Positions 1-64,000 of a stretch of DNA of 64,000 bases are shown here, in pieces; position 1 is the first letter of the stretch, and every line of letters starts with the position of its first letter. The translations under genes and the position numbers were made by a program. The notes under the pieces were generated by a model. That model searched no databases. It was given only the letters and a program-made list of their open reading frames with translations, and was not told where the DNA came from. This stretch comes from Phoronis australis (taxonomy: Eukaryota > Animalia > Phoronida), in the NCBI GenBank assembly GCA_002633005.1, contig NMRA01000270.1:456345-520344 (forward strand), in the 5' to 3' direction.

Positions 1-40
1 AAATTCAGAATAACAAAAAAATCATTTATTACCATTTTAC

Positions 41-1006
41 CTTAGCAAACTTTCGCTTGTAAAAGTAACTGAACCTGTTTTTTTGTGGCTTTAATTTTCA
101 TGTTCATCTTCTTGGACATCGAATAGTGTGCCGAATGTACTGTTCACTTATAACTTTACTTGTGTACTTCGACTGCTTTTATTTCCAGAAGAAGTTCATG
201 TTCTTCTTTGACGTCATATGTTGTGCTGAAAGTTCTGTTTAGACTGATGACTTTCTCCCATTCGTCTTCCTCTACGGCAGAAATTTCCATTGTGTCCCTT
301 CTTTTTTGCCAGTGTTACTTTTGAAACCCCATAATTTGACGTCGAGTTGATCGTCAAGTCTTCTGATCTTGCGCATTGATCGATAGAAACAACTGGGGGC
401 CTCAGATATTCTTCAACAACTGCTTTGTTGTTGTTGAAGGGTGCCACGTCATGAAAAATCTGAAAAATAATTGAATATATACTCAATACTAAAACTATTT
501 TTACTTTCCGACTCAAAATGTCTTTGGCCATAAAAGTTTCTTTTGACTGTTTAGGCTCAAAATCGGTAATTGCATCAATATATTCCATTTGGATAGTTAC
601 TTGGCGCAATGTTAAAAACTTCTGCAAGTGTCTTCTATAGTGTAAGAATGGTCCCTGTTTCGAAAAAGAGGTTATCTTACCCTCACAGTCAAACCATCTC
701 TCGCATTTGTTTTGCATTCAAGCAGCTGTATCTTTTGCTTCAGTGGTCACGGTCATGGCGAATTTAACGGACGACTTGACTTCCTTGACCTCATTCACTA
801 ACCGCAATATTTTGACTCATGGCCGGTATTAAACCAAAGTGAGATTTCAGCGCTGTCAGCCATGTTGGTTCATGTGTCAGAGGATCACTATCAGTTTCTT
901 GCTCTACTGAATCACTCATTTCAAAGTCTCTCACCTCGTTCCCATCTTGCGTTTGCTCACTATCGCTCGCAGTTGTGTTTAGTCGTTTTCCTCGTGTTTT
1001 ACCCAT
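41..1006 (-). pseudogene. Disrupted intron-containing gene of unknown family (begins MGKTRGKRLNTTASDSEQ...), possibly transposon-derived
   Basis: ORF pieces 791-1006 and 214-717 with frame breaks; apparent short intron about 460-504; diverged partial copy at 2061-2512; no recognisable domain. Confidence 0.35.
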
Positions 1007-1068
1007 GTATATTTTACTTATTTTTGGCTGAGAAGTTGGAGCCCAAAACCTTAATTGACTTAACAGTA

Positions 1069-1080
1069 TGCGCATGCGCA
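1069..1080. promoter_or_regulatory. Perfect NRF1/Ewg-type palindrome TGCGCATGCGCA
   Basis: Exact consensus about 60 bp upstream of the minus-strand ATG at 1006. Confidence 0.45.
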
Positions 1081-1139
1081 ATCATCTCCCGAACTTATGC
1101 TTAAATTTGATACTACACCAACAGGGAAAGAGCACAACA

Positions 1140-4100
1140 CTAGAACGTTATAGCAAAGTTGACTGACATTTTCACTGTTCTGGTGAAGTACTGCCTTACC
1201 ACACATTGTGGTTAACATTCTTGTTTTACCTGGTTAGCAACCGTGGAATCAGCACCCTTTTCAATGAGGAGTTTCACAACTACCAGTTGGTTAAACCTAG
1301 ACAAGTCGTGGGGTGATGTGTCTTCATCCCACGCAGAGTGAAACGGTTTTAACGGAACAGACGAAATGAGCCATTTCCTATTTCGTAACAGGGTCGTGGA
1401 ATTGTATGTGGCATAGAAATGCCGGTCAAAGTATAGAAGCAAATTTGCCAATATTAAGCAAAAATCAAAATAAACCACATGTAATTTATTTCAATGTCAA
1501 TTCCCATGAACAGAACGATTTTTCTCTTGCTGAACCGAGTGAGGTGTCCCTTTCAGTAAACACCTTGTAATTAGACAAGTTCATCCGGTTTTGCAGTTTT
1601 ACGCAGTTCACGGTATAATCAACAAAGTACAGACTTTGTCCTTTAATCCTTTGGTTACTTGGTGTGCATTGACAAAAAGTGAAATACTTGTTTATTATGA
1701 AAAGCTTTACACAAAATACTGCAAAAAACACGGCATATTGACATCAAAACTAAGAAAAGGTTTTTCTGAAACCAACTTCCTTAAACTTGCAGGCACATTT
1801 CGATGACTAACCCTTTGTATCGTTGCTTTAAACATGAGAGGGCGTTCATCACTGGGTATGTTACATGAGAAAGGGTAAACTTCTCTACCCATTTTAACAA
1901 TTTCGTTGTAACATAGGAAATTAAATACCAATTAAAATACACAACGGCAATAAATGAATTGAAAATAAACTTACCACAATTATAAAGAAAACCATACCTA
2001 CATGAAAATCGTAAGATTAATGACAAACCAATTAAAAGACTGAAATACTACCATTGTACCTTAGAAAGATTTGCATGAAGAAATAATGCGATTGTACTTG
2101 TTGTTAGTGGCTTTTATTTCCAGAAGAAGTTCATGTTCTTCTTTGATGTCAAATGTGGCGCTGATGGTACTGTTTAGACTGATGCCTTTCACCCATTTGT
2201 CTACCTCTACGGCAGAAATTTCCATTGTGTCACGCTCTTTTATATCAATGTTTCTTTTGGAACCCCATAATTGAGGTCTAGTTGATCGTTTAGTCTTATG
2301 ATGTTGTGCATTGATCCGCTTTTGAATGTCTCGGTTTCTCCGACTTGACTTACTGTGTCTCTTACTAAAACTCATCTTTTTGATGGACTTTTATGTATTC
2401 CATCGATAGAAACAACTGGGGGCCTCAAATATTCTTCAACAACTGCTTTGTTGTTGTTGTTGAAGGGTGCCACGTCAGGAAAAATCTGAAAAGTAGTTGA
2501 GTATTTACTCAATTTAATGGTTGAGTCTAATCACATTGTAATGGTGACATGGTTAATTATCCGATTCATGAAAATAATCACATCAGATGGAAACAGCGAC
2601 ATATTAATAATAATACATGAAAACATAACAAAATCAACCATTTTCACTGTTCTGGTGAAGTACTGCCTTACCACACATTGTGGTTAACATTCTTGTTTTA
2701 CCTGGTTAGCAACCATGGAATCAGCACCCTTTTCAATGAGGAGTTTCACAACTACCAGTTGGTTAAACCTAGACAAGTCGTGGAGTGATGTGTCGTCATC
2801 CCACGCAGAGTGAAACGGTTTTAACGGAATAGACGAAATGAGCCATTTCCTATTTCGTAACAGGGTCGTGGAATTGTATGTGGCGTAGAAATGCCGGTCA
2901 AAGTATAGAAGCATATTTGCCAATATTAAGCAAAAATCAAAATAAACCACATGTAATTTATTTCAATGTCAATTCCCATGAACAGAACGATTTTTCTCTT
3001 GCTGAACCGAGTGAGGTGTCCCTTTCAGTAAACACCTTGTAATTAGAAAATTTCATCCGGTTTTGCAGTTTTACGCAGTTCACGGTATAATCAACAAAGT
3101 ACACACTTTGTCCTTTAATCCTTTGGTTACTTGGTGTGCATTGACAAAAAGTGAAATACTTGTTTATTATGAAAAGCTTCACACAAAATACTGCAAAAAA
3201 CACAGCATGCTGACATCAAAACTTAGAAAAGATTTTTCTGAAACCAACTTCCTTAAACTTGCAGACACATTTCGATGACTACCCCTTTGTATCGTTGCTT
3301 TAAACATGAGAGGGCGTTCATCACTGGGTATGTTAAATGAGAAAGGGTAAACTTCTCCACCCATTGTAACAATTTCGTTGTAACATAGGAAATTAAATAT
3401 CAATTAAAATCCACAACGGCAATAAATGAATTGAAAATAAACTTACCACAATTTTAAAGAAAACCATACCTACATGAAAATCGTAAGATTAATGACAAAC
3501 AAATTAAAAGAGTGAAATACTACCATTGTAGCTTAGAAAGATTTGCATGAAGAAATAATGCGATTGTACTTGTTGTTAGTGGCTTTTATTTCCAGAAAAA
3601 GTTCATGTTCTTCTTTGACGTCAAATGTGGCGCCATATGTAATTTATTTCAATGTCAATTCCCATTAACTGAACGATTTTTCTCTTGCTGAACCGAGTGA
3701 GGTGTTCCTTTCAGTAAATGCCCTACAATTAGAAAAGTTCATTCTTGTTTTACCTGGTTAGCAACCGTGGAATCAACACCCTTTTCAATGAGGAGTTTCA
3801 CAACTACCAGTTGGTTAAACCTAGATGAGTCGTGGAGCGATGTGTCGTCATCCCACGCAGAGTGAAACGGTTTTAACGGAACAGACGAAATGAGCCATTT
3901 CCTATTTCGTAACAGGGTCGTTGAATTGTATGTGGCGTAGAAATGCCAGTCAAAGTATAGAAGCAAATTTGCCAATATTAGGCAGAAAACAAAATAAACC
4001 ATATTCCCATGAACTGAATGATTTTTCTCTTGCTGAACTAGAACGTTATAGCAAAGTTGACTGTCATTTTCACTATTCTGGTGAGGTACTGCCTTACCAC

Positions 4101-4325
4101 ACATTGTGGTTAGCATTCTTGTTTTACCTGGTTAGCAACCGTGGAATCAGCACCCTTTTCAATGAGGAGTTTCACAACTTCTAGTTGGTTTATATCTAGA
4201 GGAGTCGTGGAGCGATGTGTCGCCATCCCACACTAAATGAAACGTGTTTAACGAAACAAAGACGAAATGAACCATTTCCTATTTCGTAACAGGGTTGTGG
4301 AATTGTATGTGGCGTAGAAATGCTG
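1140..4325. repeat. Mosaic local duplication: 1168-2160 repeated at 2640-3630 (offset 1472) with further shuffled partial copies at 3635-4325
   Basis: Near-identical ORF pairs 1212/2684/3739, 1486/2958, 1591/3063, 1707/3179. Confidence 0.9.
1230..1328 (-). pseudogene. Degenerate single ankyrin-repeat exon, copy 1 (further copies at 2702-2800, 3754-3852, 4128-4227)
   Basis: 33 codons DEDTSPHDLSRFNQLVVVKLLIEKGADSTVANQ ending at CAG|GTAAAA; fits ankyrin consensus TxLH....xVVKLLIxxGAD; acceptor lost in copies 1-3, frameshift in copy 4. Confidence 0.65.
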
Positions 4326-5987
4326 GCTTCGCAATAGATTGCAGTGTTGAATAATATTTGCTGTAAGAATCCTGAGCAGTCACTTGAGCCTTCCCCCATT
4401 GTAAAGTGTTTGAACCAAATACTGCCATATAATATTGGTAAAATTCTTCAGTTTAGGGTATAAATTTCTCGACAGAAGTACAGTAACTTATCAATAAAAA
4501 TTTACTTTGCTTTTAGCATGGTTTGTTTGACGTAGCTATTTTAAACAGCATTTAATAAACTTTTGAGCATTTGCGAGACTGTAGTAAGCTTTTGATAAAT
4601 AGGAATATGGTAATTTTGGCAACTATTTTGTCCCAGTTTGAAGAATACTGAATGCCTGAGTATGTCCTCTTGTATGCCGCGTTGCTGCCTTGAAGAAATA
4701 CATTCAATTTACTGATGTGCAAAACATATATTAAATGGGGTAGTAAAGTACAATTATGTTATTTCTAAGGTATATGTATCGCGGTAGAATTTTGGGTGGT
4801 TTTCCTGTTTTTGGAAGGCCAGAGTGTGTTCATTAGTCACTGTCACAACAAATTTTGTCGTTATCAATTTGGAGGTCGTCTTCAAAGTAGAATGACATTC
4901 CTGTTAAGTAGACATCTGTTCACAGGTACTATGATAGTAAACTCCATTTGGTCGGACAAAAATAAGTTTAATAAAATAAAATATAATTGTAGGCGGTCTG
5001 ATACACGCTGTACCAGACATGCGCAGGCCGCACATGCCTGCCCATTGCACTGATTGCCTAGAACCCTTTTTATGCTTTATGGTTAAAACTGAGCTAAGGA
5101 CATGACCCAAGGGTTTAGCAGTGGGACCCAGTGGGACACGCTGCTAAACCGCTGATCCAAAAATAATCGCCAAAATTACATTTTTTCTTTGATTTTTAAA
5201 GGCTTCTAACATAGTCGGGAATGTCCACAATTTTTCGAAATACTGTCAGTTGGCAGCTGTGGTATAGAACTTCAATACGGCTTAGCATCATTCTGTCACT
5301 ATATCCTTTATGAAAAACTGAGGAAACAAAATTTCACGTATAAGCGAAATTGTGTTCAAAGTTGGTGAGATTTTATTGTGACCAGTGAATTGTTCATTCA
5401 CTAAGTAACATTATTTGAGAAAATTCAAAACGAGTTCTGCCCAGTAGCCCACAATGTGTTGAAATGCTTGTTTTTCCGAAATGTCAGTTGCATATGATAT
5501 AGTTGACATGTATATTGCTTACAAACATAAATAGCAGGCTTGATAACCAACCAAGTCTGCTAAACAAAAAAAATGCTTGAGCATTACTACTTCTGAAGAA
5601 AGCAAATTGACTTGACAATCTGTGGTCTTTGCGTGCAGGATATCTTTCAATGGCTTTGAGTACAGACTTATAGAGCATTAAGGGTCTTGTGTCAATTGTA
5701 GTGTTGTGCTTTGTTGCTGTTTGATGTATTGTACCTCTGAGTATACTTTACCTTGGTATTTTTGTTTTTATTTCTTGGTTGTCACAGTGGAAAATCATGT
5801 TGCTGATCATGAGGCAGTATAGTAATTATTTGTAACTCCCACGGGTTAGATCTCATGTAGTTTGAAAATTGATCTGAATTTCCAAACATTACATTGAATT
5901 TTATTTACGGTAGTGAGACATTGGTTTGCTCGGTATTTTGTTTAGACATTTTTCATGTTCTTCTTTAAGAGACGTTGATTATTAGTA

Positions 5988-6228
5988 CAGTGTGTTCACA
6001 AAAATATTTGCAAACACGAGTACTAGAAAATGGGTTTCACTGGCACGCAATTATTGTATACTCTGATCCCAGTTTGTGTACCTAGGAAATGATGTTACGG
6101 ACAACAACACAGTTTACTCGTAGTTGAAGAGATACGAATGGATGTTTTCAGATTCTGTACAACCGACATCACCTTCACGTGGTACTCTTATTTTAGAATG
6201 TTTTTGTGAACATTTTTGGTACACCCTG
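5988..6228. mobile_element. Tc1/mariner-type MITE (degenerate)
   Basis: TA|CAGTGTGTTCACAAAAA ... TTTTTGGTACACCCTG|TA; similar ends at 32278-32450. Confidence 0.5.
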
Positions 6229-7710
6229 TATATTCAAGTGTTAATCCATATGGTAACCACTCAAGTGTTGTATTTAGACTTGTATGTAATTATCTTCAGT
6301 TGTTGCCAGACAGACAACATATTAAGATGTGATGATCATCAAGTGACTATGTGAACATTTAAGATGGTGCAACTTGAGGTGGTCAACTTTTCCCAGTCCA
6401 ACTTTTCCGTGTGTCTGGGATATCAGCATCCTTCTGCCATACTTTAGTTCATATGAACGCCACATCTCATTTCTTGCACCTTATGGTACTGTTTGTCATG
6501 TGGTCACTCTCTTGGCAGGTGCAACTTTCGCTGGGACAAGTATCTGACTGGACACATTTTTTTCATCTCTATGTATGGGATTGCAGTTGTTACATTTTTG
6601 TAAGCAAAGTATGGCAACTCTTCATATGCTTTGGTCAAAGTTTAATCACTATGTTGCTAATCATGAAAAAATTAAAATTTATTTTCCAACAGCTTCACCG
6701 TACATACCAAACAGTTAACATATTAAAATTTTCTGAATCTGTTCTGTGCGGAAGTTTGATGAAATAAAATTCAGTTTCTCCACTGTATTGAAGAATTACC
6801 ATACCTTGCCTGATGTGAATTTTTTTGTACAACGAACAGTATCAAACTTCTTTTGACGATCATTTGGAAATTGCTTTGTGTTTTTAATAAAGTATGTACA
6901 TAGACTGAGATGTATACATTGTTTCATCTTTTATAGGATTCCATACTTTTCCGTTTTGGAAATAGTCACAAGAGATGCGTGCTGGTACCTGCATGTGCAT
7001 TTGGATGTTTGTCAACAAACACTGACTCAAGCTGCATCACAAACCTTTTCTCTTCAAATCATAAATTTATTATATGCTCTTGTTAATCACATGCTACATT
7101 TAACAAACATTTACAGACTAATCATTGCACATAACTTGTAATAATTATATTAAATCTAGGTCATATATCTGTTACGCACAGTGAATATAAATTTAAAATA
7201 AGACACCATAATGGTTCTTGGACATTACTGGAATGGCCGGTCAGAAGTGGCCAAGTTCAAACTCGATGAAATATGAACACAGCGATGTACTGTTTATTAA
7301 ACAAAAAACACCTATTAGCTCCATTCAGTCCACAGCATAACCATAGAAAAAGAACTGTTGTCTTATTTCATGACTTGATTTTTAGACATGTGGCTAAATT
7401 AAATCAAAACAATTTATCTCATTGTGTGAAACGTTAACTGAAGCAGCACTCAAAATCAACTTTAATACATTTCCATGTCCAGATCTCTGACCAAAGTATT
7501 ATAAATTAGAACTGCTTGAAAGTAACGTTACAATGCCGACACACAATAAACTACGACTGTTTTCCTTAACAACACTTGATCATGAGTATATGCCATTAAT
7601 TGTCGATTACTTTTCTCATCCAATAATAATTCGAGCATAATCTGTAAACTCTACACACATCTCCTCAAAACTGCTTACTAAAAAGTGATGAACAAACTAG
7701 GAAGTTATCA

Positions 7711-7863
7711 CAATTGACCAATCGCAAGCTCCGCCCCTTTGTGACTCGACAAACAATGTTTTAACCAGCAACGTGGCGGCTTGGAAATGAAAGTGTGTCA
7801 AGAATGCTGCGTTCAGATTGGTCAGTTCGGCCGTCACTCAAAATCCTGGCGATAGGTCAATTG
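7711..7863. mobile_element. MITE in the TSPO 3' region; second family member at 18475-18654
   Basis: TIRs CAATTGACCAATCGC...GCGATAGGTCAATTG; internal sequence shared with 18475-18654. Confidence 0.75.
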
Positions 7864-8044
7864 CCACTAACAGTACAAAACAGAAATAAAAACAAGCATG
7901 TACTTGACTCGACAAAGGCTAGACTCCCTCTCAAGTTGGAACTCATTGAAAAACTTCACAATATTATGTCTACCATTGAGACATGAGCCTCGACAGCTTG
8001 GCGGTGGTTGTTAAACCATGCCAAATTATGTCTGGGGCTAGGCA

Positions 8045-8221
8045 TTACTCGGCCTTAATGGCTGGCCGGTTGTTCCTCCAACAGTAGAAGTTAATGGAGG
8101 TTGCCAAGGACACCCACATTAAATAAGGAATCATCAGGTAGCTGGCAGTCTTGTTAATGGGGTAGAAGGTGTAGATGCACCCTGCAATGGCTCCCCACAA
8201 TGCAAGAATGTCGGCCAGTGC
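8045..8221 (-). CDS. TSPO: TSPO terminal coding exon ([10 protein letters not shown]...[19 protein letters not shown])
   Basis: ttcttgtag acceptor, 59 codons to TAA; TM4-TM5 with a CRAC-like C-terminal segment. Confidence 0.95.
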   Translation of the reverse strand, partial: ALADILALWGAIAGCIYTFYPINKTASYLMIPYLMWVSLATSINFYCWRNNRPAIKAE

Positions 8222-11200
8222 CTACAAGAAATAGAGTCCAGTCCATTAAAACATCTCTTCATTAGAAATTAGATACAAAAAATCATGTTGGGAGTCATTC
8301 ATGTAAGGAGCCCTGAAAGATCCATATAGATATGTTCCCGTGACAGAACCAGATGCATTCAATTCTCTTTGAAATTCATCAAACCCAAAAACCATGAAAG
8401 GAATCAGTTGAAAAATAAGCAAAATATCACAGAATATTTTCTTAAAGCCCCTGTCTGCTCACTATCTTTTTTCACACAGTTTGGGTTAAAGGTTTCGGTA
8501 GCCTGTAATTGGTCAGTTCAGTCATGAATAGCGACATCTATCATCTGGGTGGTTTGTAGAGTGATGCTGTATAGCTAGACAACCACATTAGTCATCGTAC
8601 TGTGTTTCAGCCAATACAATACATAAGATCAGAAGATCTGTCGTCGAAGCACAGAAGGAATCAACATAGGTATCTGACATCCATTTTACTTTCCTAGACA
8701 TTAAGATCTTTGCGCAGAATTTTGACACCACATCTTTAAATAATCAAAATGGTGGAACTTTTCCTCAGAAATGTGACATTCCTTAATGGTTGCTAAAATT
8801 TATCTGTATTCTAACAGTCGTGATCTAGCACGTCTTCATATCCCATCAACTTGCCACTTCAAGTTTTCAGACACAAATCTGGGCCTGGAATGTAATCTTA
8901 GTATTCGAAACAAACTCAAAATTATTTTTGGCAATTTCTCTGCTACTTTTGTCCAAACTCAAGATAAGTGGTAACTAGACAGTGCTTGAATACAGTATAG
9001 TTTACGCATACAAGTTTCTAGACCAAGTTTGCTCTTGATGACCCTTACATTCGTGGTACAAACTGAGTAAAAACTAGGATTAAAAAATTAACTACACAAG
9101 TCATGTACTCGAGCAGACTTATCTTAATTCGCAAAAAAGTACAGTAGAAAATACTGAACATAATTTCCAGGTCCATTTCTAGTAAAACGACTAGAACCCA
9201 GGCTTTGGGGTTACCCACAAAATGCAACGGGAAAGTGGTCACAGTATGTGTCTGAGCTGCAAAAATAACGAACAACCGATCGTTTTCATCTTGCATTAGT
9301 TCCCCCTTCTTAGTTGCTCCATAATGATTGGTGCAACTTAGCACTAGACTTGACTAAGAGTACATTGATTTTGATTAGCCAGTGGTCACTCAGTCCCTTA
9401 CTCTGTGGCTAGTTGTTTGTCACACTAGACTCTAAGAGTACACTGATCTTGATCAGCGAGCGTTCACTCACCCCTGTTGATCGGGTTTCAAGGTGATACA
9501 GCGCAAGTGTCTACAGCTCTCTTAATCATTAGTAGTTAAATACATGTGGCATTGGCACTAAAATCAATTCCACTGCATAAGTGACAGCATGAAAGCACTG
9601 GTAGTATGAATCAAAGTTCCTGAAATGATCACCTCATTTTCGTTTCACCCAACCTGATTTTACTTCATTCCATACCACTGTTCAGAGATGTCAATTTGCA
9701 AGTTCAAACATTGACCAAATTAACTCCTTACATAAAGCACTTGAGACACTAAAGCCTTCATATTTCAAATTTAAAATGCAGGGCTTGGAATGACCAATGA
9801 CAAAAAACGCGGACACTTTGAAAGTTTTACGGCCCAAATCGTCGCCCGATAACCAGCCTAGAACTGGTCGATGTGAACCTTTCCCCGACAAAAATCGGGA
9901 GGACTAAAAAAAAAAAAAACGTTACCACCAAGTGGCATGCGTCTGCGTCCTTTTAGCTCGCCCGTCTACTCCCAACCCACACATTTTTGGCTGCAGAGCG
10001 GTAGTATTTGTCGCCGCGCTTAACAATAACACAAGACGCCATTGAAAATCACACCACGCTATCCCAGATGCCCGGGCAATGTTGACAATTTAAGTTCCTC
10101 CGAACATAAAGAGCAACTTACGCTTTTCGAGGTGAACGTCGTCTGCAACGCCGCGATAAGAAAGGAATTTGCCGCAGAACTTTTATATCAAATCCGATTT
10201 TTTTACGCGGAAATATTATAAAAAAAGCGGAAAGCATATTTGAAAAAGCGGAAATCCGCGTTTCAGCGGAAAATTCCAAGCCCTGAAAATGGTTCGTGTT
10301 TACTTAGAGGCACTGGCTACAGGGCATACATTTCGACACTGCCAAATATAGGACCACAAGAATGCATGCATTTGGGTGTTTGGCCCCAAAATGCATTTAC
10401 ATATATCATACAGAAACGTCCAATAGCAACACACTAAAATAGTCTTTTCTTTAAAAACAAACTCTTTACGGACCATCACAACTGTTATCTTACCCAGCCT
10501 AGCTTCTTAGCACCAAAGAAGATGGGAGACCAAACCCAATTGAGAGCCAACTGTGTCCCATACAACGCCAAAGGGAGTCGGCCCTCACTTTCGGCGGCAT
10601 CTCGCCACACCAGGTATGATGCATATCCCATCCCTGTAACGAGAAAAGTAGAACAGGCTGCACTGGAAACCATTATGAATGTGACAAATAGACAAGGTGT
10701 ATATATTTTTGTAAGACTTGAAGAGAAAAACAATCTGTTTCAAAAGAAAATTAAAGTTAAAAAATTGACTTTCACTACCACCTCAGAACTTTAACATGTT
10801 AACTGTTAGCACATCACAATTTAAAAATAGTTTCTATAAAACACGCAGTAACTACCGTTAGAGGAAAAGCTTTACGCAGACAATGTACTTATGCTGAGGT
10901 GAGATTTAATTCCTTTTTAAAAATAGCATGGAGTAGAAAATGAATGATTTAAGACGCAACCACTGAGTCATAAACGGACTAATGTGATCACATTTTAGAC
11001 AGTCATGCAACTAACATGTCAAATATTCAATGGATCACAAGGCTTCATTGTTTTTTTAGGCTACATCTTTATTTACTGTAACATTTCTTCAAATTCGAGC
11101 AAAGAGGACAAGTGAAAATTTTCATTTTCCATTTTTCAAAAACGGCATCATTTATTATGCTTAAAGTTCATCAAGTACTTGTTGACAACACCTCTACTAC

Positions 11201-14200
11201 AAACTGGGAAGGTGACGAAGAGACCCTCTCTTCCAGTCTACCTTTCTTGAAAACTTTGATCATGACAAGCAATATTTCACAATCCACCACAGTGTTATAA
11301 ACTGACGAAACGTCACTATAGTAACCAAATTTTTCCACATCTCAAGACAAAAACGACCAGTTGCCAGTTGTTTGTTATTTCCTGTAGGTCATAACTAATT
11401 CTCATTCAATATTGTAACTGTCTGGTATTCCTTATGACACTATGTATACTTTGCAACACAGAGTATGACTACTGTTAGTGTGTTTGTGTATTCATATTGT
11501 CAAATAATGTGGCTACCTGCCACCACCAAACTTGAATCGAAAGCTCGTCTCAATTTACAAAACGCGTTCTATGAGATTGCTGTGCATGTTTAGTGTCACC
11601 CTCCTGAATTAATCTGTGGCTGCGTGAGGGAAATAAATGTTTTCTTGGAAAGAAGCACTACTGAAGAGACCAACCCTGATATAACGTAACAAAAACAAAA
11701 AACAATATATCTTCTTGTATCAAAGGTTCACCCACTGTACACTTCAACATTCATATGTACTCAACTGTACATCTCACCACTCATCTGCACACCTCATCAC
11801 TCACCTGTAACCCTCACCACTCACCTGTACACCTCACCACTCACCTGTATAGAGAGTAGTCCATACTGGGCCAAACACCCAGGGTGGCGGGTTCCACCTA
11901 GGTTTCTTAAGCTCCTACAAAACCCATCATATAATCAATAAAGATTCATTTAGACAAACTAGGCCACACTGATTATGAACATCAAGGCCAAGGTTAAAAG
12001 ACTGTGTAATTGTAGCTTGATTGGCATTCAATGTTTGAATATTAAATGTTTTGCATTACAAATACCTATGCGAGAAAAAACAAATATACCCAGCAAAGGT
12101 ACTATGGTATAAGACTTGACTGTCAATATATGCAATTTGCACTGTCAGGCTACTACTCGTTATTGATTCTTTTGTTACAGTCAAATTTGCAAATAATAAT
12201 TGCTGAATCGCTGTCACAGGGCACACACGCAGTAAAAGTACACGGGTGTTGACTAAACATACACCTCCCCTGCAAGTAAAATAGATGAAATTACTAAACT
12301 GAACATGCAGAGGACATTACGCAACAACCCACAACAAGCATGTTAGTAAGAAACTGGCCCCAACATGAAAACTGCAGTCTACCGTCACAATGACTTACCT
12401 TGTGGTACCAAGTTTTGATCTCAGGATTGGACATGTAGTTACCAAGGATACCACCTACATGTGGAGCTAGCACAGCGAGAGAAGGTTTAACCCAATGGTA
12501 GGATAACATCACTACAAAAACACAACACCACAGAGATAATACGCATGCTTCCTCACCTTGGTCTCGCTGCCTCCTGGCTCCAGTCATCAAGTTTTATAGC
12601 TGGACCCAATGGAAGGTCATTAAATGCCAATCATGGTCCACAAAATACACCATGGGAGCATTTAATTGAAACTGTCCATGCATATCCTGGGATAGGTATA
12701 CATTACCGAATGCAGTGTCTCATTTTGTTACAATAAGAAAATTTGTCGTTTTTTTCAAAAAAGACAACTTGCCATACTAGAATTGTTTCCCACATTCTTT
12801 GTGGCATGTTAAATAGAAGCAGAATTGAGGAGCTGTAGTATACACTCCTCTTCCATTTTTTCCAGTATGATGCAGTCACGTTACAAAAGTAAATTGCACA
12901 AAATGATTGAACTTAGTAAAAATAGTTACATTTTTATTACAAAGGTAAGCAGCTTTGCTTTTCTTTCTAATACTTTTCAAGGTCACTATTGCTCAATCAT
13001 CTTAAGCTTATTTTCTCAAGGAAGGTAAAGTATTTTGGGACTTCCAAGCATGCAGAGTCTCATTTTTACTAAAATCAATGACCATAAAATACACATCACC
13101 ATCACTGGCAGAAACCATAACATTGTAAAGTTAAAATCGTAGATGCTAACCTCATCTACATATAACGGCAGACTCAGTCTCCTAAAATTCTGATGAACTG
13201 TGCGACTCCAAAAAGATGTTTACAGCATCATAACAGAGATTTACAGTACGTCATCGTGAGATTGAATTTTTTTGTATCCATCCTACACCTTCTGCATGTG
13301 CGAGCTCAACGTAATGTCTTTGATCAGCCATGCTTTATACGAGTTAAATTCTTGTACAGGGGGGATTTGCCGAGCATGGTTCGAGTTAATTAATTTTTCC
13401 AGAACAAAGGGTTTGATGAGAGCAATTAAGACAACCTTCTCACTAATGACATTTCAAGAAGAACCTAAGTCTGCGTGTCACGAAATTGATAGGCAGCTGC
13501 CAACATTGTTCATAACAAGAACCTGCACAAATGAGTAGTGGATAAAATGAAAAAAACGGCTAATCTAAAATAATACAGCAGGCCAGTGAAATTTTATTTT
13601 CTTAATTTTTAACAAAAAAGGCAACGCCAAAAATCCTTTACTATTTAATGATGAGGACTTTATAATGTTCGAAGCCTTTGAAAAATATGATAAATAAAAT
13701 TGTGGGGCAGATTTTTTCAGGTAAAACTCAAGTATAAGTTTTTTCTTCTCAAATGCCTCAGTTGTTGGTTTCACTTTGGTTTCATTTGAATTTGTTTGTT
13801 TGTTTTCTTCTAATTATGTACAGTCATGATGGATGTTTTGAAGCCATTTCATTTATTTTCTGTTTTTACAAATGTGTGTTGACTTGTGTTAATATCAAAT
13901 CTAAATAATCTCGATTTCAAGGCACAAAGTGGTATAAAACATTCTTTGACAGATGCATTATAACAAAAAACTGTTATCAAATTCAGTTTCCTTGGTTTTA
14001 GAAGAAAAAAGTAATCTTCTTTCAGGTATATAAGCACAGGGCTCAGGTGGTCTAACACTGTGTGATCAACTTCTTCTGGCATTACAAATTACCTTGTCAC
14101 TAATTGGCAGAAAGGAGTAGGTTTGGAGCCTACCTACAGTACAATCAAGATGATTTACGACCAGGCTCACCGAATATCTTCTGAGCACCACGAATGAAGA

Positions 14201-17200
14201 CTAAAGACATACATCTTAGAACTTTTTAAAAAGGTTTCTGATTGCTTATTCACAATACAGGTCAATCAAAGTCACAGGCAGCAAACGGAGTAGATGTATG
14301 GCCTAATTCATCACTTCAAACTAATTCAATTGTCAAAATTGCCATATTTTGATTTTTCAAAGGTCAATTACGTTGCTCTAATAATTCAAATATTACCACA
14401 CATTGTTCAATGATTTCTTAACCTTTACTTTTTTAGAAACTTGACAAAATAAAATTTTCACTCAGTCTGTTTGCCATATTGTGTGCTGAATAAGTGAAGA
14501 GCTAGTGTGTTACGAGACACCCCTTGGAGGATGAAAACCACCGTTCGATAACTTTTGTATTGCACTGTTGAAAGGTCCTTATGGTAGTATAGCGGCCCCA
14601 CCATAATTCACTTGTATTCCTCAAAGGGACATATTTTCAGCATTACAGATATCTGACAGGGGCATTGTCAAGGCTTTAAGTAGGATCAGTGAGCTACACC
14701 TGGTATAGCTATACCAGGTGTAGCTCACAGGTAGTGTTGGTAGGACCTAAATAATTGGCTGGAATTCTCAACTGCATGGGACACAATATAGGGAATTCAT
14801 CTCTACCACAAAGTACTATAATTGTGTACAACTGGGAAAACACCGACAGTTCTGAATCAATGTTGCCAAAAACACCTGTTAATCAGTCCATCTACATACT
14901 GGTAATAACAATTTACTGCAAAGTACCAATGAACTTCTCACAAACAAGTTAGTCATACATGACGTAGACTACAGTTTCTCTGTTGACAACAGTAAGTCGG
15001 TAAAAGCAAGTTAGTGTTAGTTTATCCCCACACACAGCCTTCTCTACAGTCTTCGACTCATCTCAGTATGGTAAAAATTGTTCAATTTAAAAAATGAAAT
15101 TTCTGTCAGCCATATTGTTTCCTAAACTGAAGACGTTTTACTGTAGTGAGATTATCTTTCCCACGTACACAGAATGCAACAAGTTTGAATTCGTCAGGAA
15201 TTTCAGTCATTTTTTAAGGAAATCCTAACATTTTGTGAGTTTGAAATGTATGCACCTGTTCACTGAGTGATGATTCCAAGGCAGTATTCCATACCAATCC
15301 ACTCAATATAGATTAGGACTTCAAACGTGTTCATGAATTTTGTAATTCCATCGAGTTTGAAATCTGATGTGTTGGAAGAGTGATGTGCAGATAGAGTACA
15401 TGAACAAGGCCAAGTAGAACATCATAAATGCCATTATTGCATCATTTTTCACATTATCACTTTTTTGTTATATCTATTGCTCATTTTTTCTTGAATTAGT
15501 CAACCAGAATCAAATCTTAGATATCTGTCCTCATTATGTTTTAAAAACAAAAATGTCTGATTTCAAAAATGCAAAGACATTTCGATTTCAAGTTTTGAGT
15601 ACATGAATAATGACATTTTTGAAAAAAACAGAAAAACTTGGCCAGCATATACGAAATGTTAGTCGAATATTCAACCAAACAAACAACAGTAAAACATGCT
15701 TGTTGAACATTCCCATTTGTGTGTTACAAACAGGACAGGATAATGCACCATCCAAACAATTCTGACCTTAATATACCATGGAATCTGTCCATCAATGATG
15801 GTTGCTGAGTACTGTGCTCCGACATGGGGGAGGAGTGTAGCAAGAGTTGCATTGAGAGAGGGGACCCATGACAAAGCATCCATGACACTCCTTCAAAGAA
15901 ACCGCACACCAGTCACTTACTTTGAACTGTGGGTAATGTTTTGGGCACTTGACCCTGAAAGTCCTTACTGACATAACTATTGTTAAGAAACGGTCAAGTC
16001 ACTCCTAGCTGACATTGTAAAGAATGTTTACAGTGCCGGCAAAAAGAATTTAGGAAAACAAAAATCAGTATTCCTAGATGTGAAATTTCTCCCTTCATAA
16101 CAACTTGTACAAAAATAATTATAAATTATAGCACAAAATTATAGCAAGTAAATCATCAATAGCAAGAAAAAATGAAATGTCAAGCATTTCTAATGTTCAA
16201 AATCAATTATAAAACTGAAATAAACCAATAATGAATTTAGAATATTGGAAAATATATATCAACAGCATATGCAATAATAGTCACCACACCAACCAGGTAC
16301 TTTGATACTTACAGCTTCAGTCTACACCTGTTTCAACAATTGTCTGCTCATCAACTGAGTTCCACAGGAAGCACTAATCAATGTAGTAGCCTTAACTATT
16401 GTCTCATAACGAGGCACTTGTTTGCATAGTCTGGAATTCATGTGACAGACACTTTGATCAGATAAGGTGTTGTATAGGGTGGAAGAAGAAAGAATTCATT
16501 GGAACATGTTTTCGCATTTTTGTAGAACAAACTGCTATTTTGCTATGCAATTAACAGCTTAACTTCATAAGGAATTTATGGGTTTCGAGAATGAATCTGC
16601 AAGATATACCAGTGTTCTCCATGCCATGTTTTAACAGGTTGCCGAGACATGCTAGATTTCGCCTCTGACCTGTTTAAATAGCCTGCGACACAACTGATTT
16701 TTTTCATTCTGAACAAAAAAGTATCATTTTAGTGTGTTTGCCATGATATGCACACGATGCACACTCTCTTAATATTCAAAGTGGTTGAAATGCGACTTGT
16801 ATGAATTTTTGAGAGTAGAAAGAATACATTGTGCCGGCACACCACAACAAGTTTATGAAAGAAATACCTGTTTCAAGTAGACATAGAGCATATAGTAAAC
16901 GCCTTACTTATATATGACCTTGAACCATTAAACAAACCAGTAACTATTGCCACCTAGTGATAGATATCATAATGTCACCACCCTGAAACCTTCCCAAATA
17001 TCATTAATGAATATCACCAACAGCACTAAACCATATATCATTCTCCGTCTCAATGAGAAACAACTCTAGACGAGTTTTATTATGGTAAGTGGATTTTTTA
17101 TACAAGGTGTGGGTTTACATTTGCTTGATATGTGATCTTGACCCGAGTCATAACATATTTAACAATAATTGAAATAGTGTCTATACAAGATTAGAAAAAT

Positions 17201-18914
17201 AAATATTTACGTTGTTTTCATTTTTCTTAATTCAAAAGCTCTACAAAACACTAATAATGATTTATCCCTAGCTCAGACAAAACAAGAAGCTGTCTGCCTG
17301 AAAGAATTACAGGTGATATACGTTTTTGTAACCACAGAAGCAGGTGGCGTTTAGAGACATAAAAGCTAAGTCTATTACTATAATCATCAAGTAAGAGATA
17401 GCTTGCCCACCAGCAGTCTGTCAACTAGGTGGGAAAATTAATGATTTCCGCTTCAGTATGCAAGAAACTGGAAAACCACAGAAACCATTTGGAAGTTTTC
17501 CTAATGCACACCATTTGGTGTCCAGAGTGGCAAAAAGCTGGACATGAAATACCACAGGAGAACGTGTTCAATATAGAAGTTTATGCGTGAACTTTAAAGA
17601 GCCTTTACTGTTACACAACTCCTACCTGTAGAAGAGACATTTTAATATGGAGGTGGAAGGAAGGGTTATGAATCCATTGTCATTTCTTCTCCAATACACG
17701 GGTGAGAAACAACATGACCGCTGGTCCTCTAAATCGGACTGATTCACCCAAAACAGGACCTCCGGGGATCAAATGGGACCGTCGTACCAGAAAATGGGAC
17801 TGACGCACCTAAAAACATGACCGCGCCACCACAAAACAGGACCGCCGGGGACTGAACATGACCGCCGGACAACATGCGGTTTCAATCCAAGGCAGTCATG
17901 CTCAGTCCCCGGCGGTCCTGTTTTCTGGTGGGGCGGTCATGTTTTTAGGTGCGTCAGTCCCATTTTCTGGTGCGACGGTCCCATTTGATCCCCGGAGGTC
18001 CTGTTTTGGGTGAGGCGGTCNGGGGTGAATTCTGGGCTTGGGAAGACCCAAAACATCATTGGTGCTTGAAACCATGTTCTGTGCATGAACTGACCTGCCA
18101 TGACAAGCCAACTACATAGGCAGATCCAGATACGTCAAGGTGGTCTGGATCCTCCTTTTCCCCTCGATTTTAGTGATATCAATTCTAGAATTTTCAAATT
18201 GTTGGCTTGTATGCCCTTTTTTAAAAAATCCTTGATCCGACCCCCACTTTTAAAAAATCCTGCATCCGCCCCTGAACTACTAGTAATTGAGCCTGGTATC
18301 AAGCAATAACGAACTGTCAGTCGTGATCCTAAGCCCAGGAATTTGCTTTTATAACCTGACAACTTGTAACGTAACAGTACAAAATGAGACCATTTATACA
18401 ATGGCAAGTGGTATAAATCAAATGTTTTTGAAGCAACGGGGGTTTATAAGAGCACTTCAGCAGTACTACCTGAAAACTGACCTATCACAAGCTCCGCCCC
18501 CATGCAAAATGTCGACAAACAAACAATAAGTTTTACCCTGCAAGGTGTTGTTTGTTGGGTAAAACGGCGGCTTGGAAACAAAGATGTGTCAAAAATGTTG
18601 CATTCTGATTGGTCAGTTAAGCCGTTACTCAAAATCCTGGCGATAGGTCAACTGCAGGCATTCAGGAAGTCACTAATAATACAGATGTTTGTGTTCCAAT
18701 CTCTTCAGATACTAAGGCGAGGCTCTTCATTTATAATTGCACCACCTAGTGAATGTGAAAACCAAATTTCCAAGTAACATTCTGTAAATTCAAGGCACAC
18801 CTTGAACCACTCAGATTTCACGGCATCACCGGTGATGACTTTTGCTGGATATAGCCCCAGGAAAGGCAGCAATATCCCGGAGACTGGGGGGACTAGCTTG
18901 CTCATTCCTGTCAT
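8045..18914 (-). CDS. TSPO: Translocator protein (TspO/MBR family), whole coding span; three alternative first coding exons (18801-18914, 15767-15883, 12399-12509) joined to shared exons 11845-11914, 10494-10633, 8045-8221; 165-167 aa isoforms
   Basis: Spliced translation ...W(Y/F)xK|[24 protein letters not shown]|[11 protein letters not shown]...[26 protein letters not shown]|[10 protein letters not shown]...[23 protein letters not shown] matches the TSPO family motifs (LxKPxWxPP, GPVWxxLY, QLALNWxWxPIFF, PYLxW); GT-AG introns with phases 0,1,0. Confidence 0.95.
9779..10285. mobile_element. Non-autonomous hAT-like element with 6-bp TSD
   Basis: TIR CAGGGCTTGGAAT...ATTCCAAGCCCTG flanked by AAAATG on both sides; same left end at 31477 and 52101. 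Confidence 0.8.
10494..10633 (-). CDS. TSPO: TSPO shared exon 3 ([11 protein letters not shown]...[10 protein letters not shown])
   Basis: gttacag acceptor, TGG|GTAAGA donor, 140 nt; lies within ORF 10485..10733. Confidence 0.95.
11761..11850. repeat. 20-bp minisatellite (about 4.5 copies) overlapping the TSPO exon 2 splice donor
   Basis: Unit tcacctgtacacctcaccac at 11761, 11781, 11801, 11821, 11841. Confidence 0.85.
11845..11914 (-). CDS. TSPO: TSPO shared exon 2 ([24 protein letters not shown])
   Basis: ttttgtag acceptor, CAG|GTGAGT donor, 70 nt, signature KPxWxPP motif. Confidence 0.95.
12399..12509 (-). CDS. TSPO: TSPO alternative first coding exon A ([37 protein letters not shown])
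   Basis: Acceptor tttttgtag ending at 12512, ATG at 12509, donor AAG|GTAAGT phase 0; closest to the canonical TSPO N-terminus (LAPxxGGxxG...WY). Confidence 0.9.
14689..14728. repeat. Perfect 40-bp palindrome
   Basis: GTGAGCTACACCTGGTATAG|CTATACCAGGTGTAGCTCAC, no spacer. Confidence 0.95.
15767..15883 (-). CDS. TSPO: TSPO alternative first coding exon B ([39 protein letters not shown])
   Basis: Acceptor ttctttgaag ending at 15891, ATG at 15883, donor AAG|GTCAGA phase 0; WVP..TLLPHVG..WY motifs. Confidence 0.85.
17700..18030. mobile_element. Foldback-like element: about 118-bp inverted arms built from about 20-bp subrepeats
   Basis: 17744-17861 is the reverse complement of 17895-18013; subunit aaaacaggaccgcc; single N at 18021. 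Confidence 0.7.
18117..18274. mobile_element. Short GC-ended MITE (CAGGGGCGGATCCAG-type ends); related copy at 45549-45699
   Basis: Ends AGGCAGATCCAG...CTGCATCCGCCCCTG. Confidence 0.55.
18475..18654. mobile_element. MITE, same family as 7711-7863
   Basis: AACTGACCTATCAC...GCGATAGGTCAACTG; shared core GATTGGTCAGTT..GCCGT.ACTCAAAATCCTGGCGATAGGTCAA. Confidence 0.75.
18801..18914 (-). CDS. TSPO: TSPO alternative first coding exon C ([38 protein letters not shown])
   Basis: Acceptor ttttcaag ending at 18919, ATG at 18914, donor AAG|GTGTGC phase 0; LLPxxG and WFK motifs as in TSPO TM1/loop 1. Confidence 0.75.
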
Positions 18915-19343
18915 AATTCTTGAAAACACAAAACAATGAGAACAATGAGCCTCGAACAATAACTGAAAAATGGATTGTTATTATAAATTCATAGCTGACT
19001 GAAGCATAATTGCACTTCAAGTACTACACCAAAACAATACACAACATGATTTTAACTTGCAATTGCAAATTTCATGTATCTAAGTCTGAAGTGCCAGATC
19101 ATTGACAAAACTATTGCCCAGGTGTGAAGATGCAAAATTTCATAAAATTTGGATTGCCTATTTTTCCACCTAGGCAGAAATGACTCGCTGTACGTTCGCT
19201 GTACGTTTAGAAATAAGGTCAAAATATGTGGATTACACATGCAACTTAATGATAAGATGCAAAGAAACTGATTAATATTCTAACAATAATTGATTGACAG
19301 TCATGTGCCTTCTTAAAATGACATTTAAAGTCCTAAGGTTTAC

Positions 19344-19380
19344 CTTCAGCAGATCGTTTCAGCAACAGATTGGCCACAGC
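19344..19380 (-). other. Candidate non-coding 5' UTR exon of TSPO upstream of exon C
   Basis: Strong acceptor tttgttttattatttcttag and donor AAG|GTAAAC bracket 37 nt with no ATG. Confidence 0.4.
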
Positions 19381-19762
19381 CTAAGAAATAATAAAACAAA
19401 TATAGTAGACAACTTGTCCCTAACTGGAATCCACAAGGAGAAGGAAATGCCAATGACCTATTTTTTGCATTAAGAAAATGCTGACAAAAAATTATCTTAA
19501 CTTTCCATTAGTAGCCATAGGAACTCATTATCTAAGCTCACTAGGCAGTGGAAGACAGTTTTATTATAAGAACTAATGATTACAAGTTATCAACTCCCTT
19601 GACTCACTTAGTTTAAGTAGGAATGGACAGGCGGCTGCCTAGTATCCCACAATGCAATGTTGTATTAGTGTTTAGAATTTGTAGTTCAGTGGGCCGTTTC
19701 CATTATTTTTTCTTTTGACTTTAGCCAAAAGACAAAAATTTAATATGAAAAAACAAAAGATT

Positions 19763-19853
19763 GTTTTGTCATTTGGGTCTCTCAAAAGGTTTTGTCTTTT
19801 GGGTCTCTCAAAAGGTTTTGTCTTTTGGGTCTCTCAAAAGGTTTTGTCTTTAG
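19763..19853. repeat. 26-bp minisatellite, about 3.4 copies
   Basis: Unit gttttgtcttttgggtctctcaaaag. Confidence 0.9.
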
Positions 19854-20940
19854 GTTACTGCAAGTAGACTACAAATTTCTTTCTTCTGACTTAGTGTTGT
19901 GGACAGACTTTCTGACTTGTCAGTTCTAGCTTGCCATTCATGAACTAGTCCATTGCTCACGCCAGGGTATATGACCCTTGAGGCGAACAATGTAAAAATG
20001 GCCAGTCACCGATTCGAGCAACTGCACAAAAGACTGACATTATAAAAAAAAAGTTTGACTGTGGGGTTATTTGTTCAACGAAGAGTTAAAGACATCAGAG
20101 GCCTACTAAGGTGTCGCTCTATTCACAAAAGGTACTTATAGCAACAAGACTTTATGGAGGGCCTATGCCTATGGCATGGCCACCGTCTCTACTGGGACCA
20201 GTTGAGACAGTGGTAATGTCACGATCTAGGTAGACAGTTACATTAGGCAAGTATTCTCTAGCATGAGACTTTATAAAATTAACTTTGCGTGGTTGCCTGT
20301 TGCCAAATGGTTGGTTAAAATTAATGTTAGCTTATTAACATGTAATTTGCTTTAGTGCTTTGCAAATTTTTTATCAACGTAAAGATGATTATTTGAGTGA
20401 ATTTGTTAAGTTTCCTCCTGTATTCCATGTTCATGCACACGCAATTCATGCACCTTGAGATTAAGCAGGATTCCAATTAGGCAGCAGGCATGCAGGGGCG
20501 ATAGTACATCCCCACAAAAGTTAAGAATTTCAAAATACAAGAAACAAAATCAAATGAAACATGATACCTTCCCATGCTATTTTGCAAGTGCCACGCACTA
20601 GCGTCACGCGCTTCGCTCAGTCTCGTGCTAGCCTTTGCCTAACTCACTTGACTCAGTTGAAACACTCAGACTCTGTGGTTATCGTGCACATGGTGGAAAA
20701 GTTAACGGTGACCAAAAAAGTGGTGTTGGAATTCTTCGCCAAAGTCACCTTAATTCTGGTAACTAAGCTTTATCGAAGATATGAGAAGAAATAGAAAGGA
20801 CCACTGAAGAATGTAAGTGGTAGTTGTAAGCATGAAATGCATTTTTGACGAAGTGAAAACTCCTAATCGTTGGCCGGATTTGGCTCACCACCCGTTTGAA
20901 ATACACGGGACGAACTTCATACAGAAGGCAATGGGAAGTA

Positions 20941-22469
20941 TAGCCTCGGTACAAAGCTGTATATAAATATACAGCTTTGCACCGATGTGGCTAAAAAAGT
21001 GGTAAGATAAAATCTGACACAAAACAAGTGTCATTAAAATTAGTCTTCCTTGAGTAAACAAAATTATTCAACAGTGTTGGAAAAAATGGCGTTCTACTGT
21101 TATTCTGCTGCTAAAGTTGTGGAGCGATCTTTAGCAACGGCTTTCGGCGCCATGAAATATTGCGTCACCTATTGGCCAGTTTCTTTTTTGCCAATTCTTC
21201 AATCAACTGCTGTTCTTTCACGAGCTCGCGTACACATCACAACAAATTATTGGAACTGGTTTCACTTCATTATAATTTTTTAGAATTCCGATACCGAAAT
21301 ACCGAAAAACCGAATTATAACAAATTTCGCTTCTCCGAAGTGGTCGTAAAAATTTAGGAAATGGCGCGTGCCCGTGACACGAGCGTATTGTTTTCGAAAC
21401 GATGACATACTTTTCATTGCTAGAAAAGGCGGAGAGTTACGCAAGAAAATGACGTTTATTGCATTGTTTTTCAATTAAATGGCTGTAATGGGCAAGGTGA
21501 GTACCGGGTTGATTCCCAGATTTTGCTAGCCAGCCAGCTAGCTGTATGAAGACTGTCGTCAAAATACAGCTAGGTCCCACTGCGTATATTTCTTCCATAG
21601 ACCCCGAAATTGCACACAGCCAGGGTAGTTCTGCTCGTCACCGCGCCGTGAAACTTGTATCAACATGTAAAGCTAAAGACCGGACGGTGTGCATGCAAAA
21701 TCTGGGAGCCAACCGACACTCACCTTGGCCGTTACAGCCGTTTAAGTGAAAAACAATGCAATAAACGTCATTTTCTTGCGTAACTCTCCGCCTTTTCTAA
21801 CAATGAAAAGTATGTCGTTGTTTTGAAAACAATACGCTTGTGTCACGCGCACGCGCCATTTCCTAACTTTTTGTGACATCTCTCGGGTGATGACGATAGC
21901 TTGGCAGCAAAATTTCTTCTGAAATTCGATTTTTCGGTATCAAAATTCTAAAAACTATAATGAAGTGAAACCAGTCCTGATAATTGGTTGTGACGTGTAC
22001 GCAAGCTCGTGAAAGAACAACAGTTGAATGAAGAATCGGCGAAAAAAGAAACTGGCCAATAGGTGATGCAATATTTCATGGCGCCGAAAGCCGTCGCTAA
22101 AGATCGCTCCACAACTTTAGCAGCAGAATAACGGTAGAACGCCATTTTTTCCAACACTGTTAAATAATTTTGTTTACTGAAGGAAGACTGTAGTTTTTAA
22201 TGACGCTAATTTTGTGTCAGATTTTATCTTACCACTTTTTTACCCACATCGGTGCAAAGCTGTATATTTATATACAGCTTTGTTCCAAGGCTAGATTTTG
22301 CATGCACCCCGTCCGGTCTTTAGCTTTACATTTTGATACACGTTGCACGGCGCGGTGACGAGCAGAACTACCATGGCTGCATGCAATTTCGGGGTCTACG
22401 GAAGAAATACAAACAGTGGTACCTAGCTGTATTTTTACGACAGTCTTCATACAGCTAGCTTGCTGGCTA
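20941..22469. mobile_element. TAGCC...GGCTA-ended non-autonomous DNA transposon (outer copy), interrupted by an inverted copy of itself
   Basis: Flanks TGGGAAGTA / TTGGAAGTA (9-bp TSD, 8/9 match); subterminal hairpins; degraded third copy at about 25227-25740. Confidence 0.8.
21527..22293. mobile_element. Inner (nested, opposite-orientation) copy of the same element
   Basis: TAGCC...GGCTA ends; (A)GATTTTGC duplicated at 21518-21526 and 22293-22301. Confidence 0.8.
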
Positions 22470-22491
22470 TTGGAAGTATTGTAGCCCCCAA

Positions 22492-22561
22492 CAGGCCAAC
22501 CGAGGGGCTACGTGTTGCCCGTGATTTTGGCTAGGCAACACGTAGCCCCTCGGTTGGTCTG
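22492..22561. repeat. GC-rich hairpin, 24-bp perfect stem and 14-nt loop
   Basis: CCAACCGAGGGGCTACGTGTTGCC (22496-22519) pairs with GGCAACACGTAGCCCCTCGGTTGG (22534-22557). Confidence 0.9.
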
Positions 22562-23019
22562 CGGCATTGATCCAGGCCCAGGGCGATGTAGTTATATAAA
22601 ATTTCAATGGTCTACAAGGTCACAAGCGGCCGACAGGCAGAGACTGACGCAAATAGCCAAGTCTCACCCCAAAACAAAAGCCGGCTGACAAAAGATGTGA
22701 TTAAAGTTAGGACATTCAATGTGGCTAAAAAAATAAACCTTTTACGGTTACTTTTTGGAGTAAAAGTTACCTACTGGAAGCGTGCTTCTGATGCCAGTGG
22801 CGTGTAAACTTTGCCCTTTGCCTCTTTGACCTATTTAGCAAAATCCCAAAAATTATTTCATATTTGTCATCTTGTATGTTCAAAAGGTAATAATTGACCA
22901 ACATTTAATTTCATTTTCTAATCAAAATTGTTTTTGTCAATAAAGAAAGAATTTCTTAAAATAATTGTTTTGTGTAATTCAAACCTGGTGCGGTTTACCT
23001 ATTTGCCTCTGTGTAGAAA

Positions 23020-23119
23020 ATGGCCTCTCCTCCAACACCGACTGCCAAGAAAGACAAGAAAGACGAATCTTTCTTGGATAAGATTGGCACTATAGGCAGG
23101 AAGAAGAAGGCAAAAGAAG
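23020..23119 (+). CDS. parvin: Parvin coding exon 1
   Basis: tgtgtag|AAAATGGCC start context; donor GAAG|GTAAAA. Confidence 0.9.
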
Positions 23120-26100
23120 GTAAAATGTGTTAGGCTGAAGGGACATTAATTAATAGTGTTGCATCATAACTCGATAACCTGTTTGGGCCGGGAATTTAAC
23201 CGACGACTATCTTGACGAGAAGGGTGTGGTCTCACCTTTGGCAATGACCATCGCCTCTGTTGGTCCTACCAGAGGCGATGCAGCCCCTACAGGCGCTCCA
23301 TATGCCGGAAGCTTTTCGACGAATTATGCCTCACACCGACTAAAACATCAAAGTCGCGTTGCTATAAATAACTTTTGCGCATAGAGGAACACTTTAGGAG
23401 GTTGTCGATGTGTTTAATTCCTTCCAACTCGAACAAATACTCCCGTTATCAAACTTTTTATTCGAGCAGTCCCTATTTCAGTTCCCAAAATCGTGAACTC
23501 AACATTTTCACTTGGCGCACGCCAAGAAATATGACCTCATTCTTATAACCAGGCCGAAGGTCAGAAGTTGCGGTCCTACCGGCAAACTTTGAAAGCTGAA
23601 TTCCCTGCCCTCTGCGTACATGCTGCCGGGAACCAGCCGTGCATTTGCCATGTTGCTAAACATTAAAATGTCAAATATGTGCACAAAGACTATTAAATGT
23701 CATATCAACAGCATTTATTTTTATCAAATTCAAACAATAATTCATTGAAACACAATCAGTTTCAATTAACGCCAATTAAAGACAAGTAGTGGTGGCATTT
23801 TGGAAACGAACATTTAACTGACAAGACCGCAATGGCTCACCTTTGGCCTATTTAAAGATTGAGGTCATGAAGTCACATCACCTAGCGAGCGCGGTAAAAA
23901 TTGGAGCGTGCGCAGTATAAAAATGGTGAGTTCACGATTTTGGGAACTGAACGAGTGACTGTTCGATCAAAAGGATCGATAACGGAAGTATTTGTTAGAA
24001 TTGGAAGGAATGAAACACACCACCAACCTCCTAAGGTGTACGCAAAAGGTACTTATAACAACGTGACTTTTATGCTTTAGCCAGTGCGAGGCATAATTCG
24101 CCGAAAAGCTTCCGGCATATGGAGCACCTATAGGAGCTGCATCGCCTCTGGTCGGGCCAACAGAGGCGATGGTCGTTGCCTAGTCTCACCTGTGCCTGTG
24201 GTCACTGTGGCTGACGGATCTCAGATACCTTTTGTGTTTGAACTATTGAATTATTAGGCCTTTGAGTTGACAGTGCTGAAAATGAAACCCCTTTTATATC
24301 TCAAAGTCTTGTGGAGAAAGGAGTGGAAGAAGTGTTGGTTCGAATTAGCCAGCCAACTGTATGTCAACAATCGTCAAAATAGAGCTAGGACTAAGTAATC
24401 TGGCACTAGTCGGATATAATGGACTCTAACTTATTCCAAATAAATCCACTAAATGTAGGTCTAAATGAACGATTTTGGTATCGTTGCATTCCTCAGACAT
24501 CTGGCTTTCCATACAAATCCTTTTCACGACCCTCAATTACTTTAGTCTATAACTATGCTATTCCGAACTCGGTCCACTTTAGCCACGCGCATCGTGAAAT
24601 CGGCAGCCATTTCAGCGAACTTACTGTATCTAGTGACATCTATGGGCAATTTGCTACAACACGCGCTCTTCCTTTTTCATCAGTCAACGTCATTGGTCGA
24701 TTTCGTCAGTTATTAACGTCAGTGGTTATTAATCATCGTACGTCTGCTCTCGTCATCACCTTCGTCGTCTCTCTCACAATCGTATCTGTCATCATCATGT
24801 TATCGTCATCCATGTTAAAATTACATAATAAACCATCCTATCTAATTGTACCATATAAGATAAGCATAGTTCCTGTAAAAACCACAATACTATTACTAGT
24901 TCATCTCCTTTTCTTTTAAAGACAAGAAAGTAGTGCTAAGAAACTGAATTCACTCAACAAAAATATCAACGAAGGGCTAAAACAATTAACAAATAGTATC
25001 ACAACCTAGCTGAATATGTACACCTTGAGATTGTACTAGTAAATGGACACCTTTGGTGGAGGCAGTTCAAGTCTTAGGGAACATTGCGGGGGTGTTAATA
25101 TAAAGCCAAAGACTAAATATACACCGCCTGGGTACTTGTGCTCTTAAAGTGTCGTGATTTTTATGTTAACATGATGTTAATAAGGTTCGTGATAAGTTGA
25201 CGACCAGTGTTCTATCACAGCAGGTTGCATGCAAAATCTGAGAATCAACCGACCTCTTGCCCATTACAGCTGTTTATTAAATGAAAAACGATCTAATAAA
25301 CAGGATTTTCTTGCATCATTCTCTGGCTTTCTGACAAAGAAAATTCTGTCATCAACTTAAAAGACTACGCTTGTGACATGCGCCCTCGCCATTTCCTAAT
25401 TTTTTGTGATATCTTCTAGAAGATGATGACATGTTCACCAAAAAGCAAAATTTGGTCAGCAAGTCAGTCTGCTGGTAATAGAATACTGAAAATTTATAGC
25501 AAAGTGAAACCAATTCTGGTCAACTATGGTCAACTGCACAAAACTTTGTGAAAGAAGGACGAGTGAAAACAAACAGCCAAAATTCCGTGGTCCTTCCTAA
25601 GTATAACTGCAAAGTAGCGGTCTACTAACAGCATTATTGTTGCATCAGTAAGTTCACTGATTTACCTTTGGTTGAGTGTAGTTTTCTTAGGACAATAATT
25701 TTGTGTCAGATTTCGATTCCCTTGCTTTTCCACAGATGGAGGCACTCGTATTGATTCTAGAGAGTAAGTGGCTTCCAGTGACATTGATTAACTTTGTGTT
25801 TGTTTGCGGTCTTCATAATGTTGAGTTGGTGTCTTGTATTTTACTACAGCTCTTGACTTACAAGAGGAAGGGAAGAATGCCATCGAATCGCCAACAAGTC
25901 CTACGAAGAATCCAGATTTTGGACCGGAGGCATATTTTTTGGGTACAACTCAACGACCAGTTTATTTGCTTGATAGAACAAGATGGTGTTTACTGTATAG
26001 TTTTCTTAAAATGTTTTCCATCTAATTTCATTTGCCAGTGTTATGTTAAGACTTAAGTATTGGTCAAAGCTGCATTCCCTGGGCATTTAGGTAATGCAAT

Positions 26101-29100
26101 CGTGAGAAAGAAAAGGGTTTGTTGAATTTTGTCTTGCTATGCAAATTTGCTGTTAGAATGCATTACCTTGCTGTGGTCGTTTTGTGTGTTTATGTACAGT
26201 TTCATTCTACATACAACGTGGCTTTGACATGGGCAGATGTAGGATGTCGTGGACAAGTGGATTTTTTATTCCATCAATTTTTCAAAAAAAAATAACTTTC
26301 AAGAAAGAATTTGTATGTTGGTATCACAGTTTGTATAATTGTCACTGAACAACATTTTGTGAATTTCTAAGCATTTGTAGCAAAGTAATGAGCCTTTTTT
26401 TAAATGCCAGTTTTAGCCAAGATTTTTGTCCCAGATTGTAGAAGTTTTACCTTACATACTGTGTACAGAGGTGTGCAAACTTATCGTGACGTAAGAACAT
26501 GTTTGTTTTGCAGAGGAGAATGAAGAACGATCAATGATTGAACCTCAGTCACGAGAAGATCCAAAGTTAAAGGAACTTGTTTCTGTTAGTATTGACCTTA
26601 AGCGGTGTTAGACTTAAACACACGGGGACGTTTTGTTGATGTGAGACTCTTGGGAATGAAAGCTAGTGTGATCACGTGCTTCTCTTTGTAACACATGCCA
26701 GTATCTAGCAGAGGCTTGCGTGATCTCGCTTTTCTCACAAGAAACTTGCGGTACAGAATAGTTGGGTTCTGATCAAAGCTTTGATGTAATAGTAATTTGT
26801 TTGAATTGATGCCTGCCTCTGCTTTCTTCTTTCACAGCACGATAGTTATAGTTAGTTTTAAGTAGAAAGTGCTGGGTTGTTGTGCTGTATGGAATCACAC
26901 TTTGACTCATTCTGAGCATAGAGTTTAAAATCTGAGTAACTGCGTCAATGACATTTCACACATGGGCAAATCACTATTATGATAGTTTGTGTCATTTTGC
27001 TGCTATCTTTTTCAAAGAGCATCCTTTATGAAAAATGGTCATATGCTCATTCTTCTGACAAAAAATGTTCAAAATGTGATTTCAAGTCTTTTTGGATGTA
27101 AAAATTTTTAATACTTGGCTCATGCTTGAAAATTGTCAAGAAAATATAAATCGCATTATGAGTTTTTAAACCTACTTTCTCTTGGTTATTTTATTCTCTG
27201 TAAGTAAAGATCTATACAGTATTTTTGCTATTTTTATCTGCACCTTTTGATCAAATTACTTCTTTCAGATACGTTTGTTCCCTCACTTTGTATTCCACGT
27301 AATTTCTCAGCAGTGAATGAATAATTGATGTGTGTTATAATGTTGTTTGTTGGATCGTGTTTATAATTATTACAGATTTTACTCGACTGGATTAACGATG
27401 AACTAGCTGACCAGCGTATCATAGTAAAGGACATTGAAGAAGACTTGTTTGATGGGCAGATTCTCCAGAAACTCATTGGTATTGTATAATTCTACCTTTG
27501 CCTGATGTGTTTGTCTCATTGGTATTGTATAATTCTACCTTTGCCTGACGTGTTTGGCTCATTGGTTTTGTATAATTCTACCTTTGACTGACATGTTTGG
27601 CTCATTAGTATTGTATAATTCTACCTTTGCCTGACATGTTTGGCGTGTTTTTCGTACCATTCAACAAGAATGTTTTTGGAAAGAGATTACCAATCTCTGG
27701 ATTAAAGGTTTCACTCATATCATTTGTTTGGAGTTTTTGATAACTGGTTGAAATATTGTTGGTTCTTTTCAATTTTACAATTCTTTATAGTAAAGTCTAG
27801 CAATACTGTATACAATATGGACTAATAAAATGTTATTTTCTTGTTGTTTACTGAGGATATGTAGCAACAAATTATTTTTTACCGTGTTCACATTCTGTAC
27901 AGTAGCTACCACTAGATAATTTTGTGAAAAGTTGTGGGCTATTTTAATAAGCACAGGCCCAGAAATCACTTTTGCATTATATCCAGGTTCAAATGCATTA
28001 TCTTGTATACATTCACTAGTAAGACCGAGCTCGGAGGAGTAAGAGACATCTTTGTGCAATTCTAAATTGTCTGCCACTATGGCCAGGATTCAAACCCGGA
28101 TCTCACAAACGGGAGTCTGGAGCTCAAACCACTTAGCCACACAGTCTTCTTGAGGGCTATCACAACATATTAAAAAGATTTGAAAAATAAAAATGGCATT
28201 TATTTTTATTCAAAACTGGTGAGATTTTGCTGCAATTATCCTTTTTAATTCTGATAGTGATTCTAATTAGTGCTTTTTCGTTCTCTACACTCACTGAATG
28301 TCAAAATGGAGCTCATTAAGCAAATTTGATTGACAAGACAAATATGTCACACATCCTCCCCACAGATGTTGATCGTCATGGATGAGACAGAAATCCAAAC
28401 CTGGACCTCTCATGTGAGAGAAGAAGGTTAGGATTGTGTAGACGATTTAGGCTGATGTTTTGATGTTTGACTGTAGGCCATGGAATCGTTCCCATGCCCT
28501 ATGTCTTCATGCCTCTTAATTTGTCTATAACTGCTCACATCTGTGTTTGTCTACAGAGAAGTTGGCTAGCGTGCGTGTGGAAGTGCCCGAGGTGACACAG
28601 TCAGAGATCGCTCAGAAACAGAAGCTGAAGATGGTTCTAAACACTATACATCAGTACCTCAAAATACCTGCACACTATAACCAGCAGAAATGGAGTGTCG
28701 ATGGTAGGAACACGGCATTTTCACTTTTTCCTGTGTTGTTACTTGGCGGAATTCTTCGAATTCCGTCAAGTATGTTGCTCTGACAGCAAGTTTTTTTTTT
28801 TTTTTTTTTTTNATTATCCTTTTTAATTCTGATAGTGATTCTAATTAGTGCTTTTTCGTTCTCTACACTCACTGAATGTCAAAATGGGACTCATTAAGCA
28901 AATTTGATTGACAAGACATATATGTCACACATCCTCCCCACAAATGTTGATTGTCATGGATGAGACAGAAATCCAAACCTGGACCTCTCATGTGAGAGAA
29001 GAAGGTTAGGATTGTGTGGACGGTTTAGGCTGGTGTTTTGATGTTTGACTGTAGGCCATGGAATCGTTCCCATGCCCAATGTCTTCATGCCTCTTAATTT

Positions 29101-30297
29101 GTCTATAACCGCACACACCTGTGTTTGTCTACAGAGAAGTTGGCTAGCGTGCGTGTGGAAGTGCCCGAGGTGACACAGTCAGAGATTGCTCAGAAACAGA
29201 AGCTGAAGATGGTTCTAAACACTATACATCAGTACCTCAAAATACCTGCACACTATAACCAGCAGAAATGGAGTGTCGATGGTAGGAACACAGCATTTTC
29301 ACTTTTTCCTGTGTTGTTTTTTTTTGTCTGTTTTGTCGTTTCCCTTTCCTGTCCTATTCAGACTGCTTTGTGTAAAATTTATCAAAAAGTTTGTCCTCTG
29401 AGTGAGCATTATGGTTGTATGCCTTCAGAACTTTCAACACTGGCAATACAGTCTAATGGTAGTTTGTTTTGGCTCAGCGTGTGTTATGCAAAATCCCACA
29501 ATTACGCAGTATGTTGTAAACTGTTACAGGCATTCACTCAAAGAACATGGTGTCGATACTTCATCTGTTGGTTGCCTTGATCAGACACTTCCGAGCACCG
29601 TTCCGTCTGCCAGATAACGTCAGCATTAATGTGGTGGTTGTGCAGGTTTGTTGAATGTTGTTGTTGTTGCTGAAGTTGTTTGCTGTAAAAAAGGCTTCAT
29701 CTTCTGAGTAGCACAAAAAGTTTGCCCAAGTACCATTTTATTTCTTCTGTTTGATTCGTGGCTTTGTGGGTGCTGTTATTAGGTGTTCATTGGATAAAAT
29801 TTGTCTGCTCTAATACATTATTTTCAGATTTTGTGTGTTGCAATATCTCTCATGTAGATTTTATGGTCTTCCTATATCTCTCAAATAGCACGCTATTCAA
29901 TGTTTTCTTATGGTAATTTGTAATAAACAAAATCTTTTCCAGAAGCGAGATGGCATCTTACAGAGTCGCAAAGTTCAGGAAGAGATAACGTCTACTAATG
30001 AGTAAGTTCATCACCGTAATATTGTGCTAATAGTTTGTTCAATTTTATACATAAGGAACAGGTTTGAGTTGTCTTGTTTTGGCACTCATTGTTAATTAAC
30101 TTCTTTATAAGTGTTCTGGAACTGTTTTGAAATTAACATTGCCAATTTTATGAGAAACCATTTTCTTTTTGAATTACAGTGCCTGTGTAACCAATTTTTC
30201 TATCAAACATTTATTGCTAAAATTACTAGTTTCTTAATCATTAATGATAATTATGAGAAACGGAGATTCTGAAGTAGTTGTTGTTTATTGGTTCAGG

Positions 30298-30337
<40 letters not shown>

Positions 30338-33300
30338 GGAAGGTAGCCTATCACATTCATTACAGTTCTTAATCAACAAATCCTTATGTCATGCTTCCAC
30401 TCCATCGCACTGATAAATTTTTGTTTATTTTAAATTGTCAGTTGTAAAAGAGTTACCCTGCAGTTTAAATTTTGTTACCCTAATAGTAGCCCGGTGTTAC
30501 CCTGAACTTTCATGTGGTTGCAGAGTTACCGTGAAGTTTGACTCTCATTGCAGTTAAAATATGCTTATTTACCCTGACTTTTGTTACAGTTACAGTGGAG
30601 CCAAGCAGGAGAGAGATGCATTTGACACATTGTTTGATCATGCTCCAGACAAACTGAATGTTGTGAAGAAGGTGAGCCCTTTGTTGATGATGCATGGAGA
30701 GAGGGAGGGGGGGNTGGGGAGAGGGGGTGGCGAGAGGGAGGGAGAGAGAGAGTGGTCTGTGTAGGGGAAAGGAGTTGATTGAGTTTTGTGGATTTTCAAC
30801 ATTATTATTTATGCCCCCAAATTAATATGCCTGTCAGTCTAAAGGAGATGCTGGTTCCATGACTAGTCACTAGATGGAGAGGCTGGTTCCATGTGGGAAA
30901 TTGAAATTTTTTACTTCAAAATTCAACATTTGACATTTAGTTTATAATATTTGCCGATTTAGTGAGGTTTAACACGATACATTTACTGAACACGAAATGA
31001 AGCTCAAGAAACTACAAAACTGTGATTTTTTAAAGCTGTGTACTTGTGAAGTGACTAGTAGCTATTTTAAAATGGCTTTTTAAGACAAAAAGTTGCCGTC
31101 ACAAATTTGACAGTGAGTGCTATTTATTGATTGTTTGTACAGCTAGGTTCACCGTTAGCTCGGTTATTTGAATTTGACGGCAGCAGTTTTGACCTAATAA
31201 CAGCTGCATGTGCCTTTAAAGGTTGTGTGCTAATTGTTATCAAATTGTGTTTGCTACTGTGGTTAATTGTCATACGTAATAGTAACAAAACAAAATACTG
31301 TCATTGCAGTCGTTGATTACATTTGTGAACAAACACCTGAACAAGATTAACCTGGAGGTCACCGATTTGGACTCACAGGTAAGTGTTTGTGTGTTCAATT
31401 GTATGGTCTAACAGGTCACAAAATTTACTTAGACTCTCGTGTAATCTTTGTATGTTAACTTGTATTGCCTGATAGGCAGGGCTTGGAATGACCAATGACA
31501 AAAACTAGGGAATAGATGGTGTATCATTCCACAACTAAAAAGGCTTGTGTGAAATATTTTTTTTTGTGTTGTAAAGTTTATGTGAAGTAAACATTTTTGC
31601 ATGAATGATGATAAAAGAGAGACGTAAAAAGAGGAAACCGGAAATTAAAATGAGAGGAAATCAAAACCAAAAAAAGAATTCCTCTCAAAAGAGGAAAATT
31701 TCAAGTACCTACATAGGTCACAAGTTGATGACTCTCGTGTAAGAGTTTGTATGTTAACTTTCTGCACACATTACCTGTGTGTGCCTTGTTGCCTGTATAA
31801 GTATTCTCATGCTCGTTTTGAGTGGGAGTAGCATTCAGTGATGGTGCTGGAGATTGAACCTGTATTTGCATAAATCACCGCAATAAAATCCAGGAAAGCT
31901 GTACCTACACATTTTACAAATGTTGTGCAAATGCACTCTTCATTATTCGTCATGTCCTGTGTTGAAATTCTGATATAATCAATATCTGATTCCAGTTTCA
32001 CGATGGTGTTTACTTGGTCCTTTTGATGGGGCTACTGGAAGGCTACTTTGTTCCCCTCTATAGCTTTTACCTGACACCTGAAAGCTTTGATCAAAAGGTG
32101 AGATCACCTGTTTAATGATTCGTTTAGATATACAGCTTTCAGTCACGTTAGAGAAGCGTGTGCTATGCTTAGTCATTATACCACCAGGGATTTTTATGCA
32201 CATGACTTGGGCAGAGCATACTAAAAGGTAACCAAGCCTAATACTAAAAAGGAACCAAGCCTTATATGGACTGAGTACAGGGTGTAACTGTTCTCACACT
32301 TCGAAGGGCAATAACTGCCTGGTTTATTGACTAAGGAACAATGTTGCTGGTTTAGATTTGTAAAGTGGTGATCACAAAATAATTAAGTCTCCCACATGTG
32401 AACTTGCGGGGGCATTGTAATAAGGCATGAGTACGTTTTGGGACACTCTGTATATTGCATGGTGTTAAGGTTATATTTTATATGTAAGGATTTATGTAAT
32501 AACAAAAGGTGAAAAGCTAGAAGATACTTTAGACGTTGTCAGTCATCTTATGGTTGTTGAACCTAGTTATAACGTAACCTGTGTTGCAGTGTGGCTTAGT
32601 GGAATAAGTATCCATTTCCTTTACTCAAGATGGTGGGTTGGAGTCCTACTTAGGCACACAGCTAGACCCTTGAGTCAGTCTCTAGCTCCTCAGCTTGGTT
32701 AGCAACATTGTACATACTTTGTATATACTTTGTATATTTCTTCCTGCTTTGAAAAAAGAGCCACCACTGTGAGTCTTCATAGGCTTCTTAGTGATCATTA
32801 CAATGTGTGTGTCCAGACTTGAAAGGTTTCTATTGATAGTGGGCGTCCAAATGACACATTGGGCTTCCTTGCCAGGACGTCCATATTAGTCCATTTGGAC
32901 GCCCAGGACGTACGCTGTATAAAGGCCTGGTCCCTGATGTATATTTCAACTAGTTGTGTCTGTATTACCTCTGTCCTGTTGACTGACAACTTTTCACACT
33001 GTTTTCAATGTCCATGTTTTCCACACGCTAGTCGATTTCACATTTCTCACCTTTGTTCACAGGTTCACAATGTTGGCTTCTCCTTTGAGTTGATGCAAGA
33101 TGCAGGTCTGGCGAAACCCAAACCTCGACCTGAAGGTAAAGGTTTATTGCTGTGGTAGTAATATACAACCTCAAGCCTTGGCCTAAAGATGAACCTAGTG
33201 AATAGTCAGTGACAGTTTGTTGCAGTGGTAAAAACTGAAGTCTTCTCCTTTGCAAAAGTAGAAAAACGCATTATGTAATTAAGCTAGTTTTTGGTGCTGT

Positions 33301-33683
33301 GTAACAGTTCTGTGCCGAGTTGGACTAGTGAAGACAGATACATACAGCTGTCCAATTGTCCAGCTTCTCAGATGTCTTGGTTTCAATATGGCATCTTAAT
33401 GTGCAGTATTAGAACTTCATCGGCATTTGTGACAAATGCAATGTTAAAGGTTTGATGTAACTAGAGGAACTCCATGGTTTTCGGCATGGCACTGTCTCAC
33501 GACTTGGTTTAAAGACATAGACAGTTGTGTTTTATGGTGGTGAAAAAGTTTTTGTATTTGCCTTCAAGTATGTAGGTTACAGTTGTAGTGAACCTTTGTT
33601 TTGCAGATGTGGTGAACCTTGACCTCAAGTCAACCCTTCGTGTTCTCTACAATCTGTTCACAAAGTACAAAGGGGTCAGCTAA
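23020..33683 (+). CDS. parvin: Parvin (actopaxin/affixin family, two calponin-homology domains), 363 aa; exons 23020-23119, 25850-25942, 26514-26584, 27376-27478, 28557-28703 (or 29135-29281), 29530-29645, 29943-30001, 30590-30671, 31310-31378, 31996-32097, 33063-33135, 33607-33683
   Basis: Spliced translation MASPPTPTAKKDKKDESFLDKIGTIGRKKKAKE..LQEEGKNAIESP..EENEERSMIEP..WINDELADQRIIVKDIEEDLFDGQILQKL..EVTQSEIAQKQKL..ERDAFDTLFDHAPDKLNVVKK..FHDGVYLVLLMGLLEGYFVPL..DLKSTLRVLYNLFTKYK; 1092 nt, all introns GT-AG and in phase. Confidence 0.96.
23238..24182. mobile_element. Non-autonomous DNA transposon with about 285-bp TIRs and a 9-bp TSD in parvin intron 1
   Basis: Ends TTGGCAATGACC...GGTCGTTGCCTA; GTCTCACCT at 23229-23237 and 24183-24191; related fragment at about 19990-20215. 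Confidence 0.85.
25850..25942 (+). CDS. parvin: Parvin coding exon 2
   Basis: LDLQEEGKNAIESPTSP; ctacag acceptor and G|GTACAA donor. Confidence 0.9.
26514..26584 (+). CDS. parvin: Parvin coding exon 3
   Basis: EENEERSMIEPQSREDPKLKELVS; ttgcag acceptor and GTTAGT donor. Confidence 0.9.
27376..27478 (+). CDS. parvin: Parvin coding exon 4 (start of CH1)
   Basis: ILLDWINDELADQRIIVKDIEEDLFDGQILQKLI. Confidence 0.93.
27472..27643. repeat. 43-bp minisatellite, 4 copies, starting across the parvin exon 4 donor
   Basis: Unit ctcattggtattgtataattctacctttgcctgatgtgtttgt at 27472, 27515, 27558, 27601. Confidence 0.9.
27990..28144 (-). mobile_element. tRNA-derived SINE
   Basis: Minus-strand A box TGGCTAAGTGG and B box GGTTTGAATCC with tRNA-like spacing, followed by a non-tRNA tail. 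Confidence 0.65.
28557..28703 (+). CDS. parvin: Parvin coding exon 5, copy 1
   Basis: EKLASVRVEVPEVTQSEIAQKQKLKMVLNTIHQYLKIPAHYNQQKWSVD; duplicated 578 bp downstream. Confidence 0.8.
29135..29281 (+). CDS. parvin: Parvin coding exon 5, copy 2
   Basis: Same protein sequence as copy 1, with one synonymous difference seen (ATC/ATT). Confidence 0.8.
29530..29645 (+). CDS. parvin: Parvin coding exon 6
   Basis: IHSKNMVSILHLLVALIRHFRAPFRLPDNVSINVVVVQ. Confidence 0.93.
29943..30001 (+). CDS. parvin: Parvin coding exon 7
   Basis: KRDGILQSRKVQEEITSTN; ttccag acceptor and GTAAGT donor. Confidence 0.92.
30302..30332. repeat. (AC)n microsatellite
   Basis: About 15 AC units. Confidence 0.95.
30590..30671 (+). 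CDS. parvin: Parvin coding exon 8
   Basis: YSGAKQERDAFDTLFDHAPDKLNVVKK; donor AAG|GTGAGC. Confidence 0.92.
31310..31378 (+). CDS. parvin: Parvin coding exon 9 (CH2)
   Basis: SLITFVNKHLNKINLEVTDLDSQ; CAG|GTAAGT donor. Confidence 0.93.
31477..31711. mobile_element. Degenerate CAGGGCTTGGAAT-ended hAT-like element
   Basis: Left 28 bp identical to 9779; decayed right end; flanks GATAGG / CATAGG. Confidence 0.6.
31996..32097 (+). CDS. parvin: Parvin coding exon 10
   Basis: FHDGVYLVLLMGLLEGYFVPLYSFYLTPESFDQK. Confidence 0.94.
32585..32790 (+). mobile_element. tRNA-derived SINE-like relic
   Basis: A box TGGCTTAGTGG and B box-like GGTTGGAGTCC. Confidence 0.45.
33063..33135 (+). CDS. parvin: Parvin coding exon 11
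   Basis: VHNVGFSFELMQDAGLAKPKPRPE. Confidence 0.93.
33607..33683 (+). CDS. parvin: Parvin terminal coding exon
   Basis: DVVNLDLKSTLRVLYNLFTKYKGVS*. Confidence 0.94.
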
Positions 33684-34514
33684 AGTTTACTGGTTCATAC
33701 TGACCAATCACTGTAGCCATGAGGTTTACTCTCAGCTGGGATTTCCCAATTCTCCATTTGGGGTTTGAGTATGCTGCAGGTGTTCGCTGGAGACGAGAAA
33801 AGTTCCGTATGCTAGTTTGAGAATGATATAGATTGTACATTAGTTGATATGAATACTCATTGCATTATCGTCCACCAACAAGGCTAAGCATGCTGCGTTT
33901 TATATTTTTATTATTATATATTACACTGATTTAGAAACAAAGTCAGTAGTTTTTTAATTTAGCTGTGTTCTTCAGGTACGTTTCTGAATAATCAGCGGAT
34001 CTGAAGTCCCTTGCTGCCATACAAGGTTTTGTGATAGAAAGATCAAGGAGTGGTGTTCAAGGCCACTGTAAATGTCTATTTTTAGACTTTACTAATGTAG
34101 TTGTAATTAATTGCCTTTAAAGTTGTCAAATCTGTTCAGAAACATATAATGGTGCTATTTTGTGTAGTCTCTCTGTAGTGTGCTAGTGCATTGTACATTG
34201 TATCCATTAATCTGATCTGCTGTGAAGAGCAAGCCTATGGAATAGTTATTACTTTTTGTTTCTATGTATAGCTGGGTAATTTATTTATTAACATTAGTTT
34301 TCTTTGTAGAAACAATATTCATTGCAAATTATATTAATAGCATATGTTTAATTAGTTAGATTTCAAAAAGAGTCAGTTTTTGAAAACTCAAAGCTTTCAA
34401 AAATGTCACTATTCTTCATTGCGTAAGTTGTGGATGAAGAACCTCCGATGGATTTCAAAGCTTGACTTCAATATTCTCATTTGTTGTTTAGTCATTAACA
34501 AGATTTCTAATGTA

Positions 34515-34691
34515 CCAAAAGACCTCGCACTGACAAACACATGTTTGAATAAAGACAACTTTTCTAAAATGTAGCGACATGTTTAGGCAGTAAGACATCC
34601 ATTCTCAAAATAAAGCTTGAAAATGGTGGTTGTTTTAGTGCCGAAACATGTCGCTACATTTTAGAAACGTTGTTGTCTTTATTCAAACTTT
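34515..34691. mobile_element. Palindromic Penelope-like terminal relic with 12-bp flanking duplication
   Basis: Inverted repeat 34543-34688 containing CTTGAAAATGG...GCCGAAACATGTCG; ATTTCTAATGTA at 34503-34514 and 34692-34703. Confidence 0.55.
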
Positions 34692-35404
34692 ATTTCTAAT
34701 GTAGCATAACCTCAGTTTCAAACACGTGGGTTCTGGTCCAGACTCCTGGTTCATGTGTACCTGTAACTGTACTTGTCAATTTGCTAAATGTTCACCAGCT
34801 CTTTGGAAATATAGGGAATTGGAAGTCGTAAAGTATTTGGTATTCGTGAAGGTTCGACAGTAGATTTGATTGACAAAAGCGAAACTTGTAAAAAAAAATG
34901 GTTGCATTTTGCATGGGTGTAGCCAGACTGTTTCATAAGGTACGCAACACGTTTTTGTAAGCTTGAATTATCTACAAGTACACGCAGAAAATCGACTGAA
35001 CAGGCAATATGACATTAGCCTGACCAAGTCCATCTGGCAGAAACGCAAACAGACGTTATGCCACTGATAGCTCTAATTCTACCCCACGCTCCTTTATACA
35101 CTTGGGCAATTAGGCATTTGGTAGGTATGTTGAAAATAGATAGACATTTCAGCTCTTTCTTTGTCTTTATTAAGGATGGACTCCTGACCTACAAAGCTGT
35201 AGTTGATATGATTTACCTGCATAGATTGCAACAGTCATGTTCATTTCTCTAATTACAAGCATTTAACAGTCCCAGAGATACAGCTATGCTGCACATGAGG
35301 TTTACATGAAACGTCAAACCCAGAAGCCATGCCCAACGCTTGCGTTGTGTCGTGTGCAAACAAAGAAGCATACAGAATAAGAAAATTGACAATCGGGGAA
35401 TCTG

Positions 35405-35596
35405 TTGGTAATCATTGTACGTGCCATGTACATACCACATACCAAATATGACAGCTAATTGTTCACAATTGGTAATCATTGTACCTACCATGTACATACT
35501 ACATGCCAAATATGACAGTTAATTGTTCACAATTGGTAGTCACTGTACATACCATGTACGTACCACATACCAAATATGACAGCTAATTGTTCACAA
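35405..35596. repeat. 64-bp minisatellite, 3 copies
   Basis: Unit starts at 35405, 35469, 35533. Confidence 0.9.
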
Positions 35597-37986
35597 CCCA
35601 GAGTTTAAGAGCATGAGTTAACAATCAAATCACCTTAAAATGACACGTTCCAACTGTATCAAACAGTAAAAATCATTCATGTTATGTGCAAAATACATAC
35701 TATCAAAGTGCATTCAGACATTTCAGTCAAGTAACATATAACAAGTATCTATCAAAAGTCTATAAAATACCACAAAGATGGTGTTGCAATTAACAATAGT
35801 ATAAATGTATAGGACCATAATACGCCCGATGGGTAAGGAAATGTGAAGCTGACAATTTGAAGACGTAATTTCTATTCGGCAAAACGTTTAAAAATAAAGC
35901 TGTAGCTGAAACACAAAGCAACGATTGGCACAAATGTTATTCACAAAGACATGGTTTGTTGGTCATCAGTGCCCAGCGTTTGTTTTCTCATCCATGGAAA
36001 GCAATCGTATTCTTCAACAACATTTTACGTGGAAACAAGCGTGGTTACACTGGCCTTGTCTTAATTTAAAATCCCACACACAGATTGTGAATCACCATTG
36101 ATGGTGTAATCAATAGCTCGACGAGTAGATTTTATGAATTGACTGCCTAAAGTTGACTTAGAACTGTAGAAGGCAAAGATCTCTACACACCAGATGAATA
36201 GTTTGGTAGACAGATAATTAGTCAAGAAATTAAACAAATATAACAAAGTTTCTAAAATAGATCGACTCAACAACTAAATGTTATATTTACAATGAGACTA
36301 GTCTACAGCTAAAATGCAAATAACTTGGCATAAAATACTTTGGAAAACCAACGTACATATCTAACACTGAAAGTTGGTGCTGGAGTTCAACCCCAGGTGG
36401 CACTACTATTACAGATGAGCGATAAGTATCGCATCCAGCCTCTATTAACAATACAGTCCGGTGAAAATCTTGAAAAAGAGGCCTTATGGTTAAACCTTTA
36501 CCACATCAAGCTATGACATGATTTGTATGGGTTTCCAGCATTTCAAATTTACTTCTGTTTCTGTAATTTCTCCCAAAACAATTCTGTGTTCAGTTGCTGC
36601 ACAATGATTTCAACTGCACACTTTTCGTACAACCAAACCAGAAGCACAGCTCTACTGCAAACCAAAACAAAATGCTCTGCTCCAGTGAGGTAGTGAGCAG
36701 TGGGCATGGCGATCAAAACCCATATTTATCATCCGGAGTATCACTTAAGTTTTTCCAGTTAAAAGTTGTAGCAGGGCACTTTATGTTCTGCTGATTTATA
36801 TACACTGATTGCCTTCAATCAAGAACCAGATGTTGGATATGTTCAGCAGACTCTCAATGATAATAAAGGCCGGATGTCAGACTAACGACCAATCTCGGCT
36901 AATTACAACATGTGATGAATTCACAACAGGCTAGATGAAAAAGGCACCAGTTATTTGTTTAAAATTACAAAAATAATTTAGTTATACAATAATCAGCTTT
37001 GCTCTAATTAGAAGTTGATTTAGCCACAACAAGCTGGCAAACATGTGAATGTTTAACAATAACAACCTCAGACAGTGATGACAAAAGCATCTGTCCAAAA
37101 TGGGAACATTTCTACTTCAAAGGATCACCAGCTGCTTATCCTACCTAACTTTGCGTAAAGTCATGACCTAAAATATGCATTTGCAAATTCAAAGATAAAT
37201 CTTCACCTAAAGATGGTTTATTTATACATAAAATTGGAGTTTTAGCAAAGTTGCGTGTGCTGGTTCGTACATTAAAGAATTTCAATGTTTTCTGTTGGGA
37301 TCTATGTCCCCACAAGGTGATGGTATTAACTTAAAGCTTAATCCTGCAGACTGATCAGGTCTTTACTCTGCATAACCTCTAAGTCCTTCATCACGTCCCT
37401 TCCAATACAAATGAATGCACACCAAAACTCCCTAAAATTCTTTTCGTAAATCACTCATTTTCACCCCATTACTGCCCGTTACACAGGCACAGTGTCCTCC
37501 ACAATATACACAGACACTATGATTCAGGATGAATGGCTCCAACGTGAACCTCAATCAGCCCACATGTCAGCTCACTTGAGATCAGTACTCGCACACAGTG
37601 TAAAACAGGTTCTCAACAAACTACACAGTGGACATTTGGCAAATTTTGGCAAAACTAAATACCACTTCAACGACAAGTTGAATCAGTGATGAAACTTATA
37701 AACAAGAACCGCAAACATATCAGCAGTTTCGTTATTACACGCTAAACAGTACTGTCTGACGGATATCACAGGTGTTACAAATACAGCGTGGAAGAACTCT
37801 TATTGTAGCTAGTTTGAAAGGAGAAGCAAATATTAACATAATGACATGCTGGGTAATTCCTGTCACTTTTGACATTGCATCTCTGTAAGCCAATTGTTGA
37901 TGGTCCACAGAGATTGACCACGACTGTCCAGTCGTATTATTGCGCTCCCAGTTCGTAGTCACCCCCTGCCCCACACCAAAACACCC

Positions 37987-38100
37987 CTAGTCCTTCACTA
38001 GCCGGTAGATGTGATGCTGGGCTCCATGTTCACTCGTCGACACTTCAAACACATAGGCGACGCACAACAGTGTCTCTTGCGTTTCCCTGTTACTCACCAC
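37987..38100 (-). CDS. TEAD: TEAD terminal coding exon ([37 protein letters not shown])
   Basis: cctcag acceptor, TAG stop. Confidence 0.95.
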
Positions 38101-41100
38101 CTGAGGAGGTAAGAAAAGCACGTTAGCAGCAGACTTGGCAAAATAATGGAAAAGTTCACTGCATTTCCATTTATTCAACAACTATGGTCTCCAGCAATAA
38201 CGAAATGTCAAATTCTTTGCAAGACCCAAAATCACTTCTCTTCTGAGTAAGAAGGGAGTTGATACCAATTTGATACCGATAAGTGATCTAAATCAAATGT
38301 TATTACTTCGATGGAACACAGGTTTATAAACCACTTTTGTAAAGTCATAATGCCAATGCATGACCAAATCTCACAACTTGTACGACTACGATGGGGAGAC
38401 ATGCATGTATTTCAGAGGGGATTTGCTTTGATTTGCAACTGTGGAACAAGGTCAGTTTTCCATGACTGAACTGGGTCCAGGGTAGGGCTCCTCTTTGGTG
38501 CTTGGACCAGCTTACTTGGCTTTAAGTTAAGATTTTGAGCGTCTGAAACAACAGGCGACGCAGACATCACAGCTCACACACTCAGGAATAATTCCGCACC
38601 CATCAACACGACTTACTGGACTCATGTGACTAGGAATCATGTGCATGACCCGAGGAAGAGTCCGTGAGCCGTGTTTACTGGTGTAGGAGCCGTCAAGGTA
38701 GTCCCTGAACAGTGCTTGTGGTACAGAAGCCGTGTTTTGCGAGTCGGCAAACAGAGTTTACCATTAGCCGTTTTCATGAATTCAGACCCATGAGCACGAG
38801 TGTGTGAGTGTGTTTGGGTAACCTGAAAAAGCCCACAGCCTCACTTCAGCCCTAAAATCCCTTGTCCTATCCAACCTCCAAGTACCAAACAAAGCCACCA
38901 ATATAGCAGTAAATCCCACGCACACTCAGTCGTATTTACCTGAAGTATAGTGAAGTTCTCCAGTACGCTGTTCATCATGTATTTTTCGGGCAGATGCTTC
39001 AGCTTGTGAATAAAGTTGATCATATATTCGCACATGGGCGAGCGGTGGATTCGGTAGACCCAGTGGCCGTTCTCAAAGCGTGAGAACTCAGTCTAGAACA
39101 AGAAAATCGTCTAATGGGTTAAGATTGCATTCAACAGTACTGTGCTATTATCAACGTGTTACTAAAAAGGACAAAAATTATGACACAATTTGAGTGTTAG
39201 CTTGACGTATGTTTCTGTAAGCTAAATAATATACCTAAGAAAGGCTCTCACAAATGAAATGACGGTCATGAGAGATCTGTTGACCAGTATGTAAAAAGCT
39301 GTACTTCACCTGTTTAGCTGGCTGAAAATCAAAAATCAAATTTGGTCTTTTATTACTGACATAACAAAGGTCTTTTAACATTCCTTAATGTGATGTGATT
39401 CAGTTTCTATTACCAAATCAAGTCACAAACACCATTTTCAAATTCCCAATTTTAGTGATAACCGAAGAATTTTTTGAGTCCCAGATGGTTTTGATGTTTT
39501 AGTTGGCAATGAAAAAAGAATCCCATCACGGTACGAAATACTGTAAAATCAGTTTTATGAGAGTAAAAGTCTGATTTGGTTGTTTTTAATCACCTAATCA
39601 GGACACAAGACAAAGCCCATACTAGTACAGAGTTTTAGGAGCTATGTTGTGGACTCCTCATTGGAAATGCCAGCTCAAAATTAGAAACAACTACTCTACA
39701 GGTAACACAGTACCTCCACTTTTTCAACCACTTGTTTTCCAAAGGAGCACACTTTTGTTGAGCATTGTATCGTCACATTTTCCGAACTTTCATAGCTGAA
39801 ATAAAGACAGGTTGAATGACAAAAATTGAGTGGCAAAGCTGAAAATCACACATAAAGGCAGAAGTAAGTGAACACCAAAGAAACAAAAATATTGTGCCGT
39901 ACTCGTCCGGGTTACGACCCATGCTCGGCTTACCGCCCACCCCAGAAAATTTCAATTTTTCATTTTTAAGCGCCCATGCTCGGCTTACTGCCCACCCCCA
40001 ATTTTTCATGATCGAGACTTCCGTAAAAGTATCATTCCGTTCTTCTGTGAAAAAAATAAGATTCTAAAACATGCGCAACTCGCTTACCTTTCTGTGACAA
40101 TCAATCAGTTTTAGCGGAACTGGGACCTTGCCTTAGCATGGCAGTAAAATACCCGTATTCTCAGGCCCTTTACTGAAGGAGACACAATTGTTTCCTTTGG
40201 ATTACGCGCGCAACTCATGTCAGCATGTACTGATCACTGAGACAGCGCTTGTCGAATGTATTTCATTTGCTGTAGCACAACCAGTAAAGCAGTACTTGAC
40301 AGGGATATCCCGTCTGTGACCAATCTTTCTGTGATTCCCCGTGACAGTACACGTAACATAACCACCCTGAGCATTGAAATAAGAAAATACATGGTCCGTT
40401 GTAACAAGCCAACTTGTGTCGTAGTTCCCATCTTGGTTAAACGCATGTTTTTAATGACTTTCATTCCCGACACCAAAATGGAAGCACCCAACCAAAGGCA
40501 AGAGCCCAAAAATCAACATGTCATTAGCGCAAGTCGAACATTCTATCCACGTTCTACGTGGTCAAAAACTTATTTTTTGAACGTTTGATTTGCCCGATGA
40601 CTTTTTACAAGATGTGTTTTTGCTTCGTTATTTTGGCAGCTGACCCAGTACCCGTATTGCCTAATAGTAGTATTGTGGGATTGTTGAGCATGTGCTTTGA
40701 ACGACTGCGGTGTTGGCTTTGAACTCAAAAAGAAATATACAATGTATATAAAATGTTACATTGTTCAAAATATTCAATAAGAAGACCTGTCAATCATTAG
40801 CATATGCTGGGTTGCCTAACTAAGTTCAAAGTATTCAGTACTGAAGAAGACCTGCCAATCATTAGCACATGCTTGGTTGCCTAAGCGTCCAGGGGGAAGC
40901 AAATCTTTACACAATCAAGTGATTCACTTAAAAATACACCGCGAACTAGCAGAGTCTTATTTGATCGCTTTTCTCTCAAGAAATTTGGCCTACTGAAAGC
41001 ATGCCTACCTGTAGGAATACCTTAGTTCTAAGAGATGACCAGCAGCGAACGAGGTATGTAAAAACCCAATCACGCTCAGGATCACTCCCCCGACCTATAT

Positions 41101-44100
41101 TTTAACTGATATTTTTGAAGTCCGACGTCAGTGTAGCTCCGTTCGGGTAAAATCAGTCCTCCGTGCAGTAAGCAACAACTCCCGACTTCAAAAGTTTCGC
41201 TTTTAACTGCCCATCCTCGGTTTACCGCCCACCCCCCAAGATTCCCAATTTAAGCACCCTGGGTGGTAACGCCGACGAGTACGGTACTATACACCATTGT
41301 AACAATGTCTCGTAGAAATCTGTTTTATAAACTTCTAAGCACTGATTATAACGGATTCATGTCGTTCATATTTGCGTCATATTTTTTGCTCAATATTTAC
41401 ACTTACAGACTGGTCACACCATAAAACGTTCCACTTTCATCTTGCACATTTGTGTTTAGATCAGCCTGAAAAGCACATCAGCCTATGAATTACTCTGTGA
41501 AATAATTGAAGACAGTTCAAGGACGGAGTGCTCTGAAAAGCGGCCAGATAATAAACTGGAGTGCATTAACAACATCAAACAGATGTGAACAAAGCAACCT
41601 GCGCCAGTTTACAGCGTTAGACAAGTTCCAAGACTTCTGTGGGCAGAAAGAGCAGCTTTTTAGTATTTCTCAAAAGCCGTCATAATCCATTTTTTTTTTT
41701 GAAATGTGCAGCAAATTTGGCACATGATCTCCTACAATGTCACAAGAAACCAAAAATGAATAACCAAACTGGTTCTTAACAAATAAAAATGAAAAAATTT
41801 ATCAATGGAATGACACTGCGTCTGGATCTCACGGCCTTAAGCCTGGCCACTGATTGACCTTTGGTCAAGCGGCTATCAAGAGACATGTTAAACCAGCAAC
41901 GGATGTGTCCCATATGTGACTGAGTTGAAACCTCAGACACCCTGCTTGCTCAGAGACGGTTTTTCCATAAAAGTAGTTCCAGTATCAACTAATTTCTTTA
42001 TTCATCTACTACTACTGGATGTTTGAAAACTTTAACGATTAATTGTTGATTTATTTATAGTGTACTTCCCATTATCATCATCGCATTAGTTGCTTACATT
42101 CACTACTCATAAACAGTGAACATACACTAAAGTTGCGCTAGTTGAGAACTCACCCAGAACTTGACCAGGAAGAACGCCGACTGCGGACCTTTGTCATACA
42201 ACTCTTTCAAGCCGCCTTTCTTTTCAGGAAATTTATCATAAATCTGTCTCACGTCAACGGCCTGAAGGAATGAGGAAGTTATGTACACGGGAGTCATACA
42301 CTGGGATTTTTATTTTTAGTCATTGACAAGTTAAACAAAACTGATAAAGTTCGTCATTTAGATAACACAAATATAAACAGATTATGTAGTCACTGTTACA
42401 AACTAAAGGAGTTTCAGAACGTACCTCTAGGAGAGGGTCAGCATATGTGGGGGGTGTTCCAATATGAACAAATAAATGCTTGTTGTACTGAAAAACAAAC
42501 AAACAGAAACATACTGATGCGGAAAATTAATTACATGCAGTTAGCAAATGATATGAAATAAGAGTCTGGTACAACAGCAAGAGAAGTACACTTAATGGCA
42601 GACTTCAAAAATAAGAATGCTTTAAAAAAAACAATTCTTAGTAAACCAACATAGACTGCTGGCTGTCTCTTGGCCAGCACACAAAAGATTTTATAAGCAC
42701 TATATTTATCATTGAGCATTGGATTAATTGGACATAAATGCCAACCTTTGATCAAAAGAGATCATACATAATAAAGCACCATTCACTGTTTATTGAAAAT
42801 TTCTTTCTCTGTAACAGAAAGGTCAGTAAACCCGGACTTATTTCTGAATAAAAGGTTGTACATGAATATTCATCACTCACTAAGTGAGAACTCTATGAGA
42901 ATGTTCACAATTCTATATGAGAAGAAAGATGAACAAACTAACCGACTCTGGGTCCCGCTGCTGCTCAAGAAAGGCTGAAAATTCGACTAGACGTAGTTTG
43001 GGACCAGCGATCGACCTGCCCTGCCAGGCTGGTGCTGACAGCTCTCCCTGGGGGTTCGGTGGCTTGGTGTCCACACCATAGGTGGGGTAAGGTGGTTTCA
43101 CACTGCAAGGCACAGCCAATCACATACTATACCGTTTCCACCACATAGATCACATAAAGAGTACTACTTGCTTAATCGCGGCAGTCTGTCGTGTAACATG
43201 ACGTTCACAACACATGGCCAAGCTGAACAAAAACACTCTACAGACAAGACCAGCCTTATACTTGCCTAATGGCAATATACAAGAAAATTCTACACAAATA
43301 TACCCAGGCCAAGTATTTTGAAAAGAACTTTGCATGGTTGAGCCCTAAAACTTTTCAGTTTCACAGAAAATGAACTTTGAACCTTCACGCGTTTAAACGC
43401 TACCTCTTTTTTACTATGCAATTATTGAGTTTCAACGAGGTCAATAAGTTGGTTTTCAGACTCCAAAAATGTCATAATGACTGAGCCTAAGCTGGTTGTT
43501 CCTTTGCCCATTCCGCATAACTCCTGGAAATCTTTTCAAAATTTCCCAATATTTTGGGTAAAAAATGGTAACTGATCGAAAGAGTGATCATCATACGAGC
43601 AAAAGTAGAAACATTGCCTCCTACCAGGAATTACCAGTAGCAGATGAAATCGGCTTAGCATCAGTCTGGGGTCTGAAAACCAACATATTGACCTAGATCA
43701 AAGTCAGTACCTGCATATTACTAAGTAAATCGTAAAATTGAACTTAATCCTTGATGAAAACAGGAACAGCAACAAAAGTAGAAAAAGTAGAAATGAGTAA
43801 AAGAAAAGTAAAATTATGTTTCGAAAACAACTTACTCTCCTTGAGGTATCGCATGGGGCCAAAACTAAAAAAAAAAGAAAACAATGGCATCAATGAACCA
43901 CAACACAAAATAATGATTACTAAATGTAATGGACAAGTACAGAAAAACTATAAGTAAATCAAGTTCAATCCATGCAAACTTCACATCAGTTGTTTTCAGC
44001 GTTTTCCCTCACTATGTAAACCTGATAAATACGATTTCTGAGGAAGACATAGAGTTAACCGCTTCACAAACTTACACCAGTATTTGTCAAGACTAAACAC

Positions 44101-47100
44101 TATCTCCAGGTGGTTACGCCGAGTCAGTCAAAGAGACTGTATCGTCATACGCAATGAAAATATGTTCAGTAAATTGTTGATGAACCGAGACAGTTGGATA
44201 TTACATGAAAGGCTACGTACCGGTGGTGCCCCGGTGTAGGGTCCACCTGGCCTGACCCCGCCCGGTATGCCGGGGGGACCAAAGCCAGGCAGTGCAGCGC
44301 CCAGCGTCTTGTTGTGTATTGCACTGGCTGAGACTATCTGGGCAGACGACATTGCGGCCATGCTTTGGAGGGCCTTGTCTTTAGACGCCTGATCCTGGTA
44401 AGACGAGAAAGTCTTGAGGTTATGAAAGAGAAGAGACAACGGCTTTACAGAAAGAGTGCGAGGCAGGGAGCTGAGTGATGCACAGAGACACAGCACGGCA
44501 GTCAATCACCCTCTCTCACCAACTGCAAGGCCATTCTTCCTAACGTTTCTACTCAAGAATGCAATTCATCTCTATTGGCGAAGCTAGGATCTCGCAACGA
44601 TGAATGACCCAACCATGAGAATAAGCATTTGCAATAACCTTAAAGAGGCAGAGCACCACTTTTGTCATGGGGAAAAAGGAGTCCCGCCCCCCTTCCCCAA
44701 ACCTGATTACTCTCCCCTTTTTATGCATCGCAATTCTTTTCTTGCAAATATGTTTCTTTGCTCATGACCTAATTTTTCTGATTCGTGAAAAAAGAAATAA
44801 ATTTGTACTAAAAGGATTATTCTGCAAGACAAAAAATGCACCATTGTGTTCATGAGAAAAGAACGTTGTTAATGAGAATGGCTACGCAGTTCAGAGGGAA
44901 TATGAATGAGCCATCTAACACTAATGCTCTTTAAAAGAAAAGACTTACAGAAAAATGACATAACTTTGGATGCCTTGGCAAATAAAAGAACAAAAAAATG
45001 ACTTACAAGTTTAAATAACTGGTGACTATTTTTTTTGGCAATACCTGGTCAGTTGAGAAACCCTAGTTTCATTTTCGAAACAGAAAAATGACATCACAGT
45101 TGCACACCTCCAATGATTGTGTTGAGACTTCATGTTATTTCCTCAAGAGAATTAAATTGTAGCTTGAATGTGTCTTGTGTTATTCTCATGGAATCATAAT
45201 CTCAAAGTCTCAGTACCCATTGGACAGCTCTGATCTATGGTGATGAGTCTACTTGTTTATAGCCCTGTTTACATAGTCTACAGACACACATACACTATAG
45301 TTACCTCAAGGGTTCATTAATCAATGGCTTTTTAAAAATTGTTTTAAGAAAACAAATATGGTGTCCAGTTACTTAACAATACATTTTAAGTCTTGACATT
45401 TGCCAAATTATCCTACCACCCATTGTTCCAACATTTTCTTTTAGGAGACAATGTATTCCTATGTGAGTCGTGAATGGTATATACAGTCCCTGCTGAAGTG
45501 CAAGGGGGGAGAGCACCGTGTAATCTGTGACTGGTGACTAATCAGGATCAGGGGCAGATCCAAGAATTGGTGTTAAGGGCAGGGCAGAGTACTAGCCAGG
45601 ATTTTGCATGTCAAACATTCGCACCCCCGAACTACCAAAAGGAATCTGGGAGAATTTTGGGTGGGGCATGGCCCCCTTGCTCCCCTAAATCCATCACTGA
45701 GTATTAACCCACATCTTCACGTTTTAGCAAAAAACTGCATGAAAAGTAAGAAGACATACTACTATAGACAAAACAAGAGATTTACCATAATGTAACTACT
45801 AATTAACTCATGACTGTAAGCCAAGCCAAACAAATGCTCTTTTCAATTTCAGACAGCCAGTTGTGTCAACTTACTGCTCAAAGTTCATAGTGTGAATGAT
45901 GAATGCCAAGTTAAATAGATGACTTATGATGTTTACAAACATGTAGTACACAAGGGTTACATTCTTAGAGCTTTTCTACAGTTTTTAATACCTCTCTTTT
46001 GTCACCAGGCTCAAAAATGTCAAAAGAGATCATGAACAGTGCATAAAGCATTTGATGAACTTTTTGTTTTACGGAACTGTTACACGAATAGCTGACCAAC
46101 TTGGAACTGTTACAAGAATAGCTGACCAACCGAGAAGGGTGAGATCAGGATACAGGAAGGAGGGAGGCAAACGGGTGAAGGAAGTGGTGGTGTAGTGTGG
46201 TACTGCCGGTCGATACCCAGACCTGGCGCTGTCATATCGACTTTGGACAGACTCTGACAAACTAAGCAATTTTAAGCAATTTTTGCAACACAACCTGGAC
46301 ACATTTCTGAGTACAGAAGGATTACAAGAGAATACAAGTGTAGAGATTCTTCGATTAACAAAGCAATATGGCGGAAAGTCAAGAAGTTTTTCAAAAAATA
46401 CAGGAAGTTTTTGTTTGCACTTTGCAACCAGCAGCGAAGACCATTTAGTCATTTGAGCAATTACGTTTGACCAAAACTAAAGTCTTGGTCATAACTCACA
46501 ACTCACACACACACAATTCTTGCAAAGCGGGGACTGGGTATGAAGCATAGCCAGGATAATAGATTAGGTTAGGGAAAAACCGTCTAAAAACACCGAAAGA
46601 CGAAACACAATACAATACAATAAAATACAATGCAATAGAGGAGGTAAACTTAACACAGTGGTAATGCAATAGGCGAGAGAAGCGGTGTACTCTCACTAGC
46701 GAGAGATTTCTGTCCAAGCCTGGTGTACAGAGCACTAGCTCATGTGAATTGGACATGATCAGAAAAAGGAGATACATTCATGAAGCAATCTTGACTAGCC
46801 ACATGGTAACAGGGATTTCCAACGCCACTTGGTGCTGTTCAAAGGCATTCTATTTCACAGCATGAGACATGGAGACACTATTTCACACAACTGATCAGCT
46901 GCTAAATGTCAATCTAAGTAGCGTTATAGACCAATCAGAGTGTGGAATATGGTCACGTGACGTAAAGAAACGTCTACCACATGCGCCTCTGACAGCTTCC
47001 TTGGCCATTTTTGAGTACAAGCAGTGCAAGTGTGGGTTCCATGGAAAATGGTGAAACGGTGTCAAAGGGGCTTGTATCAATCTAACAGTTGATATTGTGA

Positions 47101-50096
47101 TCTATTAACTGGGGGAGTAGAGTTTATTTCATTTCCAAAACCTACAAAAGTCAAGGAATATTAAGGAAAAGTGCTTCTGATGGATTTAAGCATGCTGGAG
47201 GCTACATGACCAGTGTTGAACGTGAATACTGTTGCTAGGAAACTACCACTAGTATGCTTGCACAACGTAAATAAGCTCTTTACCAAAGATGAGAAATCTT
47301 GATCAAAATGTCGCCGATCTATCTATTGTACGTAGAATAGCATGGGAATGTAGGCAACACTCCAGGCATACACCCTGCCCAGTGACTAGGTAATGACACT
47401 ACTTGCACCATTCGTTATTTGGGAATTTCACCTTTCACCTTTCTGTTGAAACTATTCAAAATTAAAAACCGGACGATCTCCGCAAAAATAAAAAAGTTCA
47501 TGTTCAATTCAACGTTTCGTCTTTTCATTATTGAATTGAACATGAACTTTTTTATTTGTGAGGCGATTGTCCGGTTTTTGATCTTATTGTGGCCAAACAC
47601 TGATTTAGTTAACTATTCAAAAAGCTCAAAGAGTCAAAACCACTTTGGGAAAAGTTCAAGTTAAAAGAATTATTAAAGAGTTTTCTATAGAAAACAACAA
47701 TTTTTATTATAAATTAGTTTTGAGTGCACGTGGTGCAACTTTTCACAAAAATCTTACACTTTTGTCCCCAACCTTTGTCCCGTGACTAAAGTAAGTTCTT
47801 ACCTCTCTGGCTTCGAAACACCAAATTTTTACTCAAAACGGCTTTGACACAGAAATATAAAAGTTTAACAGAATTGACAAAATTCGCTGGTGTGCCTGTC
47901 GTCGTCCTTGAATTTGCAACGACGGCATACAGAGCAGAACATACATCCAAAATCACCTGGCATTTCCCTCAGACCCACTTGATTACGAGCACCCATTGAC
48001 TGTTTGTCTAAGGCTGTGTCACGTGATTGAGTGGGTAGAAGGATAGTCAAATTAGCGACTTCCTATGGTGAATAAAGACATGCTCCCTCATCAGTAAGGC
48101 AGAACAGACATCATTGGTTCGATGCCGTCATTGTTTCTCAGAGTCTCCTTGGCAGGGCCTCTACATGACCAGCAGACACTCACCTTAAACTGATTCTGAA
48201 TCTCTTTACACTTGCGCCTGGACAGGACCTGGATGTGGCTGGACACCTGCTTGCGCGAGCGAGTTTTGCCCGTGCGCAGCTGAATGTAGCGCGCAATCAG
48301 CTCGTTACGACCTGAAACAGTTACAACAGCGAGGTTTACAACACGCAAACTAACCTTGAACTGATTTTGTATATCTTTGCATTTCCGTCTGGACAGCACC
48401 TGCATGTGACTGGAGACCTGTTTGCGTGTCCTCGTTTTACCCGTCCGTAGTTTGATGTAGCGTGCTATAAGCTCATTGCGTCCTGTAATTATGCAAAATG
48501 ACAGTATGGACAAAGTGTTGCGGGCCACAGCCACACAACAAGTGACCTGAAAAACAGCCATAAGTAAATCAAACGCTCGCTAAAAGCACACCAAGCTCTG
48601 CAAAAGTGCACCATTAAACAAACGCGGGTGGGATTGCCCGGGATGACATTAAACAAATATGCATCGATCCCGAGCGTGGTATCAGTCATACGCAGCGAGG
48701 GGGAGGACCATATGACCAGCTATGCCCGAGGGAACCATTTACGTCAGTTTTATTACAAAGACCCTGATGCTCCTTCCCGTACATTTCTGTGTCTATTGAT
48801 AGATCAAGATATGCAGCCATTGTCTGCTAGCTTTATTATCATGGACAGGGCTTTATGGTGTCTGAAGCCTGTAATTGGTCAGATCACGAATAGCGATATC
48901 TGATGGGAGGCATGAATGAAAAGTGATATTCCACAGCCAGCCATACAACATCTTTTAATGAAAGTTACAGTAATACACATCAGCCAATCAGAATACAGAA
49001 AAAATAGTGGACATGTAATATTAGATGCAGTAATTTCTAGTGGTTGAGGGAATCTGACAAAAAAATATTCCAGAAAAAGGACATTCCCAAACATTTTTGT
49101 GAGCCCCACCAAAAATAAATGATCTTAATTCAGTGGTGACACCACAGATAACTTCTGTAAGTGTAATCTGAACTTCTTGTGTTTGAGTGGTGTGATTTAT
49201 CTTTCATATTAATGACTTCCTAATCTAAGTCTTTTTATTCAATGCTCTTAGGCAGGCTTTCAATCTTTCAATTTTCTATGAAGGTTGCTTTTCCATACTC
49301 GCAACACTGAAAGATCATGTTACATTGGAACGATGTTTTCAATTCTGAAGTGTTATTTGCAGTCATATTGTTTACATGTTGTCAAATTATCTGTGATATC
49401 AACAATCCAACAATGCATCTGGAAAACGACAGCAGCGCTGTAGATGAAAAACCCAGAACTGCCAAGTCAAAGGTCCAACAATAATGTTCCAAACAGTCTC
49501 ATAACTGCAAACACTTGCCAAGTTTTGGCATTCAAACTAAGAGTCAAGATATCTTTTAACTCATCAAATGTGTATTAGTTAATTTTGTTTGTTTTTTTTC
49601 ACCTTCATGAGGTACCTCAACTTTGACTAGTCACTACTGAGTTTGACAAGGTGTTGCACACTTTCTCAGGATATCAGCATACATCTCCACGTAGACCATG
49701 TGACTGATTTCACTCCCGCACACTAGCTTCTAGTGAATGTGACTTTTCTCAACCAACAAGGATTTGTAATGACCACGACGAATATACCGCAAGAGGTAGG
49801 CAATGTAGCAGTCCAGCACTACAGGTTGCAGAAGCGCCCCCAGTTGCCAATTCACTGAACTGAGCACAGAGGTGCCCTCTGTTGATTGACTCACCGTACA
49901 TCTTGCCCTCATCAGATAAGATGATCTTCCTGCGACCACACGGTGGGTATATGGCCAACGCCTCCTGGAAGCTCTGTTCAATGTCGGGACTCCAGACCCC
50001 CTCTGCATCATTACCCAGCTCATCACCATTGTCTGTTGACTTATCCTCCTGTTCAGGGTTCCAAGGGGCTGACATGATGCTTGCTTCGATAGCCAA
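37987..50096 (-). CDS. TEAD: TEAD/TEF-1/scalloped transcription factor (TEA DNA-binding domain + YAP/Yorkie-binding domain); exons 49895-50096 (ATG at 50075), [48355-48482 or 48184-48311], 44221-44394, 43836-43864, 42943-43102, 42425-42487, 42154-42261, 41407-41465, 39714-39795, 38940-39092, 37987-38100; 416 aa from ATG, 423 aa from TTG
   Basis: [39 protein letters not shown]|[26 protein letters not shown]; [22 protein letters not shown]; [10 protein letters not shown]; [16 protein letters not shown]; FFLVKFWADLN; [16 protein letters not shown]; [35 protein letters not shown]; [14 protein letters not shown]; all introns GT-AG and in phase. Confidence 0.97.
38940..39092 (-). CDS. TEAD: TEAD exon ([24 protein letters not shown]...FTILQ), includes the conserved palmitoylated Cys of SPMC
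   Basis: 153 nt, gttctag acceptor and CAG|GTAAAT donor. Confidence 0.94.
39714..39795 (-). CDS. TEAD: TEAD exon ([27 protein letters not shown])
   Basis: 82 nt, atttcag acceptor and GAG|GTACTG donor. Confidence 0.94.
39897..41284. mobile_element. Non-autonomous Tc1/mariner-pogo-like element (about 1.4 kb) in a TEAD intron
   Basis: TIR CCGTACTCGTC.G.GTTAC.ACCCA...TGGGTGGTAACGCCGACGAGTACGG|TA; internal repeat CCCAT.CTCGG.TTAC.GCCCACCCC x3; no transposase recognised. Confidence 0.7.
41407..41465 (-). CDS. TEAD: TEAD exon ([19 protein letters not shown])
   Basis: 59 nt, ttttcag acceptor and CT|GTAAGT donor. Confidence 0.93.
42154..42261 (-). CDS. TEAD: TEAD exon ([36 protein letters not shown])
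   Basis: 108 nt, ccttcag acceptor and TGG|GTGAGT donor. Confidence 0.94.
42425..42487 (-). CDS. TEAD: TEAD exon ([21 protein letters not shown])
   Basis: 63 nt, ttttcag acceptor and GAG|GTACGT donor. Confidence 0.93.
42943..43102 (-). CDS. TEAD: TEAD exon (VKPPYP...[30 protein letters not shown])
   Basis: ttgcag acceptor and TCG|GTTAGT donor; start of the YAP-binding domain. Confidence 0.93.
43836..43864 (-). CDS. TEAD: TEAD 29-nt exon (FWPHAIPQG)
   Basis: tttttttag acceptor and GA|GTAAGT donor; supplies the required phase 0 to phase 2 change; FWP motif as in vertebrate TEADs. Confidence 0.85.
44221..44394 (-). CDS. TEAD: TEAD exon ([22 protein letters not shown]...GAPP)
   Basis: 174 nt, taccag acceptor and CCG|GTACGT donor. 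Confidence 0.92.
47460..47585. repeat. Long inverted repeat (palindromic MITE core)
   Basis: AAAAACCGGACGATC...AAATAAAAAAGTTCATGTTCAATTCAA pairs with TTGAATTGAACATGAACTTTTTTATTT...GATTGTCCGGTTTTT. Confidence 0.8.
48184..48311 (-). CDS. TEAD: TEAD TEA-domain exon variant 2 ([42 protein letters not shown])
   Basis: 128 nt, tgtttcag acceptor and AAG|GTGAGT donor. Confidence 0.9.
48355..48482 (-). CDS. TEAD: TEAD TEA-domain exon variant 1 ([42 protein letters not shown])
   Basis: 128 nt, attacag acceptor and AAG|GTTAGT donor. Confidence 0.9.
49895..50096 (-). CDS. TEAD: TEAD first coding exon (N-terminus + TEA helix 1); exon acceptor at 50125
   Basis: ttgcacag acceptor; in-frame TTG at 50096 and ATG at 50075; donor TACG|GTGAGT phase 1. 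Confidence 0.93.
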
Positions 50097-52128
50097 GCCA
50101 AAGAGTGTGTGTCAAGGGAGCAAACCTGTGCAAGAAATAGAACTGTTAAATGTGGATAGTAAAAATTCGTTTAAAAACAGACCGTATTGTACTCCGATTC
50201 TCCGCAATAAGCCAAGATTTTGTTTTGACGATAATGGTGAAAATTATGAATCTAAATCAATGTATTTGACAAGGAGAGAATGGCTCACTTTCTAAGAGTT
50301 TGAAAAACAGTTCGAAGAGCTTTGAAACTCACATGATAAATTTGTTAAGCTCATGACGAAGACATTTGGCATCACTTCCATGAAGAGAGAATTCATTGAT
50401 TTCCACTGTGTTGAGTATGAATTTTCTGATGTGGAGAACAGTTTATGAAAGCCACACGCATATTTTAAGCAAATTATAAGCTTAGATAGGCTAGCAGCAG
50501 TGCAGCACACAAACTGTAATGGTTTCCCCAGAAAAATACTGAATAGTGACTAGTCCACAACAGCTAATTGACATGCATATTAAGCCTGTTACATTTGATA
50601 GTTACGTCCTATTTAACCATTTTGACACTTTTGCTAATCTTCAAAACAAAAGTTTAATTAAGTAAATTGAACTAAATGTCAACTTCACACTTATTAAAAA
50701 TGGTTGATAAAGAATACTTTCCCAGAGTATAAGTACCATTACAAAACATAAGATCTCCCAACTGAGACACCAGGAACTATTTCTGCTCTGATCACTTAGG
50801 TATAGGTTTGCAAAAGAGATAAAGATAAATAGCATCATATTACAGTAAGTATAGATCAAACAACACATTAACAAACAAGCATTACATAATAGCTCAGTAA
50901 AACCTCGAGCACATTTTGTGGTGCAGTTCAGTTAAGGGCTTTTCCCCCACCCCAATCCAGTACTAGCAAAATTGTTGAGGTTAACTGCCAAGGTAATTTG
51001 ATCATTCACATTGGCACCAGCAGTTAACAGATATTGAAGTTATCACTAGGTGGCGCTATCGTCATCAAAGTTATCACAAGGTGGCGTAGTATGATCTTCA
51101 ACACTGCCCCTGCCGATAACTTTGATGGATACCAAAGTTGAGCATTTCCACTCTAGCGATGCGTCGATGCTTCCCAACTAAATCCACCAGTTTTCACCAA
51201 ACAAAATTTGAGTGAACTTCGATCTAAAAGGCCTTTCCCACTGCCTGTGTTGCCGAAGCTTCGGTCAATGGGTACACTAACGGCTTTCTTGAATCAAAGT
51301 TAGCAAACAGCGCAAGTTAACTCCGAAGTAAAAAGGTGGATTTGACAACAAAACGTGAGAAAACTCAACTTCGATTACATCGGAGTTATCAGAAGGGGTC
51401 GCTGCCTGCGTTTGACAACAGCGGGCGGTGACCTTCAGACTACTGCTGATGGTGCAGGTAGAAATAACCCCAAAGGACTAAGACTGAGTGGTAGACATTT
51501 ATTAGTACTATAAAATTTAGCTCTTCTGTGAATTACACAACTACAAGGCCTTTCATACTTAACCTCAACACAAGGATCTTTGTGAGTGTGATTCAGTTCC
51601 GGATCAAGGTTAAGAACGCAAATTAACTTTGCAATAGGTGGATTTAACAGTGGAGAGTGGATTCTTTGATGCAGTAAGGTTAACTTAAGGGACTACCAGC
51701 AGGTGTCACTGTCAATATCAGCAAGGGTTGTGGAATCATATGTTTTTTGTTTCAAATATTCATCATTCTGCTAACATTTCATTTCACTTATAAAGTATAC
51801 AATAACAAATCTAAAATAATAATAACGCCTGAACAACATTGTCATTTTGCAATCACTTCACTGACCCAGGCATTTAACTGCAATAACTTCAGTGTTGGTT
51901 AACTACCCTCACAGTTAATATGAACGGTCCTCTAGCACGAGACCACAAGTTGGTACGAAAGGACTGAACAAAAGTTGGGCAAGACACACAGAAGTTTGAA
52001 CAAGTACGAAACTAAGATGTGTTCAATAAACAACGCCATATCTAACTGTCACAGGTCTAGTTTATTGTAAAATGTAACATGATACAATTCCAATAGCTCC
52101 CAGGGCTTGGAATGACCAATGACAAAAA

Positions 52129-52717
52129 NNNNNNNNNNNNNNNNNNNNNNNNNNNNNNNNNNNNNNNNNNNNNNNNNNNNNNNNNNNNNNNNNNNNNNNN
52201 NNNNNNNNNNNNNNNNNNNNNNNNNNNNNNNNNNNNNNNNNNNNNNNNNNNNNNNNNNNNNNNNNNNNNNNNNNNNNNNNNNNNNNNNNNNNNNNNNNNN
52301 NNNNNNNNNNNNNNNNNNNNNNNNNNNNNNNNNNNNNNNNNNNNNNNNNNNNNNNNNNNNNNNNNNNNNNNNNNNNNNNNNNNNNNNNNNNNNNNNNNNN
52401 NNNNNNNNNNNNNNNNNNNNNNNNNNNNNNNNNNNNNNNNNNNNNNNNNNNNNNNNNNNNNNNNNNNNNNNNNNNNNNNNNNNNNNNNNNNNNNNNNNNN
52501 NNNNNNNNNNNNNNNNNNNNNNNNNNNNNNNNNNNNNNNNNNNNNNNNNNNNNNNNNNNNNNNNNNNNNNNNNNNNNNNNNNNNNNNNNNNNNNNNNNNN
52601 NNNNNNNNNNNNNNNNNNNNNNNNNNNNNNNNNNNNNNNNNNNNNNNNNNNNNNNNNNNNNNNNNNNNNNNNNNNNNNNNNNNNNNNNNNNNNNNNNNNN
52701 NNNNNNNNNNNNNNNNN
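52129..52717. other. Assembly gap (589 N), beginning just inside a CAGGGCTTGGAAT element end at 52101
   Basis: N run; the 28 bp before it match 9779-9806. Confidence 0.98.
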
Positions 52718-53331
52718 AAGAAAACTAAAACAAGAACCATATGTTCTGATAAAAAAATTTTAATTTTAGGTCACTTCTGTTTTTGAAGAGAACCCAGAAA
52801 TAATTCAATTTTAATACTGATACAGGTCGGAATTGAATATCAGTAGGAAACTATGACTTTCACAACCAATGGGAAGCAGGGTTGTGAAACACTAAACTGA
52901 ATGTGAGACACTCCAAACAAAAACAGATTAGCTCAGATATTTTGATCAAACAATTCTGCAGATTTAACAATACCCCTAGTGTGAAGGAGTGACATTGTGT
53001 TGCACAGCTTGCATTATGAAGATTGATATCAATACAGCAGGGTTATACCCAATTCTATATTAATGCCATGTTGTGAACCAGTATGCCCTGCCAGGGATGG
53101 GTCCACATAAAACTTCACTGATGCCAGGTGGAAACAGTCTTGTCTATTGCTAACAGGCACAGAATGGAAAGGGATGGAAACTTACCATATGCTCCGATAA
53201 TAAATAATATTGTAGTTTGGTAAACCAAGTTTTCTGTATTGTGATGGTAAAATTATGGAGTGCATACACATACCAACCTCATGCCAAGAACACATATTGA
53301 GAAAACTTTAATGAACTTGTACCAATGTACT

Positions 53332-53590
53332 TACAGTCTGTCTGAAATAATATCGTAAAAATTCTTGTTTAGGACACTAAAAATCTGCTCAAATAAATGT
53401 TGGCAGCTGTTCTTGACAACACACTTCAGGCTTTGACGATACAAAATGCAGCGTCCAATATTTGCGAAATACGATAACGCTAAAATTGCCCGTGTCCCAA
53501 TCTTCTTCATGATCAAGAAAATTTAATTTTGGTTTGAATTTCAGTGCGCCAAATTTTAGAGACTGGCCCAAACTGGGAGGGGTTACTGTA
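53332..53590. mobile_element. TA-flanked MITE family; related copies at about 56505-56635, 59830-60050 and 61442-61705
   Basis: Shared core GTCCCAATCTTC...AAGAAAATT.AATTT...TTGAATTTCAGTG..CCAAA.TTT.GAGACTG.CCCAAA; TACAGT...ACTGTA ends. Confidence 0.55.
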
Positions 53591-56500
53591 GGTATAATGT
53601 AGACAACTTAATGCTTAACAGAATCATCTGTACTATCCAAGACTTTAGTCTTGAGCGGTTACAATCAGTTTTTCCCAAGCACACAGTCACCTCTAAGTGG
53701 AGACCAGCTATATGGCGTCAGCAGGCAAGTGGTTGAAATCAAAAGTTTGGATTTTTGACAGAAGGCGTGTGCATGGGGATTTTAACCAGTGTGTTTCAGC
53801 TGACAGCAGGCTGTAACAAAGATCTCTTGTACTTTTGGATCTGGGACAGGGCTCTTAGGTCCAGTGGACTTACGACAACAACTAAGTTCACAGACATAGA
53901 TGTCAACAGTTGGCAACAACTCAACACTCCCCAGTGCAGGGCTGTCGATTAGCGATTACCTACCTAAGACAATCGATTGACTGATTGGTGAATGTTGTGA
54001 TTTCCAATCAAGCGTCAAATTTGTTGCCACTCCATACAATGGAGCAGTGTAGGCGCACAAAGTTGGTTTAATGACTACACTCAACAACAATGCCTCCATA
54101 TTGAAAACTAATAACAAGTGTTGTGTCATTAAATACAGGTGGCCATTTGAGACAATGAAAACAGTTAAACATCAGCAAGCCAAGACCAGCATATTACTGT
54201 CTACACCTGCTAACAACTTGGACCAGCTAAAAGCAACCTGTGTTCCATCCAAGGAGCCAACTTTTGACTTGGATCACTTCCATAAAATTGGTGGTGAGCC
54301 AGGCTTTATAAAAAAAACTGGCAGTTTGTTATTCCTTGTCACTAAACTCAGTCCATAAAATGATACACCGTGACAAACCAGCTGGTGGAATACATTCTCA
54401 AGCAATAACTGAACTGTCAGTTCTTTTGAACCCCTAAAATCATCTTTTATTTAGGTTATTAGTGAGACACTAGAAAAATGTATAATTAGGTAATTTCAAA
54501 ACTGTAAACACTATATCTCAAAAATGGCTGATACAACTGATAGGATTTGCATAAAATTTTCAGATATTACAATATTGCTTTATGCGCTGTTCTCTAAAAT
54601 ACGGTTAGTATTTAGGAATTTCTTCGAATGTTCCACATTTCCATGAAAGGATATCAAAAAATAGAATTTTCATGGATTTCAAGACAAATATCAAAAATTG
54701 CATGAAATGAAAAGATAATTCAGAAAAGTGTAACAGACTTTTTGAGATTTCATCATGAACATTTATATCAAGTGAAATTTGATCATGTTATTGATAAAAC
54801 TGTTTTGTTGTCGATACACCTCTTTTGTTATCTCTTCTTTAGATATGGTCACGTGATTCTGTTCAAGGCAGATTCGTAAAATGTCAAAAATCAAATTCTC
54901 CAGGCTTTCTACAATCAGAAAGCGTGTATATATGATTTACTGAATAGAAATCTATAGATTTGTATTCATTTGGCTAAATACAGACTAGTCGACAAGGTCC
55001 GACATAACGAATTTGTGAACCATTTCATAGCAATAAGCGGTATACATAAAAAGTGTTATTTGTGAAGGAAGGAAAGTTCATACCCACTTCAACAGCTTCT
55101 CATTAAGATAAAAATGATTTTAAAACAATATGCCCATTTCAAATGAAAAACTACAGTTGGACATGTTTTCTGGGGATTTGCCGCCAGATTTTAGGAGGCA
55201 ACAATGCCAGATGCACCAATTATATCTTAACATACTCCAGTATGGTTTTGCTCCAGAAGTGACCAGATTGTGTTGGAAATTTCCAGTCAATGGCCCAGCT
55301 AGAGCGTTTCTGAATGTCTGACTGTGTTTCGGTAACGCTCAAGGAAAGGAATCTAAGTGCGTCAAAGCTGAGTAAATTTTAAAACATCCTGATGAGTTAT
55401 ACCGGCAATTACTTTTCATGACTAAATGACTCACCTTATGGTGATGACGTGAGAAATAATTACATGGAGTGAGAACCTGTGTTTCAACAGGACCAAGAGA
55501 AAACCATGTCATCTTTTCCATATGACATTTCAAAACACCACAATAACCAATCAGCTAAAAAGCAATTAGTCTTTACCATCAAAATGAAATGTTTACTCTG
55601 ATTTCGATTTTGCATCATTTAATTACTGCTAAAGTGTATAGGTTGCAAGATCTGTACAGCTTGCTATTGACCATCCTGAATGAACAAGCCACATACAGAA
55701 AGGAGATAAGTTGACATTAAAAGGTCATTTTGTAGGAAGAGATACATCTTTGGAGTAACCTTGGTATGAGACCAGCTATCAGTCAGACTACTGTATGATA
55801 AATCACCACCAACAGGTAACATGGCCATGCGGTCATGCCGTAACCAGGCATAACTGGCAACACAGCAACGCTATGTTAGAGTAACTGCTAAACAGCATCC
55901 CTTTAATAAAAAGAATTTGTCTTCTTTAAATTCCACTGGAATCGTCCGTATTTTGTCTGAACGATACACGTTTCCTTTTTCATATTGTACCATTTTGGGT
56001 GGTTGGAACCGTTAGTTGAACTTAAAGTGACCATAGGTGGCACTGGATGTCAGATTACCTAGGAACAATTTACACAAAACTGGCAAAATGACAAACACAG
56101 AAACTAGATCATGTTCAACACTTGAGCTACCACTAAATACTTAGTAAAAAAACTCAGCTAGAGTTTCAAGATGCTGATGTGGACAGACTTTTAACTTATA
56201 ACACAATGGAGTACAAAATATGGTATAAGGGTAGAGTACTAATATACTAACGATGGGGGTATTCGGTAATTAGAAGCATGTGTGACTATTGTTATTGGTA
56301 GGCTGAAGTTAAACATATTGTTCTTCAGAAATTAATACAGGCACCAGCATGCAGTGAATTAGATACGTAGAAATGAGAACTATTATAAGACAAGATCATA
56401 AGTACACATTACCATGATGTGGCATTGCAACTTTCATTTTTCATTTTTAGACCTTTCTTTCAAATTTTGAATATTTCATATCGTCAACACGTCTGCTGCT

Positions 56501-58509
56501 GGTTACTACTGTAAAGGTTCTCCAATTTGGGACATCTTCCAGGAAATGGGACACGGAAAACTCCCACAAAAATTGGAAGTATTCATTCCGTAATTTGGGA
56601 CAAAGGCAATTTTGGCATTCACCATGTTTCTTCAAATTTAAAATAGCATTTCAATCTACAGAATGGGTAAATTTGCTATCTTTCCAGTCATTTTTGAAAT
56701 TGAGACAGCTAATTTCGACTGTTTTTAGAATTTAAGACAAGCTCCGACCTTGAAGAAAATAACTAATTTTCCACTTGGAGAATTTTCACCCTAATGTGAT
56801 TCTTTTGCTAGTTAGCTCACAATGTGAGGTGAAAGGTGGAATGTTTCTGAATAATTCTTGGCAATTATTTTGAGAAAGGAAAACAAATGAAGAGTTAATG
56901 GTAAAGACAGACTATAGGAACCCTACTGCTTGCCAGTCCAACTGTGGGGAGGAACTCTTAACTGCAAGTTAGAGTAGCTGGCAAGTCGCTAGTATTTTTT
57001 TTTAAGTTTGACAACTACAGAGATATAAGCCCAAATCTGGCATTTAAATGTTTTTAAACTTTCATTACTTGTTTTTGAAGTGTCATTCATCAGTTGCAGA
57101 CAAGTTTATGCAAGGCTGGTGCTCATAAATACACATACATTTCTAAGCTGTAACTGATGAGTCATTGTATATATTACTTGCATTCACCATGGTCCCTGGT
57201 GGAAGTCCGATCAGTTCCATGGCAGTCTGAAATCACTGAGCAACAGGTGTAGACAGATCAAAAGAGGCTGCAACCCAGCAGCTGACACAGGCAGACAGGT
57301 TGAAGACATTATAATGACCAGGGCCATGGTTGTGACCCACAGCTCAGTTGCATTGTTAGGCAAACATGTTGACATAATCAGTCATGACAGGCAAATTGTT
57401 CAAACTGCTGCCACATCAGCTTGAGTTGATCAAAACACTGGTCACAGCAGAGGGCTGAGAACAATGCCATGGATGATGGCCATAGATAATTATAGCTTAT
57501 TGTTATAACTTTATTTTGGATGCTGAGGTTGAGAGATAGTGATAAGGCACAGCAGACAAGGATGTATCCTCTATATAACCTCGATGGACCCAATCTTCTG
57601 TTTTTGTTTTCTTTGATTTTGTTTTCCTGTATAGACAGGGAAAGCCATTTTATTAAAATTTGCTCAATTGTCTCTTTCTGTACATTTCCCTAAGTGTATA
57701 TTTCTCAAAGTTGCATAGTTAAAAAAAACATTAAATCCCATGTTATGTATTAGAGATCAGTTCCTTGTCTGTGTTTCATCAACAAACTTTAATGTTCCTT
57801 CAAACAGTTTCAATTGGTCAAATCAAGCACATATCATCCACTTCACAAAACAGCAACATGAAAGTCTTGTAGGAACATACCACCAGAACTAGGGAAAGGT
57901 CAAAGGTCAGTGCATAGGGTGGAGGGATAGGATTACACAAAATAGATGATTCACAGCAGCCATAACTCATCCTGGCCCACTAGTGCCTGTCAAGTATTTA
58001 CCCAGCTGGCAGGCACACGCCTGCACAACTGCAAAACAGAGTCTATTGGCAAAAAGCACAACTGCCCTTGGTACACCAGCCATGTCTAGCAAGCTGGTCG
58101 TCCAATGCTCAGAGCCCAATGCAAGACCCAGAAACTGAACAACCAAGTATAAATCTGGACACCTCTTGCAAAATCGGTGCCATAATTCAATTGAAAGCTA
58201 CAATATTTAAATATGTTGCCATAGTGAATTCTAACCATTCTAAATACATCAGCTTCCAAAACCCAATTTCCATTTGTAATCTAGTGGAATACCCTTATGG
58301 ACGGTTTTGGAGCGCTGAGGCAACTAGCCCATTTAGACCCAGAAATGGAACAACTCTTTTTAGCATCAATGGTGTTTTATTACCAGTCACTGTGCCAGTA
58401 TATAATTGGTCCAATTACTTGACTAATCTATCTCTGTGAGGGATGTCTGCTGAACTGGGTGTGGACTAGGCAAATTACTGGGGGGTCGCAAAACTGAACC
58501 AAATGTTGT

Positions 58510-58547
58510 GGAGATTCTAGCTGGAGATTCTAGCTGGAGATTCTAGT
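58510..58547. repeat. 13-bp tandem repeat x3
   Basis: Unit ggagattctagct. Confidence 0.85.
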
Positions 58548-61500
58548 TTCACAACTTTTATTTAAATCCACTCTAAAAAGGTATTGATGACAACGTGGGG
58601 GTTAAGAAAATAGTTCATGTTGTTTATGGAAAAAAATTTTGAACGCCTTTGAAATGCACTTGTGTGGTAAATTGAATATTTTACCAGGTAAAATCTCACC
58701 ATTTTAAATTTCAACATGGAAGACAAGGGGAGGTCTAACTTTTATGTTCAACACATAACACCAAATAAATACTTTATAATTTTAAATTTCCATAGCACTC
58801 TCAAAACCACCACCAGAAATTGTGGACACTCACGAAAATGCCCCATTCTTTAAATGAAAAAATCAGTTTAGACCAATATTTTTTCTGAACTCGGTGACAT
58901 TTTTACGATATTGATGAAATGAATATGTGCATTCCTTAACATGGCACAAACCCACTGTTTATAAAGGATCAGTTTCTAGTTGTGCGGAAATGTGAACTCA
59001 ATAAAACACTCCTTGTCTCTAAACAGGTGAGCCATTTCCTGTCGCTACGACCAGGTCACGATTACCTGTGTCAGCCTCTATTTAATCTTGAATCTCATCT
59101 GAAGTCTGAAATGAATTTATCACAGGGTTTAACTGATTGGTATTTCATACTTTAACTTGAATATCAACTTATTTCAACATCTTTGCAGCCTAACTTCTGA
59201 CAATAGAAGTATTAAGCTTTAATTTCATTCAGTTAAGAAGGCAATGCAATATGAATTATTACTAGTTGACATCATGAAACCTTGAGTTTACTAAGTCCCC
59301 GTTTACAGACTGGCTAAACCGCTAGCGGTTTCACTAGCACTTCCTCAAGAAGTAAAAAGATCAGTAATGTCATTAAGTTACAAGAATTGCTTTTACTGGC
59401 GCTTTGCTAGCAGTTTGATTTACACCAAATCTGCTGGCCTTTTTGTTAAAACTTTTGTAGCCAGACCATTCACTTCAAAGGACACACATGGGCAGCGGTA
59501 CCAGGCCTTTGTTTATTGTCGTATTAATCAGTTTATGGCAGAGTGAAGGTGTTTTGACAACAATTCTTGATTAAAAGTGATTCAGGTGGTGAGAAAACAA
59601 ACTAACTGCTGGCGTTTTTGCCACTAATCTGAACATACCGGTAGTATATATGACTCTGTAATGGAACAGTAAAAATTCTATGGGTTGGGTCAGTGAAAAA
59701 CTAATTATTTTACCCAAGGTCAGAGCTTGTACCATATTTTAGAAATAAGCAATATTGGTTAACCAAATTCTAGAATTAAAATACACTGACAAACGATCAT
59801 TCACCTTCATGCCATGGGGATGCATGAAAATGTTGCATCAGTCCTAATGTTCAACAATTTTAACAACTACCAAGTCTATTTTGAGACTGTTAATACAAAA
59901 TGCAATGTCAAATATTTAAGAAATACGATGACTGCCGAAGTTGCTCAAGTCCCAATCTTCAGAATGAAGAAAATTCAATTTGCCTTGAATTTCAGTGTCC
60001 CAAAATTTGGAGACTGTCCCAAATGAACTGGAGATTTTTTACCAGAGTAAAATTGCAATATTCACATCTACTGCAGTTTCAAGTGGTAGTCTCTGGTCAA
60101 AGTGATTAGCACCAACGATCAAATATCTCACTTCCATGAGTTATCAAGAGGTAACTACCTTCCTCTTTCTGAAGTACCTGGTAGATCACATTTCTAACAC
60201 TGGTTTACAACCTGCCTGTGGTTTACAAGGGCTATGTTTACAGTCTGTTACTCACTAGTCAAAAGCTTTTCCGAAAATGCATGAAGTTTCATAATAGTCC
60301 TGCAGTGTATACATTTAATGGTCTATAACAATCCCTATAAACAACAAATGCATGTTGACATTCTCTGGCAAATAAGTCCAGTATTGAGGCCAGGACTAGG
60401 CTAAAGTCAACCTTATCTACTGCTAAGTGTCAAGTCAATAAAAACAACATGGTCCATGTCAGAGTGGAGTTTGTGTTTGTTTTTTCTTCAGGTTTAGGAT
60501 AAGAAGGAGAGGCTTGGGTAAACAAGGTTGTTTATATAAAATAAGAATGTTTATTTACCCCTGAGAATTTATAGAACTTTCTAAGAATACAGATAAGGCA
60601 AACAAAATGTCTTGATAAAATAATAATTATGGGAAGAAATCATGTTTTTGTTCTTTCGGCTGCTTTATGCTCCCAATTTCAGCAATAGAAAAATCTTCAA
60701 ATTGCAGTTTAAGAACTATAGTTTTGTGTAGTTTAAGAACATTTCCAAAGGCGAGCTTTACATGAAATTCAGTTACATAAACAAAACAAAACGAAACAAA
60801 GGCATTTAAAAAGACTCAAAACGAAAAATTAAAATTGGAGCATACTTAAGTCTCCATAAAAGAGACATAAAGATCACATCTCACACATTCCAAATAGGAG
60901 GGCTGAGTGCCCTTAGTTACAACATAACAACACCCAACAAACCAGTTACGGCTGCACCAAGACAACACATACTCAACTACAAAGTTGAAGACTAAATGTT
61001 ACCTGAGAATATTTTACCAGCCCATCACACTTATTCTGATATGAAACAATCATTGTTCTTCTCGTACAACCCTGCAGACGGATTCTTCTGAAGCCATGAT
61101 AAACCATTCTCCGGGCAAAGCAAACTTTTATCTTTGCACCAATGTGAATTATAAAAGGTGGTTAACGATATAAAAAGTCTGCGTGCACTTCAACAACTCG
61201 TATCAAAATTTGAAAATCAATCAAGGAGATACAAAGCAAAGTGTTATGTTAAACACCCTGCAAGTAATCTGCCTGAATTTGAATTAATTCTGCAGCCCAC
61301 TGAATTAATAATGAAGTCTAAATGACCCTATTCAAGACAGCCAAGTCCATGGTAACACGTGGGCATGATAATAGCATTGAACACTTACGGAGTTCAAAAT
61401 TCTATAAGCTATAAGGATTTCGGAACACTGTCAAAATGAATTACAGTAAAAAAATTCGATTTGGGACAAAAATAGCCGACATATTTTTACTTTTCAGACG

Positions 61501-63005
61501 CTTGCCACACTGGTGCAAATACAAATTTTGCAAATACAAATTTACCTTGAGTGTTGTTTGGCAATAGCTACGCCATACAATTGATATGAAGTATGCTGAA
61601 AACAAAGTAAATCTTCCATAAAAGTAATTTTTGTTGAGAAATTTAACAAATTGAAAATTCGCCTGTTCACCATATTGTGCCCCAAGCTGAAACATTTTTA
61701 CTGTAACTGTTTTTATGCTTCACAAAAGTCAATTTACAATAAGTTGTCTTCTTAAAATGTCCTTTTCTGATTTCATAATTTATCAAAAGCAAAGATAGTT
61801 TGTTTAGATTTGTACAAATGAAAATGAACCGATTGCCAGTTTAACTAAAAAACAAATGAAATCGAATTGATGTGATGGAGTTCAGTCCAGCCCTACCTTT
61901 CATTCAAATAAATGAGTCATCTAACAAGGAAATTCATTTGAGCCATCCAAGTAATTTTTACAACTCGGACTTTATTTTCTCTCTGGAGTGAAGAGGAAAG
62001 AGATCAAATTAGGCTGGGTATATTGGAGAATAAACAGGTAAAAGGTGTGGAGGACTGGTGAGTTGGACTGTTGTCCAATGCCCCAACAAAGGGGTCACAA
62101 GTTAGTTAGGTGCGACCACAACTTTACCCTCTTTTAATATTTCTACAATAACAAAGCAAACGGAACTGCAAGTCCTAATCCAAGCATTTTGCTCATTCAT
62201 TACATTTCATGAATTATAAAGCCAAGTTTTATTGACTGGGGAATTAGTTCAGCTAAATCTGCAAAAATGACATAAAACTTATAATCCATACAACAAACTG
62301 CCCAAGTGATCCAGGTAATAATGTTGTCAACTATTCAATAGTAATAGACTTATCTTAATCCACATTTAAGGTGACACTTTGGAGCACTTTACAAATAGCC
62401 CACAGTGTTAAATGAATGAGTCATTTAAAACTAACAATGAGACCCATTGAGTTAACCCAGTCAGGCAAACACATAAATTGTACCAATCAACTGGTGATCA
62501 TAGTAAGATCCCCAAACATAGATTTTTATATTAAAAACACTTGCACACAGATTGAAACTACCTTTTAACAAGAGTTTTAGGATCAAGAACAAGATCAAGC
62601 GTACGGTTACAGATTGCGCGGCCTCTCTTACGTCTTGTTTAGTTAGGCCACATGCATGACTCATCACCTCCTCAGCTGGGACGACCATTCTCAAGCAACA
62701 GTGTTCTTGTCGATTCGCTTAACACTTATCTAGACGAAGATCGCCGGACCAATGTTGAGAAGTGATCAATGATGATTGCAGTGCCGATTTTTTGCCCGGT
62801 GATACTTTCAAATAAATCCAATGCGATTAAATCGTGAAGTAAACAAGTCAATCCACGCGAATCAAGCCCGGAAGTTCGTCCATAACTATGCTAACTATGT
62901 CAGAGATTCGAAAATTGTCCGACATTTCAATCATACCCGAGGCAAATTCCTTCCTCAAAAGCCTCCTTAGGAGTCGGATTTGAAATAAATGAACAATGCA
63001 CTTAC

Positions 63006-63150
63006 CTAAATCAATGTTGAGATACTTCTAACGGACTTAGGGGAAATTTAGTAAAGTTTTGAAGTGCGCTTGGAACCTATGATGGTATGTTTGGAATGAC
63101 ACAAAGAATCTAGACAACGTATTTTACCACTGCGCATTACCCACTGCGCA
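63006..63150 (-). promoter_or_regulatory. Candidate TEAD non-coding first exon / core promoter region
   Basis: Strong minus-strand donor TAG|GTAAGT at 63005; locally CpG-richer sequence 62600-63650; duplicated CCACTGCGCA motif at 63127-63150; the first coding exon has an acceptor, so an upstream exon is required. Confidence 0.45.
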
Positions 63151-64000
63151 GGGGTGGAACTTAAATAATAATGAGAAATGAAAGTCTGATCACGCCGCGA
63201 TGGCTCGTTTGGCAGGTGCGAGGCCAATTTGCGCCGATGTTATCAGACCTTGACGGCCGAAAAGGTTTAAATTACACGCTCGAAAGGAAAGTGGATTTTA
63301 ATGCTTTGGCACAAAATGTTTTTGTGAGCAAATATATTGCACTATTGCCGATTGCTTATCTGTGCCCATCAAAACCATAGATATACACAACTGGCAAAGT
63401 AGTTAGTGGCATGTGTGAATATCTTCCTATTTGACAGTTTTGTGAGGGGTCGGCAACGTTGCTCTCCACTTATGTCCGGCCAGTCATGTCCAGTTAAAAA
63501 ATTCTGTAAATATATCACCTGAAGTGTATACCTCCAAAAAGTGAAATATTCGCATTTGATTTATCATTGCCACCTTGTGCCGTACCGGCGATTGACGGAA
63601 CAGGGAAGTGGTGCACAAATCTCGGAACTCCTTGGCAGTGTACTTTGTGATCTAAATTCTGGAGCGAATGAATTCTGTGTTTCAATGTCCTGTTTAATAT
63701 TGGGGCTGAGGAAACAGCTATTTGGTGAAAATAATTATTTTTCGAAATATATACTTTTATTTTTTCATAACTTACAGATCAGAAAACGGGTATCGATTCC
63801 TTCGAAAAACAAAGAGATATCCTGAAGCGTTAAACTTAGGCAAATTGTTGAAAATTATCCGGATTAAGGTAATGTAATCTTATGTAGACAAGTCAAGTCC
63901 GTGCATTTTGTCGAATGTCTGCAAAACTAAATTTTAACTCAAGAAAAGTATATATGTTCCAGTCTAAATGTAGAAAGCCTGTATAATTTGATATTTCGAT

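Follow-up and report, generated by a model that had tools for sequence, protein, structure and literature searches.

Three tandem exons supply alternative N-terminal segments to a single TSPO gene in Phoronis australis

In the stretch of Phoronis australis DNA analysed here (64,000 nucleotides; hereafter the window), one TSPO gene carries three tandem exons, A, B and C, that are spliced singly onto one shared exon set, and there is very little doubt about this architecture. Junction reads were recovered for all three exons, in agreement with a preliminary description, made from the sequence alone, in which one locus produced three TSPO mRNAs with interchangeable TM1 and loop-1 exons. The three mRNAs likely give rise to proteins with an identical core and a different TM1 plus loop-1 helix. 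The complete account, which adds a predicted tuning of the pocket to the three-exon splicing, we consider moderately probable.

Table 1. Leader, variable and shared exons of the TSPO locus, in window coordinates
Feature	Position	Strand	Description
Leader U1, non-coding	22775..22815, 5' end approximate	(-)	Head-to-head with parvin-like gene
Leader U2, non-coding	19344..19380	(-)	Upstream acceptor 19423 would make U2 80 nt
Variable exon C	18801..18918	(-)	ATG 18914; 38 aa, TM1 + loop-1 helix, ends WFK
Leader U3	16313..16450, 5' end approximate	(-)	Short upstream ORFs
Variable exon B	15767..15890	(-)	ATG 15883; 39 aa, TM1 + loop-1 helix, ends WYIK
Variable exon A	12399..12511	(-)	ATG 12509; 37 aa, TM1 + loop-1 helix, ends WYHK
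Shared exon	11845..11914	(-)	Rest of loop 1 + TM2; receives A, B and C
Shared exon	10494..10633	(-)	End of TM2 + TM3; joints 10632/11844 and 8220/10493
Shared last coding exon	8045..8221	(-)	TM4-TM5, stop

Three variable exons and one downstream exon set

The three separate TSPO N-terminal exons proposed earlier were confirmed, at the coordinates first given. Exons A, B and C each have an AG acceptor, followed within the exon by an ATG at an offset of 2, 7 and 4 nt, respectively; they run for 37, 39 and 38 codons without a stop and end at AAG/GT in phase 0. The window was scanned for the pattern AG, ATG, 30–49 open codons, W-x(1-2)-polar, GT. Exactly these three exons were found on the minus strand and one match on the plus strand, and the same scan of 30 shuffled windows gave a mean of 0.53 and a maximum of 2 matches. 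The A-B, A-C and B-C alignment scores were reached in 0, 8 and 0 of 1000 shuffles. The three are tandem-duplicated exons in that they are adjacent, homologous, similar in length and of the same phase, and A is the nearest to the family consensus. No DNA similarity above that of shuffles was detected among the three leader-intron-exon units; some resemblance between U2 and U3 was noted by eye, without a control. Both of the read SNPs in exon B are synonymous.

Only one copy of each shared exon was found within the window by tblastn of the isoforms, as the preliminary description had claimed. When A, B and C were joined in silico to exons 11914-11845, 10633-10494 and 8221-8045, open frames of 165, 167 and 166 aa resulted. 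All three isoforms have the residues expected of a TSPO, P15, G18, W33 and an aromatic amino acid at 34, followed by L-x-K-P-x-W-x-P-P. The last shared exon matches Pfam TspO_MBR (PF03073; E 5.4e-15, 55.8 bits, cut-off 24) and the structures 2MGY and RsTSPO, and its 3' UTR extends to about 7080, based on UTR depth and molecule ends at 7079. The variable exons alone gave no Pfam match, being too short at 37–39 aa.

Junction reads, leaders and exon choice

RNA data were taken from three raw-read runs of one study, which differ in genotype; counts are given run by run. Joining to 11914 was seen for all three exons in all three runs, with 15/7/11 reads for A, 9/5/19 for B and 13/7/50 for C. Splicing of A alone, with B and C unexpressed, is contradicted by these counts: B and C are expressed and join the same shared exon, and exon C, with shares of 35%, 37% and 62% of junction reads across runs, is the most used variable exon in one of them. 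Isoform shares differed between runs (chi-square 13.6, 4 df, p 0.009, with reads that are not independent). The joint from 11845..11914 to the next exon was covered by 23/16/58 reads and the joint 8220/10493 by 24/18/57, and the contig run X4 yielded two downstream joints only. Loose ends at 11916 (13/10/51 reads) matched exon C alone (agreement 0.97–1.0); at exons A and B, the loose ends showed leaders, not exon C. Among the joints listed, three fall in 11740-17700, none of them A-B, and no double-inclusion or all-skipped junction appears, at a threshold of three reads and low depth. In computed transcripts, every combination of double inclusion leads to a premature stop, after 70, 38 or 39 codons, and a transcript lacking any variable exon has no start codon. 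Upstream junction reads outnumbered downstream reads (136 compared with 97–99), which counts against our preferred explanation.

The preliminary description had likened these to variable first exons, but A, B and C are internal and lie downstream of non-coding leader exons. U2 is joined to C (19344>18918) by 10/10/50 reads, with joint sides of up to 75 nt, more than 37 nt, that fit the 80-nt form of U2; it also matches loose ends at exon A (8 reads in run X1 and 8 in X3). Loose ends 5' of exon A match U1 as well (10 reads in X1 and 6 in X3). U1 has molecule ends at 22815 and 22809 (5 reads each) and the donor CCA/GTAGGT, and in run X3 its tail turns up at exon B as well, within a mixed consensus of loose ends. 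Exon A therefore follows two non-coding leaders: U2, common to C, and U1, which is probably common to A and B. No U1>U2 joint is among those listed. Exon B is mostly preceded by U3 (16312>15889; 11/17/19 reads) and is the only variable exon with a leader largely to itself. U3 has a depth of 7.7–17 in the bin 16317-16515, with no loose ends 5' of it among the matches listed (15 of 20), and probably serves as a first exon under a promoter of its own.

Mutually exclusive exons are expected to have an upstream exon in common, and U2>C, U2>A and U1>A fit this expectation, with U1>B seen in the mixed consensus only. Since C and A can both be reached from U2, the choice depends in part on selection of splice sites and not on one promoter per exon; leader usage across A, C and B indicates that the choice is made partly by splicing and partly by promoter. 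In a weak test on a single sequence with three candidate docking regions, docking/selector RNA pairing did not exceed that of shuffles (best shared duplexes -17.2, -18.1 and -17.9 kcal/mol versus shuffled means of -17.0, -18.1 and -18.0), and in this the locus differs from Dscam-type arrays.

The analogy with UGT1A and protocadherins drawn earlier holds for the arrangement, in which a constant C-terminal part is preceded by a variable N-terminal one, but fails for the mechanism, given the acceptors, the leaders and the use of U2 by both C and A. UGT1A and the clustered protocadherins have large first exons with a promoter each (PMC8373072, available text), whereas the TSPO cassettes are 113–124 nt long, each contributes a single helix and half of a loop to a five-helix bundle, and all use acceptors and non-coding leaders. 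Human GCNT2 and KCNAB1, as described in the same text, resemble the TSPO locus in that shared 3' exons are combined with any one of three homologous 5' coding exons. The available text of PMC8373072 credits such N-terminal substitutions to alternative promoters; the TSPO exons, in contrast, lie internally, and two of them are fed by the same leader. The main text of that paper contains 0 mentions of TSPO, and no prior description of swappable TSPO N-terminal exons was found in the literature searched. The locus is a new variant of tandem-exon N-terminal substitution, itself a known phenomenon.

The swapped segment and its counterparts in other animals

The splice junction maps to mouse A35/G36 (via Lingula P0122), and the swapped unit corresponds to mouse residues 1–35, comprising TM1 and the loop-1 helix. 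P15, G18 and W33, kept in A, B and C, are invariant in 116/116 homologues, and G19 and G22 (87% and 89% of homologues) are kept in A only. Exon C has a proline at 21, present also in 8/116 homologues and an oyster-cluster variant, and a lysine at 23, present in 0/116. The mouse-equivalent pocket positions in A/B/C are N/A/K at 23, S/I/T at 26 and Y/Y/F at 34. TM1 hydrophobicity spans 0.83–1.37; the values for A (0.83) and B (1.00) are lower than those of almost every one of the 117 homologues compared (5th percentile 1.03, minimum 0.91), which also fits a targeting difference. The net charge of the variable segment is +1, -2 and +1 in A, B and C. In ordinary single-exon TSPOs, too, variability is highest in TM1 and loop 1; therefore, divergence alone is no proof of adaptation.

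In mouse TSPO, PK11195 is contacted by A23 and V26, V26T abolishes binding, and Y34 mutants have lower affinity (PMC6470738, available text). In Bacillus TSPO, the entry route of porphyrin lies between TM1 and TM2, and PEG at site 22 blocks it (PMC10598825, available text). In the same portion of that paper, loop 1 is argued to brace loop 3 and not to act as a lid, which counts against our preferred explanation; a possible lid role was described for one loop-1 arginine (PMC10077581). Different pocket lids or targeting among the isoforms, as first proposed, are plausible from the positions to which the varying residues map.

RefSeq TSPO isoforms of the brachiopod Lingula anatina (XP_013383795-803; P0019, P0122-P0125) likewise have three N termini at the same junction, W-x(2-3)/DLKKP, followed by an identical 130-aa remainder. 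They differ from A, B and C in being known from annotated proteins alone, and the tree does not pair the two sets of variants. For the Lingula isoform that diverges most, which has the same breakpoint as A/B/C, an AlphaFold model (pLDDT 91.6) has helices at 5-27 and 30-43, with the swap point where the second helix ends; this model shows the five-helix fold and matches TSPO structures (E 3e-7). Lancelet (Branchiostoma) isoforms (P0126, P0128, P0131 and P0133) also combine a (near-)identical C-terminal part with swapped TM1/loop-1 sequences, but the unit is larger, from TM1 to the middle of TM2; Branchiostoma is mentioned for CYP genes only in the available text of PMC4965458. Oyster-cluster variants (P0184 versus P0196 and P0191) swap the TM1/loop-1 segment on a (near-)identical C-terminal part, but across residues 18–31 only and in assembled transcripts, which are weaker evidence.

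The reverse pattern, a constant N-terminal and a variable C-terminal part, was found in 0 pairs in the homologue swap scan. A coral group (1 pair in that scan) was rejected as divergence between species, and two ambiguous cases, Nematostella (25/31 N-terminal and 130/130 C-terminal matches) and P0018/P0021, were not counted as swaps. Isoforms of Limulus, Mytilus and Aplysia differ by short N-terminal extensions only, and Elysia P0004 and Acipenser P0016 contain internal duplications in the gene models, not N-terminal swaps. A search of 50% representatives with exon A gave a single match, a spurious 622-aa repeat protein, which was rejected. A profile search using a fragment alignment with misplaced ends returned 20 proteins, all already seen and none a close relative. 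Trees of the constant and variable parts were mostly unresolved, with bootstrap values that had not settled; they neither place the organism nor decide between shared and independent origin.

Alternative explanations and significance

Our preferred explanation is that one of three tandem-duplicated, ATG-bearing exons is spliced onto the single shared downstream exon set. Promoter choice and acceptor competition would pick the variable exon, and nonsense-mediated decay may remove double inclusions. All three isoforms would be translated and fold as a five-helix TSPO, with the TM2-TM5 pocket tryptophans constant across isoforms. Changes at mouse-equivalent positions 19, 21-23, 26 and 34 may alter ligand entry or affinity, and the TM1/loop-1 swap is predicted to modify the porphyrin/drug pocket at its entrance and along one wall.

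The swap could act elsewhere than on the pocket, by altering the protein's destination (outer mitochondrial membrane or ER) or its dimer or partner contacts. The exchange of the entire N terminus and the spread in segment charge and TM1 hydrophobicity are compatible with this, and TSPO paralogues differ in location. In the oyster-cluster swap, however, residues 1-17 are unchanged, which implicates the pocket-side end of TM1, and none of A, B and C has an N-terminal extension; we regard such a shift in targeting or partners as rather unlikely. A somewhat smaller chance is given to the duplication having been kept for regulation, with leaders and promoters determining expression by tissue or stage, and with drift tolerated in a weakly constrained helix accounting for the differences in coding sequence. 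B has its own leader carrying upstream ORFs, isoform shares vary between runs, and B and C sit on long tree branches. Against this, U2 reaches both A and C, so their coding exons are unneeded for promoter diversity, and the same segment is varied in several distant lineages.

It is very improbable that only A is a working TSPO, with B and C transcribed into inactive, unstable or inhibitory proteins. The absence of the near-invariant G19 and G22 from both, and P21 and K23 in C, would fit such a failure, but B and C retain P15, G18, W33, length, frame and splice sites despite no residual DNA similarity, contribute 59–86% of junction reads together, and P21 recurs in homologues. There is next to no chance that B and C are parts of other TSPO genes, with downstream exons of their own that the assembly lacks or has collapsed. 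Assembly-like duplications and a 589-base gap do occur elsewhere in the window, but this reading is largely refuted by the junction reads, which join B and C to exon 11845..11914 and cover as many as all 70 nt of it. In addition, no read variant is listed in that exon, U2 is spliced to both C and A, and masking in the interval from exon A to exon C is limited to one N, at 18021.

Vertebrate TSPO is a four-exon gene of the same family, diversified by whole-gene duplication; TSPO2 also differs at A23, V26 and Y34, and in the PBR-S splice variant exon 2 is dropped, not swapped (PMC10997928 and PMC6470738, available text of both).

Although TSPO is of major importance as a target for imaging and drugs, its physiological function and the route by which ligands enter it are disputed. 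The locus provides natural chimeras in the form of three expressed mRNAs, whose only difference lies in the disputed lid, brace or portal-wall segment, and comparison of isoforms A, B and C would be a direct test of the role of TM1 and loop 1. N-terminal exon substitution is usually credited to alternative promoters; in this locus it is achieved in part through the choice of splice sites downstream of non-coding leaders that the exons share. Variation of the same segment in distant invertebrates suggests a recurring pressure to diversify. Tentatively, TM1 and loop 1 may be a "variable domain" of animal TSPO made swappable independently in several distant lineages (Phoronis, a brachiopod, lancelets and oysters) with different exon boundaries, one gene supplying an entry-gate repertoire for chemically different tetrapyrroles or xenobiotics on a constant porphyrin-degrading core. 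If so, the ancestral role of TSPO would include discriminating among several ligands. The choice of substrate by UGT1A depends on its variable part, and a swappable TSPO would be its miniature membrane-protein analogue.

Three variable exons and a shared gene body

The window is animal-type DNA, rich in introns and with approximately 38% GC. The preliminary description had proposed three TSPO exons, each with its own acceptor, ATG and AAG|GT donor, together with a single copy of the downstream exons; both were found, on the minus strand and, for the single copies, within the 64-kb window.

Features of the TSPO locus and its surroundings (window positions; reads as runs X1/X2/X3)
Feature	Position	Strand	Details
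Variable exon C	18918-18801	minus	ATG 18914, 38 aa, AG acceptor, phase-0 AAG|GT donor
Variable exon B	15890-15767	minus	ATG 15883, 39 aa, AG acceptor, phase-0 AAG|GT donor
Variable exon A	12511-12399	minus	ATG 12509, 37 aa, AG acceptor, phase-0 AAG|GT donor
Shared TSPO exons	11914-11845, 10633-10494, 8221-8045	minus	one copy each
Leader U1	3' end 22775	minus	distal to U2; matched by loose ends at A, X1 10, X3 6 reads
Leader U2	3' end 19344	minus	joins C, 10/10/50 reads
Leader U3	3' end 16313	minus	joins B, 11/17/19 reads
Donor-site repeat	11759-11858		20-nt tandem repeat
Hairpin	17737-18020		130 nt
MITE-like elements	20931-22469, 23240-24180		large, palindromic
Parvin-like gene	~23020-26513	plus	joints 23117>25848, 25941>26513 in all runs
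Tandem TEA-domain exons	48482-48355, 48311-48184	minus	128 nt each, near-duplicates
Tandem duplications	1167-2161/2639-3633, 28235-28740/28813-29318		97% identical
Ankyrin-like fragment	3739-4131		adjoins first duplication

In-silico joining to the shared exons gave open frames of 166 (C), 167 (B) and 165 (A) amino acids, and the last exon matched both Pfam TspO_MBR (55.8 bits, cut-off 24) and solved TSPO structures. A pattern scan for such variable exons returned A, B and C and no others on the minus strand of the window, and one match on the plus strand (mean of 30 shuffles, 0.53). Pairwise protein comparison gave 16 (A-B), 10 (A-C) and 14 (B-C) identical residues, scores equaled by 0, 8 and 0 of 1000 shuffles, respectively. 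DNA similarity among the three units did not exceed shuffles; with protein homology kept and DNA similarity gone, the duplication looks old. Both read SNPs in exon B were synonymous (2/2, a very small sample). The repeat at the shared exon copies its donor site several times into the following intron, and no use of the extra donors was seen among the joints listed from the RNA runs.

RNA data, chosen by species label, comprised three raw-read runs from a single study and one contig set; approximately 18-19% of each raw run was used for read alignment. Junctions to position 11914 were seen in all three runs for A (15/7/11 reads), B (9/5/19) and C (13/7/50), as predicted, so splicing is not confined to exon A. 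At the two downstream joints, the reads numbered 23/16/58 and 24/18/57. All TSPO joints were GT-AG on the minus strand, in agreement with read strandedness. Junction reads into the shared exon (136) exceeded those at the downstream joints (97-99), for which coverage bias is the only explanation offered. The three-exon architecture is almost certainly real and expressed. The A/B/C shares were 41/24/35%, 37/26/37% and 14/24/62% per run, and varied between runs (chi-square 13.6, p 0.009), although this value is too favorable, as the two mates of a pair are not independent observations and C was counted in a separate alignment from A and B; the runs also differ in genotype, which confounds tissue with individual.

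Exon choice, leaders and neighboring genes

A, B and C are internal exons, each preceded by one or more non-coding leaders. At the 5' edge of A, loose ends carried U2 sequence (8 reads each in X1 and X3), and the X3 consensus at B was a mixture of U3 and the U1 tail (agreement 0.69). No loose end lay 5' of U3 among the best 15 of 20 rows (down to 3-6 reads), and U3 is therefore likely to be a first exon. The best 15 of 86 joints did not include U1>U2. When U1 is spliced straight to A (22775 > 12511), the junction itself forms an additional in-frame ATG, giving a Met-Met start; short upstream ORFs in U3 could damp translation of B.

Three joints were listed within 11740-17700, an A-B joint not among them, and exon C sequence was not found in the loose ends at A and B; thus, to a three-read threshold, each transcript carries one variable exon. 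Loose ends at the shared exon matched C alone (agreement 0.97-1.0). Computed double inclusions were disrupted: C+B shifts the frame, with a stop after 70 codons, and in C+A and B+A the first codon of A is read as TGA. From these premature stops, decay would remove such transcripts. Skipping all three exons leaves a computed frame of 104 amino acids, without TM1 and most of TM2. A search for docking/selector RNA pairing at the locus found nothing that exceeded shuffles.

A gene that we take to be parvin-like from its N-terminal motif starts approximately 200 nt from U1, head-to-head, and a common bidirectional promoter is possible. The MITE-like elements flank this region and attract many reads from their other copies. 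The tandem TEA-domain exons, 43 nt apart and differing at 4 of 42 residues, belong to a presumably TEAD-like gene, named from its TEA-domain motif, and judged by sequence are probably mutually exclusive for steric reasons. Gene order in 8045-50111 is TSPO, parvin, TEAD, which resembles vertebrate neighborhoods (PARVA-TEAD1, TSPO near PARVB/PARVG, TSPO2 near TEAD3); by this analogy, the linkage may be ancient. The tandem duplications are possibly uncollapsed haplotypes, and the fragment beside the first of them is ankyrin-like.

Structure and possible role of the swapped segment

The swap junction corresponds to mouse A35|G36, mapped through Lingula anatina TSPO isoform P0122, whose alignment with mouse TSPO (2MGY) is free of gaps in this region. 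For the Lingula isoform that diverges most, an AlphaFold model (alignment of 108 rows, pLDDT 91.6) matched TSPO structures; its helices span 5-27 and 30-43, and the swap point lies where the second one ends. From these helix boundaries and the junction, the swapped unit is modeled as TM1 plus the loop-1 helix.

P15, G18 and W33, invariant among 116 homologues, are kept by A, B and C; G19 (87%) and G22 (89%) are retained in A only. The A/B/C residues are N/A/K at position 23, S/I/T at 26 and Y/Y/F at 34. In mouse TSPO, the available text of PMC6470738 has A23 and V26 contacting PK11195, V26T abolishing binding and Y34 changes lowering affinity 2.5- to 5-fold. For Bacillus TSPO, the part of PMC10598825 available describes the TM1/TM2 gap as the porphyrin entry, blocked by PEG at site 22, and argues that loop 1 is a brace, not a lid; the available portion of PMC10077581 presents a heme-bound Rhodobacter structure in which an arginine of loop 1 may act as a lid. 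Tuning of the pocket is, on balance, the probable purpose of the swap. The swap might instead alter targeting, a reading kept alive by the unusual polarity of TM1 in A and B (hydrophobicity 0.83 and 1.00; minimum of 117 homologues 0.91, 5th percentile 1.03).

The same segment in other animals

We fetched 277 proteins (30 clusters opened), excluded 25 for length, repeat models or duplicated models, and aligned 252 with the three window isoforms. Among 34 groups with C-parts at least 97% identical, five contained a pair with TM1/loop 1 below 80% identity: the window, Lingula, Branchiostoma, an oyster cluster and a coral pair. The coral pair was rejected as an exon swap, being divergence between species. 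The same scan gave no pair with a constant N-part and a variable C-part. Lingula RefSeq proteins have three N-termini (8-9/31 identical) and an identical remainder, with the same switch point as A/B/C; isoforms within one Branchiostoma species differ up to the middle of TM2 and are then identical (105/105); and the oyster-cluster difference is confined to residues 18-31. These three cases come from protein records, and their differing boundaries suggest that the swap arose at least partly independently among animals. Trees of the TSPO parts left branching unsettled and did not give the position of Phoronis australis. The Lingula accessions (P0019, P0122-P0125) carry two sets of isoform names for identical proteins, hinting at two annotated loci with three N-terminal variants each.

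The available text of PMC10997928 describes a human variant, PBR-S, without exon 2. As the preliminary description had supposed, the literature searched (mostly outside subscription journals) held no account of TSPO N-terminal exon swapping; the swap is apparently undescribed, yet visible, apparently unremarked, in automated RefSeq models of Lingula and lancelets. The likeness drawn earlier to UGT1A and protocadherin clusters holds for the variable/constant layout but not for the exons themselves: those clusters are defined by first exons with their own promoters, whereas A, B and C lie behind leaders. The array belongs with the tandem-duplication N-terminal substitutions of GCNT2 and KCNAB1, as the available part of PMC8373072 presents them, and the TSPO locus works like a variable/constant locus.
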